From positions 14,395 to 78,394 of the forward strand of contig JBQTIC010000059.1 in NCBI GenBank assembly GCA_052388435.1: a DNA stretch of 64,000 nucleotides. The letters are read 5' to 3'. Both the position numbers and the translations under genes were made by a program. The notes beneath the pieces were generated by a model. The model made no database searches. It worked only from the letters and a program-made list of their open reading frames with translations, and was not told where the DNA came from. The first letter of the stretch is position 1; the number at the start of each line of letters is the position of its first letter. The DNA is from Chromatiales bacterium. GTDB taxonomy: Bacteria; Pseudomonadota; Gammaproteobacteria; JAJPIJ01. Shown here piece by piece: positions 1-64,000 of this stretch.

Positions 1-40
1 GGCTCGTGAATCAGCGCTTGATACCTCGTCGTCATGGATA

Positions 41-733
41 CTACGGCCGTGGCACCGATATACGCTGGATCGACTGGATGCTTCTGATCAGGTTGTCGAT
101 CGCGCGCAGGCGCATCCGTTGCGGAGGCGTAGGCGGGCTGTGGGCATCAGGTACCGTCGTCCCCCAACCGGGCTCATCAATGACCACGCTGCCGTAAGCG
201 TTCGCCACCTCGATGGCGGAAGAAGTCCCGGCCTCCTCCGGCTCGAGCAGGACGATGGTGGCGGACTCACCCACCACTTCGCCGCCCACGGTCGTGCCGC
301 GGATGCCGATCGTGGCAACGGCGCCCGCCTCCACGCGCATCGAGCTTGCTCTGGCCCTGGCGATGAGGCCGGTGGTGAATCGGAAGGCGCCGCGCACCAC
401 GCGCATGGCGATGCTGTCATCCTGTCCCTGCGCGTAGCGGAATCCGGCGATGGCGAAGCTTGAGTCAGGGCCTAGCGAGAATGTGGTGTTATCCTTGAAC
501 CGTATCGTGACCACTGAGCGGCTTCGGGTCTCGATGCGGTCGTTCAGGTGCACGGCGTCTCCTGCGGAGAGCGGATATGCGATGCCGTCGTCTGCGAAGC
601 GGGCGGCCTGCCCCTTGAGTTGAGCGACTTCGCCGACCTCGGACGTAGCGGCGACAACGGTTGAGGGATGGAGTGCGCCCAGGGACAGCAGCAGTAGCGA
701 CAGGATCCATGCGCTTGGTTTCATAGTGGCCAT
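41..733 (-). CDS. Exported FecR-domain protein (signal peptide, no cytoplasmic anti-sigma domain), paralog 1
   Basis: Start chosen at ATG 733 (MATMKPSAWILSLLLL) with GAAGGAG RBS upstream; FecR-type motifs GDAVHLNDRIET, LGPDS, RGAFRF, TIGIRGT; clearly similar to 53465..54151. Confidence 0.85.
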   Translation of the reverse strand: MATMKPSAWILSLLLLSLGALHPSTVVAATSEVGEVAQLKGQAARFADDGIAYPLSAGDAVHLNDRIETRSRSVVTIRFKDNTTFSLGPDSSFAIAGFRYAQGQDDSIAMRVVRGAFRFTTGLIARARASSMRVEAGAVATIGIRGTTVGGEVVGESATIVLLEPEEAGTSSAIEVANAYGSVVIDEPGWGTTVPDAHSPPTPPQRMRLRAIDNLIRSIQSIQRISVPRP

Positions 734-805
734 TTCTCCTTCAGTCGAAGCGTGACAGTGAGGTTCGCGAGTTGCCGAAACGCCCCACTCCCTCAGGGCG
801 GGCCG

Positions 806-1717
806 ATGCATGCCGCGGCAAGCTGCATTCTGCTCGGCGCGCTGACACTGACGGCGTGTGCCCCCCTTGCCAGTATCGCAGGCAAGGATCCGCGAGCTAA
901 AGCGCTCGCGATCGCGGCTCAAGGAGGTCTTGAGCATAACACTGTTTCGACCGGTCCGTTTCGGCTGCTGACCTTCAGTCGCGGTCTTAAGAGCGCGCCC
1001 TCGCTGGTCATCTACATAGAGGGTGACGGCCATGCCTGGCGCACGCCGCGAACCCCGTCGTCCGACCCCTCGCCGCGGGATCCCGTGGCCCTGCGACTGG
1101 CAATCCTCGATGACTCCCCGTCAGTGTTGTACCTCGCAAGACCCTGTCAGTTCCTCACCGCTGCAGAGTTGGCCCAGTGTGAGCAAAGGTACTGGACCAG
1201 CCATCGCTACTCGACGGACGTCATCCTGGCGATGAATACCGCTATCGATCGGATGCTGGCCAGCACCAGGGCGGTCGGTGTCAAGATCCCGATCGGTCTG
1301 GTGGGTTACTCCGGCGGAGGGACTGTCGCCGCCCTGATTGCGGCGATTCGAAACGACGTGGGTTGGCTGGTTACTGTGGCGGCCAACCTTGATCATGACG
1401 CGTGGACCGGGTGGCATCGTGTCACGCCGCTGAGGGAGTCGCTGAATCCGCCCGACATGACAGCAAGACTGCGCTCGACTCCTCAGGTTCATCTGGCGGG
1501 CGAGCGGGACCGGCTCGTTCCGCCGTGGATCGCGAACTCGTTCCGGCAGCGACTCGGCGAGCGCGCACCCGTCATCGTGGAGACGGTTCCAGACTTTGAC
1601 CATCAGTGCTGCTGGGAGGCAGTATGGCCGCGGATCGCCTGTCAGCAACTGGAGAGGTTGCGTGGCATCGCGTTTACGCCATGCCGCAGCCGCGCCGCTC
1701 CGCTGCAAGGGGAATAG
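806..1717 (+). CDS. Alpha/beta hydrolase lipoprotein, paralog 1
   Basis: Lipobox LTAC; YIEGDG; nucleophile elbow GYSGGG; DRLVP acid and C-terminal DH-CCW; similar to 54195..55025. Confidence 0.85.
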   Translation: MHAAASCILLGALTLTACAPLASIAGKDPRAKALAIAAQGGLEHNTVSTGPFRLLTFSRGLKSAPSLVIYIEGDGHAWRTPRTPSSDPSPRDPVALRLAILDDSPSVLYLARPCQFLTAAELAQCEQRYWTSHRYSTDVILAMNTAIDRMLASTRAVGVKIPIGLVGYSGGGTVAALIAAIRNDVGWLVTVAANLDHDAWTGWHRVTPLRESLNPPDMTARLRSTPQVHLAGERDRLVPPWIANSFRQRLGERAPVIVETVPDFDHQCCWEAVWPRIACQQLERLRGIAFTPCRSRAAPLQGE

Positions 1718-1801
1718 CTGGCGGGACTCGCTGATGGATGCGAGGGGGGTTGAGCTTCTGAATCCCGGCGCCGAGCTGGAGCCGACGGATTTGACGGCCG
1801 C

Positions 1802-2995
1802 TTACTCTTCTGATGCATGCAGGATGAAAAGCTTCAGGTACTCGGTCTCCGGGATTGAGAGGTGGACAGGGTGGTCGGGACCTTGGTGCCCTTGCTCGAG
1901 TACGCGTGCACGCCGATGTGCGCCGAGTGCGGCTTGGCGCAGCAGGTCGCGAAAGTCAGGCGCCGGCAGATGCGAGGAGCACGAAGCGCTGATCAACACG
2001 CCATCCCCGGCGAGCAGTTGCATGGCCATGGTGTTGAGCCGGCGGTAGGCCTCCGAGCCGTTATCGAAGTCCTTTTTGCGCTTGATGAACGCGGGCGGGT
2101 CGAGGATGATGACATCGAAGCTCGCTCCGGCATGGCGCAGGTTCTTCAGCGCGTCGAATGCGTCGGCCTGTCGTACCGACAACCGGTTGCTCACCGCGTT
2201 CAGTTCGCTATTCTTCTGCAGCCGCTTCGCGGCAGTGGGAGAACTCTCGACGCAGGTCACCTCTGTGGCGCCGGCCACTGCCGCTTCGATCCCCCACGCA
2301 CCGAGATAGCTGAACACATCCAACACACGCCGGTCGGCCACGTAGTGACGCATGCGTTCCCGGTTGAGACGATGATCGAAGAACCATCCGGTCTTCTGTC
2401 CGCCAAGCAGCGGCACCTCGAACCGGCAGCCATGCTCGGCGATCATGACTGTCTCCGGAACTTCCCCGCTTGCGGTCTCAATGTAGGCGGGCAGGCCTTC
2501 GAGCGCCCGTGCCGGACTGTCGTTGCGCAAGAGAATCGCCCGCGGGGATATCGCGGCGTTCAGCATGGCGAGGATGGCGTTTTTGATGGACTCCATCCCT
2601 GCCGTGTTGATCTGCACCACCAGAATGCTCCCGTAGCGATCGACAATGAGTCCCGGCAGCCCATCGCTCTCACCGTAGATCAGCCGGTAGTAAGGCTCCT
2701 CGAACAGGCGCGTGCGCACTTGCAGCGCCGCACGGATGCGCGCCTCGATAAGGCCAGGCGCAAATGGTTGTGCGGGATCGCGACTGACAAGCCGCGCGCA
2801 AATGAGCGAACGCGGATTGACATAGCCGGTACCCAGAGCCTTGCCGTTGTGGGTGAGTACGGACACGGCCTGCCCCGGCGCGAAAGCAGTGAGTGGCGTG
2901 CGCGCCGTATCGACCTCGTTGCTGAACACCCATACGTGCCCGGCACGCAGGCGGCGCTCTTCATGTTTCTTCAGTATCAGGGGCGCGTAATCCAT
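1802..2995 (-). CDS. rlmI: 23S rRNA m5C1962 methyltransferase RlmI-like (class I SAM-dependent, PUA domain)
   Basis: LKKHEERRLRAGHVWVFSNE, GESDGLPGLIVDRY, GQKTGWFFDHR, VLDVFSYLG, DPPAF. Confidence 0.9.
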   Translation of the reverse strand: MDYAPLILKKHEERRLRAGHVWVFSNEVDTARTPLTAFAPGQAVSVLTHNGKALGTGYVNPRSLICARLVSRDPAQPFAPGLIEARIRAALQVRTRLFEEPYYRLIYGESDGLPGLIVDRYGSILVVQINTAGMESIKNAILAMLNAAISPRAILLRNDSPARALEGLPAYIETASGEVPETVMIAEHGCRFEVPLLGGQKTGWFFDHRLNRERMRHYVADRRVLDVFSYLGAWGIEAAVAGATEVTCVESSPTAAKRLQKNSELNAVSNRLSVRQADAFDALKNLRHAGASFDVIILDPPAFIKRKKDFDNGSEAYRRLNTMAMQLLAGDGVLISASCSSHLPAPDFRDLLRQAALGAHRRARVLEQGHQGPDHPVHLSIPETEYLKLFILHASEE

Positions 2996-3209
2996 TGCGG
3001 TCTCGTGAGCGAGCACATAGTATAGTGGCAGCTTCCACTGCCCCTGCGCCACGCACGCTGCGGCTGTCCGGCGCGCATGAGGGTGGTTGTGCAGTCTCGC
3101 CGCCTCACTGCATAGTGCCAGGGGAGGCAGGGCGTCCGGTCGCTCGCGACTCAATGTAGATGGAATAAAGCGACGGGAGGATCACCGCGCCTCCCGGCCG
3201 AACCAATCC

Positions 3210-3713
3210 ATGCGCTATTCCACGCGACCTTTTCCTTCGTATCGCTTCGTGCCCGGCAAGGCGCCGCATCCAACGCGCGATCCGGAAGGTCATTCCTATG
3301 GCCGGGACGAGCCCCATGTGGGTGACTTTGGCGAGCACAATTGGCTGGAGACGGATGCGTATCTGTACGGCGTCGACCTGTTCAATCACGGCTACTGGTG
3401 GGAGGCCCACGAGAGCTGGGAGGCCTGCTGGGTGGCGGCGGGCCGCCGCACCGAGATCGGGTTGTTCGTTCAGGGACTGATCCAGATATCAGTGGCCTGC
3501 CTAAAGCGGCATCAGGGCTTCATCGACGTCGGGCAGCGCATGGCGTGGGACGGCCTGGAGAAGTTTCCCCGGAACGCACCCTGCTGTCTCGGTATTGTCA
3601 TTCAGGAACTCAGGGCAGCGGTCGAAGCGTGCTTTTTCGGTGATCGAAGCGAGCCCCCCGTGATCGGTCTCAACGTGAGCCAGAGCTCAAAAAGTCGGGT
3701 CGGTGACAACTGA
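3210..3713 (+). CDS. DUF309 family protein
   Basis: FNHGYWWEAHESWEACW and QGLIQISVA motifs; start moved to ATG 3210; stop codon lies inside a palindromic repeat. Confidence 0.8.
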   Translation: MRYSTRPFPSYRFVPGKAPHPTRDPEGHSYGRDEPHVGDFGEHNWLETDAYLYGVDLFNHGYWWEAHESWEACWVAAGRRTEIGLFVQGLIQISVACLKRHQGFIDVGQRMAWDGLEKFPRNAPCCLGIVIQELRAAVEACFFGDRSEPPVIGLNVSQSSKSRVGDN

Positions 3714-3739
3714 TTTCTCATTTGTCGCCGACCCCTTTT
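3689..3739. repeat. REP-like palindrome, copy 1
   Basis: Arms GGGTCGGTGACAA (3697-3709) and TTGTCGCCGACCC (3722-3734); near-identical copy at 4731-4779. Confidence 0.85.
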
Positions 3740-3771
3740 CGCGGCGTTAGTTCCAGGTCCCACATACATCG

Positions 3772-4185
3772 TCACATGTTGTCGTACATGCTGCCCGGAA
3801 ACTTTTCGAGGCCATCGTCGATGGTGTAGTAATCGCCGGCATCGGCAACGTAGATGTGACGAGTCGTGCGTAGCCCGGTAGGCGGATCGAGCGTGCCTGC
3901 GGCGATGGCGATACAGTCCCGTCCCGCGGGTTCCCAGAACACGCTTGCGCCGCATTCCGCACAGAAGCCGCGTCGTGCGCGCGACGAGGACAGGTACCAC
4001 TTCAGTCCACGGTCGCAGGTCAGTGTCAACTGCGAGTGCGCTGCCGAGGTATAGGCGCCGAAGTGGCCATGCGTGCGGCGGCACTGACTGCAGTGACAAT
4101 TCACGACGTCGCGCATGGGTCCGTGCACCACGTAGCTTACCGCGCCGCAGAGACACCCACCGTGGTGTTTGTGTTGTGACGTCAT
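3772..4185 (-). CDS. GFA/CENP-V family Zn-binding protein
   Basis: GGCLCGAVSY, CHCSQCRR, RGFCAECG motifs. Confidence 0.9.
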   Translation of the reverse strand: MTSQHKHHGGCLCGAVSYVVHGPMRDVVNCHCSQCRRTHGHFGAYTSAAHSQLTLTCDRGLKWYLSSSRARRGFCAECGASVFWEPAGRDCIAIAAGTLDPPTGLRTTRHIYVADAGDYYTIDDGLEKFPGSMYDNM

Positions 4186-4384
4186 GTCCGCTCCTTCGCA
4201 ACCGACAGTTGTTCCGCTGGATTCTAAAAACTGCCGGCTGCATGCGGCGATACCTACTTCGGCATAGCCGTGAGATGTTAGCTCTGGCTTCCCTTCATAC
4301 GCGCTGCCGTCCCTGCGGACCTTTCAAAGAAATCCGCGGTCAGGCCGCGATACCCCGAACTGGCGCTTGGCCCTAACTAAGACG

Positions 4385-4560
4385 GCTGGCGATGTCTTCG
4401 GATTGATGCGGGCACGAAACAGCGACTCGCTGGCATAGATGTCCGACGCCCATCACCAGATGGCTGTCCATGATGACGTTCTTGATCGGCCCGGCCCTGG
4501 CCGCCACACTCTCGCCGTCATACGTGAAGGCTCGCAGGGTCTGCACGGTAAACGCCTTGC
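4385..4560 (-). pseudogene. mutM: Fragment of formamidopyrimidine-DNA glycosylase (MutM/Fpg H2TH region), frameshifted
   Basis: IKNVIMDSHLVMGVG followed, after an apparent 2-bp loss at about 4441, by IYASESLFRARINPK; matches the Fpg motif MD...VVGVGNIYASESLF. Confidence 0.7.
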
Positions 4561-4730
4561 GTCCTTCATGGGGACTTAAGCAGCGATGCAATAGGTAACG
4601 GCCCCGTAACGCCTCCATCGCCGAATCGTGCTGCGCTCTGCGGTGTCAACGTAGCTATTGTCGAGGTCTCGCACCAACCGGCCGCCGTCTCAGGTGGCGG
4701 CCGACCCGCTCACTGATGCGCTTCACCAGC

Positions 4731-4779
4731 AAAAAGTCGGGTCGGTGACAAGTGATTCTCATTTGTCACCGACCCCTTT
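4731..4779. repeat. REP-like palindrome, copy 2
   Basis: Perfect 13-bp arms GGGTCGGTGACAA (4739-4751) and TTGTCACCGACCC (4763-4775). Confidence 0.85.
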
Positions 4780-4853
4780 CTCGCTGAGCCGCTCCCTGAC
4801 GCCGTAAGCTTGCGGTGCGCGAGCGGCAGCACCGGCGCATCGAAGGACAGGGG

Positions 4854-4859
4854 TATAAT
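4854..4859 (+). promoter_or_regulatory. Candidate sigma70 -10 box upstream of rsxE-nth
   Basis: Exact TATAAT about 30 bp before the rsxE ATG; no clear -35. Confidence 0.35.
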
Positions 4860-4888
4860 GTTGTGGAATCTTCCGGCACGATTGCCCG

Positions 4889-5584
4889 ATGGCCCCTTCG
4901 TTGAATGCAAGCTGCTGCGACGGCCTGTGGCGGCGGAATCCGCTGCTGGTGCGGCTGCTGGGGCTGTGCCCGCTGCTCGCGGTGAGCGACCGGCTGGTGA
5001 CCGCGCTGACGATCGGCCTCATCATGGTCATGGCGCTGACGTGCACCGAGGTGCTGACCGCCGGCACCCGGTATTTGATCCCGGCGCAGGCGCGTCCGGC
5101 CTGTCAGGCGCTTTTTGCGGCCTCGGCGGTGACGGTTATGCAGCTTCTCCTGCAGGCGCACGTGCCTGGACTGGCGCAGGCGCTCGGCATCTATGTGCCG
5201 GTCGTGGCGGGCTGCTGCCTGCTCATCGCCCGCGCCGAGGAGTTCGCCGCGAGACAGCCGGTCGCAGAGGCACTGCTCGACAGCCTGGGCCACGGATTGG
5301 GCATCCTTGCAGTGCTACTGCCTCTGGCTGCATTGCGGGAGATCATTGGCTACGGCAGCCTGTTGCGGGACGCGGATCTCCTCTGGCCGCAGGCGGGAAA
5401 CTGGCCGGGTATTGGCGTCATGGCCGAGGAGTGGGGTCTCGCCGTCGCCGCGCAGCCCGCAGGCGCTCTGCTTCTCCTCGGCACCCTGCTTGCGCTGCGC
5501 AATACGCTGGTGGGGACCCGCACGCGACCATCAGCAACGCTCCATGAACAGCACCCGGCGCGCCGCGATCTTCCAGCGGCTTGA
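4889..5584 (+). CDS. rsxE: Rnf/Rsx electron transport complex subunit E-like (divergent)
   Basis: GLWRRNPLLVRLLGLCPLLAVS, RAEEFA, LREIIGYG; directly upstream of nth as in rsx-nth operons. Confidence 0.8.
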   Translation: MAPSLNASCCDGLWRRNPLLVRLLGLCPLLAVSDRLVTALTIGLIMVMALTCTEVLTAGTRYLIPAQARPACQALFAASAVTVMQLLLQAHVPGLAQALGIYVPVVAGCCLLIARAEEFAARQPVAEALLDSLGHGLGILAVLLPLAALREIIGYGSLLRDADLLWPQAGNWPGIGVMAEEWGLAVAAQPAGALLLLGTLLALRNTLVGTRTRPSATLHEQHPARRDLPAA

Positions 5585-6290
5585 GGCGGCGAATCCGGCG
5601 CCGCGATCGGAACTCCTTTACGCGAGCCCCTTCGAGCTGCTCGTCTCCGTCATCCTGTCGGCACAGGCGACCGACGTAAGCGTCAACAAGGCGACGGACA
5701 AGCTATACAGGGTGGCCAACACCCCAATGGCCATGCTCAAGCTTGGCGAGGAGGGACTGAAGCGGCACATCAAGACTATCGGTCTGTACAACACCAAGGC
5801 GAGAAATATCATCCGTACCTGCGAGATCCTGGTGCAGGAGTACGGCGGCATAGTCCCGTGCGGGCGCGCCGCGCTGGAACGCCTGCCAGGGGTCGGGCGC
5901 AAGACCGCCAACGTCATCCTGAACGCGGCGTTTGGCGAGCCGACCATCGCTGTTGACACGCATATCTTTCGCGTCGCCAACCGAACGGGTCTCGCGCGCG
6001 GCAGGAACGTGGTGGAAGTGGAGAAAAGGCTGCTCAGACTGGTGCCGCCGGCGTACAGGCAGAATGCGCATCATTGGCTGATCCTGCATGGACGTTACGT
6101 CTGCACCGCCCGCCGGCCGCGCTGCGCGGAGTGTCTTGTCTTCGATCTCTGCGAATGGCGCGATCGGCACCGATTCGCAGCCGGGCCTGCGCGAGCTGAC
6201 GCACTGCCTGGTAACTTGGATGGCGCCCACTCATCACCTTCTCCCGGACTCTCTACCAAGCTCTCTACCATCAAGGGAGAGGGTGTCTGA
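5544..6290 (+). CDS. nth: Endonuclease III
   Basis: SPFELLVSVILSAQATDVSVNKAT, LPGVGRKTANV, VDTHIFRV, 4Fe-4S motif CTARRPRCAECLVFDLC. Confidence 0.95.
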   Translation: MNSTRRAAIFQRLEAANPAPRSELLYASPFELLVSVILSAQATDVSVNKATDKLYRVANTPMAMLKLGEEGLKRHIKTIGLYNTKARNIIRTCEILVQEYGGIVPCGRAALERLPGVGRKTANVILNAAFGEPTIAVDTHIFRVANRTGLARGRNVVEVEKRLLRLVPPAYRQNAHHWLILHGRYVCTARRPRCAECLVFDLCEWRDRHRFAAGPARADALPGNLDGAHSSPSPGLSTKLSTIKGEGV

Positions 6291-6310
6291 AGCTCGATCC
6301 GGCACGGCGA

Positions 6311-6732
6311 ATGTTCATTGGTGAGCGCGCAACGGCGAGACGCTTCTTCGCCGAGGCCCAAGCAGCTCGGGGGGCTGGCGCTGGGGCCGCTGGAATTCAT
6401 GCTCGCGGGAGTCGTGGCGGAGCACTCGGAGTATCACGCCTTGCTCACCGCCGCGGACTTCCCGCTCGAAGAGGAGTACACACCGGAGCGCGGTATCGCG
6501 AATCCCTTTCTGCATATGGGCATGCATCTTGCGAAGAACAGGTGAGCACGGATCGCCCACGGGGATCGCGGCACTCCACCGGCGACTGCTGCGTCGCCTC
6601 GGCGATACTCATGTCCTGGAACACCGCAGGATGGACTGCCTGGGTGAGGCGCTGTGGCGTGCGCAGCGCGATAACGTGTTTCCCGACGAAGGGGCTTGTC
6701 TTAACTGCCTGCGGAGACTGATGCGCGTATGA
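6311..6732 (+). pseudogene. DUF1841 family protein with three frameshifts
   Basis: Segments in successive frames: MFIGERATARRFFAEA / KQLGG...EHSEYH...YTPERGIANPFLHMGMHLA / EEQVSTDRP / TGIAALH...EHRRMDCLGEALWRAQR; shifts near 6359, 6533, 6558. Confidence 0.75.
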
Positions 6733-8012
6733 CCACAATGGTGGATGTCACGGCCGCACCATCTCCTGGAGACAGACACACGCTGGAGCGCCAGGTAAAG
6801 GTCCTGGCGGAGGCGATTCAGAGCTTCGCCGTGTCCCTCAACCTTCAGGAGACGCTGCGCCACGCCATCGCGAGCTTCGTTGAGTACCTGGACGCCGAGG
6901 CCGCTTCGATCTTTCTCCTTGAGAACAACAACAACGAACTGGTGTGCCAGCAGTGCGCCGGGCCGGTCGACATCACCGGTCTGCGCATGGACGCGAACCA
7001 GGGCATCGTCGGCAAGACGGTGCGCGAGCTGTCTTGCCAGATGGTCCGCGACGTGCAGGGCGAAGAGAGTTTCTACGCCTCCATCGACGCGGGCACCGGC
7101 TTTGCGACGCGCTCGATCCTCTGCGCGCCGCTGGTCGTGCGCGGCCAGTGCATCGGCGCCCTGGAGCTCGTCAACAAGAAGAGCAACGACGGCCGCTTCG
7201 ACGAGGATGACATGCATCTGGTTACCGCGCTCGGCTCGGCAGTGGCGCTGGCCGTACACAATGCGCGCATGGCGGCGGTCCTGGTGGAACAGGAGCGTGT
7301 GCGCAAGGAGCTGGAACTGGTGCGCGAAGTGCAGGTCAACCTGTTGCCGAAGGCCACGCCGGAGGTGGCGCCGGTGGTTGCCGTGAACATTCCGGCGCGC
7401 GAGGTGTCGGGGGATTTCTACGACTACTTCGCCCTTCCGGATGGACGCATTTACTTCAATCTCGGCGATGTTTCCGGCAAGGGCATGAACACGGCGCTTT
7501 GGATGGCCAAGACCACCGGGCTGCTGCGCTGCCTGGCGAAGAGCGCGCCGGATTTGAGCACTCTGTTAGCGCGCGTCAACGATGAGGTCTACGCCACCTC
7601 CTCGCACGGCATGTTCGTCACGCTGGTGACTGGCATGCTCGACCTCAAACGCGATGAGGTGCTCGTCGCCAATGCCGGCCACCTGCCGGCGCTCTACCGC
7701 GGGACGGATGGCGCCTACCGAGAGCTGTTCGCGGAGGGGCCGCCCCTCGGCGTGATGCCGGAGGCGGAATTCCGCTGCACGCGGCTCGCCCTTGCCGGCG
7801 GCAGTCTTTATCTGGTTACCGACGGCGTCACCGAATCGGCGGACGCCGAGAACCACGCGCTGGGCGTTACCGGGCTGCGCCGCCTTATCGACCGCGTCGC
7901 CCACCTTACGCCGCGCGCCCGGCTGGAACAGTTGGTGGCGGCTCTGCGCCTCTCAGGCCAGCGCCAGCGCGACGACATCACCCTGATGCTCCTTGAGAGG
8001 CCTCGGTTATGA
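6729..8012 (+). CDS. GAF + SpoIIE/PP2C phosphatase (RsbU-like)
   Basis: GAF (ASIFLLE...SILCAPL...IGALELVNK); PP2C motifs SGDFYDYF, GDVSGKG, ANAGH, TDGVTE, DDITL. Confidence 0.9.
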   Translation: MTTMVDVTAAPSPGDRHTLERQVKVLAEAIQSFAVSLNLQETLRHAIASFVEYLDAEAASIFLLENNNNELVCQQCAGPVDITGLRMDANQGIVGKTVRELSCQMVRDVQGEESFYASIDAGTGFATRSILCAPLVVRGQCIGALELVNKKSNDGRFDEDDMHLVTALGSAVALAVHNARMAAVLVEQERVRKELELVREVQVNLLPKATPEVAPVVAVNIPAREVSGDFYDYFALPDGRIYFNLGDVSGKGMNTALWMAKTTGLLRCLAKSAPDLSTLLARVNDEVYATSSHGMFVTLVTGMLDLKRDEVLVANAGHLPALYRGTDGAYRELFAEGPPLGVMPEAEFRCTRLALAGGSLYLVTDGVTESADAENHALGVTGLRRLIDRVAHLTPRARLEQLVAALRLSGQRQRDDITLMLLERPRL

Positions 8013-8425
8013 GGAGCAGGCGCCTGCTTAAGCTGCGCTTTCCCTCCGACCCGGCAATCCTGCGCAAGGTGCGCGACCACGTGCGCGCGGCCGCCGAGAA
8101 ATGCGGCTGCGGCGCGCAGGTGGTGGACCAGATTGTCATCGCCGTCAACGAGGCATGCACGAACATCATGCAGCACGCCTACAAGGGCGAGGGCTCAGGT
8201 GCAATTGTTTTGGAAATCTTCAATAATGGCCACGAGTTGGAGTTTCACCTCCGGGACTTCGCGGAGCCGATGGACCTGACTTCGATCGGACCGCGCAAAC
8301 TCCATGAGCTGAAGCCCGGTGGACTGGGGACTCACTTCATCCGACAGATCATGGACGAGTATGCCTACGGACACCTGCACGGAAAGTCCGGCAACTTCCT
8401 GCACATGAAGAAGAGGATAGGCTGA
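8009..8425 (+). CDS. RsbW/SpoIIAB-like Ser kinase (HATPase_c)
   Basis: AVNEACTNIMQHAY N-box, PGGLGTHFIRQIMD G-box; ATGA overlap with upstream phosphatase. Confidence 0.9.
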   Translation: MRSRRLLKLRFPSDPAILRKVRDHVRAAAEKCGCGAQVVDQIVIAVNEACTNIMQHAYKGEGSGAIVLEIFNNGHELEFHLRDFAEPMDLTSIGPRKLHELKPGGLGTHFIRQIMDEYAYGHLHGKSGNFLHMKKRIG

Positions 8426-8510
8426 CACCCGCCCGGTGGGGCAGGCATGGACACAAATTAGGGTGGCAGCGGCGGATGACGGGTGTACATCATCCATGGA
8501 GCGCCGTGAC

Positions 8511-8843
8511 ATGACTTACGCAGTGCGCAATGAGGGCGGCTATGCCATCGTCGAATTGACCGGCGACGTCGACCTGTCCCGCTCGCCGGTCGCCAGATCA
8601 ACCATCCTGTCCTGCCTGGCCGGTGCGCGCCATGTACTGGTGGATCTCTCGGAGGTCACCTATATCGACAGCTCCGGCGTGGCGAGCCTGGTGGAGGGCT
8701 ATCAAACCGCGAAGAAGAACAAACTCCGGTTCGGTCTCATTGGCGTGAGCGAGGCGGCGCTGAACGTGCTGAAGCTGGCGCGCCTGGACAAAGTCTTCCC
8801 GATCCACGCCACACTCAGCGATCGCGTCAAGGCGGATGGCTAG
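8511..8843 (+). CDS. STAS-domain protein (RsbV/SpoIIAA-like anti-anti-sigma type)
   Basis: VDLSEVTYIDSSGVASLV with the conserved phospho-acceptor Ser; LKLARLDKVFPI. Confidence 0.9.
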   Translation: MTYAVRNEGGYAIVELTGDVDLSRSPVARSTILSCLAGARHVLVDLSEVTYIDSSGVASLVEGYQTAKKNKLRFGLIGVSEAALNVLKLARLDKVFPIHATLSDRVKADG

Positions 8844-8912
8844 CCCCGGTGCCATTCATGCCTGGGGAGTAACGCCGTGCTGGCCGATCCCTTAGTCGCC
8901 TGCCCGTGTTGA

Positions 8913-9722
8913 ATGTCGACACGCACTGACGCCTTGATCGCATCCGTAGAACGTCTCGGCCGCGCGACCGTCGCGGTTGTCGAGGAGTTCGGCTACTACT
9001 TTCTGCTGCTGGTGGAGAGCCTTTACTGGCTGCTGTTCGGCTTCCTGCGCCGGCAGCCGGTGCGGGCGTCTGCCATGGCCGCCCAGATGATGGCCATCGG
9101 CATCGCCGCCGTTCCAATCGTGGTGATTCTCGCCTTCACCATCGGCGTCATGCTCGCCATCCAGGGCATACACACGCTGAAGACCTTCGGCGCCGAGGAA
9201 CAGGTCGTGGTCGGGATCGCGCTGTCCGTCACGCGCGAATTCGGTCCGCTCATCACCGCCATCGTCGTGGCCGGGCGCTCCGGTTCGGCGCTGGCCGCGC
9301 GCATCGGCACCATGCAGGTGTCGCAGGAGATCGACGCCCTGCGCGTCATGAGCATCAATCCGGTGCGCTACCTTTCCTCACCGGTGCTCGCGGCGATGCT
9401 GGTGATGGTCCCCTCGCTCACCCTGGTTGCGGACTTCGCCGGTCTGTTCGGCGGTGCCGTGTTCAGCAACATCGAGCTGGGGTTATCTTACAACGCGTAT
9501 GCGGATCGCACACTGACGGCGCTGCAGGTCGACGACGTGATGCAGGGTCTCATCAAGAGCCTGGTGTTCGCTGCCATCATCACCGTCATCGGTGTCAGCA
9601 ACGGCTTCCAGGTAACGGGCGGCGCCGAGGGGGTCGGCAGGGCGACGACACGCTCGGTGGTGCTGGCGATCTCCTATATCGTTGTCGCCGACATGCTGTT
9701 TACGTATTTCCTTAACCGCTGA
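8913..9722 (+). CDS. mlaE: MlaE-family ABC permease
   Basis: REFGPLITAIVVAGRSGSALAARIGTMQVSQEIDALRVM; GVGRATTRSVV. Confidence 0.92.
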   Translation: MSTRTDALIASVERLGRATVAVVEEFGYYFLLLVESLYWLLFGFLRRQPVRASAMAAQMMAIGIAAVPIVVILAFTIGVMLAIQGIHTLKTFGAEEQVVVGIALSVTREFGPLITAIVVAGRSGSALAARIGTMQVSQEIDALRVMSINPVRYLSSPVLAAMLVMVPSLTLVADFAGLFGGAVFSNIELGLSYNAYADRTLTALQVDDVMQGLIKSLVFAAIITVIGVSNGFQVTGGAEGVGRATTRSVVLAISYIVVADMLFTYFLNR

Positions 9723-9725
9723 CGT

Positions 9726-9956
9726 AGGAGTCTGTCGGAGCTGACACGCCATGCGCATTGCTGGCCAGACACGGCTACGGCTGCGACCCGGTGCGCGCAG
9801 CGGCGAGTGCGGAAGCGGGCCCACGCACACCGAGGTCGCCATCGTTCCGGCGCGCCGACTCGGTCCCGCACCTGCCACTGCGCGAAACCGTAGACCGGTC
9901 GGCGCATCGAAAATCGCACACCGTCGCGCACAGCAGCTTGAGTCCGACAGACTCCT
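9726..9956. mobile_element. MITE-like element with perfect 14-bp terminal inverted repeats
   Basis: AGGAGTCTGTCGGA (9726-9739) and TCCGACAGACTCCT (9943-9956); 231 bp, no credible ORF; fills the mlaE-mlaF gap; no obvious target duplication. Confidence 0.65.
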
Positions 9957-9971
9957 GGCCCGGAGGGATGC

Positions 9972-10772
9972 ATGAACGGCGTGAGCGCAGCACCGGTCAT
10001 CGAAGTCAGGGATCTCGTGGCTCATTACGGTACGCGCAAGATCCTGGATGGTGTTCACTTGGATATCCCGCCCGGCGAGATCCGCATCATCATGGGGGGC
10101 AGCGGTTCGGGCAAGAGCACGCTGCTGCGCCACCTCCTCGGCATCAACCGGCCAACGAGCGGTAGCATCCGCCTGCTTGGCATCGACGTCACTGACGCCC
10201 CGGCGGCGGAGCTGTATCAACTGCGCAAGAAGATAGGCGTTGCCTTCCAAGGCGGCGCGCTGTTCAGCTCCATGACCGTCGGTGAAAACATCAAGCTGCC
10301 GCTGCGTGAGCACGCGAAGCTCGATGAGAAGACCATGGAGATCATGGTGCGCCTGAAGCTCGAGGTCGTGAATCTGGCCGGCTTCGAGCACCTGATGCCG
10401 GCGCAGCTCTCCGGCGGGATGGTGAAGCGCGCGGCCGTGGCCCGCGCCATCGTCATGGACCCGAAGGTACTCTTTTTCGACGAGCCTTCCGCCGGTCTGG
10501 ATCCGGTTGTCTCGGCCGAACTCGACGAACTCATCCTCCGGCTGCGCCATGCGATGAACATGACCATCGTGGTGGTGACACACGAACTGGAGAGCGCGCT
10601 GAAAATCGCCGACCGCATCACGGTGCTGGACCAGGGACGCATCCTCATGACCGGGACCGTCGAGGAAGTGCAAAGCAGTGACATCGCGCGGGTGCAGGAT
10701 CTGCTCAATCGCCGACCTCGCGCCGATGAGGTTAATCCCGACGACTACCTGCGCCGGCTGACCGAAGGATGA
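9972..10772 (+). CDS. mlaF: MlaF-family ABC ATPase
   Basis: Walker A GGSGSGKST, signature LSGGMVKR, Walker B FFDEPSAGLDP, VVTHE. Confidence 0.92.
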   Translation: MNGVSAAPVIEVRDLVAHYGTRKILDGVHLDIPPGEIRIIMGGSGSGKSTLLRHLLGINRPTSGSIRLLGIDVTDAPAAELYQLRKKIGVAFQGGALFSSMTVGENIKLPLREHAKLDEKTMEIMVRLKLEVVNLAGFEHLMPAQLSGGMVKRAAVARAIVMDPKVLFFDEPSAGLDPVVSAELDELILRLRHAMNMTIVVVTHELESALKIADRITVLDQGRILMTGTVEEVQSSDIARVQDLLNRRPRADEVNPDDYLRRLTEG

Positions 10773-11828
10773 ATGTGCATGCGACGCGATCACATCAATT
10801 ACTTCATCGTCGGCCTGTTCGTGCTCAGCGTCTCGGTCGCCCTGCTCGCCCTGCTCTACCGCCTCACGGGGACTACGGGACCGACGGACCGCTATTACGC
10901 CTACTACGATAACGTTGGCGGCGTGAAGTACGGCACGGTGACATACTACAAGGGCTACCAGGTCGGTCAGGTGGAGCGCATCACGCCCGAGCAGCGCGAT
11001 CACGCGACACGCTACCGCGTCGAGTTCAGTGTCACCCGCGGCTGGCAGATCCCACGCGGCAGTGCGGCCGCCATCGTCATCCCCGCCCTGCTCGCACCGG
11101 TCGTGATAGACATCCGCGAGGGGCCGGGACCGGAGCGGCTGCCGCCCGGTTCGGAACTCGAAGGGGCGGAGCAGGCGAATCTCTTCGCCGCCCTCAACGG
11201 CGTCGCGGCTGACTTCCACGAGCTGTCGAGAGAAGGCATCCAGCCCATGCTGCGCAATCTCAACGAGCGGATCACCGCGCTCAGCAAGGAGTACGAGTCG
11301 CTCTCGCGGGACGAGGTGCGGCCACTCCTGGAGCGGCTGCAGCAGCGTCTTGACGACCCGGAGCTTTTCGCCGATCTCAAACAGGTAATCGACAAGCTGG
11401 ACGCCGGCGCAGACGCACTGCTCTCAGTGCTGAGAGAAGAAAATCAGCAGCACCTCGCCTCCATCTTGTCCAATGCCGACCGTGGATCGGCGCAACTGAA
11501 CGAAGTGCTCGTACGTATCGAGGGTACGCGCGTGCTCATGCATCACCTGCTCGAACAGATGGACCAGCTGGTCGCTGAAAATCGCAGTGGTGTGACACAG
11601 ACCGTCGGGGACGCCGCGACCGCAATGCAGGAGCTGCGGGACAGCATCCGCACGGTGGCAGACAACGTGGATAGCATCCTGCATTATCTGGAGAGCGGCA
11701 CCCGCAACATAAATGAGTTCAGCCGCGAGGTGCGCGAGAATCCCGGGATACTCTTGCGTGGCAAACCGCCGCAGGATCCGCTGCCCCCCGGTGGCAACAA
11801 CAGCAGCAGCGTGGAGGAAGAGCCTTGA
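10773..11828 (+). CDS. mlaD: MlaD/MCE-domain protein with long helical extension
   Basis: N-terminal TM (VGLFVL), MCE motif VTYYKGYQVGQVERI, heptad-rich helical tail, end ENPGILLRG. Confidence 0.85.
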   Translation: MCMRRDHINYFIVGLFVLSVSVALLALLYRLTGTTGPTDRYYAYYDNVGGVKYGTVTYYKGYQVGQVERITPEQRDHATRYRVEFSVTRGWQIPRGSAAAIVIPALLAPVVIDIREGPGPERLPPGSELEGAEQANLFAALNGVAADFHELSREGIQPMLRNLNERITALSKEYESLSRDEVRPLLERLQQRLDDPELFADLKQVIDKLDAGADALLSVLREENQQHLASILSNADRGSAQLNEVLVRIEGTRVLMHHLLEQMDQLVAENRSGVTQTVGDAATAMQELRDSIRTVADNVDSILHYLESGTRNINEFSREVRENPGILLRGKPPQDPLPPGGNNSSSVEEEP

Positions 11829-12442
11829 GACATTGGAAGATCATCGCTTGTGTGCTGATCGGGCTCACCACTGGCTGCGGGCGCAATGTGGCGGTGCCGA
11901 CCGACGTCTACTATCGTCTTGGCGCACCTCGCGTGGCACAATCGCTCGCGCGGCCGCTGACGGAGGGGGTGTTGTTCGTGGGCACTTTTCGCAGCGACGG
12001 TCTGAGCGGCGAGCGGCCGCTGGTATACAGCGATGCCCCGGACGATCTCACACTGAGGCAATATCATTACCATCATTGGGAGGACCCGCCGCCGCGGCTG
12101 CTGCGTCGACAACTGGTGCACTACCTGCGCGCCGCAAAGGCTGCCGGAACCGTCATGTCGGGTAAGGAGGCCAAATCCGATCAGGTGGTGCGCGGGCGGC
12201 TGTGGCGTTTCGAGCACGTGTTGCGCAAGAATGACACCTTTGTGCGAGTAGCGCTGGAGCTGCGACTGGAGGATCGGGAAGGCCGCGCGCTGCTGTTGAA
12301 GGATTACGAGGTGGAGAAGGTCGCCGCGCGCAGGGACGTGGCAAGCGTGGTCGCGGCAATGGACGAGGCGGTCAACGAGCTGTACGGCCAGTTCCTGGCC
12401 GATGCCGCGCGTGCCACCTCCGCTTTGAGCGCGGCGCCGTGA
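11825..12442 (+). CDS. ABC-type transport auxiliary lipoprotein (PqiC-like)
   Basis: Lipobox LTTGC; YYRL, QYHYHHWEDPPPRLL, RFEH; follows the MCE gene with TTGA overlap. Confidence 0.8.
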   Translation: MRHWKIIACVLIGLTTGCGRNVAVPTDVYYRLGAPRVAQSLARPLTEGVLFVGTFRSDGLSGERPLVYSDAPDDLTLRQYHYHHWEDPPPRLLRRQLVHYLRAAKAAGTVMSGKEAKSDQVVRGRLWRFEHVLRKNDTFVRVALELRLEDREGRALLLKDYEVEKVAARRDVASVVAAMDEAVNELYGQFLADAARATSALSAAP

Positions 12443-14691
12443 ACGCGATCCTGGTAAGGCTCCGCCGGCATTGGATCCGTATCGCCTTGGGTCTCGCGGT
12501 GCTGGTAGCCTTCCTCCTGCACGTCCGCGAGGAGGAGGGCGGTCTGTTCCGCGTGGGCCTCATCGACCAGCTGGAGAATTTGGCCTACGACACCCGGCTC
12601 GCATTCAGCATGCCGCGCACCCTCGATCCGCGCATCGTCATCGTGGACATTGACGAAAAGAGCCTTGCGGCCGAGGGCCGCTGGCCGTGGCCGCGGCACC
12701 GGCTTGCGAAGCTGCTCGAGCAGCTGTTCGGCACTTACAGGGTGGCGCTGGTCGGGTTCGACATCGTCTTTGCCGAACCCGATGAAAGCTCGGGGCTCAA
12801 GGTACTGGAGCGTCTCGCGGCCGGTGAGCTAAAGGCCGTGCCGCGGTTTGACGAGGCGCTGGAGCAGCTCCGCCCCCAGCTCGACAATGATGCCATCTTC
12901 GCGGGCGCTTTAGGCGAATATCCGGTTGTGCTCGGATACTTCTTCAATGAGCAGGCGAAGGCGCGCACCGGCGCGCTGCCGGCGCCGACCTTCATCAAGG
13001 GCAGCTTCCCCGGCAAGCGCATCGCCTTCCGCGACGCCGCCGGCTACGGCGCTAACCTCGCCCTCTTCAACGAGGCGGCCTTGGGTGCGGGTCATTTCAA
13101 TCCGTGGCTGGACGTAGACGGCGTGGTGCGCCGGGTGCCGATGGTGTTTTCCTTCGAGGGGGCTCAGTACGAGGCCCTGTCGCTGGCTGTCGCCCGCCAC
13201 TACCTGCAGGTCAAGGATGTGCGGGCCGAATTCGAGCCCGTACCCTCGCTGGCGGCGAAGAGCTACTCGGGGTTGGAGTGGCTGCGCATTGGAAAAGCGC
13301 GCATCCCGGTTGATGAGCACGTCCAGGCACTGGTGCCGTACCGGGGCCATCAGGGCAGCTTCCCGTACGTGTCCGCGACTGACGTCATCAATGGCAAGGC
13401 GGACCCGAAGCTGCTGAAGGAGGGAGCGATCGCGCTGGTGGGCACGACCTCCGCCGGCCTGCTCGACCTGCGGGCCACGCCGGTGCAAAGGGCCTACCCC
13501 GGAGTGGAGATCCACGCCAACCTGATCGCCGGGATCCTGGACGGGCGGATCATGCAGCAGCCCGCCTATACGCGCGGCGCGGAGTTCGTGCTCCTCGCTA
13601 TCTTTGGTCTCGTCTTTGCGCTGACACTGCCGATGTTGAGCCCGCTCGCAGCGACTCTGGCAGCTCTGGGCATGCTCGGTGGTTACATCGGGGTCAACCT
13701 CGCATTCTGGCACTTCGGCACACTGGTCCTGCCGATTGCCTCCGGCGTCCTGATGATGCTGGTGATGTTCCTGTTGAACATGTCCTACGGCTACTTCATC
13801 GAAACCCGCGGCAAGCGCCAGCTCACCGGACTGTTCGGACAATATGTGCCGCCCGAGCTGGTCGACGAGATGGCCAAGGACCCCGAACAGTACTCGCTCG
13901 AGGCGGAATCCCGGGAGATGACCGTGCTCTTCTCCGACGTGCGTGGCTTCACCTCCATCTCCGAGGGGCTGGAGCCCAAGGAGGTCGCCGAGCTCATGAA
14001 TCAGATGCTCACACCAATGACGACCGTGATTCACGACCATCGCGGCACGATCGACAAATACATGGGCGACGCGATCATGGCCTTCTGGGGGGCACCGGTG
14101 CCGGACCTCGAGCACGCGCGTCACGCCATCACCGCGGCCATGGAGATGATGGCGAAGCTGGAGGAGATGAACGCGCAGTTCAAAGAGCGCGGCTGGCCCG
14201 AAATCAGGGTTGGCATCGGGATCAACACCGGCGTGATGAACGTGGGCAACATGGGATCGGAATTCCGCATGGCCTACACGGTGCTTGGCGACAGCGTCAA
14301 CCTGGGATCGCGCCTGGAAGGTTTGACCAAGGGCTATGGCGTGCACATCATCGTCAGCGAGGCTAGCAAGGATGCAGTCCCGGATTACGCGTATCGGGAG
14401 CTCGACGTTGTGCGGGTCAAGGGCAAGGACAAGCCGGTCGGGATCTACGAACCGATTGCGCCGGCCACCGCTGTCGACAAGCGGCTGCAGGACGAGCTGA
14501 AACTGTACCGCCAGGCGCTCAGGTACTATCGCACCCAGCAGTGGGACATGGCCGAGTTGCAGTTCCTCAACCTCGCGAAGGCCGCGAACTCCGGCTACCT
14601 GTATAAGATGTACGCCGAGCGCGTAGCGTATTTCCGGCGCAATCCGCCCGGCAAGGACTGGGACGGCGTGTTCACCTTCACCACCAAGTAA
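12439..14691 (+). CDS. CHASE2-domain class III adenylate cyclase
   Basis: CHASE2 (IVIVDIDEKSL..GRWPWPR, DVDGVVRRVP, YPGVEIHAN), 3 TM, cyclase FSDVRGFT, DKYMGD, GINTG, YTVLGDSVNLGSRLEG (K/T residues indicating ATP specificity). Confidence 0.93.
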   Translation: MNAILVRLRRHWIRIALGLAVLVAFLLHVREEEGGLFRVGLIDQLENLAYDTRLAFSMPRTLDPRIVIVDIDEKSLAAEGRWPWPRHRLAKLLEQLFGTYRVALVGFDIVFAEPDESSGLKVLERLAAGELKAVPRFDEALEQLRPQLDNDAIFAGALGEYPVVLGYFFNEQAKARTGALPAPTFIKGSFPGKRIAFRDAAGYGANLALFNEAALGAGHFNPWLDVDGVVRRVPMVFSFEGAQYEALSLAVARHYLQVKDVRAEFEPVPSLAAKSYSGLEWLRIGKARIPVDEHVQALVPYRGHQGSFPYVSATDVINGKADPKLLKEGAIALVGTTSAGLLDLRATPVQRAYPGVEIHANLIAGILDGRIMQQPAYTRGAEFVLLAIFGLVFALTLPMLSPLAATLAALGMLGGYIGVNLAFWHFGTLVLPIASGVLMMLVMFLLNMSYGYFIETRGKRQLTGLFGQYVPPELVDEMAKDPEQYSLEAESREMTVLFSDVRGFTSISEGLEPKEVAELMNQMLTPMTTVIHDHRGTIDKYMGDAIMAFWGAPVPDLEHARHAITAAMEMMAKLEEMNAQFKERGWPEIRVGIGINTGVMNVGNMGSEFRMAYTVLGDSVNLGSRLEGLTKGYGVHIIVSEASKDAVPDYAYRELDVVRVKGKDKPVGIYEPIAPATAVDKRLQDELKLYRQALRYYRTQQWDMAELQFLNLAKAANSGYLYKMYAERVAYFRRNPPGKDWDGVFTFTTK

Positions 14692-14759
14692 GCACGCGGG
14701 TTGAACGGCCGTTGGATTGACAGAACTGATCTGCGGTGCCGCATGACTGGATTCGGGGC

Positions 14760-15200
14760 TTAGCTCCGGTCGCCCATGATGTAGTGCTGGAGCTGGTCGA
14801 TGATAAATCTCTGCTCGGAGATGATGTCCTTGACCAGATCGCCGATCGAGACGATGCCAACCAGCGTGCCGTCTTCAATGACGGGGAGGTGGCGCAGGCG
14901 GTTCTCGGTCATCAGTGCCATGCATCCCTCGTTGGTCTGGTCGGGGCGCACGTACATGACCGGGGAGGTCATGATTTCGCGCACGAATGTCTCCTTCGAC
15001 GCTCGCCCCATGAGCACGACCTTCCGGGCGTAATCGCGTTCACTGATGATACCGACGACCTCCTCGCCCTCCGTCACCACGAGCGCGCCGATGCCTTTGT
15101 CGGCCATCAGCCTGAGGGCGTCGAAGACCGACGCCGTGGGCGCGATGGTCTGCACGGTCTGATCCGGTTTGCCCTTAAGGATCTGAGCCACGGTTTTCAT
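14760..15200 (-). CDS. CBS-pair protein
   Basis: IGALVV...GIISERDYARK, RHLPV...GIVSIGDLVK. Confidence 0.9.
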   Translation of the reverse strand: MKTVAQILKGKPDQTVQTIAPTASVFDALRLMADKGIGALVVTEGEEVVGIISERDYARKVVLMGRASKETFVREIMTSPVMYVRPDQTNEGCMALMTENRLRHLPVIEDGTLVGIVSIGDLVKDIISEQRFIIDQLQHYIMGDRS

Positions 15201-15306
15201 GAGCGATTCTGCGTGGTAAAGCCTGGGGCGAAAGCGATCTGTCCGAATACTCAGGCGCGCTGCCGCCGCCCAAGGAAAGGAAATCCGGGGAGTCCGGTGC
15301 GGGGGA

Positions 15307-16041
15307 TTAGCGGCCGAGCAGGGTGAATTCCATCTTGATGCTGGCCAGCTCTACGATGTCGCCGTTTTTTAGCTCGTAGGCCTGCGGGCCTATCGCCGTG
15401 CCGTTGACCACGGGATAATGGGTTCCCCCTCCGTCGCTCTCGATATGGGTGAGGAAATAGCCCTGCGGGCGCCGGGAGATGACCGCGACCTGCACCCCGG
15501 GCTTGCCGAGCGTGATGAGCGCCTTGGTCAGTTCGAGTTCCTTCCCGGCAATCGGGCCGTTCAGAACGCGCAGCTTGCCGAGCGGCATGCCCGATACGGT
15601 CGCGGCAGCGGGTGCCGCGCTCGTGGCCATGGCCGGGGCTTGCTGAGGCGCCACGCCGGCATTGGCTGCCGCCTGCACGCTGGCGGCCGCCGCGCTGGCG
15701 GAGCCAGGACGGATGATCATTGTCTTCTCGAATTCCTCGTCGTGGGCCGTGGCGTGCTCGTTGACGTATTTCAACTCGTGCTTGCCGATACCGATAAGGT
15801 CGCCGTCGCGCAGGGCGTGCTTCTTGATGAGTTTGCCGTTGACGTAGGTGCCGTTGGTGCTGCCCAGGTCCTCCAGGAACGAGTCATCGAGGATGGTAAT
15901 GATGAGCGCGTGCTTGCCGCTCACGGCCAGGTTGTCGATCTGGACATCGTTATCCGGTTTGCGCCCAATCGTCGTGCGTTCCTTGGTGAGTGTGCATTCA
16001 CGCTGCACTGCACCATTCAAGCTAAGGATCAGTTTCGCCAT
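15307..16041 (-). CDS. FHA-domain protein (N-terminal FHA plus degenerate C-terminal FHA-like domain)
   Basis: TTIGRKPDND..VSGKHA..DLGSTNGTYVNG; Ala-rich linker; second domain ITLGKPG...LKNGDIVELA. Confidence 0.9.
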   Translation of the reverse strand: MAKLILSLNGAVQRECTLTKERTTIGRKPDNDVQIDNLAVSGKHALIITILDDSFLEDLGSTNGTYVNGKLIKKHALRDGDLIGIGKHELKYVNEHATAHDEEFEKTMIIRPGSASAAAASVQAAANAGVAPQQAPAMATSAAPAAATVSGMPLGKLRVLNGPIAGKELELTKALITLGKPGVQVAVISRRPQGYFLTHIESDGGGTHYPVVNGTAIGPQAYELKNGDIVELASIKMEFTLLGR

Positions 16042-16886
16042 AGGAACCTATCCCGTCTGTCGACCTTCTTCAACCAGCCCATTAGATTGTGCCAAGCTGA
16101 GCGCGCCGGGAAGCCACTCAAGACCCGTGCCAGAATCACAGAAATATTATCCTTACCCCCCTTGGCGTTAGCGACGCGGACCATCTCACGCCCTGCCTCT
16201 AAAAGATTAGCACTATATTTACTGAGGGTTAAGCGAATTTCTTCATCAGACATCATATCATTTAAGCCATCCGTACACAGCAGATAGATGTCCCCCGGCA
16301 GCACCCTCTCCTCAGTAATATCCACATCCACTGCATCTTCAATCCCCAAGGCCCGCGTGACAAGGTTTTTGGGGGTATTCGCGATTGCCTCCTCCTTGCT
16401 GAGGAAACCGCGGTCGACGAGTTCCTGCACCAGCGAGTGATCATTGGTCACCTGCTCGAAACTGCCACGGCGGAAGCGGTACAGGCGTGAGTCGCCGACG
16501 TGCGCTACGCAGATACGGTCATCGTAGAACAGGGTGCAGAGTACCGTCGTCCCCATGCCATGGCATTGAGGCTCGCTATTGGCCGTCTCGAAAATATGCA
16601 GGTTCGCCTTCTGGATGGCCTGTCTGAGCATCAACGCCCCCATGGTTCGGCCGCTGGCTTTGTCGATCTGGTGCGGTTCCCGTGCGGCGAGGCCGTGTCG
16701 GACCAGATCCATGACCACGCTGACGGCGATAGCGCTGGCGATCTCTCCCGCCTTATATCCGCCCATCCCGTCGGCGATCATGGCGAAACCCAGTCTCGGG
16801 TCGCTAGCGGTGCTGTCCTCATTGCGCGGGCGCTTTTGCCCAGGATCGGACAGGTTGACGACCTCCAGCGTTCCGGTGAGGTCCAT
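16029..16886 (-). CDS. Stp1/PppA-type PP2C Ser/Thr phosphatase
   Basis: NEDS, IADGMGG, GMGTT, AHVGDSRLY, DHSLVQE, LLCTDGL, GGKDNISV; TAATG coupling to the kinase stop. Confidence 0.92.
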   Translation of the reverse strand: MDLTGTLEVVNLSDPGQKRPRNEDSTASDPRLGFAMIADGMGGYKAGEIASAIAVSVVMDLVRHGLAAREPHQIDKASGRTMGALMLRQAIQKANLHIFETANSEPQCHGMGTTVLCTLFYDDRICVAHVGDSRLYRFRRGSFEQVTNDHSLVQELVDRGFLSKEEAIANTPKNLVTRALGIEDAVDVDITEERVLPGDIYLLCTDGLNDMMSDEEIRLTLSKYSANLLEAGREMVRVANAKGGKDNISVILARVLSGFPARSAWHNLMGWLKKVDRRDRFLWRN

Positions 16887-19432
16887 TACACTTGTTTTTT
16901 CTGGGCGCATGCCTGCAAGTCGCGGGCTAACTCGCCGCCGGTCTGATAGCGCCTGCCGATGTCCTTTTCGAGTGCCTTGTTGATGATCCCCTGCAGGCAA
17001 CGCTTGCCCTGGGCCAGCTCCGGTCGCGCCTCCAGGATGTCCTGGTGTGGTTCGTTCGCGATCTTGAACATCAGCGTGGCCATGGAATCACCGCGGAAGG
17101 GCAGACGACCGCTCAACAACTGGTACAGCGTGACGCCGAGTGAAAAGAGGTCGGAGCGGCCGTCGATCTTCTTGCCGGCCAGTTGCTCGGGCGACATGTA
17201 GGAAGGCGTGCCGAGAACCATGCCGGTTTTGGTCTTGCTCGAGTCGGTGATGCGCGCGATGCCGAAATCGGTGAGCTTGATGGCCTTGGCCTGCGGGTCG
17301 AACATGACGTTGGCGGGCTTGATGTCGCGGTGCACCACATTCTGCTGGTGCGCGTAATCCAGCGCCAGCGCGGCCTTATAGATGATGCCCATCACCAGCG
17401 GCACCGGCAGGAGGGCGTCCTCCTTGGTGTAGCGTGTGAGGTCGTGGCCGGTGAGGAATTCCATGGCGATGTAGGCGAGATCGTGCTCCTCGCCCGCGTC
17501 GTAGATGGTGACGATGTTGGGATGCTGGAGCCGGCCAGCGGTCTCGGCCTCCCGGAAGAACCGCTGCTTGACCTCATCGAGCTCGTCGGCCTCAAACTCC
17601 TGAGACAGCGCGAGGGTCTTGATCGCGACCACACGATTGATCTTCGGATCCCTTCCTAGGTACACGACACCCATCGCACCCTTGCCCAGCTCCTTTTCGA
17701 CCTGGTAGCGGCCCAGCATGGGCTTCTGCACCGAGCCATCGTTGAGCAGCAGCGTTCCGCCGGGGTGCGAACCCGCGCCGCCGAGCAGGACCGTGTCCTC
17801 CATCTGCTTGGCGCGCACCATGCGCGTCGCGAGATCGCGGAATTTCGGGTTGTGACCGCCAATGTACTGATACACATTGTTGGCCTTGTTGAACTGGCGC
17901 TTGCGCTCGTAGTCGAGGGCCAGGTTGTAGAGCGGATCCATGATCGAATCATCGAGCGGGCACTTGCGGAACTTCTCGAAAGCCATGTCGAGCTGGCCCT
18001 GCTGCTGGAAGGCCAGCCCGAGCATGCGGTTGCTCTCAGCCGATTCCACGTCGGCCTTCATCTTGCCACGCTCGGTGACCAGGAAGCGCTTCGTGGTGAG
18101 CAGCAGGTGGCCACAGAGCAATAGCACCGCGGCGAGCATCGTCTGCATCCAGTTGCCCGATTTCATCGAAAAGAAGCTCAACAGCAGCAGCGTGACCAGC
18201 AAACCGGCAGTGGCCGTCGCCGCCGGTCCGGCTTTGAGCTTCGGCAGCAGCCAGGCGAGATAAGCGCCCACCAGCAGGTACAGCAGCAGCTCCACCCACG
18301 GCGCCCAAGCCGGTATGACGAAGAAGTTCTCGTTCAGGATGCTGGAGACCGTGTGGGCGAGTATGAGCACGGGCGCCATCTGGCCGACCGGCGTGTGGAA
18401 AGTGTCGCCGATGCCGAAGGCAGTACCGCCAATGAGCACGGTTTTCCCGGCGTACTTCTGCGCCGGGATCTTTCCCGACAGAACATCGTAGAAGGAATCG
18501 ACCTGAAAGGCCGGTTCATTGCCGGCCTTGTTCTTGTAGAAGAAGGTGTGCATGCGCGAGATGGGATCCGTGCGGATGGACAGCTTGCCCAGCCTGACGG
18601 AATCGCCCTTCACCAGCTCGATGTCGCCTATGCCCAAGTTGAGGGAACGAGCAGCGATGGCCAGTGCGAGCGACGGGTAGTACCTGCTGTAGTAGTTAAT
18701 GGCCAGAAGATCGGTGCGGATGCCGCCGTCTGGATCCTGCCACTGGCTTAAGTGACCGACAAGCGCAGCCGTGCTGCCGAGAGCGGGGATCGGGGCGAAG
18801 AGCTGCCTGGCGGGGAAGGGCTCCACCTCGCCCAGAGGCCCGACGCTGATCTTGCTGTCGCCCAGCGCGCTCCTCTCGACGTACTCGGGCGTGGGCTTGT
18901 CGGGATTGCCAAGCGGGGCACCCAGCTCGAAGAGGCTGGACAAGACGACGTTGCCGGCGCTGCCAATGGCCTTCTCGAGCTTCCCGTCGTTATCGAGTTC
19001 ACCCTGCGCACTTCTCAGCTTGCTGCCAAGCTCGGCCAGCGCCGCATCGTCGCTTTGGGCCAGGCCGTTGGTCTCATAGAAGCCCAGAATGTCGTTGATG
19101 TATTGCAGTCCGGGATCGACCTGCGGCTCGGTGAAAAAGATTGTGTTGGCTATGACCTTGGCGCCGGCCTGCGCCAGCCTGTCGATTATCTCCGCGTGGA
19201 CCTTTCGCGGCCACGGCCAGCGGCCAATGTTGCTGATGCTGCTGTCGTCGATGGCGATGACGGCAATCTGGGCGCCAGGGTCCCGAGTCGAGGCGCGCAC
19301 ACCGAAGTCGTAAGCGGCGCGCTCCAGCGATTCCACCCACGCCGGCCGATCGCCCTTCAGGAACAGAAGCAGAAACAGCAGCGTGAGGACCACGCCGGCG
19401 AACCAATCGGTTTTCCAGAACGTTTTGCTCAT
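16886..19432 (-). CDS. CHASE2-domain Hanks-type Ser/Thr kinase with TPR-like linker
   Basis: CHASE2 (IAIDDSSI..GRWPWPR, DPDGGIR), TM helices, GKGAMGVVY, VAIK, HRDIKPAN, DFG, GTPSYMSPE. Confidence 0.93.
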   Translation of the reverse strand: MSKTFWKTDWFAGVVLTLLFLLLFLKGDRPAWVESLERAAYDFGVRASTRDPGAQIAVIAIDDSSISNIGRWPWPRKVHAEIIDRLAQAGAKVIANTIFFTEPQVDPGLQYINDILGFYETNGLAQSDDAALAELGSKLRSAQGELDNDGKLEKAIGSAGNVVLSSLFELGAPLGNPDKPTPEYVERSALGDSKISVGPLGEVEPFPARQLFAPIPALGSTAALVGHLSQWQDPDGGIRTDLLAINYYSRYYPSLALAIAARSLNLGIGDIELVKGDSVRLGKLSIRTDPISRMHTFFYKNKAGNEPAFQVDSFYDVLSGKIPAQKYAGKTVLIGGTAFGIGDTFHTPVGQMAPVLILAHTVSSILNENFFVIPAWAPWVELLLYLLVGAYLAWLLPKLKAGPAATATAGLLVTLLLLSFFSMKSGNWMQTMLAAVLLLCGHLLLTTKRFLVTERGKMKADVESAESNRMLGLAFQQQGQLDMAFEKFRKCPLDDSIMDPLYNLALDYERKRQFNKANNVYQYIGGHNPKFRDLATRMVRAKQMEDTVLLGGAGSHPGGTLLLNDGSVQKPMLGRYQVEKELGKGAMGVVYLGRDPKINRVVAIKTLALSQEFEADELDEVKQRFFREAETAGRLQHPNIVTIYDAGEEHDLAYIAMEFLTGHDLTRYTKEDALLPVPLVMGIIYKAALALDYAHQQNVVHRDIKPANVMFDPQAKAIKLTDFGIARITDSSKTKTGMVLGTPSYMSPEQLAGKKIDGRSDLFSLGVTLYQLLSGRLPFRGDSMATLMFKIANEPHQDILEARPELAQGKRCLQGIINKALEKDIGRRYQTGGELARDLQACAQKKQV

Positions 19433-19593
19433 GGAGGAACGCTGGGAGGAAGCTTTCTTGGGCTCTTGCAGTCCCGCTGATAGTACCACTTATGCTAACA
19501 GTAAGAATAGCTTACGCCGACAGGACGCGAATGCAGCCGCGAGTGAGCCCGTGGATGCCCGGCCCTCAGGCCGGTGGCCCGCAGCACCTGCGA

Positions 19594-20058
19594 TCAGCCC
19601 GCCGGTTTACACCAGTGATCCACCGCTTTCTGCGCCTCGGCCTCCGCCCTGGCACGCTCCTCTTTGCTCAGCGGACGCCGCTCGCCGTCCTTGTCTTCCT
19701 CGTACAGATACGAGGCGTGCAGGTACTGATCCAGCGTTTCCTTCGCCTTGGCGCAGTTCTGCTTGCGCTGCGCTTGCTCCTCTTTGCGTCTGGCTTCTTG
19801 TTCCTGCTGCTCGGCGCGCTCGTCTGCGTACTGATCGAGCAGCTTCTTCGTCTTCTCCTCGCGCTCGCCGGTTGTGGGACCTTGCGCGGGCAGGTTGTCT
19901 TTAAACTTGATTTCCGTCGAATCGCTGGAGCCCGGCCGGTCACCATAGTGGACCTTGCCGTTTTCATCGACCCACTTGTAGACGGGCGCCGCCGTGGCGG
20001 TAATCACGAGGCCCGCGCCCAGCATGCTGGCGAGGAGCGGAAACAGGTAGTGAGACAT
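19594..20058 (-). CDS. DUF4124-domain exported protein
   Basis: Signal peptide then VYKWVDENGKVHYGDRP; coiled-coil tail ending DHWC. Confidence 0.85.
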   Translation of the reverse strand: MSHYLFPLLASMLGAGLVITATAAPVYKWVDENGKVHYGDRPGSSDSTEIKFKDNLPAQGPTTGEREEKTKKLLDQYADERAEQQEQEARRKEEQAQRKQNCAKAKETLDQYLHASYLYEEDKDGERRPLSKEERARAEAEAQKAVDHWCKPAG

Positions 20059-20286
20059 GGCGCGGAAACAGGCTGATGGTTGTTGCGCTCGTCCGTACAA
20101 GGCCGGTGCACGCAACGCCGGCTGGAGTAATCTCGTTAGCGTCGGGAAACCGGTAAAGTTTAGCGCGCCGGAAGCCGGGATGCCTGAACAGACGGCATAC
20201 GCATGCCCCTTCGTCAACAAGCAGCGGGCGCAGCGGTCTGCTGCGGGGAGGAGGCGATTACATCGATACGGCCGGGCAGGTGGAGA

Positions 20287-20610
20287 TCAGCGCTCCAGAT
20301 ACTGGAGTTTGTCCTTTACATCCTTCCACTCATCGGCGTCCGCCGGCGCGTCCTTCACCTCGTTGATGACCGGCCAGGCCTTCGACAGATCCGCGTTCAG
20401 TTGCAGGAACTGCTGTTGCTCGGGGGCGAGGTCATCCTCGGAACAGATGGCGTTGACGGGGCACTCGGGCTCGCACAAGGTGCAATCGATGCATTCATCC
20501 GGGTCAATGACGAGCATGTTCGGCCCTTCGTGGAAACAATCGACCGGGCAGACCTCCACGCAGTCGGTGTACTTGCACTTGATGCAGGATTCGGTCACTA
20601 CGAAAGTCAT
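20287..20610 (-). CDS. fdxA: 7Fe ferredoxin (FdxA type)
   Basis: [51 protein letters not shown]. Confidence 0.95.
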
Positions 20611-20856
20611 TGAATTCGTCTCACATGTACGGATTAATGAATGAAGCATTATAGCTTCGCGGATCCCCTGCGGGAAAGGCGGAAGCAATGCCGGGCCTGG
20701 GCTTGGCTGATCCACGATTCGCCTAATCGGGAAGCGATCCAAACGATAGTCGCGTTTGGCGCGTTAGGGGTGCGGGCGATCGGCCTGGACGTCGCACGCC
20801 GTCGAGACAACCACGCTCAAGACCAAGGGAAACGCCGCCCGTTTGCCGCGTTGGGG

Positions 20857-21007
20857 AACCTCTGATTAAGTCAGAGGATCCTGCTGCACAGGGATGTCCC
20901 GCCATCTTCGAAGGCGGCAAGCCGTTGAAGATGAAGCAAAGCAAAAACCACGCTTGTTGCCTTGCGTGCTCTGAGAAGTCCACGATGGACTTATTCGGAG
21001 CTCCTTA
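20857..21007. repeat. Palindrome-rich MITE/REP-like element
   Basis: CCTCTGA-TTAAG-TCAGAGG hairpin at the left end; imperfect end-to-end inverted repeat; internal TCTGAGAAGTCCACGATGGACTT (20970-20992) identical to 36165-36187. Confidence 0.55.
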
Positions 21008-22288
21008 AGTGAGCGCTGCGGGCGATCCCTTCGACTGCGGGGTGCCATGGCTCCCAAGGGCCAGGAGCCCGGCACCCACTACGAACAGCACGATGAGTGA
21101 CAAGATCGACAGGCGTGAACTGCCGGCGATGAGCGCCGTTGCGCCCATCAGGAAAGGGCCGAGAACCGACGCGAACCTGCCCATCATGTTGTAGAAGCCG
21201 AAGAACTCAGCGGGCCGATCGGCGGGTATCAGACTGCCGAAGTAAGAGCGGCTCAAGCTTTGAACGCCTCCCTGTACAAGGCCGATCGCGACGGCTATGG
21301 CGTAGAAGCTGGTCAGGTTCGGCGTGATCACGATCCAGATGGTCACGGAGACATAAGTGGCGATGCCGATTAAGATGCCGGCACGCGGGCTGATACGCTC
21401 ACCCAGCCAGCCGAATAGCAACGCCGCCGGAAATCCAACGAACTGGACTACGAGCAGGACCATGATCAGGCTTTCGGCCGGGATTCCGAGGGAGAGTCCA
21501 TAATCCGCCGCCATCTTCTGGAAGGTGTTGACCCCGTCGATGTAGCACCAGTAGGCGAGTAGAAACAGCCACAGGGGCCGGTAGCGGCGGATCTCACGGA
21601 AAGTGCCGGCGAGCTGCGCGAAACCCTCGCGAATCGCCCGGCTGGCTCCCGCATGGCGGATCTCGCTGCGTTCACGCACGAAAAGAAAAAGGGGAATAGC
21701 AAAGATCGCCCACCAGGCAGCAACCGTTACGAAGGCAACGCGCACCGCGGCGCTGGAATCTGCAAGGCCGAAGGACTCCGGATCCAGCGTCATCCATGCG
21801 TTGAGAGCAAGGAGTACACCGCCGCCCAGATACCCCAGGCTATACCCAAAGCTCGAGACGAGATCCAGGCGCTTGCGCGGCGCAACGTCGATGAGCAGCG
21901 AGTCGTAAAAGATCATCGCACCCGAAAATCCGAGTGACGCCCCTATGTAAAGCATCGCCGCCCACTGCCATGCCCCCCGTTCCACAAAATACAGGGATCC
22001 CGTCATTACGAGAGCAAGCGCCGTGAAACTGGCAAGAAAGCGCAGGCGCGCCCCACCGCGGTCGGCAATCGCACCGAGCAGGGGTGCAAGCACGGCAAGA
22101 ATGAAGCTCGCCGTGCCGTTGGCGACTCCCAATCGGAAGGTGCTGACCGTTGCCTCCGTCCCCACGCTCCAGTACTGCTTGAAAAATATTGGAAAGAAGC
22201 CGGCCATGACAGTCGTGGCAAATGCAGAGTTCGCCCAGTCGTACAGAGCCCAGGCGAAAACGGGCCGGCGGAGGAGCAGAGATTTCAA
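21005..22288 (-). CDS. MFS transporter, UMF1/ATG22-like
   Basis: WALYDWANSAFATTV, GYLGGG, GGVQSLSRSYF, EFFGFYNMMGRFASVLGP. Confidence 0.9.
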   Translation of the reverse strand: MKSLLLRRPVFAWALYDWANSAFATTVMAGFFPIFFKQYWSVGTEATVSTFRLGVANGTASFILAVLAPLLGAIADRGGARLRFLASFTALALVMTGSLYFVERGAWQWAAMLYIGASLGFSGAMIFYDSLLIDVAPRKRLDLVSSFGYSLGYLGGGVLLALNAWMTLDPESFGLADSSAAVRVAFVTVAAWWAIFAIPLFLFVRERSEIRHAGASRAIREGFAQLAGTFREIRRYRPLWLFLLAYWCYIDGVNTFQKMAADYGLSLGIPAESLIMVLLVVQFVGFPAALLFGWLGERISPRAGILIGIATYVSVTIWIVITPNLTSFYAIAVAIGLVQGGVQSLSRSYFGSLIPADRPAEFFGFYNMMGRFASVLGPFLMGATALIAGSSRLSILSLIVLFVVGAGLLALGSHGTPQSKGSPAALT

Positions 22289-22399
22289 AATCAGCGCTTA
22301 GCGCCTGGCGGTCAAAGGCTTCGGGTCGACATGAGTAAGCACGTCATGACATCGGCACCATGCAGACTTACAAGAAATTTCGTGTTCCCCCATGCACTG

Positions 22400-24259
22400 C
22401 TATTGATCCATCAGCGCATGGCGGCGGGCAACATCGGCGGACACCTCCGGTTCCTTTTCTCTTTCGGCCTCTTCCTGCTGCTGCAGCACCCACATGCGGG
22501 CGTAGGCACCATCCTGCTCGAGCAACTCGCGGTGGGTACCGCGCTCGATGATGCGCCCCGCGTCCATCACCAGGATCTGATCGGCGTCGATGACGGTCGA
22601 TAGCCGGTGGGCGATGACCAGCGTGGTGCGGTTCTCCGCGATTCTCTCAAGTTCCGCCCGGATGATTCTTTCCGTTCGGGAATCCAGCGCCGAAGTGGCT
22701 TCGTCGAAGATCAGGATCACCGGGTTCTTGAGCAGCGTGCGGGCAATCGCCACCCGCTGCTTTTCGCCGCCGGAGAGCTTCAGGCCCCGCTCGCCCACGA
22801 TAGTGTCGAACTTGTCCGGCAGACTCATCACGAAGTCGTGGATGTGCGCCGACTTGGCGGCGCGGACGATGTCCTCGCCGCTCGCCTCCGGCTGGCCATA
22901 AGCGATGTTGTACCAGATGTTGTCGTTGAACAGCACCGTGTCCTGCGGCACGATGCCTATGGCCGCGCGCAACGATGTCTGCGTCACGTCGCGAATGTCC
23001 TGCCCATCGATGAGGATGCTCCCGCCGCTCACGTCGTAGAAGCGGAACAGCAGCCGCGCCAGCGTCGACTTGCCGGCGCCGCTTGCGCCCACTACGGCGA
23101 CCTTATGTCCCGCCGGCACATCGAAGCTGATGTCGGAGAGGATCTGCCGCCTGGGCTCATAGTGGAAATCCACGTGCTCGAAGCGCACGGCCGCGCCGTT
23201 CACGACCAGCGCTCTGGCATCAGGCTTGTCGTCCACCTCGCGGTTTTCATGCAGCAGGCGGAACATCTTCTCCATGTCCACGAGCGCCTGCCTGATCTCG
23301 CGATAGATGACACCAAGGAAGTTAAGCGGAATGTAAAGCTGGATCAGCATTACGTTGACCAGCACCAGATCGCCGACGGTCATCGTCCCGGCTACCACGC
23401 CCTTGGCGGCAAGCACCATGAGCACAGTCACCGCGGCGGCGATGATGAGGCTCTGCGTGGAATTGAGCAGCCCGAGCGAGGTGCGGCTTTTCACCGCCGC
23501 CTGCTCCCAGTGCTCCAGGCTCTCGTCGTAGCGCCGCGTTTCGAAGTCTTCATTGCCGAAGTATTTCACCGTCTCGTAATTAAGCAGGCTGTCGATGGCG
23601 CGAGTGTTGGCCTTCGAGTCGAGTTCGTTCATGGCGCGGCGGAAATGCGTGCGCCACTCGGTAATGAGCACCGTGAGCACGATGTAGAGACTGATGGCAG
23701 CGAGCGTGATGAGGCCGAACCAGATGCTGTACTTGCTGATAAGGATCGCGCCGACCAGCGCCATCTCGATGAGCGTCGGCAGGATGCTGAAGACGATGTA
23801 GCTTATCAGCGTGTCGATGCCGCGCGCGCCTCGCTCCACGTCGCGGGAAACGCCACCGGTCTGCCGCTCCAGGTGAAAGCGCAGCGAGAGCGAGTGCAGA
23901 TGCCGGAAGGTTTTCAGCGCGACCTGGCGTATTGAGCGCTGCGCCACCCTGGCGAATAGGATGTCGCGCAGTTCGTTGAACAGTGTGCTCGACAGTCGCA
24001 GCAGACCGTAACCAATGACGAGAAATACCGGCACGGCGAGTATCGCGGTGTTCCTGTCCAGCGCATCGACGATATCCTTCAGCACCAGAGGCACGCCGAC
24101 ATTGGCAACCTTGGCCGTGATGAGACACCCGAGCGCGAGCACCACGCGTCCGCGAAACTGCCACAGGTACGGCAGCAGAGTCTTTAAGGTCCCCCAGTCA
24201 CCGCGACTGGCAGGCATCGGTCCCGCGTGGCGGGAAGGGGTATCGGCATGGTGACGCAT
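22400..24259 (-). CDS. atm1: ATM1/ABCB7-type ABC exporter (fused TMD-NBD)
   Basis: FRHLHSLSLRFHLERQTGG, DSLLNYETVKYF, QLYIPLNFLGVIYREI, GASGAGKST, LSGGEKQR. Confidence 0.9.
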   Translation of the reverse strand: MRHHADTPSRHAGPMPASRGDWGTLKTLLPYLWQFRGRVVLALGCLITAKVANVGVPLVLKDIVDALDRNTAILAVPVFLVIGYGLLRLSSTLFNELRDILFARVAQRSIRQVALKTFRHLHSLSLRFHLERQTGGVSRDVERGARGIDTLISYIVFSILPTLIEMALVGAILISKYSIWFGLITLAAISLYIVLTVLITEWRTHFRRAMNELDSKANTRAIDSLLNYETVKYFGNEDFETRRYDESLEHWEQAAVKSRTSLGLLNSTQSLIIAAAVTVLMVLAAKGVVAGTMTVGDLVLVNVMLIQLYIPLNFLGVIYREIRQALVDMEKMFRLLHENREVDDKPDARALVVNGAAVRFEHVDFHYEPRRQILSDISFDVPAGHKVAVVGASGAGKSTLARLLFRFYDVSGGSILIDGQDIRDVTQTSLRAAIGIVPQDTVLFNDNIWYNIAYGQPEASGEDIVRAAKSAHIHDFVMSLPDKFDTIVGERGLKLSGGEKQRVAIARTLLKNPVILIFDEATSALDSRTERIIRAELERIAENRTTLVIAHRLSTVIDADQILVMDAGRIIERGTHRELLEQDGAYARMWVLQQQEEAEREKEPEVSADVARRHALMDQ

Positions 24260-24318
24260 CGCCAGATTGTAGCCCCGCGGATGCGAAACACGGATTCCAT
24301 GTAGGTTGGGGGCACAGA

Positions 24319-24493
24319 CAGGAAGTCGAAAAGCTGCTGAGCAGGCTACCTGACAACAGCACGCTCGAAGACATCCATGTATCACCTGCATGTCCTGGAG
24401 AAAATTAGACGCGGACGCGCCGATATCGAAGCGGGACATGGGTTGTCCCACCAGGAGACCAGGCAACGGTTGCGCCGATGGCTGCAAGAATAG
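24319..24493 (+). pseudogene. Frameshifted antitoxin of the LPD..LEDI.YHLYV type (usually upstream of RelE/ParE); toxin absent
   Basis: QEVEKLLSRLPDNSTLEDI, a +1 base near 24377, then YHLHVLEKIRRGRADIEAGHGLSHQETRQRLRRWLQE*. Confidence 0.65.
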
Positions 24494-24536
24494 ATGCGAC
24501 GCTACAAGGCGATCGTGAACCTGGTCCAAGTGGCTT

Positions 24537-24572
24537 TTGCTCGGATACAGAAATCTGTATGATAATGCATCA
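24537..24572 (+). promoter_or_regulatory. vapBC promoter with operator palindrome; probably leaderless
   Basis: TTGCTC (24537-42), palindrome ATACAGA-AA-TCTGTAT (24545-60), GATAAT (24561-66), ATG at 24573 with no RBS. Confidence 0.55.
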
Positions 24573-24818
24573 ATGAAAACCACTCTCGATCTCAACGACC
24601 AACTGCTTGTCCGCGCCAAGGCGCAAGCCGCCCGCGAGAAGAAAAGTCTTACCAGGCTTATTGAAGAAGGCCTCTCGCTTCGGCTGCGCAAACCTTCAGG
24701 AGCGGCACGCGGGTCGGGGTTGCCTTTACCTGTCTATCATGGCAAAGGCGGGCTGGTCGAAGGAGTAAACCCGATTTCCAACCGTTCGATGTTCGAGGCG
24801 GCCGGCGATGACGCCTGA
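24573..24818 (+). CDS. vapB: VapB-like RHH antitoxin (DUF2191 type)
   Basis: MKTTLDLNDQLLVRAKAQAAREKKSLTRLIEEGL; overlaps the downstream PIN gene. Confidence 0.8.
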   Translation: MKTTLDLNDQLLVRAKAQAAREKKSLTRLIEEGLSLRLRKPSGAARGSGLPLPVYHGKGGLVEGVNPISNRSMFEAAGDDA

Positions 24819-25245
24819 CGTGAACGTGCTGGTGGCGGTCTCGCGTTCCGACCATCCGCATCATCGTCAGGCCCTTGCTTGGATGAACGAAGCGCTGGCT
24901 GCCTGCATTGCCGGCGCGACGCTGCATGTGCTGCCGATGATCGCGGCGAGTTTTCTGCGGCTCGTCACTCATCCAAAGGTGTTTAATCATCCCACACCGA
25001 TCAAGGACGCCGTTCGCTTCCTCGACGCACTGCTTGCAGCACCTGGCGTCGAGATGCCGGAACTTGGTCGCGAGTGGACCGCCTTTCGCCAGCTCTGCCA
25101 GCACCGAGGTCTAAGCGGCAACGCTATCCCCGACGCATGGATCGCAGCCGCCGTTAGGGCGAACGGAGAGAATCTGGTCACGTTCGACCGCGACTTTGTC
25201 ACGCTGCTCGACAAGCATGACTTGACGGTCCTCGCGATCACCTGA
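24808..25245 (+). CDS. vapC: VapC PIN-domain toxin
   Basis: PDVNVLV, HPHH, IPDAWIAA, LVTFDRDF acidic PIN residues. Confidence 0.9.
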   Translation: MTPDVNVLVAVSRSDHPHHRQALAWMNEALAACIAGATLHVLPMIAASFLRLVTHPKVFNHPTPIKDAVRFLDALLAAPGVEMPELGREWTAFRQLCQHRGLSGNAIPDAWIAAAVRANGENLVTFDRDFVTLLDKHDLTVLAIT

Positions 25246-25310
25246 TCGTGATGCCCTCACACGGAAAGTAGTGTTGCGTCACCGAACCACTCGCTATAAG
25301 GGATAAAGCG

Positions 25311-26534
25311 ATGGCAGGCTTACCCGTTAAGCTACCGATTTATAACGCAACAAAAAAGGATTCGGATTGGGAACGTCACGGACTCCGAACGGCCAAGCTT
25401 GTTCGCAGCCTTTGGAATGCAGCGCAAAATAGAGAGAGACGTGATCGAGGGTTTCTTTCTCTCTTGACTCGAATGGGCTGGTGCAACGCGAACAAGGATG
25501 GTTACTCGCACAGCACTACCCGGTGGCGCAATCGCCACTTGGGTGATTATTTGGCAGATGATCCCTATGCCGAACCAGACTCGTTGGTCAAAGCTGCGCA
25601 AAGGCGATGGCCCAGATCACGCAACATCAACTGGAAGTCGTTGTTTGCGCTGTCATACAAGACCGGAATTACACACTACTATAGGTCCCTGCGCGAGCCC
25701 GCCCTTAGGCTTATGGCAAGGCCGTCGGGTGCTATTGCCAGAGTTTTTGGGACGGTTGCAAAGGGGCAACGCGATGCGCGTCACGTGGAACAAGCCATGC
25801 GAATCGTAGACAGTATCCCCGGCTTTCGCACACCACGTGGCGGAAACGGCCATCTCGTCAATACGATCTCGCCTGCTTTGGCATGCCTCGACCCCGCCCG
25901 GCTATTTCCGATCATGAATGAGCGAACTGCAAGTCTACTTAAATCGCGAGGAGCAACCCACGATGCCGACGGAGCTCGGGCTCTTGCGGATTTGATTTTG
26001 TCGGGCGAGGTTGGTGTGGAAAACAGCTTCCAGCTCGATATCTATAGCCAAAACTACCGATTTCCGCGAGTGGCGATTCAGCGATTAGCCTCAAAGACTC
26101 GAACGAGCAGACTTGTGGGATTAAAAAACGAACAAGATTCATTCGCGCAAATAGCCCGGCAGCGGCGGCGTATCCGCAAGCGACATAACGCGTTGGTCAA
26201 CTCGTTCCAGAGATGTGTTCTTCTGAAATATGGCAGGGCGGAGGAAGAACCTTACGATCTTCTGCTAAGAAACTGGCGGAAGGGACGGCATTTGCTAATC
26301 GAAGCCAAGACATCCGCGTCCAGTACAAGTGGACGTTTCCAGATCCGTACCGCAATTGGTCAGCTATTTGATTATCGACGTACTCTGCTTCTAGACAACC
26401 CCCGGAGTCAAATAGACTTGGCCGTGCTTCTTCCTCGCAAGCCAGATACCGACATCATTGAACTCCTGGAGTCATTGGACATACGGACTCTGTGGTTTGC
26501 TAGAGGGCGGCTTGCTGGAACGATAAACATTTAG
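25311..26534 (+). CDS. Hypothetical protein with C-terminal PD-(D/E)xK nuclease domain (Mrr/NucS-like QxxxY motif)
   Basis: PYDLLL...LLIEAKTS and RTAIGQLFDY; visibly lower GC and different codon use than its neighbours. Confidence 0.65.
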   Translation: MAGLPVKLPIYNATKKDSDWERHGLRTAKLVRSLWNAAQNRERRDRGFLSLLTRMGWCNANKDGYSHSTTRWRNRHLGDYLADDPYAEPDSLVKAAQRRWPRSRNINWKSLFALSYKTGITHYYRSLREPALRLMARPSGAIARVFGTVAKGQRDARHVEQAMRIVDSIPGFRTPRGGNGHLVNTISPALACLDPARLFPIMNERTASLLKSRGATHDADGARALADLILSGEVGVENSFQLDIYSQNYRFPRVAIQRLASKTRTSRLVGLKNEQDSFAQIARQRRRIRKRHNALVNSFQRCVLLKYGRAEEEPYDLLLRNWRKGRHLLIEAKTSASSTSGRFQIRTAIGQLFDYRRTLLLDNPRSQIDLAVLLPRKPDTDIIELLESLDIRTLWFARGRLAGTINI

Positions 26535-26579
26535 CGCTTGTTGATAACCAAAAAAAGTGAAGCCGGTGTCGACCTCGAT

Positions 26580-29225
26580 TCACTTGTTTAGCATCTGGCG
26601 GAGGCGGTAGAGGAGTTCCAGCGCGTCACGTGGGGAGAGTGTGTCCGGATTGATGCCGGCGAGTGCGTCAATGACGCGCGCGTGCGGCTCGAAGAGATTC
26701 ATTTGCGGAGTCGGGCTGGGACCCGGTCGCGGGGCTGATTCCAAGTGCTCAAGATAGTCCTTTGCGCGCGCGACCACCTCGGGCGGAACGCCGGCGAGCA
26801 GCGCCACCTGCAGACCGTAGCTGCGGTCGGCGGGACCGTCCTTGACGCGGCGGAGAAACACGATCTGGTCGTGATGCTCCACCGCATCGAGGTGGACGTT
26901 GGCGACGCCCTCGATCTCCTCAGCGAGCGAGGTCAGCTCGAAGTAGTGGGTCGCGAACAAGGTGTAAGCGCGGATATCTCTGGCCAGGCACTCGGCGGCG
27001 GCCCAGGCGAGAGAGAGACCGTCGAAGGTGCTGGTGCCGCGGCCGATCTCGTCCACCAGCACAAGACTCCGCGAGGTGGCGTAGCGCAGGATGTTGGCCG
27101 TCTCGGTCATCTCCACCATGAACGTCGATCGCCCGGACGCCAGGTCGTCGGCGGCGCCGATGCGGGTGAAGATGCGGTCGATGGGCCCGATGCGGGCCGT
27201 CTCTGCAGGCACGTAGCTGCCGGCGTGGGCGAGCAAAACAATCAACGCGGTCTGGCGCATGTAAGTAGACTTGCCGCCCATGTTCGGACCGGTGATGACG
27301 AGCATGCGTCGATCAGGGCTGAGCGTTAGCTCGTTCGGGATGAACGGCTCCTCGCCGCGCAGCTCGACCACCGGATGTCGGCCCCCCGTGATCTCGATGC
27401 CGGGCGTCTCGGTCAACTGCGGGCAGCAGTAGCCGAGCATCTCGGCCCGTTCCGCGAAGCATCCCAGCACGTCCAGCTCGGCGATAGCGGCGGCGCTGTC
27501 CTGCAGGAGCGTGAGATGCTGCTGCAAGGTATCGAGCAGCTCTTCATACAGCCGTTTTTCGCGTGCCAGCGCCCGTTCACCGGCGCTCAGCACCTTGTCT
27601 TCGTGCGCTTTCAACTCGACGGTGATGTAGCGCTCTGCGCCCTTGAGCGTCTGCCGCCGCTGATAGTGCGCCGGCACGCGCTCGCTCTGGGCACGACTTA
27701 CTTCGATGTAGAAGCCGTGCACCCTGTTGTACCCGACCTTCAGATTGGGGATGCCGGTTGCCTCGCGTTCGCGCCGCTCGAGCGTCACAAGAAACTCACC
27801 GGCGTTGCTCGACAGTTGCCGCAGTTCGTCCAGTTCCACGTCGTAGCCGGCCGCGATCACGCCGCCGTCGCGGATCCAGAGTGGTGGGGACTCGACAATC
27901 GCCCGCGCGAGCAACTGCTGCAACTCGCCGAAATCATGTAGCCGCTGTCCCAGAGCACTGAGGCCGGGATCATCGTAGCCGAGTGCGTTCTCGCGCAGTG
28001 CAGGCAGCGCCATCAACGAGTCCCGCAACTGAGCCAGGTCGCGTGGGCGTGCCGATTGCAATGCGATGCGGGCGAGGATCCGCTCCATGTCGCCCACATG
28101 CCGCAGCGACTCGCGCAGCGTCGTCAGCCGGCCGTCCTGGATCAGTGCGCCGACTGCCTGATGGCGGCCGCGCAGGATCTGTACGTCTCGAAGCGGCCGC
28201 GCGATCCAGCGCCGGAGCAGGCGGCTTCCCATCGCCGTCACAGCGGTATCCATGACAGCCACCAGCGTGTTCTCATTGCGGCCGGCGAGACTCGATTCGA
28301 TCTCCAGGTTGCGCCGGCTGGCGGCGTCCAGAACGATGGCGTCGGTGGCCTGCTCGACGCGCGGCGGCTTCAGGTGAGGCAGTTTCGACTGCTGCGTATC
28401 GGCGGCGTACTGAAGCACGGCGCCTGCCGCCGCCAATGCAAGCGGGAGGTGCTCGCAGCCGAAACCTGACAGGTCCTTAACCTTGAACTGCTGCTGCAGG
28501 GCGCGCCGTCCGGAATCCGCGTCAAAGGACCACGGCGGCCGCACGGTAATACCTCGCCGGTCGGCCACTGCATCGAGCAGCGGCGATGACTCGGCGACCA
28601 GGACTTCGGCGGGCTGCAGGCGCTCCAGTTCATCCATGAGATCTGTCTGGCTGCCCAGTTCCGACACGGTAAGGCGGCCGCTGCTCAAGTCGAGCACCGC
28701 CAGGCCTATGAGCTGGCCCCGCTTGTGGGCGGCGAGGATGAGGTTGTCACGCTGCGCCTCCAGCAGCGCATCGTCGGTCACCGTGCCGGGCGTTACGATC
28801 CGCGTAATGCGGCGCTCGACCGGCCCGCGGCTGGTGGCAGGGTCGCCGACCTGCTCGCAGATCACGACCGACTCGCCGAGCCGTACCAGCCTGGCAAGAT
28901 ACTGGTCGACCGCGTGCGCCGGCACACCGGCCATGGGAATAGGGTCGCCAGCCGACTGGCCGCGGGTTGTGAGCGCGATGTTCAGCAGCGCGGCGGCCTT
29001 GCGCGCATCCTCGTAGAAAAGCTCGTAGAAGTCCCCCATGCGGTAAAAGAGCAGGGTGTGAGGGTGCTGGGCCTTGAAACCCAGGTACTGGCGCATGACA
29101 GGGGTGTGGTCGGCATGGGCCGATGGCCCGGCACGGTCTGCGCGCGCGCCCTGAGGTGGTGAAGGGCGCGATGGTGGGGAACCCTGCGAGGCAAGACCGG
29201 AGGAAGGCTTGAAATTCGCGGACAT
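26580..29225 (-). CDS. mutS: DNA mismatch repair protein MutS
   Basis: [60 protein letters not shown]. Confidence 0.97.
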
Positions 29226-29279
29226 TGCCCGCAACTATACGCATTCGTGACCAGTAGAAAAGAGGGAGCACCACCAGTC

Positions 29280-31157
29280 ATGACCGTCGATGTGAATAAG
29301 CAGACACTGGGTTTCCAGGCCGAGATCAAGCAGTTACTCGATCTGATGGTGCATTCGCTGTACAGCAATCCCGACATCTTCCTGCGCGAACTGATATCGA
29401 ATGCCTCCGATGCGGCGGAAAAGCTGCGCTTCGAGGCGCTCGGCAAGGACGAGCTTTACGAGGGCGACACCGGCCTCGGTATCACTGTCGAGTACAGCGA
29501 ATCGCAGAAGACAATAACGGTGCGCGACAGCGGCATAGGCATGTCGCGCGAGGAGGTCATCGCCAACCTGGGCTCTATCGCCAGGTCCGGCACTCGCGAG
29601 TTTTTCCAGAAACTGACCGGCGATCGGCAGCACGATTCACAGCTCATAGGCGAGTTCGGCGTGGGCTTCTATTCATCCTTCATCGTCGCCGACCGGGTGA
29701 CCGTCACGACGCGCCGGGCGGGTCTTCCGGAGCAGGAGGGCGTCCGCTGGGAGTCAAACGGCGAGGGCGACTACACGGTGCAGACCGTGAAGCGCAAGAA
29801 GCGCGGAACGGAGGTCGTCCTGCACCTGCGCGATGAACACAAGGACTATCTCAACGGCTGGAAGCTGCGCGAAATCATCCGTAAGTACTCCGATCACATC
29901 ACGCTGCCGATACGGATGCCGAAGGAAGGCGAGAAGGAGAAGGGCCACGAGACGGTCAATTCGGCGACGGCCCTGTGGGCGCGCAACAAGAAAGACATCA
30001 AGGACGAGGAGTACAACGAGTTCTACAAGCACATCGCCCACGATTTCGAGACGCCGCTGGCGCGCGTGCACACGCGCACGGAGGGCAAGATCGAGTACAC
30101 GACGCTCTTTTTCCTTCCCGCGCGGGCGCCCTTCGAACTGTGGGATCGGGAAGCAAAGCACGGCGGTGTCAAGCTTTACGTACGGCGCGTATTCATCATG
30201 GATGACGCCGAGCAACTATTGCCGAAGTATCTGCGTTTCGTGCGGGGCGTCGTCGACACGAGTGACCTGCCGCTGAACATCTCGCGCGAGATCCTGCAGC
30301 GCAATAAGGTCATCGACACCATCCGCGCCGCATCGGTGAAGAAGCTACTCGGCCTCATGGAGGGCTTGAGCGCGGAGGATTATCAGAAGCTCTGGAAGGA
30401 GTTCGGACGGGTGCTGAAGGAAGGCGTCGTCGAGGATCCCGACAATCGCACCCTCATCGCCAGGCTGCTGCGCTACCCGAGCACCCGCGCCGACAGCGAG
30501 GATACTCTCGTGTCGCTCGCCGATTACGTCGGAGGCATGTCGGCGGGGCAGGAGGCCATCTACTACCTGACGGGAGAGAGCTTCACCACGGCGAAGAACA
30601 GCCCGCACCTGGAGGTCTTCCGCAAGAAGGGGATCGAGGTGCTGCTCATGTGCGACCCCATCGATGAGTGGGTCGCGACTTATCTCACGGAGTTCGAGGG
30701 CAAGCCGCTTAAGTCTGTAGCCAAAGGCGCGCTTGATCTGGGCAAGCTCGGTGACAAGGAGGAGGACAAGAAGGAAAGCCGCGAGGTCAAGGACCTGCTC
30801 GGCCGCCTGCGCAAGGCACTGGAAAATCAGGTCAAGGACGTTCGCGCCACGAATCGGTTGACAGACTCACCGGCCTGTCTGGTCGCCGACGACCACAGTA
30901 TGAGCGGAAATCTGGAACGCCTGCTCAAGGCCGTCGGCCAGAAGATCGACGGAACAAAACCGATACTGGAGATCAACGCCGAACATTTCCTGCTGAAGCG
31001 GCTTGCCGGGGAGCAGAACGAAGCACATTTCGGCGACTGGGCACGGATCATCTTCGATCAGGCGCTGCTGGCCGAGGGAGGGCACCTCGAGGACCCGGCC
31101 GGTTTTGTGCGTCGCCTCAATGCGCTGATAGGCGAATTGAACGGCGCGCAGGTGTAG
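29280..31157 (+). CDS. htpG: Chaperone HtpG (Hsp90)
   Basis: [50 protein letters not shown]; GGGAG RBS. Confidence 0.97.
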
Positions 31158-31185
31158 GGCGGAAGCCCGCAGGGCGTTCCGCCTG

Positions 31186-32178
31186 TTAGCGTACGCGCGA
31201 ATAGATGACCTGGTTGCCGGGGTCGTTATCCTGGATGGTTCGGAAGCCGTCGCTCTCGCGACGCACCGTGTAGTGCACGCCGTCCACCACCAGCTTGTCA
31301 TCCTGATACTGGCCGCTGATGCGCCCGCCTCGCAGGTGACCCGCCACCGCGCCGTCGGCCGTGATCTCAAGCTGCACGCCCGCGTCGTACAGCGGGTTGT
31401 AGCCGCGAAAGGTACCGATCAGCCAGCTCGGGACAGCGGCACTGCCGGAGCGGGGGCTGCCGTAGGCGAAGGTCGCGCGGCAACCTCCCTGAACCCAGAT
31501 GCCCTTCTTTTCATAACCCCACGTTTGCCCCAGGACGCAGGCGGCCTTCGAGTGCTGCTGGCTGACACGCACATTGCTCTGCGTATCGGCCGGGCAATAA
31601 TTGTACTGGCCGCGCGCGCTTTCACATATCAGCGTTGCCTGGGTGCTGGTGCCTGAAGGAGTGGTTCGTGGCGGCGCAGTGGCGCCATAGGCGAACTCCG
31701 CGCGGCAGTTGTCGCTGACCCAGATCCCGTTTACGTCGTAACCCCAATTCTTGCCCTCCACGCAGGCGGTGGGCGACAGTTGCCGTTTGATGGCGACTGC
31801 ACCCTGCGTGGACGCCGGGCAATAGCGGTACTGTCGATATTCGCTCTCGCACACCACGATCTTCTCCCCCACCGCTGCGGATTGTGCTGGCGCTGCAGTC
31901 GTGCTGCGCCCGAAGGCAAATTCGGCGTGGCAGCCCCCATCAACCCAGATCCCTCTGACGTCGTAGCCCCAGTTCTCGCCCTGGACGCACGCAGCGTTGG
32001 AGATCTGGCGCAGAAATCGTACCTCTCCCTGCGTGTCGACATTGCAGCGACGAAACTCGCTGCCAGCGCTCCCGCAGATGATCGTGCCGTAGCCCTGCGC
32101 CAGTGTACCCGAAGGGCTCGCGAGGAGCAGGGTGGCGAGCAGGTATACGGGAAATTGCGGCCGGCATCCGATTGTCAT
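31186..32178 (-). CDS. Exported protein with three DUF3011-type Cys-rich repeats and an unassigned C-terminal domain
   Basis: Three units C-S...C...RQ.S..ACV.G..WGY...GIWV..GC.A.F; signal peptide ending TLAQ. Confidence 0.8.
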   Translation of the reverse strand: MTIGCRPQFPVYLLATLLLASPSGTLAQGYGTIICGSAGSEFRRCNVDTQGEVRFLRQISNAACVQGENWGYDVRGIWVDGGCHAEFAFGRSTTAAPAQSAAVGEKIVVCESEYRQYRYCPASTQGAVAIKRQLSPTACVEGKNWGYDVNGIWVSDNCRAEFAYGATAPPRTTPSGTSTQATLICESARGQYNYCPADTQSNVRVSQQHSKAACVLGQTWGYEKKGIWVQGGCRATFAYGSPRSGSAAVPSWLIGTFRGYNPLYDAGVQLEITADGAVAGHLRGGRISGQYQDDKLVVDGVHYTVRRESDGFRTIQDNDPGNQVIYSRVR

Positions 32179-32363
32179 GCCTCTCCCCCTCATGGCGATC
32201 CACTCCGCGCGGTACAACTTCATGATAGCAGCCGTTAACGCGGTATGGTCCTCTACAGCCACAAGGTGACCGGTCCGCTTGTCGATAAAGGCCGGCCTCG
32301 GTTGGCTGTCGCCTCAGCGAGCATCCAAAAGCCTCTCAGGCGATCGGGCATAATGTCGCGGCC

Positions 32364-33260
32364 ATGAAACAGGCTGCGACAACTGCCCGCAGACTCATCC
32401 GCCGCGCCGCAAGCCGATTCAGGGCCGCGGATCTGTTCTATGGTCACGGCACATGTGAGCCCCTGGATGAGGCCGTGTACCTGGTCCTCTGCGGGCTGGG
32501 GATTCCCTTCGGATGCCCGGACGAAGACCTTGATCGGCCGCTCACAGCAGAGGCTGTGCGACGTATCGAGGCGCTGGTGCAAACGCGCGTGCAGACGCGC
32601 ACGCCGGCGGCGTATCTGCTCGGCGAGGCTTACTTCGCGGGACTGGCCTTCCACGTCGATGAGCGCGTGCTGATCCCGCGCTCACCGATCGCCGAGCTCA
32701 TCGAACAGGGCTTTGCGCCGTGGGTGCATGAGGAGAAGGTAAGCGCGATCCTCGACCTGTGTACCGGCAGCGGGTGCATCGCCGTCGCCTGCGCGCTCGC
32801 GTTCCCCAACGCAGTGGTGGATGCAACGGACATCTCGGCGGATGCGCTGGAGGTGGCTTGCGTCAACGTCGCGCGACATCGCGTGGACGATCGCGTGCGG
32901 CTCATCCAGTGCGATCTGTTCGCGGCACTGGGCGCTCGCCGCTACGATATCATCGTGAGCAACCCCCCTTACGTGCCGGCCGATGAGATCGCCGAGCTGC
33001 CGGCCGAATACGGGCATGAACCGAAGCGGGCACTGGCGGCCGGGGAGGACGGGCTTGCGATCGTCAAGCGTCTGCTGCAGGAGGCGGGGCGTTTCCTTAC
33101 TGATCACGGGATACTGGTCGTCGAAGTCGGCGACCGCGAGCAGATCTTGTCGAAGTGCTTCCCCAACGTGCCGTTCACCTGGCTTGAGTTCGAGCGCGGC
33201 AGCGGCGCGGACGGCGTGTTCCTGCTCCATGCCCACCAGGTCCGGCGGTTCTTCCCATAG
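32364..33260 (+). CDS. prmB: 50S ribosomal protein L3 N5-glutamine methyltransferase
   Basis: [47 protein letters not shown]. Confidence 0.95.
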
Positions 33261-33453
33261 GGTGTGCAATGCACGCGGAATGTGGTTTCGCATCTGCTCG
33301 GGGCCTTATGGCAGTGAGCACACCGAAGTTAATTGCGCGATGCATATCGGTTCGGGACAGGCCCCGTGACGGCGAACCGGTGACACGTCCGCATCGGGAG
33401 CAAGCGCCAAGTAAAGTAAAATAGTGCGGCCCGCCCGGGGTGTAGGGGGATCG

Positions 33454-34050
33454 GTGAGCTGGATAACTGTCGTTTGGTCCATGGTGGCATCGGCGTGCCT
33501 GACGCTGGCGCTGATGCACCTCCTTGTCTGGTTCAAGCAGCCGCGGCAATGGGCGCATCTGTCATTCTCGGTAGTTGCCGTCGCGGTCGCCGTCATTACA
33601 GTCATGGAACTCATGGGCATGAGGGCCGTGACCGCCGAACAGATGGGGACGCTCATGCGCTGGGTCCACGTACCCGTCCTCATTCTCTTCGTGGCAGTTG
33701 TCTGGTTTGTGCGCTCATATTTCGACGCCGGCCGACCGTGGCTGGGCTGGACCGTGATCGGTGCGCGGGCGTTGGTGACCCTGGTTGAACTTCACCACGG
33801 GCCAGAGCGTGTTCTTCCGCGAAATCACCGGATTGAGGCACGTGTCGCTTCCCGGCGGAGAGGCAATCGCACTTGCTGAAGGGCCGCTTAATTTGTCATA
33901 CGTAATCGAAATAATTTCCGTACTGATGCTCGTCGCGTTCGTGGTAGGCGCCTCGCTTGCCGTGTGGGCTCGTGGACCGGGTACGGATCGGCGCCGCGCC
34001 GTAGCTTTCGCTGCCAGCATTGCATTTTTCCTGCTGACGGTAGTCGCTCG
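33454..34050 (+). pseudogene. Truncated, frameshifted N-terminal multi-TM input region of a sensor protein
   Basis: (V)SWITVVWSMVASACLTLALMHLLVW...AGRPWL, shift near 33784 to LNFTTGQSVFFREITGLRH...; resemblance ends near 34050 with no PAS or kinase domain. Confidence 0.6.
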
Positions 34051-34119
34051 TTCCGGACAGCTGTCGACTACTAGCCGTCGCTCGGGTGGAACGAGCGGAA
34101 AGCTCAACTCGTTGCTTTG

Positions 34120-34530
34120 TCACACGGCGTTCACGGCTTCCTTGAGTCGCTCGTCGGCAGTAAGCAATTCGAGACCTTCGATGCGCCGCCGCGCTATGAG
34201 AAAGGTCGCCAGATGCAGTGCGTCGAGTGTGCGAACGGCTTTGCCCGGCGCCACATGCGAGGCCAGATCGCAGACCGCTGGAGTCAGCTCCCACAGATCG
34301 CAGCGGCTCCAAAGCGCGTCGAGGTCACGTCGCGTGTCGGCAAGCCGGCTCTCCGCAGCAGCGCCTTGTTGCCTGACCCTAAGCAGCGCGCGGGCCGATT
34401 CGACGAGGGACAGGCGCGAGGTTACAAGCACGGGCGCCGCGGCGATAAGCGCTTCGATTTCGGGCGTTGTTCCTCGCTCGAGCGTAGCGCGTAGGGCCAC
34501 GGATGTGTCGAGGTATAGGGCAGAAGCCAC
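34120..34530 (-). CDS. vapC: VapC PIN-domain toxin
   Basis: LYLDTSV, SLVE, RTLDALHLAT, LLTADERL. Confidence 0.9.
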   Translation of the reverse strand: MASALYLDTSVALRATLERGTTPEIEALIAAAPVLVTSRLSLVESARALLRVRQQGAAAESRLADTRRDLDALWSRCDLWELTPAVCDLASHVAPGKAVRTLDALHLATFLIARRRIEGLELLTADERLKEAVNAV

Positions 34531-34537
34531 CGGGCAG

Positions 34538-34840
34538 TTAAGGCCGATCCTGCCTCAGCTCCTCGATCAGAGCTTGAGCCGTTCCGGGCGGAAGGCCCAG
34601 ACCGCGGCTGCGCCACGTCCAGTCGCCCTTCGGTTGCGCCGCCCGGGTGACATCTCCGGCGGCGGCCAATCCCTCGAGGATCTCGTCGAGGCGGTGGGCA
34701 TGCGGTGCTTGGCGCCGCGCTGGGCGCAGTTCCGCCACCACCTCGTCCCGCTCCGTCACCAACACTGTTTCACCCGTCTTTGCCAGGCGAATATACTCCG
34801 ACAGTCTCGCCTTGAGTTGCTTGATTCCCACGACCTTCAT
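34538..34840 (-). CDS. Phd/YefM-family antitoxin
   Basis: MKVVGIKQLKARLSEYIRLAKTGETVLVTERDEVVAEL. Confidence 0.9.
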   Translation of the reverse strand: MKVVGIKQLKARLSEYIRLAKTGETVLVTERDEVVAELRPARRQAPHAHRLDEILEGLAAAGDVTRAAQPKGDWTWRSRGLGLPPGTAQALIEELRQDRP

Positions 34841-34888
34841 GTAGGTATGGTAGTCACCAGTGGTTACATCGTCAAGACTGGTGACCAC
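34841..34888 (-). promoter_or_regulatory. Phd-VapC promoter with inverted-repeat operator; probably leaderless
   Basis: Minus strand TTGACG (34875-70), 17-bp spacer, TACCAT (34852-47), ATG at 34840; 12-bp arms GTAGTCACCAGT (34850-61) and ACTGGTGACCAC (34877-88). Confidence 0.7.
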
Positions 34889-34902
34889 GCTCGACCGTAC
34901 CC

Positions 34903-35393
34903 CTAGGACATTTCCAGGTCGGCTCAACGCTGCAGCGGAAGTGTCGTACTAGCTTGACCGGGAAGGACAGTTGTCCCGCAAGATCTCTCGCTACGCCCGA
35001 GATAACAACGCAAGCAGAGCGTGCCTTATCTGCAAAAGGCCCAATGCCGTCATGCCCGCGAAGGCGGGCATCCAGTAGAAGATGGATTCAACCGGGTTCC
35101 CGATTTTGCGGGAACGACGACCGCGCGGTGGACGCACTCTAGGAACCTTTGCAAGACTCCGTTCGTGACGAGCCTTTCGACGCCGCTCACATTCAAAAGC
35201 TCGCAAGAGTCCGTTCGTGGTGATTTGGTCGAACCACGATATACCAAATACGTCGATGCACAGTAGGGTCGGCAGTTCATCCCGCTTTAGGAGTCCGACC
35301 TTAGAGGGCGAGTCCCACGGACGGGACGAGTAAACACGAACGTCGCACGATCGATGTTAGGTCGTTCACACCTTCGACAGGCTGAGGGCAAAC
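34903..35393. repeat. Cluster of degenerate REP-like palindromes (at least two families)
   Basis: GTCATGCCCGCGAAGGCGGGCATCCAG (35049-75) with inverted degenerate partner (35092-118); GCAAGA.TCCGTTCGTG twice (35151, 35203) with inverted CCTTCGACAGGCTGAGGGCAAAC (35371-93); small IR flanked by CTAG (34903-52). Confidence 0.65.
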
Positions 35394-35467
35394 AGATATT
35401 ATCCAATGAATCCTTGGCTCGTAAACCACGTGCGAGATGTGGGGCACGCCACGCGCACAAGCAGGTT

Positions 35468-36037
35468 TCACGTCCGGCCACGGCTCTGGCCGGTGGCAAT
35501 CGCGCCGGCGATCAGATGCGCGGTGCGCAGCGGCTCCGGGATCCGGCCATGCACCGCCAGTCGGCTGATCACCTGCTCTGCCTCCTTCAGGGTGAGTCCT
35601 ATGCACTGAGCGTACACGCCCGCAACCGGAACTGCTGGCCCTAGTCGCTCGATAATCCTCCACTTGCGTCTGCCACCGGGAACGTTAGTAAGCAGCGCGT
35701 CCCGGATGAGATGCATGCGTGGCCGGCGCCGGGTCACCGCCATCACCGGCAGCTTTGTGATCTGGTGCAGCGCCTCAACGTCGATGACATTGAAGCCGGC
35801 CATGGCAATCCCTTGCAGAAGGATCAATTGCAGCTGTGCGTAGAATTTCGATCCGACGATCAATGCGGCGAGCTTCCTCGTGGAGTCGGCGCCATCGCGA
35901 CGGACGCGGCCGTACAACACACCATCCAGTTGCAGCCCGGAATACACGGCACCCACAACCGGCACGTTGCCGCGGTGCTGTGGGGGGAATGGCGAGTCGT
36001 CAAACCCCACTACATGCGAATACCTGCGCGTTCGCAT
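35468..36037 (-). CDS. DUF99 family protein (endonuclease V/endonuclease dU-like)
   Basis: VVGFDDSPF, RVRRDGADST, LQGIAMAGFNVID, IPEPLRTAHLIA. Confidence 0.85.
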   Translation of the reverse strand: MRTRRYSHVVGFDDSPFPPQHRGNVPVVGAVYSGLQLDGVLYGRVRRDGADSTRKLAALIVGSKFYAQLQLILLQGIAMAGFNVIDVEALHQITKLPVMAVTRRRPRMHLIRDALLTNVPGGRRKWRIIERLGPAVPVAGVYAQCIGLTLKEAEQVISRLAVHGRIPEPLRTAHLIAGAIATGQSRGRT

Positions 36038-36132
36038 CCCGTGGTCCCCAGGGAATCTATGCCTCTCGCAGAGATTGCGCGGCACAGGAATGTGCCGCCA
36101 TTTTCGATGGCCGTAGGCCATTGAAAATGAGG

Positions 36133-36198
36133 GCAAGCGAACCTGTGTTTTTCGCTTGCTCTGTTCTGAGAAGTCCACGATGGACTTGTCATGAAGTC
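36133..36198. repeat. Hairpin cluster containing a second copy of the 23-bp palindromic core
   Basis: TCTGAGAAGTCCACGATGGACTT (36165-87); adjacent GCAAGCGAA/TTCGCTTGC and GGACTT/AAGTCC stems. Confidence 0.55.
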
Positions 36199-36315
36199 CC
36201 CTCGTCTTGTCCGGGCCGATTCCCTTCTGGCTGGGGCTACCGCGCGCCTGTGGCGTAAGGGGCGCTCGCACGGCTTGTTTTGAGACGTCCGGAACAAACG
36301 GCGGCAAGCCGGACC

Positions 36316-37398
36316 TCAGACTGAGGGCACGCTATTCCGCGGCGCTCCAGAGCCTCCGGCAGCAGGTCGCTTCGGCCGCTTCAGGGTGGCAACCGACTCG
36401 TGCACGAAGGCGAGCTTGGCTGCGATCCGCTCGGAAAGGACGAACGGGTAGGCGTCGTATTGACCGACGCTGCGATTGAGCTCGTTGAGCATGATGGTCA
36501 GGGTGGACCATTCAGCGAGACATGCCTGGAAATCATCCTGGTCCAGCTTGACGTGCGCCATACCAAAGACCTGCGCGGTCTCCAGGGCGTCAAAGATGTG
36601 CAGGTAATGGGCCCATGTTTCCGCCCAGTCCTCCCAGGGGTGTGATCGCGCGTAGGCGCTGATGTAATCGGCGTGCCCGCTTGTTTGCCCTCTCTGCGCA
36701 TAATGGCTGTGCAGCGCCTGCTGATAGTCCGCCCGCTCATCGCCGAAGACAGTGCGAAACGTCTCCAGTCTGCCGGTGTCCTTTACCACCCGCTCCCAGT
36801 AGTAGTGACCGCTCTCGTGCCGGAAGTGGCCGAGCAGCGTGCGGTACGGCTCGTTCATCTCCAGGCGAGTGGATTCACGCGCAGCGTCGTCCGCCTCCAT
36901 CATGTTGACCGTGATGAGCCCGTTGCTGTGTCCGGTGGTCACGAAGTCGTGCACGGCGTTGGGGTTGTGCCGCTTGTCCTGGAGGAAGGCGAAGGCGAGC
37001 CCCGTCTCCGGGTTTTCAAGCTTGCTGACGATGGGTAGTTCCAGCGCCAGCAAAGTGTAGAGCAACCGCCTTTTCGCGGCCTCCATCTGTGCCCACCATA
37101 ACTGGTGCTGCGGCTCCTCGAGGTTCGGCATCTGCTGGTTGAGGTTGCAGGCCAGACAGTACTGGCGCGGGTCCTGTGCGCGCACCAGCCAGTTGCAGAC
37201 GCAGCGAACCTGATAATTGCGGCACAGGCGGTAGGTACGGCGCGGCAGCTCGGCGTCGCTGAAGGTCGGTCCCTCCGCGGGATCGAGGGCGACCATGGTA
37301 GTGCGCGCGGGGTCGAAGCCCAGCAAACGCTTGCAGCGCAGGCACTCCGTGTTCTCGAAGAACACCCGCCAGCCGCATTCGCAGAAGAACGCCTTCAC
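36316..37398 (-). CDS. Zinc-ribbon + putative zinc-binding metallopeptidase (Peptidase_Mx type)
   Basis: CECG..VFFENTEC..C, EAAKRRLLY, EPYRTLLGHFRHESGHYYW, YARSHPWEDWAETWAHYLHI. Confidence 0.85.
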   Translation of the reverse strand: MKAFFCECGWRVFFENTECLRCKRLLGFDPARTTMVALDPAEGPTFSDAELPRRTYRLCRNYQVRCVCNWLVRAQDPRQYCLACNLNQQMPNLEEPQHQLWWAQMEAAKRRLLYTLLALELPIVSKLENPETGLAFAFLQDKRHNPNAVHDFVTTGHSNGLITVNMMEADDAARESTRLEMNEPYRTLLGHFRHESGHYYWERVVKDTGRLETFRTVFGDERADYQQALHSHYAQRGQTSGHADYISAYARSHPWEDWAETWAHYLHIFDALETAQVFGMAHVKLDQDDFQACLAEWSTLTIMLNELNRSVGQYDAYPFVLSERIAAKLAFVHESVATLKRPKRPAAGGSGAPRNSVPSV

Positions 37399-37666
37399 GT
37401 TCCGCTTGCCTCTTCAACAGCCCCGCATCCGAGGGCGCCTATCAGTTATGACGTATCGGTTTTGCATTCTTGCACTGTAGACCTGTTTTTCGGCCAGCAG
37501 GAGATCCAGGACCGAGCATCGCGCCCGATTTCGATTCCCGCCCGCGCCACAATGGTGCACAGGAATCGTGACCGAGGGAAGCGCAATCGCTGGGTCAGCA
37601 GGGGCGAGGCTACCTGCTCGGAGGCACAAACCGGACCGATCTTGGCCCGGAAAAGGACTCGGACTA

Positions 37667-38431
37667 TCAGGCCGACGCTGGCGGCGCAGCGGCAGGGCGA
37701 TACAGCGCCAGAGCGTTTTCGCACAGCGCACGTCGTGCGAGATCCGGTTCCAGCGTCTCCTCGATCAGCCAAAGGTCCTGTTCCTCAAATGGCCTTCGCG
37801 CGCGCGTCGACGGCAGGTCGGTGCCAAACAGCAGTGCATTCGGGTTGATGCCTGCGATCTGACGGATTACGGGCGCAGGATCGAAGTCGAGCCGTCCGAG
37901 GCCGGTTGCCTTCACGCACGCGCCATGGTCGACAAGGTCGAGCAGCGCAGGCAGGCCTGCCTTGGTGAGACCGAGATGATCGATGACCACTTTCGGCAGG
38001 CTCCGCAGCGTGCTTAGAAGCGCGGGCAGCTTCGCGCCATCCACATAGAGTTCGACGTGCCAACCAGCGAGCTCGTGTACCCGTCTCGCAAACGTGGGAA
38101 GGTCAGAAACCTCCGCCGATCCGCCACGCTTGAGGTTGAATCGCACCGCCCGCACGCCGGCTGTATCGAGCTTGAGTATCTCCTCATCGCTCACCGCAGA
38201 GGGCAGCTGCGTAACACCCACGAATGATGGACCGAGGGATTGAAGTGCTGCGAGCAGATAGCCTTGATCGAACCCCTGAAACGAACCGGAGACAATCGCC
38301 CCCCCAACAATGCCCAGTGGTTTTGCGCGCGCCTGGTAGTCGCTGCATGTAAATGGCTTGGGCAGATAGCCCTGATTCGCCGTGAGCGGAAACCGCGGGT
38401 CGACGATGTGAAGATGACTGTCGAAGATCAT
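37667..38431 (-). CDS. Amidohydrolase_2 family protein (LigI/PDC lactonase-like)
   Basis: FDSHLHIVDP, GVRAVRFN, IDHLG, VKATG, LFGTDLP. Confidence 0.85.
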   Translation of the reverse strand: MIFDSHLHIVDPRFPLTANQGYLPKPFTCSDYQARAKPLGIVGGAIVSGSFQGFDQGYLLAALQSLGPSFVGVTQLPSAVSDEEILKLDTAGVRAVRFNLKRGGSAEVSDLPTFARRVHELAGWHVELYVDGAKLPALLSTLRSLPKVVIDHLGLTKAGLPALLDLVDHGACVKATGLGRLDFDPAPVIRQIAGINPNALLFGTDLPSTRARRPFEEQDLWLIEETLEPDLARRALCENALALYRPAAAPPASA

Positions 38432-38627
38432 CAGGTTACTACCCTCGCCATTGGAGAAGTTCGACGTCGTTCCCTGGGCTGCACAAGCTACCGAGTAACA
38501 CGGGTGAATTCCAATAACCGGTCTCGGCCACCCCGGGGCGCTTGCACAGGTCCTGCGACCGCACGATGTTTAATGGGCGCCGCTTTCTTCTGCGACTGGC
38601 AACGCATGGCTGCTAGAATAGCGCGCC

Positions 38628-39727
<1,100 letters not shown>

Positions 39728-39731
<4 letters not shown>

Positions 39732-40891
39732 CCTCGCTGTCGGCGGTGCCGTACGTCCGGCTGTCAGGATTCTATTTCGCCTACTTCGCTACCGTTGGCG
39801 CGCTGGTCCCGTATTTCAATCTTTACCTGCAGGCGCTCGCGTTCACGCCGGCGCAGATCGGCCAGGCGACCGCCATGCTGGTCGCGGGTCGCATCGTGGC
39901 TCCTGCGCTCTGGGGATGGATGGCCGACCGCACCGGCCGGCGCCTGCGGGTCGTTCGCTCCACCCTCGCGCTCTCGGTGCTGGCGTTTGCGCCGGTGTTA
40001 GCCGCGCGCGACTTCGTTCCCATGGCCCTTGTGCTGCTGCTCTACGGGTTGTTCTGGAGCGCTTCGCTGCCGCAGTTCGAAGCCATCACCCTCAATCACC
40101 TCGGCGCGCGCGTGGAGGCGTACTCGAAGGTGCGCTTGTGGGGCTCGATCGGTTTCATCATCACGGCGTCCTTCCTCGGTGCGCTGCTGCAACACGTCGG
40201 TATTAACTGGTTGCCGGCGATCCTGCTCCTGCTCATCATCAGCGTGTGGGCGAGCAGCTTGTGCACGCCAGAAGGCACAACGGCGGGCGGGGGTGCGGTG
40301 CGGCCCTCGCTGCGGCGCGTGCTGCTGCAGCCGAGTGTGCTCGCTCTCTTCGGCACCTTGTTGCTCATGCAGCTCTCCTACGGGCCCTACTACGCCTTTT
40401 ACACCATCTTCCTCGAACAGCACGGCTACACACGCACGACGATAGGGCTGCTCTGGTCTCTCGGTGTCGTCGCCGAGATCGCGTTGTTCCTGGTCATGCA
40501 CCGGCTGCTGCCGGCGTGGGGGTTGCGGCGGCTGATGCTGGCGAGCCTGGCGGCCGGCGTTGTGCGCTGGATGATGATCGGCCAGGGCGTGCAGTCGATG
40601 TGGATGCTTATCCTCGCCCAGCTCCTGCACGCGGCCACCTTCGGCATGCACCACGCCGCAGCGGTGCAATACGTGCACCAGCACTTTACGGGGCCGCTCC
40701 AGGGCCGCGGCCAGGCGCTTTACAGCAGCATCGCCTATGGGCTCGGTGGCGCGCTGGGCGCCTATGCAACGGGATACCTGTGGAGCCATCTCGGGCCGGC
40801 GCGGACCTACGCGGTCGCAGCTACCCTTTGCGCTCTCGCGTGGGGCATTGCGTGGCGGGGATTGCGGGAGACAGCACGCGAGCACTCATGA
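39728..40891 (+). CDS. MFS transporter (MFS_1_like, aroC-associated)
   Basis: [42 protein letters not shown]. Confidence 0.88.
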
Positions 40892-40980
40892 GATAGGTTC
40901 TAGTGCAATGCCGCAGGCTTGACCGCGTGTATCTGGCCCCCTACGCTCCGGGCTAGGATTAACTTCAGAGTGGATGTGTC

Positions 40981-41739
40981 ATGACCTATTGTCTCGCCGT
41001 CGCTGTGGAGAAGGGATTGGTGTTCGTTTCCGACTCCCGGACCAATGCGGGTATTGATCAGATCAGCATCTACAGCAAGATGCACCGCTTCGGGCGCGAG
41101 AGGGAGCGCCAGCTCGTGCTGCTCTCAGCCGGCAACCTGGCCACGGCGCAGGGCGTGGTGGCGAAGTTGCAGCGGGACATCCGCGACAGCGCGGATCCGA
41201 ATCTGTATGCGGTCAGCGATCTTCACGAGGCTGCCGATTATGTGGGTGCGGTAAACCGTGCCCAGCAGACCAGACTCACTGGCGGCGGATCGGCCTTCGA
41301 AGCTAGCTTCATACTGGGCGGTCAGATAGGGCAGGAACCGTCCGCCATCATGCTGGTGTATCCGGAAGGCAACCACATCACGGCCACCGCCGACACACCG
41401 TATTTGCAGATCGGCGAGAGCAAGTACGGCAAGCCCATCCTCGATCGGATCATCGCTGCCACGACGACTGTCGAGCACGCCGCGCTGTGCGCGCTGGTGT
41501 CTATGGACTCCACCCTGCGCAGCAACGTGACCGTAGGGCCGCCGATTGAGCTGGTGGTCTACCACCGTGACACGCTGACGCCAGGCGATTACCTGCGGCT
41601 CGACAACGACAGCGCCTACCTGCGGGAACTCAAGCGCTCCTGGGAGGAAGGCTTACGGGACGCGTTTCACCGTCTGCCTCCCATCAGCTTGGGCCGGGCC
41701 GGCGAGCGTCATATCGAGGGCCGCAGTGTCTCCGGCTAG
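40981..41739 (+). CDS. Anbu proteasome-type protease (Ntn hydrolase)
   Basis: MTYC with catalytic Thr at position 2; DSRTNAG, AGNLAT, QIGESKYGKPILDR, SMDST..SN.TVGPP. Confidence 0.9.
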   Translation: MTYCLAVAVEKGLVFVSDSRTNAGIDQISIYSKMHRFGRERERQLVLLSAGNLATAQGVVAKLQRDIRDSADPNLYAVSDLHEAADYVGAVNRAQQTRLTGGGSAFEASFILGGQIGQEPSAIMLVYPEGNHITATADTPYLQIGESKYGKPILDRIIAATTTVEHAALCALVSMDSTLRSNVTVGPPIELVVYHRDTLTPGDYLRLDNDSAYLRELKRSWEEGLRDAFHRLPPISLGRAGERHIEGRSVSG

Positions 41740-42714
41740 CGAAGGGTGCGGGCGACAGTACTGCTCCGCCCTTGCCATGCCAAACCAGCTTGCGGCGATG
41801 TAGTCGTGGACATCGGCCAATCCAATTTGCAGGCCGTCAAGATACTCGCGCAGTCCCTGCTGCATCAGCTTCGGGACGTCGACCTTCGCCAACTCGTCGC
41901 GTAACGACCGCGCGGCCTGCAGCGGCTCGCCAGAGTGAGGCAAAAGCGAGAGACGTAATTCCACTTCGCGGAGGCAATAGGCGACTGCGCGCGGAAAGTT
42001 GACGTCGCTCAGAAGGAACCTGACCACCTCCTGGCCCTTCACGCCCATCTGCACGTGCTGGTGGTACATCTGGTACGCGCTCATGCACAGCAAGACGCTC
42101 ATCCACAGCACGCTGTCCAGCGGCGTTGCGCGATCCGATGTGCCGGTCATGTCGGCGATCTGCGTGCGTCCGGCCGCCCCAAGGTCGAGAATGCGCGTCG
42201 TCATGTCGGCGCGCTCCAGATGTCGCCCGAGCCGGATGAAGTGGTAAGCGATGCCGTGGCTCATGGTGCCGGCCACGCGGCCGTTGAGCAGTTGGCACGC
42301 GCCCACGATCGCGCTGAGAAAGGGGTGGCGGTTGTTGCGGTTGACGGCCCTGGCGGCGTGCTCCTTGGCGTACCAGTAGGTGTCGTTCACCTGTTCCCAT
42401 GCCTCAATGGGAAGGATCTCGCGGGTTGTGCCGGCGTTCTCCCGCGCAAGGCTGATTGAACTCAATATGGAGGAGGGATTGCGTTCATCGGCGAGCAGGA
42501 ACCGCACGACTGGTCTTTCCTCGCCGACACCGTAGCGCTCGGCATACAGAGCCTCCAGGCCGAGGATCTCCACCATTATCTTCCACAGCGCGGGTCCCTG
42601 CCGGGGAGCATCGAGCATCATCTCCGTTACGGCGCCGACCATGCGCGCGGTGTTCTCGGCGCGCTCCATGTAGCGGCCGGTCCAGTACATCCGCTCGGCA
42701 ACGCGTGCGAGCAT
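41653..42714 (-). CDS. Alpha-E domain protein (DUF403)
   Basis: MLARVAERMYWTGRYMERAENTAR, ARENA, RLGRHLERADMTTRILD, FPRAV; C-terminal extension overlaps the Anbu 3' end. Confidence 0.9.
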   Translation of the reverse strand: MLARVAERMYWTGRYMERAENTARMVGAVTEMMLDAPRQGPALWKIMVEILGLEALYAERYGVGEERPVVRFLLADERNPSSILSSISLARENAGTTREILPIEAWEQVNDTYWYAKEHAARAVNRNNRHPFLSAIVGACQLLNGRVAGTMSHGIAYHFIRLGRHLERADMTTRILDLGAAGRTQIADMTGTSDRATPLDSVLWMSVLLCMSAYQMYHQHVQMGVKGQEVVRFLLSDVNFPRAVAYCLREVELRLSLLPHSGEPLQAARSLRDELAKVDVPKLMQQGLREYLDGLQIGLADVHDYIAASWFGMARAEQYCRPHPSLAGDTAALDMTLAGPAQADGRQTVKRVP

Positions 42715-44183
42715 CAGGGTCGGGCGCCCGCCGCCTCCCGGGGTGTAGAGATCACCCAGGTGTCCTTGCTGCCGCCGCCCTGCGAGGAGTTGACCACATA
42801 GGAACCCTTGACCAACGCGACCCGCGTAAGGCCGCCCGCGGTGACGAAGGTGTCCTTGCCCTGGAGGATGAACGGGCGCAGATCCACATGGCGCGGTTCC
42901 AACCGGCCGTCGCAGAGGGTTGGCGCGGTGGACAGCGTGATCAGGGGCTGGGCGACGTAGTCGCGAGGGGCGGCCTGGATGCGCTTCCTGAATTCGGCGA
43001 TCTGCCGCGCCTTCGCCTGCGGGCCGATGAGCATCCCGTAACCTCCCGATTCATTGGCTGGCTTGACGACGAGGCTGGCAAGGTTCGCCAGCACATGCTC
43101 GCGCTGCTTCGCATCAACGCACAGGTAAGTCGGCACGTTGGGCAATATGGCCTCTTCTCCCAGGTAGTACTTAATCATCTTCGGCACGTACGCGTAGACC
43201 ACCTTGTCATCGGCAATACCGCAGCCAGGGGCGTTGACCAGGGCGACGTTGCCGTGATGCCACGCCCGCATCAGACCGTGAACGCCAAGCATGGACTCGG
43301 GGTTGAACGTCGCCGGATCGAGGAAGAGATCGTCGATGCGGCGGTAGATGACATCCACGCGCGAGAGACCGCCGACCGTGCGCATGTACACACAGTCATC
43401 CTCACCGACCAGCAGATCGGAGCCTTCGACCAACTCCACGCCCATCTCGCGGGCGAGGAACACATGCTCGAAGTAGGCGGCGTTGTAGATCCCGGGGGTG
43501 AGCACCACGATCTCGGGTTTGTCCAGCGGCCGTGGGCTCAATGTGGCCAGCATCTCGAACAGGCGCTCGGTGTAGTCGTCGACGGGCAGGATCTCGTGGT
43601 CAGCGAACAGCTCCGGCAGCACACGCTTGGTGATCATGCGGTTCTCGATCATGTAGGAGACGCCGGAGGGCACCCGCAGGTTGTCCTCCAGGACGTACCA
43701 GGTCCCGTCCTTATCCCGCACCAGATCGGTGCCGCATATGTGTGCCCATAGACCATGAGCCGGCTGCATTCCAACGCACTGCTGGCGGAAGTTCTTCGAG
43801 CTGGCGAGGATGTCTTCGGGTATGACGCCGGCCCGCAGGATGCGCTGACCGTTGTAGATGTCGTGGATGAAGCAATTGAGGGCAGTCAGCCGTTGCTTGA
43901 GGCCCGCCTCGGTCCTGCGCCATTCGTTTGCCGGGACAACGCGCGGGATGATGTCGAAAGGCCATTGCCGCTCAATGTTCTGGCCCTCGCTGTACACCGT
44001 GAAGGTGATCCCCATGGCCTTGATGGCCAGATCCGCCGCCGTCTTGCGCAGCTTTACCTCATCGGGCGACAGCGATCCCAGATAAGAGGTGAGCGCCCGT
44101 GACTCGGGGCGCGGCTGTCCGGACGCCGCGATGAGCTCGTCGTAGCACACACCCGGCTTGTATCTTTCCCAGTCGATTCGCAT
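42714..44183 (-). CDS. Circularly permuted type 2 ATP-grasp protein
   Basis: GITFTVY, WPFDIIPR, VLEDNLRVPSGVSY, VIYRRIDD, VVKPANESGGYG, RHVDLRP, VVNSSQGGGSKDTWV. Confidence 0.93.
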   Translation of the reverse strand: MRIDWERYKPGVCYDELIAASGQPRPESRALTSYLGSLSPDEVKLRKTAADLAIKAMGITFTVYSEGQNIERQWPFDIIPRVVPANEWRRTEAGLKQRLTALNCFIHDIYNGQRILRAGVIPEDILASSKNFRQQCVGMQPAHGLWAHICGTDLVRDKDGTWYVLEDNLRVPSGVSYMIENRMITKRVLPELFADHEILPVDDYTERLFEMLATLSPRPLDKPEIVVLTPGIYNAAYFEHVFLAREMGVELVEGSDLLVGEDDCVYMRTVGGLSRVDVIYRRIDDLFLDPATFNPESMLGVHGLMRAWHHGNVALVNAPGCGIADDKVVYAYVPKMIKYYLGEEAILPNVPTYLCVDAKQREHVLANLASLVVKPANESGGYGMLIGPQAKARQIAEFRKRIQAAPRDYVAQPLITLSTAPTLCDGRLEPRHVDLRPFILQGKDTFVTAGGLTRVALVKGSYVVNSSQGGGSKDTWVISTPREAAGARP

Positions 44184-44215
44184 AGGCGGCCTGTTAGTCA
44201 GTTTACAATAGGCAA

Positions 44216-44231
44216 GGCAAGCGGCGGTCCA
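44216..44231 (-). promoter_or_regulatory. Candidate sigma54 (-24/-12) promoter of the ATP-grasp/alpha-E operon
   Basis: Minus strand TGGACC-GCCGC-TTGC (GG-N10-GC), about 35 bp upstream of the ATG. Confidence 0.4.
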
Positions 44232-44272
44232 GGATCTTAGTCGTCGTGCTCTCTACACGATCAGGCAACGTA

Positions 44273-45340
44273 ATGAACGAGACGGAACGGGCGGAGGAGG
44301 CCTTGCGTGAAGCCGTGGTGATGGCGGCTGGCGCAGGGGAGCCGCTGCGGATTATTGGCGGTGGTAGCAAGTCGTTCTACGGTCGCGAGATCGGCGGCAG
44401 GGCGCTTTCCGTGTCGTCATTGCGGGGCGTGGTCGCTCACGAGCCGAGTGAACTGGTTTTCACCGCCCTGGCCGGCACGCCGCTGCGCGAGGTTGAGGAT
44501 GTGCTGGCTGCGGCCAATCAGGGGCTCGCCTTCGAGCCGCCGCATTTCGGAGAGGCCGCGACCCTTGGTGGCACTATTGCCTGCGGACTGTCCGGACCGC
44601 GGCGCCCCTATGCCGGGGCCGTCCGGGATTTCGTGCTGGGCGTACGCTGCATGAATGGCAAGGGTGAAATCCTGCGCTTCGGTGGGCGGGTAATGAAAAA
44701 CGTCGCTGGCTACGATGTCTCCAGGCTGATGGCCGGCTCACTCGGCACGCTGGGGATCATTCTCGAGGTATCCCTGAAGGTGCTGCCACAGCCGGAGAGC
44801 GAACGCACCTTGTGTTACGACATGCCGGTCGTCGATGCCATCGAGCGAATGAACCGGTGGGCAGGCAAACCGCTGCCGCTGTCTGCCGCCATTTACTACG
44901 CGGACGCGTTGTGGGTGCGCTTCTCGGGCGCTCCCGGCGCGGTGGATTCCGCACACAAGAGCCTGGGCGGCGCGGTGGTGGCCGACAGCGCCCGCTTATG
45001 GCGCGATCTGCGTGAACACAATCTGGAGTTCTTCCGTGACCGCCAGCCGCTGTGGCGGCTATCCGTGCCGCCCGCCTGTCCTCACCTGCCAATGGCGGGA
45101 GAATGGCTGATTGACTGGGGCGGTGCGCAGCGCTGGCTCAAGACCAACCTCGATCCGCAGGCCGTGCGTGCGCCCATCTCCGCTGCAGGCGGCCACGCCA
45201 CGCTGTTTCGCGGCGGCGATCGGCACGGTCAGGTCTTCACGCCGCTGGATCCGGTAGCCCTGCGTATTCACTGCGAACTGAAGCGCCGCTTCGATCCGAG
45301 GGGCATCTTCAACATCGGCCGCATGTACGCCGAGTTCTGA
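44273..45340 (+). CDS. glcE: Glycolate oxidase FAD-binding subunit
   Basis: HEPSELV, FEPPHF, TLGGTIACGLSGPRR, FGGRVMKNVAGYDVSRL, FDPRGIFN. Confidence 0.93.
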   Translation: MNETERAEEALREAVVMAAGAGEPLRIIGGGSKSFYGREIGGRALSVSSLRGVVAHEPSELVFTALAGTPLREVEDVLAAANQGLAFEPPHFGEAATLGGTIACGLSGPRRPYAGAVRDFVLGVRCMNGKGEILRFGGRVMKNVAGYDVSRLMAGSLGTLGIILEVSLKVLPQPESERTLCYDMPVVDAIERMNRWAGKPLPLSAAIYYADALWVRFSGAPGAVDSAHKSLGGAVVADSARLWRDLREHNLEFFRDRQPLWRLSVPPACPHLPMAGEWLIDWGGAQRWLKTNLDPQAVRAPISAAGGHATLFRGGDRHGQVFTPLDPVALRIHCELKRRFDPRGIFNIGRMYAEF

Positions 45341-45346
45341 ACCGCC

Positions 45347-46552
45347 ATGCAGACGGCGTTGCTGCCCGAGTTCTTGAAGACGCCGAACGGTGAAGAGGCG
45401 GATCGGATCCTGCGCACTTGCGTCCATTGCGGCTTCTGCACGGCGACCTGCCCGACTTACCAGTTGCTCGGCGATGAACTGGACGGACCGCGCGGTCGCA
45501 TCTATCTCATCAAGGCCATGCTCGAGGGCGGCGAGGTTACACAGGCTACGCAACTGCATCTGGATCGTTGCCTGACCTGCCGTGCCTGCGAGCCCACGTG
45601 TCCCTCCGGGGTTCAGTACGGCAGATTGCTGGATATCGGCCGGATGCACATGGAGGAACTGGTACCACGCAATGTCAGCCAGCGTCTCGTTCGTTACCTG
45701 TTGCGATGGGTGCTGCCTCATCGCTGGCGCTTTGCATGCCTGATGCGTCCCGCGCAATGGTTGCGCCCGCTGCTGCCGGCCGTGCTGAAGCGCAAGATAC
45801 CGCCGCTGACAGAGGTGCCGGCGCGACCGACGCGGTCACACGCGCGCAAGGTGCTGATGCTCGAGGGTTGCGTGCAGCCGATTCTGGCGCCGTCCATCAA
45901 CGCGCACGCCGCACAGGTACTTGACGAGCTGGAAATCCAGGCGGTGACGGTCGAACAGGCGGGATGCTGTGGCGCCCTCAGTCATCACCTTTGTGCGACC
46001 GAGGAGGCGCTCGAATGTGCGCGGCGGAACATCGACGCTTGGTGGCCGCGGCTGGAGGCGGGCGCGGAAGCGGTCGTCATCACCGCGAGCGCTTGCGCGA
46101 CCATGATCAAGGCATACGGCCACCTGCTGCGCCACGACCGGCGCTATGCGAGAAAGGCGGCGGGAGTCTCGGAAGCTGCACGCGACATAGTCGAGGTGCT
46201 GGCTCGGGAGGATCTGGCGCCATTCGTGCGGCAACGTCACGAACGCATTGCCTTTCATGCACCATGCACCCTGCAGCACGGCGAGCGGCTCGCAGGTGTT
46301 ACCGAGCAACTGCTGAGCAGCCTGGGCTACACGTTGACGCCTGTCAAAGACGCCCACCTGTGCTGCGGCTCGGCGGGGACCTACTCGATCCTTCAGCCGG
46401 CGCTGGCAAAGGCGCTGCGTGAACGCAAACTGGAGAACCTGCAGACGGACTCACCTGCCATCATCGCCACTGCCAACATCGGCTGTCTGGCATTCCTGCA
46501 GGAAAAGGCTGGAGTGCCGGTCCGGCACTGGATCGAACTGATCGCGAGATGA
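45347..46552 (+). CDS. glcF: Glycolate oxidase Fe-S subunit
   Basis: CVHCGFCTATCPTY, HLDRCLTCRACEPTCPSGV, GCCGA, CCGSAGTY, TANIGC. Confidence 0.95.
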   Translation: MQTALLPEFLKTPNGEEADRILRTCVHCGFCTATCPTYQLLGDELDGPRGRIYLIKAMLEGGEVTQATQLHLDRCLTCRACEPTCPSGVQYGRLLDIGRMHMEELVPRNVSQRLVRYLLRWVLPHRWRFACLMRPAQWLRPLLPAVLKRKIPPLTEVPARPTRSHARKVLMLEGCVQPILAPSINAHAAQVLDELEIQAVTVEQAGCCGALSHHLCATEEALECARRNIDAWWPRLEAGAEAVVITASACATMIKAYGHLLRHDRRYARKAAGVSEAARDIVEVLAREDLAPFVRQRHERIAFHAPCTLQHGERLAGVTEQLLSSLGYTLTPVKDAHLCCGSAGTYSILQPALAKALRERKLENLQTDSPAIIATANIGCLAFLQEKAGVPVRHWIELIAR

Positions 46553-46584
46553 AAAAGGCCGCTGGCCATCCGGGGCCAGCGGCC
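46552..46584 (-). terminator. Rho-independent terminator of the glycine-zipper gene
   Basis: 11-bp stem GGCCGCTGGCC/GGCCAGCGGCC, 6-nt loop, U-tract on the minus strand. Confidence 0.7.
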
Positions 46585-46616
46585 GCTGCACGACAGTGCA
46601 GAGGAGTCTTTAAACG

Positions 46617-47075
46617 CTAGTAGTCAGAGCTGACGGTCTTCCAGCTCCCGTCGTTCTGGCGGCAGGCCGTCCCGTAGACGCTTTCCCGCTGCCCGCCAAT
46701 GACCGCGTCCGTGGTGAATTCGCGACACGGCCCGCTTGCTGTTCCATACGTGCGCGTCGGCGTCACCGCGTATTGCGCGCCAGAGTCCGGATTGACCCAT
46801 GCCACGCTGTTGCCGGTGGGCGAGGTTTCCAGGACCTGATGTGCCTTGATCCGGTCCACCTCGTCCATGCTTCTGCCGACCTGCCCGCCCAGATACATGC
46901 CGAGCACAGCACCGGCCGCGGTTGCCGCCAACTGGCCGGTTCCCTCGCCGATCTGTGCGCCGAGCAAGCCGCCCAATGCGCCACCCACGGCCTGGCCTCC
47001 CAGTTCCTTGTTGGCCGTGCATCCGGCAGCGGTAAGCGCACTCACAAGTATCACAGCAGCGATACGATATTTCAT
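46617..47075 (-). CDS. Glycine-zipper lipoprotein (17-kDa surface antigen/RT0821 family)
   Basis: Lipobox AAGC, GGALGGLLGAQIG, W.NPDSG, GPCREF, GTACRQNDGSW. Confidence 0.9.
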   Translation of the reverse strand: MKYRIAAVILVSALTAAGCTANKELGGQAVGGALGGLLGAQIGEGTGQLAATAAGAVLGMYLGGQVGRSMDEVDRIKAHQVLETSPTGNSVAWVNPDSGAQYAVTPTRTYGTASGPCREFTTDAVIGGQRESVYGTACRQNDGSWKTVSSDY

Positions 47076-47248
47076 AGTGTGCTCATTGCCTCCCTCATTA
47101 AAGTACTGCCAAGTCGCAGATTAATCACATCTCGCTGAACAACAACTGAACTCCGGTGTATCACGACGCTCGGTGAGACGTCGGTGGAGTAAGACCGGGG
47201 CAGACAGGGATGGTTCCGGTGAAGCAGGATGGGCAATGCGACGACAAC

Positions 47249-47278
47249 AAAGAAAAAAGGCGGGGAACCCGCCTTCTT
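47249..47278 (-). terminator. Rho-independent terminator of vacJ
   Basis: AGGCGGG-GAA-CCCGCCT with an A-run on the plus strand (U-tract on minus). Confidence 0.75.
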
Positions 47279-47305
47279 TCCTGTTCCGCTTAATGGCGCA
47301 TGAAC

Positions 47306-48067
47306 TCAGTAAACCTTGAGGACGCCATCCTCCTCCTCGATGTACTCAAGGTCCTTGGTCGGCGGGTTGCCGTCATAGATCCTGTACTCGCGGTTCTGGC
47401 GATAGGCCTCGCGGGTGAAACTGTAGGCGTCCAGTGCCGCCTCGTCGCGGATACGCGTGGCCTCGAGCAGATTGGCGCGCTTATTGATACCGTTCACGAT
47501 GCCGAGCGGCAAGGTGACTGTGGTGCTTACATAGAACAGCGGGTTGAGCACCGTGCTCGTTGCCAGATCCGGCGCATCGCGTACCGAATTGGGCCCGAAT
47601 ATCGGCAGCACGAGGTATGCGCCTTCGCCGGCACCCCACTTGCCAAACGTCTGGCCGAGATCCTCGTCGTTTTTCGGGAGGCCCGCGCCGCTGGCGACGT
47701 CGAACAGCCCGCCGAAGCCCACGGTGCTGTTGAGCAGGAAGCGGCCGGTGTCGTTGGCGGCCTGCTGGAACTTGCCCTGCAGCACATCGTTGGCGATGAC
47801 GTTGATGTAGGAGACGTTATCGAAGAAGTTGGTGACGCCCATGCGCACGCCTTTGGGCGTGACCTTGCTGTAAGCCGTTGCCACCGGCTTGATGACCGCC
47901 TTATCTAGGCTGTCATTGATGTTGTAGATGACGCGGTTGACTCCCTGCAACGGGTCGTCGTCCTCGGCCGCGTTGCCCACGCAACCGGAGAGCAACATCA
48001 AGATGATTAGCCCCGCGAAGGCCTCTATGCGGCCCACGTTATTGTACATTTTCATATTCAGCCCCAA
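47306..48067 (-). CDS. mlaA: VacJ/MlaA lipoprotein
   Basis: Lipobox LSGC, DDPLQGVNR, RFLLNSTVGFGGLFDVA, EDLGQTFGKWG, YLVLPIFGPNSVRD. Confidence 0.93.
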   Translation of the reverse strand: MGLNMKMYNNVGRIEAFAGLIILMLLSGCVGNAAEDDDPLQGVNRVIYNINDSLDKAVIKPVATAYSKVTPKGVRMGVTNFFDNVSYINVIANDVLQGKFQQAANDTGRFLLNSTVGFGGLFDVASGAGLPKNDEDLGQTFGKWGAGEGAYLVLPIFGPNSVRDAPDLATSTVLNPLFYVSTTVTLPLGIVNGINKRANLLEATRIRDEAALDAYSFTREAYRQNREYRIYDGNPPTKDLEYIEEEDGVLKVY

Positions 48068-48120
48068 TTCCAGCGCCCCTATATATAGTGCGCTGTCCCC
48101 ACTTGCAACGCAATGTCTAG

Positions 48121-48747
48121 CTAATTGCCCGTGCTTCTGGGCGCAGACTCGTACCGCACGATCCTATCATTCAGCTTTGCGATCAGCGCAGCATAGCCTT
48201 CATTCTTTATTATCGACGTATAGTCAGCGCGCTTTAATGACAGATCACTGATGCCGTCGGCGATGACATTCAAAATGCGCCAGCGGTTATCCTTGCTCTG
48301 GCGCAGGACATAATCCAGTTTGACCGCCGAGCCGTCCGGCTTGAGTAGCTCCGTCTTCACTATCACGTTGTTTCCGCTCTGGTTTTCTTCCAAAACGTGG
48401 TGGAAGGACTCGCCGCTGAAGTTGTCAAACCGGGAGGCGTACGTGGCGATGCTTAATCGTGAAAAGGTCTCCACGAACGTGTTCTGCTCCTCGGGGCTCA
48501 GCTCCGACCAGTGGCGTCCGACGACGACCCGGGCGATGCCCGGAAAGTCAAAGCTCTGGCTGATCACGGGATCCAGCGTCTGGTAGCGTCCCGTGTAGCC
48601 GAGTTCTGCGGATCGCTTCATGACATCGAGCAACGCCTCGTGCAGCTTGTCGACTGTCTTGCCCGCATCCGTCTGGCCGGCGGCGCCGGCAGTAAGCGAC
48701 GACCCGCTCAGAGCGAGTACGATCAGCACCGCGCGCAGATAGAGCAT
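48121..48747 (-). CDS. hpnM: MlaC/Ttg2D-family periplasmic lipid carrier; HpnM-like by context
   Basis: FDFPGIARVVVGRHW, YASRFDNFSGE, LDYVL, WRILNVIADGISDL. Confidence 0.8.
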   Translation of the reverse strand: MLYLRAVLIVLALSGSSLTAGAAGQTDAGKTVDKLHEALLDVMKRSAELGYTGRYQTLDPVISQSFDFPGIARVVVGRHWSELSPEEQNTFVETFSRLSIATYASRFDNFSGESFHHVLEENQSGNNVIVKTELLKPDGSAVKLDYVLRQSKDNRWRILNVIADGISDLSLKRADYTSIIKNEGYAALIAKLNDRIVRYESAPRSTGN

Positions 48748-48882
48748 GCTTATGCCTCCTCAGGCAGATATACGGCTACTGTGACGGAACCGGAGGCGGG
48801 AAAGTTCACGGCGGCTGTGAAAAAGCAGCCGCCACCAACACACACTCGAGAGCTGTCTGCTGCATAGACAAGATCTTGCGGC

Positions 48883-50004
48883 TCAGGATAGCCGTTGGTA
48901 GCGGCGTCCCTTCCAGCTCGAGCGTTCACCGTGGTAGTAACGCAGCGCGGAGCTCCAGGTCATGGCAAGGAAGAGCAGCGCAGTTGCCGGCAACAGCGCT
49001 GCCCACAGCGGCGAGAGATCGTAGTAGCGCAGCGTCGGCACGTATGGCAGCGCAAGGAGCAGGTAGCCGCAGGCCCCAATCAGGGAGGCGGGGTGTTCGC
49101 TGAGCAGCAGTGCAACCGGGGGGACGGAGTAGTACAGCGTCATCAGCGCGGTGCAAGCAAGCAGGAGCACCGGCGAGTAACGCAGCTGCGTGTACGCGCT
49201 GCGCACTACCATCTGCCAGAGCCCAGCGAGTGTATAGCGACGCTGGCTCTGCGCGGAACGGGTGAGGCCGATCCAGGTGCGCCCTCCGGCGCTCTTTATT
49301 TTTGCCGCAAGCGCGCAGTCGTCGATCAATGCTTCTTTCAGCGCCGCAAATCCGCCGATGCCCGCCAGCGCGCTGGTGTCGAGGAGCGTGCATCCCCCCG
49401 CCGCTGCGGCAACCGCAGAGCGCGGCGAGTTGGAAAGAGCGAAGGGGTAGATGAGCTTGAAGTAGTAGACGAACGCGGGCAACAGCAGGCGCTCCCAGAA
49501 ACTCTTCATGCCCAAGTGCGCCATCAGCGACACCAGCTGCAATCCCTGCTGGCGCAGCTTCGCGCGCAGTTCAGCCAGCAGACCTGGCGCGAGCAAGATG
49601 TCGGCGTCAATGAGCGCCGTCAGCGGTGTTTGCACGCGCGATCGCCCCTGCTCCAGCGCCCACAGCTTCCCGGTCCAGCCCGCAGGCAGGGGCTGCCCCC
49701 CGATGATCTCCAGCGCTGCAATCCCGGTCGCTTCGGCGAGGGCGGCCGTGCCGTCACTCGATTCATCGTCGATGACTATGATACGCAAGCCGGCACCCTG
49801 CGCGGCAAGGGCGGTGAGTGTCTTGCCAATCATCTGACGCTCGTTGCGTGCGGGTACCAGTACCGTGATGTCGGAGAGATCCGGCGCATCAGGTGTCCGC
49901 GCGTCGAGTGATTCCGCGGTCGACCAGGGTCGCCAGGGCAACAGCAGCAGGGCCACGCCGATAACAAGGCCGACCACTGCGAGGGCGTTCATCGCAGTTG
50001 CCAA
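48883..50004 (-). CDS. hpnB: Hopene-associated glycosyltransferase HpnB
   Basis: VPARNE, GWTGKLWAL, DADI, AAAAGGC, ALIDDCALA, VVRSAYTQLRYS. Confidence 0.85.
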   Translation of the reverse strand: MATAMNALAVVGLVIGVALLLLPWRPWSTAESLDARTPDAPDLSDITVLVPARNERQMIGKTLTALAAQGAGLRIIVIDDESSDGTAALAEATGIAALEIIGGQPLPAGWTGKLWALEQGRSRVQTPLTALIDADILLAPGLLAELRAKLRQQGLQLVSLMAHLGMKSFWERLLLPAFVYYFKLIYPFALSNSPRSAVAAAAGGCTLLDTSALAGIGGFAALKEALIDDCALAAKIKSAGGRTWIGLTRSAQSQRRYTLAGLWQMVVRSAYTQLRYSPVLLLACTALMTLYYSVPPVALLLSEHPASLIGACGYLLLALPYVPTLRYYDLSPLWAALLPATALLFLAMTWSSALRYYHGERSSWKGRRYQRLS

Positions 50005-50071
50005 CCCGTCTTAAGCGTAGGGGGGGCTCCGGTGAGAGCGGAGCGACAATCAGGCGCTGCGATGATCGTCT

Positions 50072-51211
50072 CTACTGCTGCGCGACGCGCTGTGTGTGGG
50101 TGCCGCACGAACGCGCCGGCTCGCTCTTGACCACGAGTTTGAGCTTCGGTCGCGCCTCCTGCTCGTAGAGGATAGGCAGTTCGGGAGCCATCGGGCCACT
50201 GGTCCTGGGACCGCAAAAGGCGACCTTCAACGCCTTGAGAGGACGGCGGAAGATGTCGTTGACTGCCGTGGCCTCGTAGCCGCTGTGCACCATGCAGTTG
50301 GCGCATTTCGGGTTCCTGCTGGTGCCGTAATGGTCCCAGTCAGTCTCCTCCATCAGCGCCTTGAAGGTGGGTGCGTAGCCTTCGCCGACCAGCAAGTAGC
50401 ACGGCCTCTGCCAGCCGAACACGTTACGCGTTGGGTTGCCCCACGGGGTGCAGTGATAGGTCTCGTTGCCGGCGAGGAAGTTGAGATAGAGAGAAGACTG
50501 GTTGAAGCGCCAGCGCCGGCCGTTGCCCAGTTTGAAGATGTCGCGGAAGAGCTGCTTGCTCTGCTGGCGCTTCAGGAAGACATCCTGGCGCGGAGCGCGC
50601 TCGTAGCTGTACCCGGGAGAGATCGTCACGCCTTCGATGCCCAGCTCCATCATGGTGTCCATGAACTCGGCCACTTCCCCTGCCGCTTCGCCCTGGAACA
50701 GCGTGCAATTGGCGGTAACGCGGAAGCCGCGTGCGCGCGCCTGCCGGACTACCTCGATGCATTTCTCGTAGACGCCATCGCGGCACACCGAGGCGTCATG
50801 CCGATCCCGGTTGCCATCCAGATGGATGGAGAAGGTGAGGTAGGGCGAGGGGGTATACTCATCCATCTTGCGCTCGAGCAGCAACGCGTTGGTGCAGAGA
50901 TAGACGAACTTCTTCCTGGCCATGAAGCCGCGGACGATGCGCGCCATGTCCTTGTGAATGAGCGGCTCGCCGCCAGCGATCGACACAACGGGCGCGCCGC
51001 ATTCGTCGATGGCCGCCATGCACTCCTCGTAGCTCAGGCGCTTGTCGAGGATCTCGTCCGGATAGTCGATCTTGCCGCAGCCGGCGCAGGCGAGGTTGCA
51101 GCGGAAAAGCGGCTCGAGCATCAGCACCAGAGGATAGCTGTGGTTTCCTCTGATCTTCTGCTCAATGATGTAACGCGCGACACGGTATTTTTGAATTAAT
51201 GGCACGCCCAT
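50072..51211 (-). CDS. hpnH: Adenosylhopane synthase, radical SAM
   Basis: YPLVLMLEPLFRCNLACAGCGKI, IAGGEPL, CTPWGNPTRN, CANCMVHSGYE. Confidence 0.95.
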   Translation of the reverse strand: MGVPLIQKYRVARYIIEQKIRGNHSYPLVLMLEPLFRCNLACAGCGKIDYPDEILDKRLSYEECMAAIDECGAPVVSIAGGEPLIHKDMARIVRGFMARKKFVYLCTNALLLERKMDEYTPSPYLTFSIHLDGNRDRHDASVCRDGVYEKCIEVVRQARARGFRVTANCTLFQGEAAGEVAEFMDTMMELGIEGVTISPGYSYERAPRQDVFLKRQQSKQLFRDIFKLGNGRRWRFNQSSLYLNFLAGNETYHCTPWGNPTRNVFGWQRPCYLLVGEGYAPTFKALMEETDWDHYGTSRNPKCANCMVHSGYEATAVNDIFRRPLKALKVAFCGPRTSGPMAPELPILYEQEARPKLKLVVKSEPARSCGTHTQRVAQQ

Positions 51212-51424
51212 GCATGGATAACCCTGGATTCGCTGTTAGAAAAGCGCTCGGAGTACAACCGATTGGATCTGCCCCCCTGGACCGCGGTTTACGATACTGT
51301 AATCGCCATCTAAAGTACAGGGGACAGCGCCCGAGCGAACCTCGGTGTCCGAGTCAGGGCAAGTTGCATCGCCCCACTCCTCTCTACATAATGAGACACC
51401 CTTTTTTGTCCACACAGAACAAAG

Positions 51425-53320
51425 ATGTCCCCCAACGGTGCTTACCCGCTTCTGAGTCGCATCAGCTCACCGGCCGATCTGCGGCGGATGCCGGAATCGC
51501 AACTGGGGTCCCTCGCGACAGAGTTGCGCAATTTCCTGGTCGAATCGGTGAGCCAGAGCACCGGTCATTTCGCAGCAGGTTTGGGGACTATCGAACTGAC
51601 CATCGCGCTGCACTACATCTACAACACTCCCGGGGATCGGCTGGTGTGGGACGTCGGTCATCAGGCCTATCCGCACAAGATTCTGACCGGCCGCCGTGAC
51701 CGCATCCTGACCATCCGCAAATGGGGCGGTCTGGCGCCTTTCCCCAAGCGCGACGAGAGCAATTACGACACCTTCGGGGTTGGTCACTCGAGCACCTCCA
51801 TCGGAGCCGCACTGGGCATGGCCATCGCTGCCCAGAAATCCGGTAGCCGGCGTAGGGCGGTGGCCATCATCGGCGATGGCGGACTGACCGCGGGCATGGC
51901 CTTCGAGGCACTCAACCATGCCGGCGACCTCGGCGCCGATCTGCTGGTCGTCCTCAACGACAACAACATGTCAATCTCGCCCAACGTCGGCGCGCTCTCT
52001 AGCCGCTTCGCGCAGATCCTCTCCGGCAAGCTGTACACGACCATCCGCGAGGGCAGCAAGAAGGTGCTGGCACACATGCCGCCGGTGCGGGAGTTGGCAC
52101 GCCGGGCCGAGGAGCACATGAAAGGACTTATCGTCCCAGGCACGCTGTTCGAGGAGTTCGGCTTCAACTACATCGGGCCCATTGATGGGCACGACCTGCA
52201 CGCGCTGATTCAGACCTTGCGCAACATCCACGAGCTGCGGGGCCCGCAGCTTCTGCACATCATCACCAGGAAGGGGAAGGGTTATGCGCCCGCGGAGGAA
52301 GATCCGGTCAAGTACCACGGCATCTCCTCGCCTTTCGATCCGGAACTGGGTGTGCAGCCCTCGGGCAAGCCATCGCGACCCACCTACAGCGACGTCTTCG
52401 GCGAGTGGGCGTGCGACATGGCGGAGGCGGATGCGCGCCTGGTCGCCATCACGCCGGCAATGCGCGAGGGGTCCGGCCTGGTCAAGTTCCACAAGCAGTT
52501 CCCGGATCGCTACTTCGATGTCGCCATTGCCGAGCAGCACGCGGTGACGCTCGCCGCCGGCATGGCCTGCGACGGACTGAAACCGGTCGTCGCGATCTAC
52601 TCCACCTTCCTGCAGCGCGCCTACGATCAGCTCATCCACGATGTGTGCCTGCAGAACCTGCCGGTGTTGTTTGGCATTGATCGAGCCGGCCCGGTCGGCA
52701 ATGACGGCCCGACACATAACGGTTCCTACGACGTGAGCTTCATGCGCTGCTTGCCCAACATTGTGCTGATGGCACCCGCCGACGAAGACGAATGCCGGCA
52801 GATGCTGTACACAGGATTCACGCTGGATCAGCCCGCCGCAGTGCGCTACCCTCGTGGCAGCGGTCCTGGGGTGGTGGTCCAGAAGGCCATGACTGCGCTG
52901 CCCGTCGGCACAGCCGAAGTGCGCCGGCGGGGCAGGGGTGTGGCCATACTGTCCTTCGGCACGCCCCTATCGATCGCGCTGCCGGTGGCCGAGGAACTGG
53001 ACGCGACGGTGGTCAACATGCGCTTCATCAAGCCGCTTGACGCCGACATCATCCTGGAGATGGCGGAATCGCACCAACTCCTCGTGACGCTGGAGGAGAA
53101 TGTCGTCGAGGGCGGCTGCGGTAGCGCCGTCAACGAGGCGCTCGCGGCGCGGGGGGTTGTCGTCCCGGTGCTCAACTACGGACTGCCCGATCGTCTCATC
53201 CAGCACGGTTCGCAGGACGACATGCGCAGGGACGCGCGGTTGACCAGGGACGATCTGCTGCGCGCAATCCAGTCCCGGCAGCAGTCACAGCCGAGGCTCC
53301 GCCCCGCGCACCGCGCGTAG
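51425..53320 (+). CDS. dxs: 1-deoxy-D-xylulose-5-phosphate synthase
   Basis: [56 protein letters not shown]. Confidence 0.97.
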
Positions 53321-53464
53321 GCCGCCAGCCCGCTCCCGACACTCCCCGTTTTCCCTGACGGGGAACTTGAGTCACTTGAACCCGATACCTTGTTGCCAGG
53401 CATTTGACCGCCTCGGTCAATCTGCTAGTGTTTTCCCAGGCATGGCTTTCCTGGAGCGTCGGGC

Positions 53465-54151
53465 ATGAAATCATCGATCGTAAGGTGGTTGTGGGTCATG
53501 GTGCTCTGGGCGGCCACCCATGCGGCGACGGCCGCAGAGGTCGCAGGTGAAGTGACCGCGGTGAGCGGCGAGGTGTACGGCCAGCTCTCAGGCGAGCCGC
53601 AGCGCAGGCTTGCGCAAGGGGCAAAGGTTTACGCCGGCGATGAGATCAGAACCGCGGCGAACTCCAGCGTCGAGCTACTGTTCGGCGATCAGACGCGCTT
53701 CGTCCTCGGCCCGCAGTCGCAGATGAGCGTCACCCAGTACCGCTACCAGCCGGGCGACGCTGGGAGCCTCTTCGACACCAGAATCTTACAAGGCGTATTC
53801 CGTTTCTTCAGCGGGCTCATCGCCAAGCAACGGCCACAGGCGGTGAGGATAAGCATGCCTGTCGCCACCATCGGCATACGCGGCACGCACGTGCTCGGAG
53901 AGGTGACCGCGACCTCGGCCATCGTGGCCCTGCTGGAGCCCGAAGAGGCCGGTGAGCCGACAGCGATCGAAGTGTCGAATCAATATGGAAGCGTGGTTCT
54001 CGATCAGCCCAACTACGAAACCGTGATCCCGGACGCCAACAGTCCGCCCTCGCCGCCGCGTCGGGTACAGACTCAACGCATCGACAATCTGCTTCGCTCC
54101 ATACACACCATCCGCCGTATCAATATTCCGCGCCCGGGCTACCATCGCTAA
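53465..54151 (+). CDS. Exported FecR-domain protein, paralog 2
   Basis: Signal peptide ending ATA-AEV, GDEIRT, LGPQS, QGVFRF, TIGIRGT; shares LLEPEEAG and IDNL.RSI..I.RI..PRP with paralog 1. Confidence 0.85.
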   Translation: MKSSIVRWLWVMVLWAATHAATAAEVAGEVTAVSGEVYGQLSGEPQRRLAQGAKVYAGDEIRTAANSSVELLFGDQTRFVLGPQSQMSVTQYRYQPGDAGSLFDTRILQGVFRFFSGLIAKQRPQAVRISMPVATIGIRGTHVLGEVTATSAIVALLEPEEAGEPTAIEVSNQYGSVVLDQPNYETVIPDANSPPSPPRRVQTQRIDNLLRSIHTIRRINIPRPGYHR

Positions 54152-54194
54152 CTAATCATTCGGTCGGACAGGGGCGTTTGTCGGGGTTGGCGCG

Positions 54195-55025
54195 TTGAAT
54201 CAGGCGTCGCTCATCGGGGCCATGTGCATGGCGCTGATAGTCGCGGCGTGCGCGACGACGCCGTCCCACCGATACGACACCGAGGCGCAGCACTTGGGCT
54301 TTCAGCGGGAAGTCGTGCCGGGGACGGCGTTCTCGCACGTCGTCTATATGCGTCCGTCACAATCGAGGCGCGAGCCCTTGCACGTCTACCTCGAAAGCGA
54401 CGGCTCACCCTGGATCGGCAGTACACGCATTGCCGCCGATCCGACGCCCACCGAGCCGGTCGCGCTGCGCCTGATGCGCCTGGATCCTTTACCCGCCGCA
54501 CTCGTCGGCCGGCCCTGCTACAACGGAATGCATTCCTCGCCCCCCTGCCGTCCGGCATTGTGGACACACGGCAGATACTCCGAGGCGGTCGTGGCAAGCA
54601 TGGCCGTCGTCATCAGACACCTGATGCAACAACACGGCACTGCCGCGATAGTGCTTATTGGCTACAGCGGCGGCGGAACGCTGGCGATGCTGCTGGCGGA
54701 GCGGTTGCCTGACGTCGCCGCCGTCGTCACGCTGGCTGGCAATCTGGATACCGATCGATGGACGGAGTTCCACGACTACTCGCCGCTCACCGGATCACTC
54801 AATCCGGCGTCGCGCCCGCCGTTGCCGTCGCGGATTGTGCAATGGCATGTGGCGGGCGGCAGAGACAGGAATGTGCCGCTCGCACTGATTAACGATGAAG
54901 TGAAACGGCAGCCGAACGCACGGCTCAGGGTGCTTCCGAAAGCGGACCACGCCTGCTGCTGGGAGCAGGCGTGGCCGCAGATCCTGGAAGAAATCGAGGT
55001 GCTGTCCAGCGCCCGCGCACCCTGA
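54195..55025 (+). CDS. Alpha/beta hydrolase lipoprotein, paralog 2
   Basis: Lipobox VAAC; YLESDG; GYSGGG; DRNVP; DHACCW. Confidence 0.85.
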   Translation: MNQASLIGAMCMALIVAACATTPSHRYDTEAQHLGFQREVVPGTAFSHVVYMRPSQSRREPLHVYLESDGSPWIGSTRIAADPTPTEPVALRLMRLDPLPAALVGRPCYNGMHSSPPCRPALWTHGRYSEAVVASMAVVIRHLMQQHGTAAIVLIGYSGGGTLAMLLAERLPDVAAVVTLAGNLDTDRWTEFHDYSPLTGSLNPASRPPLPSRIVQWHVAGGRDRNVPLALINDEVKRQPNARLRVLPKADHACCWEQAWPQILEEIEVLSSARAP

Positions 55026-55056
55026 GCGGGTGCATCGACTGTACACTCACGCTGGG

Positions 55057-56457
55057 CTAAAACTGTAGTCGCGCGCCGACTTCAAAGGCGTGCACGGCCA
55101 GATCTTCGTAGCCGATCAAACCCTGGTACAGGAAGTGGCCGTACCAGCCGTTGCGGAAATCCGTGGTCAGCCCGGCGCTCACACTGCCATAGTTCCTGTC
55201 GGGCTCATCGGTCGGGAGCAGGAACGTCGAGCCGCTCGTGTCCTGCACCAGCCGTCCAGTGGTGTCCTCGTTGTCGTTGTCGAATTCATGTACGTACTCG
55301 ACGCCGACTTGCGGAAACACATCGAAGGACTTTGCACTGATCGCTGTCAGCACGCGGCCGCCTATCGCCGTCGTAACAGAGGTGAAGGCCTGATCGTCGA
55401 TCTGGAGGGCGAAATCGGAGTTTACCGTACCCGGCGCGGGCGGACCCAGGATCTCCGTGAAGCCATCGATCTCGGTATGCGCGACATCGAGGCGCGCGTA
55501 CGGCGTCATGGTCCACCGGCCACGGTAGAAGTCGTAACCCGCCTCGAGACTTCCGGCGATCTCGTCGCTGTCGGTGTCGGAGAAGGCGGTTTGATTGACG
55601 ATCGACGCCGTGCCCGCGATGGTGTAGATGATGTTGCGCTCCTGGTCATGATCGGTGGCGGAGTAACTGGCGATGGCATTGATGTACGACTGCGGAGATG
55701 GGTAGTAACTGCCATACAGCGATCCGGAGATGCCATCCGTGTCCAGGCTGCCGCTGTTGCTGTCGAGATCCACATCCTGTGTGGTGTAGCCCACCGCCAG
55801 ACCGACGAGGGACTGATCGCTAAGCCGGTAGTCCACTCCGCCCGTCACGCCGTAACTGTTGAGATCAAAGCCGGTCTCACGCAAGGTGGTGTCCTTGTCG
55901 CCTAAGCCGAAGTTGCCGTTGAGGAATACGCCCAACCGTCCGCTGCCCAAATTGTCCGCACTGGCGCCCCCGCCGCGAGGGCTGCCTAAGATTTCCGAGG
56001 CAGTCAGCCGCTTGCCGTCGATGGTAATGTTGATGGCTGTTTCCTCTTCCTCATCCTCTTCTTTGCGCCGCTGCTCCAGCCGTTCGCGCAGCTCGTCAGT
56101 CTGGGGCGGTGAACCCTCAACCTCGATCGTTTGTACTGCGGAGTTTTCTTCCGGCGCCATGGCCTGCAGGCCGGCGAGCGCGCCGCTGATGTCGCCGCCA
56201 CTAAGGATTGCTCCGGCAATATCGTTACAACGATCCTGAAGATCGGAACTCAGGATAGAAGGGCTTGCTGGACAGATAAACCCGACCAGTTCGCCTGTGA
56301 CCTGCTGCGGAGGCGTCTGCCCTGCTGATCTCAATATGGGTCCTCCGCCACCGTTCGCTCCGGGCCCTGGTATGACCGACTGAGCGCAGATATCGGTAGC
56401 GATGGCCAGCGAGATGCAGGCAGATAAAGCAGTGCGTCGCAGGGTGCAGCTTCGCAT
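55057..56457 (-). CDS. Autotransporter-type outer-membrane beta-barrel protein with a very short N-terminal domain
   Basis: Signal peptide, about 130-aa region with two Cys, barrel motifs GVTGGVDY, ISGSLYGSY, DGFTE, EYVHEF, terminal Phe (GARLQF). Confidence 0.82.
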   Translation of the reverse strand: MRSCTLRRTALSACISLAIATDICAQSVIPGPGANGGGGPILRSAGQTPPQQVTGELVGFICPASPSILSSDLQDRCNDIAGAILSGGDISGALAGLQAMAPEENSAVQTIEVEGSPPQTDELRERLEQRRKEEDEEEETAINITIDGKRLTASEILGSPRGGGASADNLGSGRLGVFLNGNFGLGDKDTTLRETGFDLNSYGVTGGVDYRLSDQSLVGLAVGYTTQDVDLDSNSGSLDTDGISGSLYGSYYPSPQSYINAIASYSATDHDQERNIIYTIAGTASIVNQTAFSDTDSDEIAGSLEAGYDFYRGRWTMTPYARLDVAHTEIDGFTEILGPPAPGTVNSDFALQIDDQAFTSVTTAIGGRVLTAISAKSFDVFPQVGVEYVHEFDNDNEDTTGRLVQDTSGSTFLLPTDEPDRNYGSVSAGLTTDFRNGWYGHFLYQGLIGYEDLAVHAFEVGARLQF

Positions 56458-56674
56458 CGGTTCCCCCTCCCGTCTCGAAGAATGCATGGAGTTTGTTGGT
56501 CTCTAGCCTACTCCTACGAAAACTCCTTGGCAAATTAGTGCCTTCCTTTGGAAACCTGAGAAGGAGTTTAGACGGCTTTTTGAATCTGATCGATGCCGCA
56601 AGAGCCGCGCTGTGCGAGTAACGACGGTTGGCGGGAGGGCCGGGCAACGTGAGCAGGGGGCGCCGGAGCGGCGG

Positions 56675-57760
56675 CTACGGCCGCACTATGCTGTCGAAGG
56701 CGGCGAGCAGGCGTTGAATGTCGGCCGATGTGATCTCTCCCATGGTGGAGATGCGAAAGATCGACTTCGCAAGAGCGCCTTGCCCGGAGTAGATGACAAA
56801 ACCGTGTGCTTTGAGGTGATCGTGCAGCCGTTCGTAGCTCATCCCCGCGGGCAGGCGATAAGCGTGGAGGACGACCGAGGAGACGCCATCCGGCAGCAAT
56901 GGCTTCACGCCCAGCGCAACGAGGCCACTGCGCGCCTGTTGCGCAAGCGCCGTATACCGTGACTGCCGAGCACGCCATCCACCCTGCTCGGCGAACTCGA
57001 CAAGCGCTTCATCGAGCGCATAGAAGCTGTGCACCGACTGCGTAAACGGCGTGCCACCGTGGTCCTGCTCGCGGCAGTAGGTATTCAGATCGAGATAGAG
57101 CGTGCGGCGAGGTAGCGTGTCATCGTCGAGGGCATCGCGGCGGACAATCACGAAGGCCGTACCCGGCACACCGTGGAGGCACTTGTTCGCCGTTGCCGCG
57201 CATGCCGTGATGCCCCACTCCTCGAAATCGAGTTCCTCGGCGCCAAAGCTGCTCACCCCGTCGAGCAACAGGCCCACGTAACGCTCGCGGCACAGGCGGG
57301 CGATGGCTTCGATGCGGTTCAGCCGGCCCGTCGTGGTCTCGTGGTGGACAATCGCCACGTGCGAGATGTCCTGGTGCTCGTCGAGCAGCAGCCGCACGCG
57401 CTGGGTGTCGACCTCCCCGCCCCACTCAAGCGACAATGCCAGGTGGGGAATGCCATGAATGGCGGCGATCGTCCTGAGCCGTTCGCCGTAGACGCCGTTC
57501 GCGATGATGAGCAGCCTGCTGCGCGCGGGCCCGAGGCTGCTGACCATCGCCTCCATCGCTGCGGTCCCAGAGCCGGTCAGCAGCACCGCGGCATAGCGTC
57601 TTGGGTCGAGCCCGTACACCTCCAGCAGTCTGGCGCGGATCCGGTTCTGCAGTTCTGCAAACTCCGGCTCGCGATGGCAGAGATCTGGCCTCTTGAGGGC
57701 GGCGCGCACGCGCGCGCTCAAGGTCACCGGTCCGGGATTGAGCAGAACGATCGATGACAT
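56675..57760 (-). CDS. aepZ: 2-aminoethylphosphonate aminotransferase (class V PLP), biosynthetic by context
   Basis: LLNPGPV, GSGTAAME, NGVYGER, HHETTTG, DGVSSFG, ANKCLHGVPG, PFTQSV. Confidence 0.9.
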   Translation of the reverse strand: MSSIVLLNPGPVTLSARVRAALKRPDLCHREPEFAELQNRIRARLLEVYGLDPRRYAAVLLTGSGTAAMEAMVSSLGPARSRLLIIANGVYGERLRTIAAIHGIPHLALSLEWGGEVDTQRVRLLLDEHQDISHVAIVHHETTTGRLNRIEAIARLCRERYVGLLLDGVSSFGAEELDFEEWGITACAATANKCLHGVPGTAFVIVRRDALDDDTLPRRTLYLDLNTYCREQDHGGTPFTQSVHSFYALDEALVEFAEQGGWRARQSRYTALAQQARSGLVALGVKPLLPDGVSSVVLHAYRLPAGMSYERLHDHLKAHGFVIYSGQGALAKSIFRISTMGEITSADIQRLLAAFDSIVRP

Positions 57761-58914
57761 CAGAAACGGGTGCGGATGTGGTTCATCAGCCGGCGGACGA
57801 CCTCCGGCGGCGTGATCTTGGGCCGCGGGAGATCTTCGATCGTGCCAGTGGCGATCTTGACGTGCGCCAGCTTGGGCCCTCGATGCGTGGTGTCGCGCAG
57901 CAGCGTGTCGATAATGTCGGGCGTGTCGCCGCCGATGCTCAGGCCATAGCCGCACGCCTGCGCGATCTTTGCGAATGCGACACTCGCGCTGACGGTAGAC
58001 TGGCCGCCGGTTGACTCATGCGCCTCGTTGTCGAGTACGATGTGATAGAAGTTATCGCCGCCATATGCGCCGACCGTTGAGAAGTTGCCCATGCGCATGA
58101 GAGCCGCGCCGTCGCCATCGATGACGATCACCTTCAGGTCGGGCCGTGCCAGTGACAGACCCAGGCCGAGCGAGGAGGCGCAACCCATCGAGCCGACCAT
58201 GTAGAACTGGTTGCTGCGATCGGACAGGGCATAAAGCTCGCGACCGGTGTAGCCGGTGGTGGCAATAATCACGCTGTGCGTTTCCGGCGCAAGCGAGACG
58301 AGGCGCCGCAGCGCCTCGTTGCGCGACGGCCGCTCGGTGCCTGCCGCCGGGCTTGTCGATATCACCTCGCCAGGCCCGCGGACGTCGCCGGGCGAACGCC
58401 TGCGCAACTCGTGCTTTGCGACGGTGCCCCCCTGCATCAGGAACCCGTACGGCCGCTGCTCGCGCTCCATGTAGTCCTGGGCGCGAGCGAGTGCAGCGTC
58501 GATATCCTCGGCTCCAGTTGGGAATCCCTCCCAGGGCACGCGCATGATGTCGAACATCGACCCGGTGATCCGACCCATCAGTTCGTGCTGGGGCTCATCC
58601 TGTATGCCTGGTGCGCCGCGGTGGGTGCAAACCATGAGCGTGGGAATGCGGAACACATAGCTGAGAGATGTGATGGGGCTCACCGCGTTGCCTAGTCCGG
58701 AGTTTTGCAGCATGACCACCGCACGCTTGCCGCCGATTGCCGCACCGGCTGCCGTGGCCAGGGCGTCGCCCTCGTTGGCGGAGGAGATGTAACTTAACTT
58801 GTCGTCATTGATGACGTAATTGATGAAAGGAGTGAGAAAGGAGCACGGCACGCCCGTGTAGGTCTGGTAGCCGCGCGCGCGCGCCGCCTCCACAAACTGC
58901 TCCGCCTGAATCAT
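57760..58914 (-). CDS. aepY: Phosphonopyruvate decarboxylase
   Basis: GVPCSFL, NEGDA, MLQNSGLGNAVSP, EPQHELMG, FYMVGSMG, DGDGAALMRMG, HESTGGQ. Confidence 0.95.
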   Translation of the reverse strand: MIQAEQFVEAARARGYQTYTGVPCSFLTPFINYVINDDKLSYISSANEGDALATAAGAAIGGKRAVVMLQNSGLGNAVSPITSLSYVFRIPTLMVCTHRGAPGIQDEPQHELMGRITGSMFDIMRVPWEGFPTGAEDIDAALARAQDYMEREQRPYGFLMQGGTVAKHELRRRSPGDVRGPGEVISTSPAAGTERPSRNEALRRLVSLAPETHSVIIATTGYTGRELYALSDRSNQFYMVGSMGCASSLGLGLSLARPDLKVIVIDGDGAALMRMGNFSTVGAYGGDNFYHIVLDNEAHESTGGQSTVSASVAFAKIAQACGYGLSIGGDTPDIIDTLLRDTTHRGPKLAHVKIATGTIEDLPRPKITPPEVVRRLMNHIRTRF

Positions 58915-59093
58915 CGTGTTGGTTCAGCTGCGATCGAAGAACTGAGGTACAGGGGCGCCAATTTCGCCGGGAACGTTTTGTCGGGAACAAAACGTCGCGA
59001 CAGCCGCGAGGCGGTGAGTCTCAGGAATGGGGCGAGCAGGAAAATTGCGCGCCAGCCCCCTATGGGTGAGGCACAGGGGTGAGCCCGAACAGT

Positions 59094-59148
59094 GAGCGCC
59101 CCGGTGGGGCGCTCGCCGGGCGAACGGACATGCCACGGATGGCGTGGC
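59094..59148. repeat. Hairpin/REP-like palindromes in the pepM-ppd spacer
   Basis: GAGCGCCCC-GGT-GGGGCGCTC (59094-114); GCCAC..GTGGC (59132-148). Confidence 0.45.
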
Positions 59149-59296
59149 CTGGACTTGCGATGCGAAGCAGGAATGCGCAGCTTTGTAAGCGTCGAGCAAT
59201 TCCTTTGGCTGTATATCGAGTTCTTTGGACATTGCGCCCAGATCTTCAGAGGCCGGCGGGCAGAGTGAGCGCTCCTCTGGTTTGCGCAACGACGTG

Positions 59297-60952
59297 TCAC
59301 TGGGCACCACGGGTGAAGTCGCCGGCGCGATCGAGGTCTTCCAGGGAATTCACATCGAGCCAATGACCGTTGATGTAGAGCACGCGGATCGGCCGTGCCT
59401 GTTCCACGAGATAGTTGAGGACGTGTGGAAGACCGAGCACGTGATAGTCGGCACGCCGCTTCATCGCCCCGAGGGCCTCGAGCAGCCAGCCTCGTCCCGC
59501 GCCACGCACGCGCAGCATGCCGATCCAGCGCCCGGAACAGCGCTCCGCTGCCGCGCCGGTTTCCTTGCCGACACGCAGCAGGCGCACGTCGTGATCCAAC
59601 ACCGCGCGGTCATCGGGCACCGAGCACCACGCGTAGTCCGGAGAGCCGCTGGCGGGTTGGGTCGCAGTCGCGGAATCCACTACCGTCACGATCTCACCGT
59701 CGCTGTCGAGCAGGTCGCGCAGGATGTAGCTGCGGAACAGCAGGTCCCCGTAAAGGATGACTGTGTCATCGCCAACGTCGCTCTCCGCGCAGACCAGAGA
59801 GGCGAGCTCGCCGGTGGTAGCGTAATGAGGATTGACGGTCACCTTGATTCCGGGTACATCGATGGCGTCAGCGCGGTAGCCGGCGACCACGGTCGTGTCG
59901 TTGATGCCCTCCCTCTTGAATTCGTCGATCAGCCGGCGCAGCAGTGGCTTGCCGCTGATGGACAGCATGACCTTGGGCCGCGACTGCGTGAGCCGTTCCA
60001 GCTCGTCACCGCGGCTGGCAGCGAGAACGATCGCGCGGGGACGAGCCTGGCTACCTCCCGCATAACGCAGCTCCGCCTCCTTCAACTCGGCTGCGCCCTG
60101 CAGGCGGAAGATCTCGTTCACGGAGGCAATTCCGTCTTCGACGTTGAGCAGGCTCCCGGTGCGCTGGATCTCGCTGGCCACCGACTGCATCGCCGCGACC
60201 GCGGCGCGGACCATATGATTGGCCCAGATGACCAGGCTGATCCTGGCGCGCCTGTAAACCTCCACCGGTGTCGAGTAATACTTGGTCGGGACTATGATGA
60301 CGGGCGCGCGATTGCACCACTCCTTCGCGAAGGCAAGGATCTCTTCCGCGCGCGACAGTTTGCTGTGGATGAGGATGGCGTCGGCCCCGGCTTGCCGGTA
60401 TGCGTCGGCGCGGCGAATCGCTTCCGTCATGTCCCAGCCGGCGATGAGCGCTTCGACGCGCGCGACGATGCAAAAGTCGCGGTCGTTCTGACTGTCCTTG
60501 CCGGCCTTGATCTTGCCGCAGAACTCGTCGATGTCGGCGAGAGGCTGCCGCTCGCCGTCGATGAAGCTGTTGGCCTTCGGAAAGAGCTTGTCCTCAATGC
60601 AGACGCCCGCGACATTGCGTTGTTCGAGCTTGCGCACCAGCCGGCGCATGTTATTGAAATTGCCGTAGCCGGTGTCGCCGTCGAGCAGGATCGGGATGGT
60701 GGTGGCGTCAGTCATGAATTCCAGCATGTCCACCACCTGCGTCCAGCTTGCCTCGTTGTTGTCGCGCACGCCGAACTGCGCCGACACTGCCAGACCGCTC
60801 GCCCAGATGCCTTTGAAGCCGGCCTCCTCGACGATGCGCGCGGACAGACCATTGTGCGCTTCCATGATGAACTCAAGCTCAGGCGATAGCAGCAACTGCC
60901 GTAGTCGCGCGGCACGGCTCGAGCGCGCGGTGATGAGCTCTGGCTTGTTCAT
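59297..60952 (-). CDS. pepM: Phosphoenolpyruvate mutase fused to a C-terminal nucleotidyltransferase-like domain
   Basis: [24 protein letters not shown] mutase signature [18 protein letters not shown]; tail [21 protein letters not shown]. Confidence 0.96.
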
Positions 60953-61695
60953 GTGTCTGCGTTGAGTTGCGGCAGGATCTCGCGGTCGGCGCGCGCGATG
61001 TCCTCCGGGAAGTCAATCTCGACCCAGGGCAGGCCAGTCACGTCCTCGAAGCCGAAGACCCCCGGTGTCGCAAGCAGCAGGTCGCGAATGGCCTCCTCAT
61101 AGGGCTCCTGGCGCCGGCCGCCGTTAACGTAGTCCTCCGTCATCCGGGCTAGCCGCCCCGCGGTCCTCTCCTCGAAGCGGAAGAACCCCACCGATTCGCC
61201 CACGAAATCATACTCCAGATCCGCCGTGATCCGCTTGCGGAACTCCACCAGGCGGCCGTCGCGCACGCACAGTTTCACCGGCTCCTCGCCAGGCTCGAAA
61301 TCGCGGTCGAGCAGGAAGCAGTTGGGCTTGTTCGTGCTGACGAGCCGCTCGAGCAACACGGGATGGTAGAGCACATCCGCATCCATGAGGATCACGTCCC
61401 CTCCGGGGCGCAGGTAGTGGCGCATCGCCCAGAGGCTGACGACGCTGCCTTCGCGATAGTCTGGGTTGAGCACCGTGGAGATGAGCTTGGCGTGAGGGCT
61501 CGCCGCCACGGCCTCGCGCAGCATTCCCGCCTCGTGCCCCACGCATAGGGCGACATGGCCAACGCCGAGATCGGCGAGACATTCAAGATGGTGCGCGAGC
61601 AGCGTCCTGCCGCCGAAGGCGAGAAGGCTCTTCGGACCGTGATGAGCGTCGCCGAGGCGGCGGCCGACTCCGGCGGAGAGGATGATGGCTCTCAT
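60949..61695 (-). CDS. Phosphocholine cytidylyltransferase family (PntC-like)
   Basis: [39 protein letters not shown]. Confidence 0.88.
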
Positions 61696-61754
61696 TTACG
61701 CGTGACTGGTAATTCGCGCTTGCTCAGTGGTGAACAGCCCGCCACCCAAGGTTG

Positions 61755-61789
61755 TTACCAGCCACTAATTACCGATTACCAATCACCGG
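61755..61789. repeat. Five degenerate 7-bp tandem units (YYACYRR)
   Basis: TTACCAG CCACTAA TTACCGA TTACCAA TCACCGG; the last unit contains the oxygenase stop. Confidence 0.6.
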
Positions 61790-62499
61790 CTTCTGAACAC
61801 CTGGCGGAAGCCGAAGTAGGCAATAGCGTCCTTCATGTTGGAGACGAAGCGCCCAACCTTGCTTATCTCGGCGCTGGTCACGTATTCGAGCGTCAGGACG
61901 ACGCGCTCCTCATTCTCCCCGAGAGGGGTGACGCGGTGCCACAGCTTGTCGCCGTTGAAGACGACCAGCGTGCCCGGCGCGAGCGAAACGCTGTGGTGCT
62001 CGCTCGTACGGCCGGGATTGTCGCGGTGAAGTTGGAACTCCAGCTTGCAACTGGAGCGGTCGATGAGGCCGATGAGCACGGTGTAGCGCTCGCCACGATA
62101 GTAGGAGGTGTCGTAGTGCCAGCCGATGTGATCGCCAACCTCCGTGTAGTAATAAAGTGCGTAAGTGTGCGGGTCCTCGCGGGGGCAGGATTGCAGTGCC
62201 CTGTCGGTCAACGCCTTTAAAAAGCCGGCCAGCTCCAGGGATCTGTAGACCGCGGCAAACTGCGGCGCGTGGCGGTCCAGATCGAAGCGGCTGACACTGC
62301 CTCCCTTCTTGTGACCGGGCAGATAGTTGCGGTTAACGCGCGCCTTGAGCGCCGGAAGGGTCGCAAGTAGCGGGTCGAGCACGGAACGCGGCAGGAAATC
62401 CTCGATGACCAGGGCCTCATCCTGCTCATGAAACCGCTTTCGTAACTGTTGCATGTCGAGACCGGCAATGCGTTCGCGCAGCAACGACTCGAACTCCAT
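61783..62499 (-). CDS. 2OG-Fe(II) oxygenase superfamily protein
   Basis: HxD motif in GWHYD, distal His in LWHRVTP, Arg in ERVVL; start at ATG 62499. Confidence 0.85.
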   Translation of the reverse strand: MEFESLLRERIAGLDMQQLRKRFHEQDEALVIEDFLPRSVLDPLLATLPALKARVNRNYLPGHKKGGSVSRFDLDRHAPQFAAVYRSLELAGFLKALTDRALQSCPREDPHTYALYYYTEVGDHIGWHYDTSYYRGERYTVLIGLIDRSSCKLEFQLHRDNPGRTSEHHSVSLAPGTLVVFNGDKLWHRVTPLGENEERVVLTLEYVTSAEISKVGRFVSNMKDAIAYFGFRQVFRSR

Positions 62500-62509
62500 A
62501 GCAAGTCTT

Positions 62510-63157
62510 TCACAACAGAGGGTCAGGCAGAACGCTTCGAGCGATGTGGCGCCAGCGCCGATGCTCGCAGATGGTCCACGCAACGTACGCCAGCGTCCCC
62601 AGTCCGTAAGGGATGAAAAACCAGTGTACGCCGAGCAACCAGGTAATGGGGCCGATGAGGTAGATGAAATCCTCGATCTCAAAACCGGAAAAGTACGGGT
62701 GCTTCACTGACTGCTTGCCGAACCTCTCCTCCATGCGCATGCGCAGCGTCAGGATTAACGGGTTGGAGAGACCGGCGAGGAAGCCGAGCAGGAGCGCCCA
62801 GATGCCCATCGGTCCGTGCGACAGACCCACGCCGATGCCGATGAACAACATCGTGTAGTTGACGCCGCCGACAATGAAATCGTAACGATGTCCGAATGGA
62901 CTGGTCCTGCCGGACAGGCGCGCGAGTTCGCCGTCGGTGTGATCCGTGAAGACCGCCAGCATGTAGATGCCAGCCGCGAGGCCGGCCATGTCAGGACCGC
63001 CCAAGGCAAAGAGGAGTGCCGCGGTCAGGCCGAACAGCAGGCTCAGCGTGGTCAGGTGATTGGGGTGCACCGGTGTACACACGAGCGGGCGCACGACAAG
63101 ACGCGCAAGGCGCTGGTCGTAGGGGATCTCGCTGCCGGGCACGGCGGTGGTCGTCAT
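62510..63157 (-). CDS. CDP-alcohol phosphatidyltransferase family
   Basis: PNHLTTLS, DHTDGELARLSGRTSPFGHRYD signature. Confidence 0.9.
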   Translation of the reverse strand: MTTTAVPGSEIPYDQRLARLVVRPLVCTPVHPNHLTTLSLLFGLTAALLFALGGPDMAGLAAGIYMLAVFTDHTDGELARLSGRTSPFGHRYDFIVGGVNYTMLFIGIGVGLSHGPMGIWALLLGFLAGLSNPLILTLRMRMEERFGKQSVKHPYFSGFEIEDFIYLIGPITWLLGVHWFFIPYGLGTLAYVAWTICEHRRWRHIARSVLPDPLL

Positions 63158-63358
63158 AGGACCCGAGGATCGTTATCAGGGGACGCTAACGGCGTGTTTG
63201 GAGCCGGGAAGGCGGCCGCCTTTATAACCGGATAGTCTGTTGCGTTCAACTGCGGGAATCCGTAACACCCCGCTCGTCCCCGCCTTTGTTGGCGGACGGG
63301 CCGTGTGCGAGCATAGGGGAGAAGGGCGCTGAGGCCCCGGCAGAATCGAGGCAAGAGG

Positions 63359-64000
63359 ATGTCAGAGCTGAATCCGTATGCGGCGCCCGCCGCGCGCGTC
63401 GCGGATGTCCTTCCCGCCGGCGCTGTCGAGTTGGCGAGACCGGAGACGCGGCTTTGGGCCTGTCTTGTGGACGCCATTCTATACACGGCTATCGGCGCAG
63501 TCGGGACCGCCACCGGGCTGATGCTCGCGCAGATGCCTGTCGCCGAACCACTGGGCGAGCACCCCACCGTGGGTGAGTTCTTTGCCGCCGCCGCGCTTGC
63601 CGTCATCGGCGCCCTCGCGGCAGTCACGATCCTGTTCATTTATAACTGCGTGTTGCTCTATCGCAGCGGCCAGACGGTGGCCAAGCGGATGTTCCAGATC
63701 CGGATCGTGCGGCCCGATGGCCGTCGCGCCAGCTTCACGCGCATACTGCTGCTACGCAAGGTCCTGCAGTGGGTGCTGCAGTCCATACCCCTTTGGGATC
63801 GGAATCGTGTACTGGCTCATCGATTCGCTCTGCATCGTCCGCGCCGACCGCCGCTGCGTGCACGATCACGTCACAAACGCCGGCGCGGCGAAGGGCTGGA
63901 GTTTCACCAGTTGCGTGAGTACCGCGGGGGCGACAGCCTGCGGCAAATCGACTGGAAGGCGACCTCCCGCCAACGAAAGCTGGTCTCTCGAGAGTACCAG
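63359..64000 (+). pseudogene. Chimeric open frame: RDD-family N-terminus joined to an internal part of a DUF58 protein; runs off the window
   Basis: MSELNPYAAP...RLWACLVD...GQTVAKR...; the RDD C-terminus (IDSLC..RRCVHDH) is in another frame after 63791; GEGLEFHQLREY..DSLRQIDWKATSR from about 63872 is in the ATG frame. Confidence 0.7.

Follow-up and report, generated by a model that had tools for sequence, protein, structure and literature searches.

The phosphonate biosynthesis cluster of a Chromatiales bacterium is embedded in a hopanoid super-locus with the order Shc-HpnG-HpnN-CDPOH-HpnA-HpnL...PepM...Dxs-HpnH-HpnB-HpnM, a setting newly recognized here. Many other bacteria likewise have the cluster within their hopanoid locus, so it may give rise to a phosphonate-decorated hopanoid rather than an ordinary phospholipid. 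We tentatively propose, with a probability of roughly 0.45, that the Group 1 family to which this cluster belongs makes a phosphono-hopanoid, in which 2-aminoethylphosphonate (AEP) or its 1-hydroxy form is esterified to a bacteriohopanepolyol by the hpnN-linked transferase, rather than a glycerophosphonolipid. At that same tentative strength, the cluster would act as a Kennedy-like head-group module of the hopanoid locus that transfers CMP-activated, hydroxylated AEP to bacteriohopanepolyol.

The window, i.e., the whole 64,000-nucleotide stretch that was analyzed, encodes six genes that the first-pass annotation had placed on a single strand; all six are indeed on the minus strand, each scores above curated HMM cut-offs, and the gene calls hold apart from two corrected start sites:

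62510-63157, minus strand: CDPOH-1, a CDP-alcohol phosphotransferase paralog (PF01066, 47.3 bits against a cut-off of 22)
61783-62499, minus strand: 2OG/Fe(II) oxygenase of 238 aa (PF23169 HalD, 51.1 against 26; PF13640, 28.3 against 27)
60949-61695, minus strand: NT2, a stand-alone PntC-like cytidylyltransferase (NTP_transf_3 PF12804, 51.2 against 27)
59297-60952, minus strand: PepM-NTP_transf_3 fusion (TIGR02320, 397.8 bits against 319.55; EDKxxxxxNS motif)
58915-59296, no strand: spacer of 382 bp, its ORFs without conservation
57760-58914, minus strand: Ppd, phosphonopyruvate decarboxylase (TIGR03297, 425.5 bits against 312.5)
56675-57760, minus strand: AEPT, 2-aminoethylphosphonate transaminase (TIGR03301, 404.7 bits against 360.8)

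The corrected AEPT start is the ATG at 57760, which overlaps the ppd stop by 1 nt, and that of the oxygenase is the ATG at 62499, 10 nt past the transferase stop, rather than the start of the 299-aa ORF. Synteny of CDPOH, oxygenase, NT2, PepM, Ppd, and AEPT is retained across several phyla, in 52-68 of the 80 loci compared. The spacer measures 227 bp in locus L001 and ~50 bp in L002; its ORFs at 58911-59363 and 58924-59310, with no family match and no tblastn homolog in the 80 loci, are treated as non-coding. The ORF at 63154-63639 (161 aa) is rejected as a gene, being low-complexity, Ala/Arg-rich, without a family, and antisense to an RDD gene. A catabolic (PhnW-type) reading is rejected because AEPT scores above the cut-off of the biosynthetic-type model TIGR03301 but not of TIGR02326, and because PepM and Ppd accompany it. 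Within the window the interval does end at 63157 as stated, but the functional unit reaches past the window.

This organization is that of the Group 1 phosphonolipid or 'Burkholderiales_CDP-OH' family (Yu et al. 2013, as cited in Li & Horsman 2022, PMC8942020), which includes Burkholderia, is the most abundant pepM neighborhood family in RefSeq (36%), and has a seven-gene core predicted to yield a 1-hydroxy phosphonate, with the product uncharacterized as of 2022 (PMC8942020); our search of the later literature found no characterization of that product. The window has the PepM-NTP_transf_3 fusion, adjacent Ppd and AEPT, and the stand-alone PntC-type enzyme and 2OG oxygenase, and shares the Group 1 order of PepM-PntC fusion, Ppd, AEPT, second PntC, 2OG oxygenase, and CDP-alcohol transferase. 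Its oxygenase shares 54-59% identity with those of Burkholderiaceae, and NT2 and the oxygenase have syntenic orthologs in Pandoraea, Caballeronia, and Paraburkholderia. The interpretation as a phosphonolipid cluster is thus already published (PMC8942020) and not new. For the two lipid genes of the core, the window has the transferase paralog; a neighboring contig (C60) carries the canonical transferase together with an HpnL-like gene. In Group 1 the HpnL-type gene belongs to the core, whereas here it is divergently oriented and outside the operon, and the extra transferase paralog, which lacks the fourth Asp (D4) of its family signature, is a further departure. Moreover, PMC8942020 calls the two lipid genes of Group 1 phospholipid genes, without mention of hopanoids, whereas the unit in the window is set within hopanoid genes. 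These lie 3.4 to 8.5 kb downstream of AEPT (HpnH, HpnB, HpnM, and Dxs), together with a lipoprotein gene:

51425-53320, plus strand: Dxs, isoprenoid precursor supply (TIGR00204, 898.7 bits)
50072-51211, minus strand: HpnH, adenosyl-hopene transferase (TIGR03470, 555.3 bits)
48883-50004, minus strand: HpnB, hopene-associated glycosyltransferase (TIGR03469, 382.7 bits against 379.25)
48121-48747, minus strand: HpnM (TIGR03481, 223.2 bits)
47306-48067, minus strand: MlaA-like lipoprotein, 'HpnS' type of the Belin preprint (10.1101/2025.07.29.667474; NF011672, 131.7 bits, below cut-off)

AEPT is followed by Dxs in 17 loci, and Dxs flanks the phosphonate genes in relatives as it does here. The other end of the super-locus is on C60, which holds Shc, HpnG, HpnN, and HpnA, is collinear with the region upstream of the L001 cluster, and perfectly overlaps the terminus of the window's contig over 67 bp; the two contigs are probably adjacent. 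There, HpnN ends at 12430, the canonical transferase CDPOH2 occupies 12440-13045, and HpnA starts at 13042; hence, the three genes are tightly packed, with CDPOH2 and HpnA overlapping. The HpnL-like gene of C60 scores 156 bits, below the TIGR03476 cut-off of 195.65, and the window's contig has no PF03706 gene. In the Burkholderiales core, the LPG_synthase_TM gene matches the HpnL model (TIGR03476, 356 bits) and is the only above-cut-off HpnL of the Pandoraea genome; an 'unknown 414-aa' ORF in L007 is the antisense frame of an HpnL-like gene. The arrangement recurs in gammaproteobacterial MAGs and Pandoraea: the order HpnG-HpnN-CDPOH-HpnA-HpnL-OXY-NT2-PepM-Ppd-AEPT-Dxs-HpnH is spanned wholly or partly in at least 11 such MAGs, Pandoraea cepalis, G138, and G054 have Shc contiguous with the cluster, and hopanoid genes are also contiguous with it in L001. 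The first-pass annotation had missed the canonical transferase, the HpnL-like gene, and the surrounding hopanoid locus.

Shc is present in 37 of 40 oxygenase-bearing genomes and, in the class sample, in all 7 oxygenase genomes against 48 of 301 (16%) overall; these tallies overstate the association because related genomes are not independent, and some take in genomes flagged as unpublished (G017, G019, G079, G181, G336). All Group-1-like PepM genomes in the class sample carry Shc or have Hpn genes at a contig edge. Three genomes with PepM-NT but no Shc (G086, G093, G280) are not counter-examples because theirs is a different cluster type (52-55% identity), with no transferase or HpnL near PepM-NT.

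Going by curated family membership, PepM would form phosphonopyruvate, Ppd phosphonoacetaldehyde, and the transaminase AEP. We propose that the BesD-like 2OG hydroxylase then hydroxylates AEP or CMP-AEP, most likely at C1 to give 1-hydroxy-AEP, that the PntC-like NT2 uses CTP to activate the phosphonate, and that the phosphonyl group is then moved onto a membrane alcohol by a CDP-alcohol transferase. The most likely acceptor would be a side-chain hydroxyl, probably the terminal one, of a bacteriohopanepolyol: the gene for the canonical transferase lies between hpnN and hpnA. In this scheme HpnA would provide the polyol acceptor, and the HpnL-type protein, as a flippase, and the HpnN exporter would move the product outward. 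An earlier aside, which allowed for an acceptor other than diacylglycerol, gains real support from the hopanoid-locus context. NT2 carries the canonical AGVGRRLG signature, is conserved in 68 of the 80 loci, and has Tde1415 PntC (6pd1) as its best PDB match over the full length (E 1.8e-6), with acidic residues kept at the AEP-amine contacts (D for E104, E for E196); it is a putative PntC-like AEP cytidylyltransferase (CTP + AEP -> CMP-AEP). In contrast, the domain fused to PepM has LicC as its best PDB match and a family-wide conserved AASRG variant in place of the AAGxGxR signature of the PntC enzymes, whose assayed representatives, as given in PMC6697681, are stand-alone or AEPT-fused only (Ari1348, Tde1415). 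A role for the second nucleotidyltransferase in handling a hydroxylated substrate is weakened because the oxygenase-less cluster of G054 has both.

The HxD...H motif that had marked the oxygenase as hydroxylase-type is present as the facial triad H128-x-D130...H188 (GWHYD, LWHRV), accompanied by R199, and its residues are invariant in 44 homologs (4333 are found at E<=1e-3). Its AF2 model (pLDDT 91.9) retrieves HalB, HalD, HalA, and the hydroxylase 7jsd as top Foldseek matches (TM 0.68-0.73), and predicts a BesD/HalB-type rather than a PhnY*/TauD-type fold, an assignment new here. The BesD/HalA/HalB/HalD group with its hydroxylase homolog (6nie, 7u6i, 7u6h, 7jsd) has this fold in common with it (probability 1.00, TM 0.66-0.73, Pfam HalD match), and the hydroxylase members share the triad Asp, but identity is only about 16-20%, and the substrates of that group are free lysine or ornithine, while the present family is linked with genes for phosphonates and hopanoids. 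Conversely, PhnY*, FzmG, and TauD-type alpha-hydroxylases share the predicted chemistry, 2OG-dependent hydroxylation beside phosphorus (AEP to 1-hydroxy-AEP), but belong to another 2OG subfamily (PhyH/TauD).

It is improbable, in our estimation, that the oxygenase instead hydroxylates another amine-bearing molecule, either a free amino acid or an aminated hopanoid side chain. Such a substrate would suit the amino-acid specificity of the nearest structures, the occurrence of the gene without phosphonate neighbors in Nitrospiraceae, Acidobacteriota, and Caldora loci, its separation from pepM by 1.3 Mb in G128, and a second, PhnY*-like (PhyH-type) dioxygenase gene elsewhere in the super-locus (L103:8646-9572), also found in the oxygenase-less G054. 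Against this, NT2 and PepM directly neighbor the oxygenase in 65-68 of the 80 loci, PepM is present in each of the 7 oxygenase-carrying genomes of the class sample, identity to the amino-acid enzymes reaches only about 20%, and the many invariant basic residues of the family (R57, K64, R138, R217, and K223 among them) would suit an anionic substrate. The genomic context argues for a phosphonate rather than a free alpha-amino acid; the exact substrate and hydroxylation site are guesses from context. The earlier suggestion that the oxygenase tailors AEP fits this synteny, although it re-derives a published prediction (PMC8942020). As to attachment, the first-pass annotation had overlooked that, in alignment to AF2299, the signature of the window's transferase (DHTDGELAR..GHRYDFIVG) has Gly for the fourth Asp of the PF01066 pattern D1xxD2GxxAR...GxxxD3xxxD4, of which CDPOH2 has all four. 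This Asp, an Mg-2 ligand and presumed catalytic base (PMC6506517), is kept in 60+ orthologs but replaced by Gly in the window's copy and in those of L001, L002, and G138. CDPOH-1 could accordingly be a pseudo-enzyme and lipid attachment in the interval defunct, the six genes alone giving soluble CMP-AEP or hydroxy-AEP; we consider this unlikely, as four genomes from at least two families share the conserved Gly variant and CDPOH-1 has a dN/dS of 0.06-0.21, similar to neighboring genes. It is under purifying selection and kept despite the loss of D4, so that decay is not supported, and it is a lineage-specific paralog in a long-branch clade (support 100/100), newly recognized here. Nor need attachment depend on it, because the same genome has the canonical copy.

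The main rival concerns the acceptor, namely a classical Group 1 phosphonolipid with CMP-(1-hydroxy)AEP transferred to diacylglycerol and the hopanoid genes mere neighbors, a substantial possibility that we nevertheless do not favor. It is the published prediction (PMC8942020), agrees with the use of diacylglycerol by Kennedy-type CDP-alcohol transferases and with the resemblance of HpnL-type proteins to phospholipid flippases (TIGR00374 and MprF matches), and is consistent with the large distance between the cluster and shc in Nostoc, Caballeronia, and G128. The hopanoid genes would then be close by because the two lipids, both serving the outer membrane, are regulated or exported together, and linkage could indeed reflect such handling of two separate envelope lipids. 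To our knowledge, all AEP lipids are glycero- or sphingolipids, and we know of no AEP-hopanoid conjugate reported in the Burkholderia and Nostoc hopanoid surveys; our literature search found no paper naming both bacteriohopanepolyols and aminoethylphosphonate. However, diacylglycerol leaves unexplained the transferase gene between hpnN and hpnA with its overlapping or near-abutting junctions, the confinement of this type of cluster to genomes with shc, and the co-directional Shc-to-AEPT array of G054.

Among known systems, the Bacteriovorax stolpii sphingophosphonolipid is, as cited in PMC8942020, a characterized bacterial lipid with the predicted head group 1-hydroxy-2-AEP, but it has a sphingolipid anchor and a cluster of another family (GCF 761). 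'Phosphonate-terpene' hybrid calls have linked pepM to squalene/hopene cyclase genes (Nitrosococcus oceani, PMC7285500; Roseomonas, PMC8776678; PMC8942020), but these are passing cluster-software remarks that name no transferase, HpnL, oxygenase, or Group 1 link.

The functions of hpnA and hpnL are described as unknown in hopanoid papers of 2025-26, and the genomic link joins this gap with that of the Group 1 product, of a family making up about a third of pepM neighborhoods in reference genomes (PMC8942020), into one testable question, for which Pandoraea, Caballeronia, Paraburkholderia, and Nostoc offer cultured, tractable carriers. If the phosphono-hopanoid proposal is true, orphan hopanoid genes would gain functions and a new hopanoid class would be defined; a hopanoid with an amine and a C-P bond would bear on envelope charge and on phospholipase and phosphatase resistance, and would affect the reading of hopanoid biomarkers and of the environmental phosphonate pool.

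The first-pass annotation had described six same-strand phosphonate genes, and these are real, all being placed by Pfam and NCBIfam models on the minus strand of the window, from 56675 to 63157:

62510-63157, minus strand, CDP-alcohol transferase
ATG start at 62499, 10 nt past the transferase stop, minus strand, 2OG/Fe(II) oxygenase
60949-61695, minus strand, NTP_transf_3 enzyme (NT2, a stand-alone PntC-like cytidylyltransferase)
59297-60952, minus strand, PepM-NTP_transf_3 fusion (TIGR02320, 397.8 bits; ten-residue PepM motif present)
57760-58914, minus strand, Ppd (TIGR03297, 425.5)
start at 57760, one-base overlap with the ppd stop, minus strand, AEP transaminase (AEPT; TIGR03301, 404.7)

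NT2 and the PepM fusion overlap by 4 nt, and the spacer between PepM and Ppd (58915-59296) measures 382 bp (227 bp in the sister MAG L001, ~50 bp in L002), with no conserved ORF found on comparison across the relatives' loci. The nucleotidyltransferase domain of the fusion (59297-60070) shows the nucleotide-binding signature LAASRG..L instead of LAAGxGxRL, a variant that almost every PepM-fused copy across the family keeps, and the stand-alone NT2 has the canonical form. The first three steps of the pathway (PepM, Ppd, AEP transaminase) are assigned through curated family membership, and hydroxylation, CMP activation and transfer are predicted steps.

Li and Horsman (PMC8942020) place 318 of 882 pepM neighborhoods in a 'Burkholderiales_CDP-OH' group, which that paper equates with Yu et al.'s Group 1 phosphonolipids. 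Its seven-gene core comprises PepM-PntC, Ppd, AEPT, a 2OG oxygenase, a second PntC, and two 'phospholipid' genes, with a 1-hydroxy phosphonate as the predicted but uncharacterized product (PMC8942020); the same cluster is depicted in a Nostoc paper (PMC5987646). The earlier proposal of a hydroxylated AEP head group repeats this published prediction, and we found no later characterization of the product in the literature. Among 80 loci retrieved by the oxygenase, many of whose missing neighbors are due to contig ends, it is syntenic with the transferase in 66, NT2 in 68, the PepM fusion in 65, Ppd in 57, and AEPT in 52. Upstream of the transferase-oxygenase pair in Nostoc (L006:3510-7219) lie genes for a B12-binding radical SAM protein, whose best, weak match is the PhpK P-methyltransferase family, an SDR, and a metallo-beta-lactamase-fold protein, a hint of further tailoring in cyanobacteria.

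The hydroxylase-type HxD...H motif noticed at first pass is borne out as H128-Y-D130 and H188, and these residues together with R199 are invariant across 44 homologs from several phyla (mean column identity 58%). Sequence comparison identifies the oxygenase as a distant HalB/BesD relative, and the best structural matches of its AlphaFold model (pLDDT 91.9) are HalB, HalD, HalA, and the BesD-family hydroxylase 7jsd (TM 0.66-0.73, ~20% identity). Given the triad residues, this kinship, and the model matches, the oxygenase belongs to the BesD-like fold group, as a member of hydroxylase type. Its own family is large, with 4333 matches at E<=1e-3. AEP hydroxylation is known from the PhnY*/TauD-type family, whereas the window enzyme lies outside that type. 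It is an optional tailoring component, because three genomes of one family (G054, G055, G273) carry PepM and a transferase without it; moreover, since the oxygenase-less G054 array keeps both nucleotidyltransferases, the hydroxyl does not explain the presence of the second. In a Nitrospiraceae genome (that of L053) the oxygenase occurs beside ftsK and lolA, apart from a 570-aa PepM-like/nucleotidyltransferase fusion (L096) that scores 275 bits, below the PEP mutase cut-off, and has EDNVYPKRCS at the place of the PepM EDKxxxxxNS.

The transferase family is characterized by the signature D1xxD2GxxAR...GxxxD3xxxD4. Its last aspartate, D4, is a Mg-2 ligand and the presumed catalytic base (PMC6506517). 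More than 60 syntenic orthologs display DHTDGELAR..GHxYDLxxD, and the proteins from the window, L001, L002, and a further genome (G138) end in ..DF(I/L)VG, with glycine at D4. These D4-less versions form a long-branch clade (100/100 support) with dN/dS of 0.06-0.21, similar to that of adjacent genes. The window copy is atypical; the same genome encodes a canonical D4-bearing version on another contig, C60 (locus L103), and that version clusters with orthologs from other gammaproteobacterial MAGs.

C60 contains Shc, HpnG, a PhyH/PhnY*-like dioxygenase, HpnN (ending at 12430), the canonical transferase (12440-13045), and HpnA (from 13042; TIGR03466, 508 bits), followed by an inserted kynureninase/TDO pair and then an HpnL-like gene and GFA. 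The inserted pair, a kynureninase-like gene and a tryptophan 2,3-dioxygenase gene (L103:14046-16125), is encoded on the opposite strand; L001 lacks both at this position between hpnA and the HpnL-like gene. The PhyH-family 2OG dioxygenase between hpnG and hpnN (L103:8646-9572) is akin to methylphosphonate/PhnY*-type hydroxylases (207 bits, under the NF052437 cut-off); it also occurs in L001 and the oxygenase-less G054 array, and so could add a second hydroxylase for phosphonates or serve as an alternative one.

The C60 block is collinear with the DNA immediately upstream of the cluster in L001, and 67 bp at the very end of the window's contig overlap C60 18196-18262 perfectly in reverse; hence, the two contigs are probably adjacent. 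The contig end (window 63359-64000 and L104:1754-2737) reads from an RDD N-terminus into a DUF58 segment in a single 327-aa frame, and C60 terminates in another RDD fragment (L103:18036-18653), a layout suggesting that the assembly branched at a repeat here. Downstream of the cluster, the window encodes Dxs, HpnH, HpnB, HpnM, and an MlaA-like protein, with a FecR-like/hydrolase/autotransporter cassette (53465-56487) splitting the array between AEPT and Dxs. An autotransporter directly follows AEPT in L002 too (59% identity), and in most other relatives AEPT leads straight to Dxs. The order HpnG-HpnN-CDPOH-HpnA-HpnL-OXY-NT2-PepM-Ppd-AEPT-Dxs-HpnH (CDPOH, transferase; OXY, oxygenase) is spanned fully or partly in at least 11 gammaproteobacterial MAGs; in G054, Shc-HpnG-PhyH-HpnN-HpnA-HpnL-NT2-PepM-Ppd-AEPT form a single co-directional array; and the Group 1 core of Pandoraea cepalis continues directly into Dxs, HpnN, HpnH, HpnA, HpnB, HpnG, and Shc. 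The Burkholderiales 'LPG_synthase_TM' core gene is HpnL by score (356 bits vs 195.65) and the sole above-cut-off HpnL in the Pandoraea genome.

As descriptive counts only, since related genomes are non-independent, 37 of the 40 genomes that bear the oxygenase (Pseudomonadota, Cyanobacteriota, Gemmatimonadota, Nitrospirota, Methylomirabilota) have a Shc match, the three without a match being MAGs (those of L002, L016, and L045). In an even sample of the class, seven of 301 genomes have the orthologous oxygenase, all seven with Shc and PepM, against a background of 48/301 with Shc. Among 23 genomes with the PepM-NTP_transf_3 fusion, 19 have Shc, G171 has Hpn genes reaching the contig edge, and three have a different cluster type. 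These tallies take in genomes flagged unpublished (G017 and G019 of the 40; G079 of the seven; G079, G181, and G336 of the PepM set).

The location of the transferase between hpnN and hpnA, the HpnL gene in the core, and the restriction of the cluster to hopanoid producers lead us to favor a bacteriohopanepolyol as the lipid acceptor, tentatively and at somewhat under even odds (about 0.45), over diacylglycerol, which would be a somewhat less probable acceptor. Hopanoid papers describe hpnA and hpnL as genes of no known function; 'phosphonoterpene' appears in the literature as a passing remark only, and no paper in the literature searched names both bacteriohopanepolyols and aminoethylphosphonate. 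Three points are new for this cluster family: its oxygenase is of BesD type, the window's transferase paralog lacks D4, and the cluster is embedded in a hopanoid locus.
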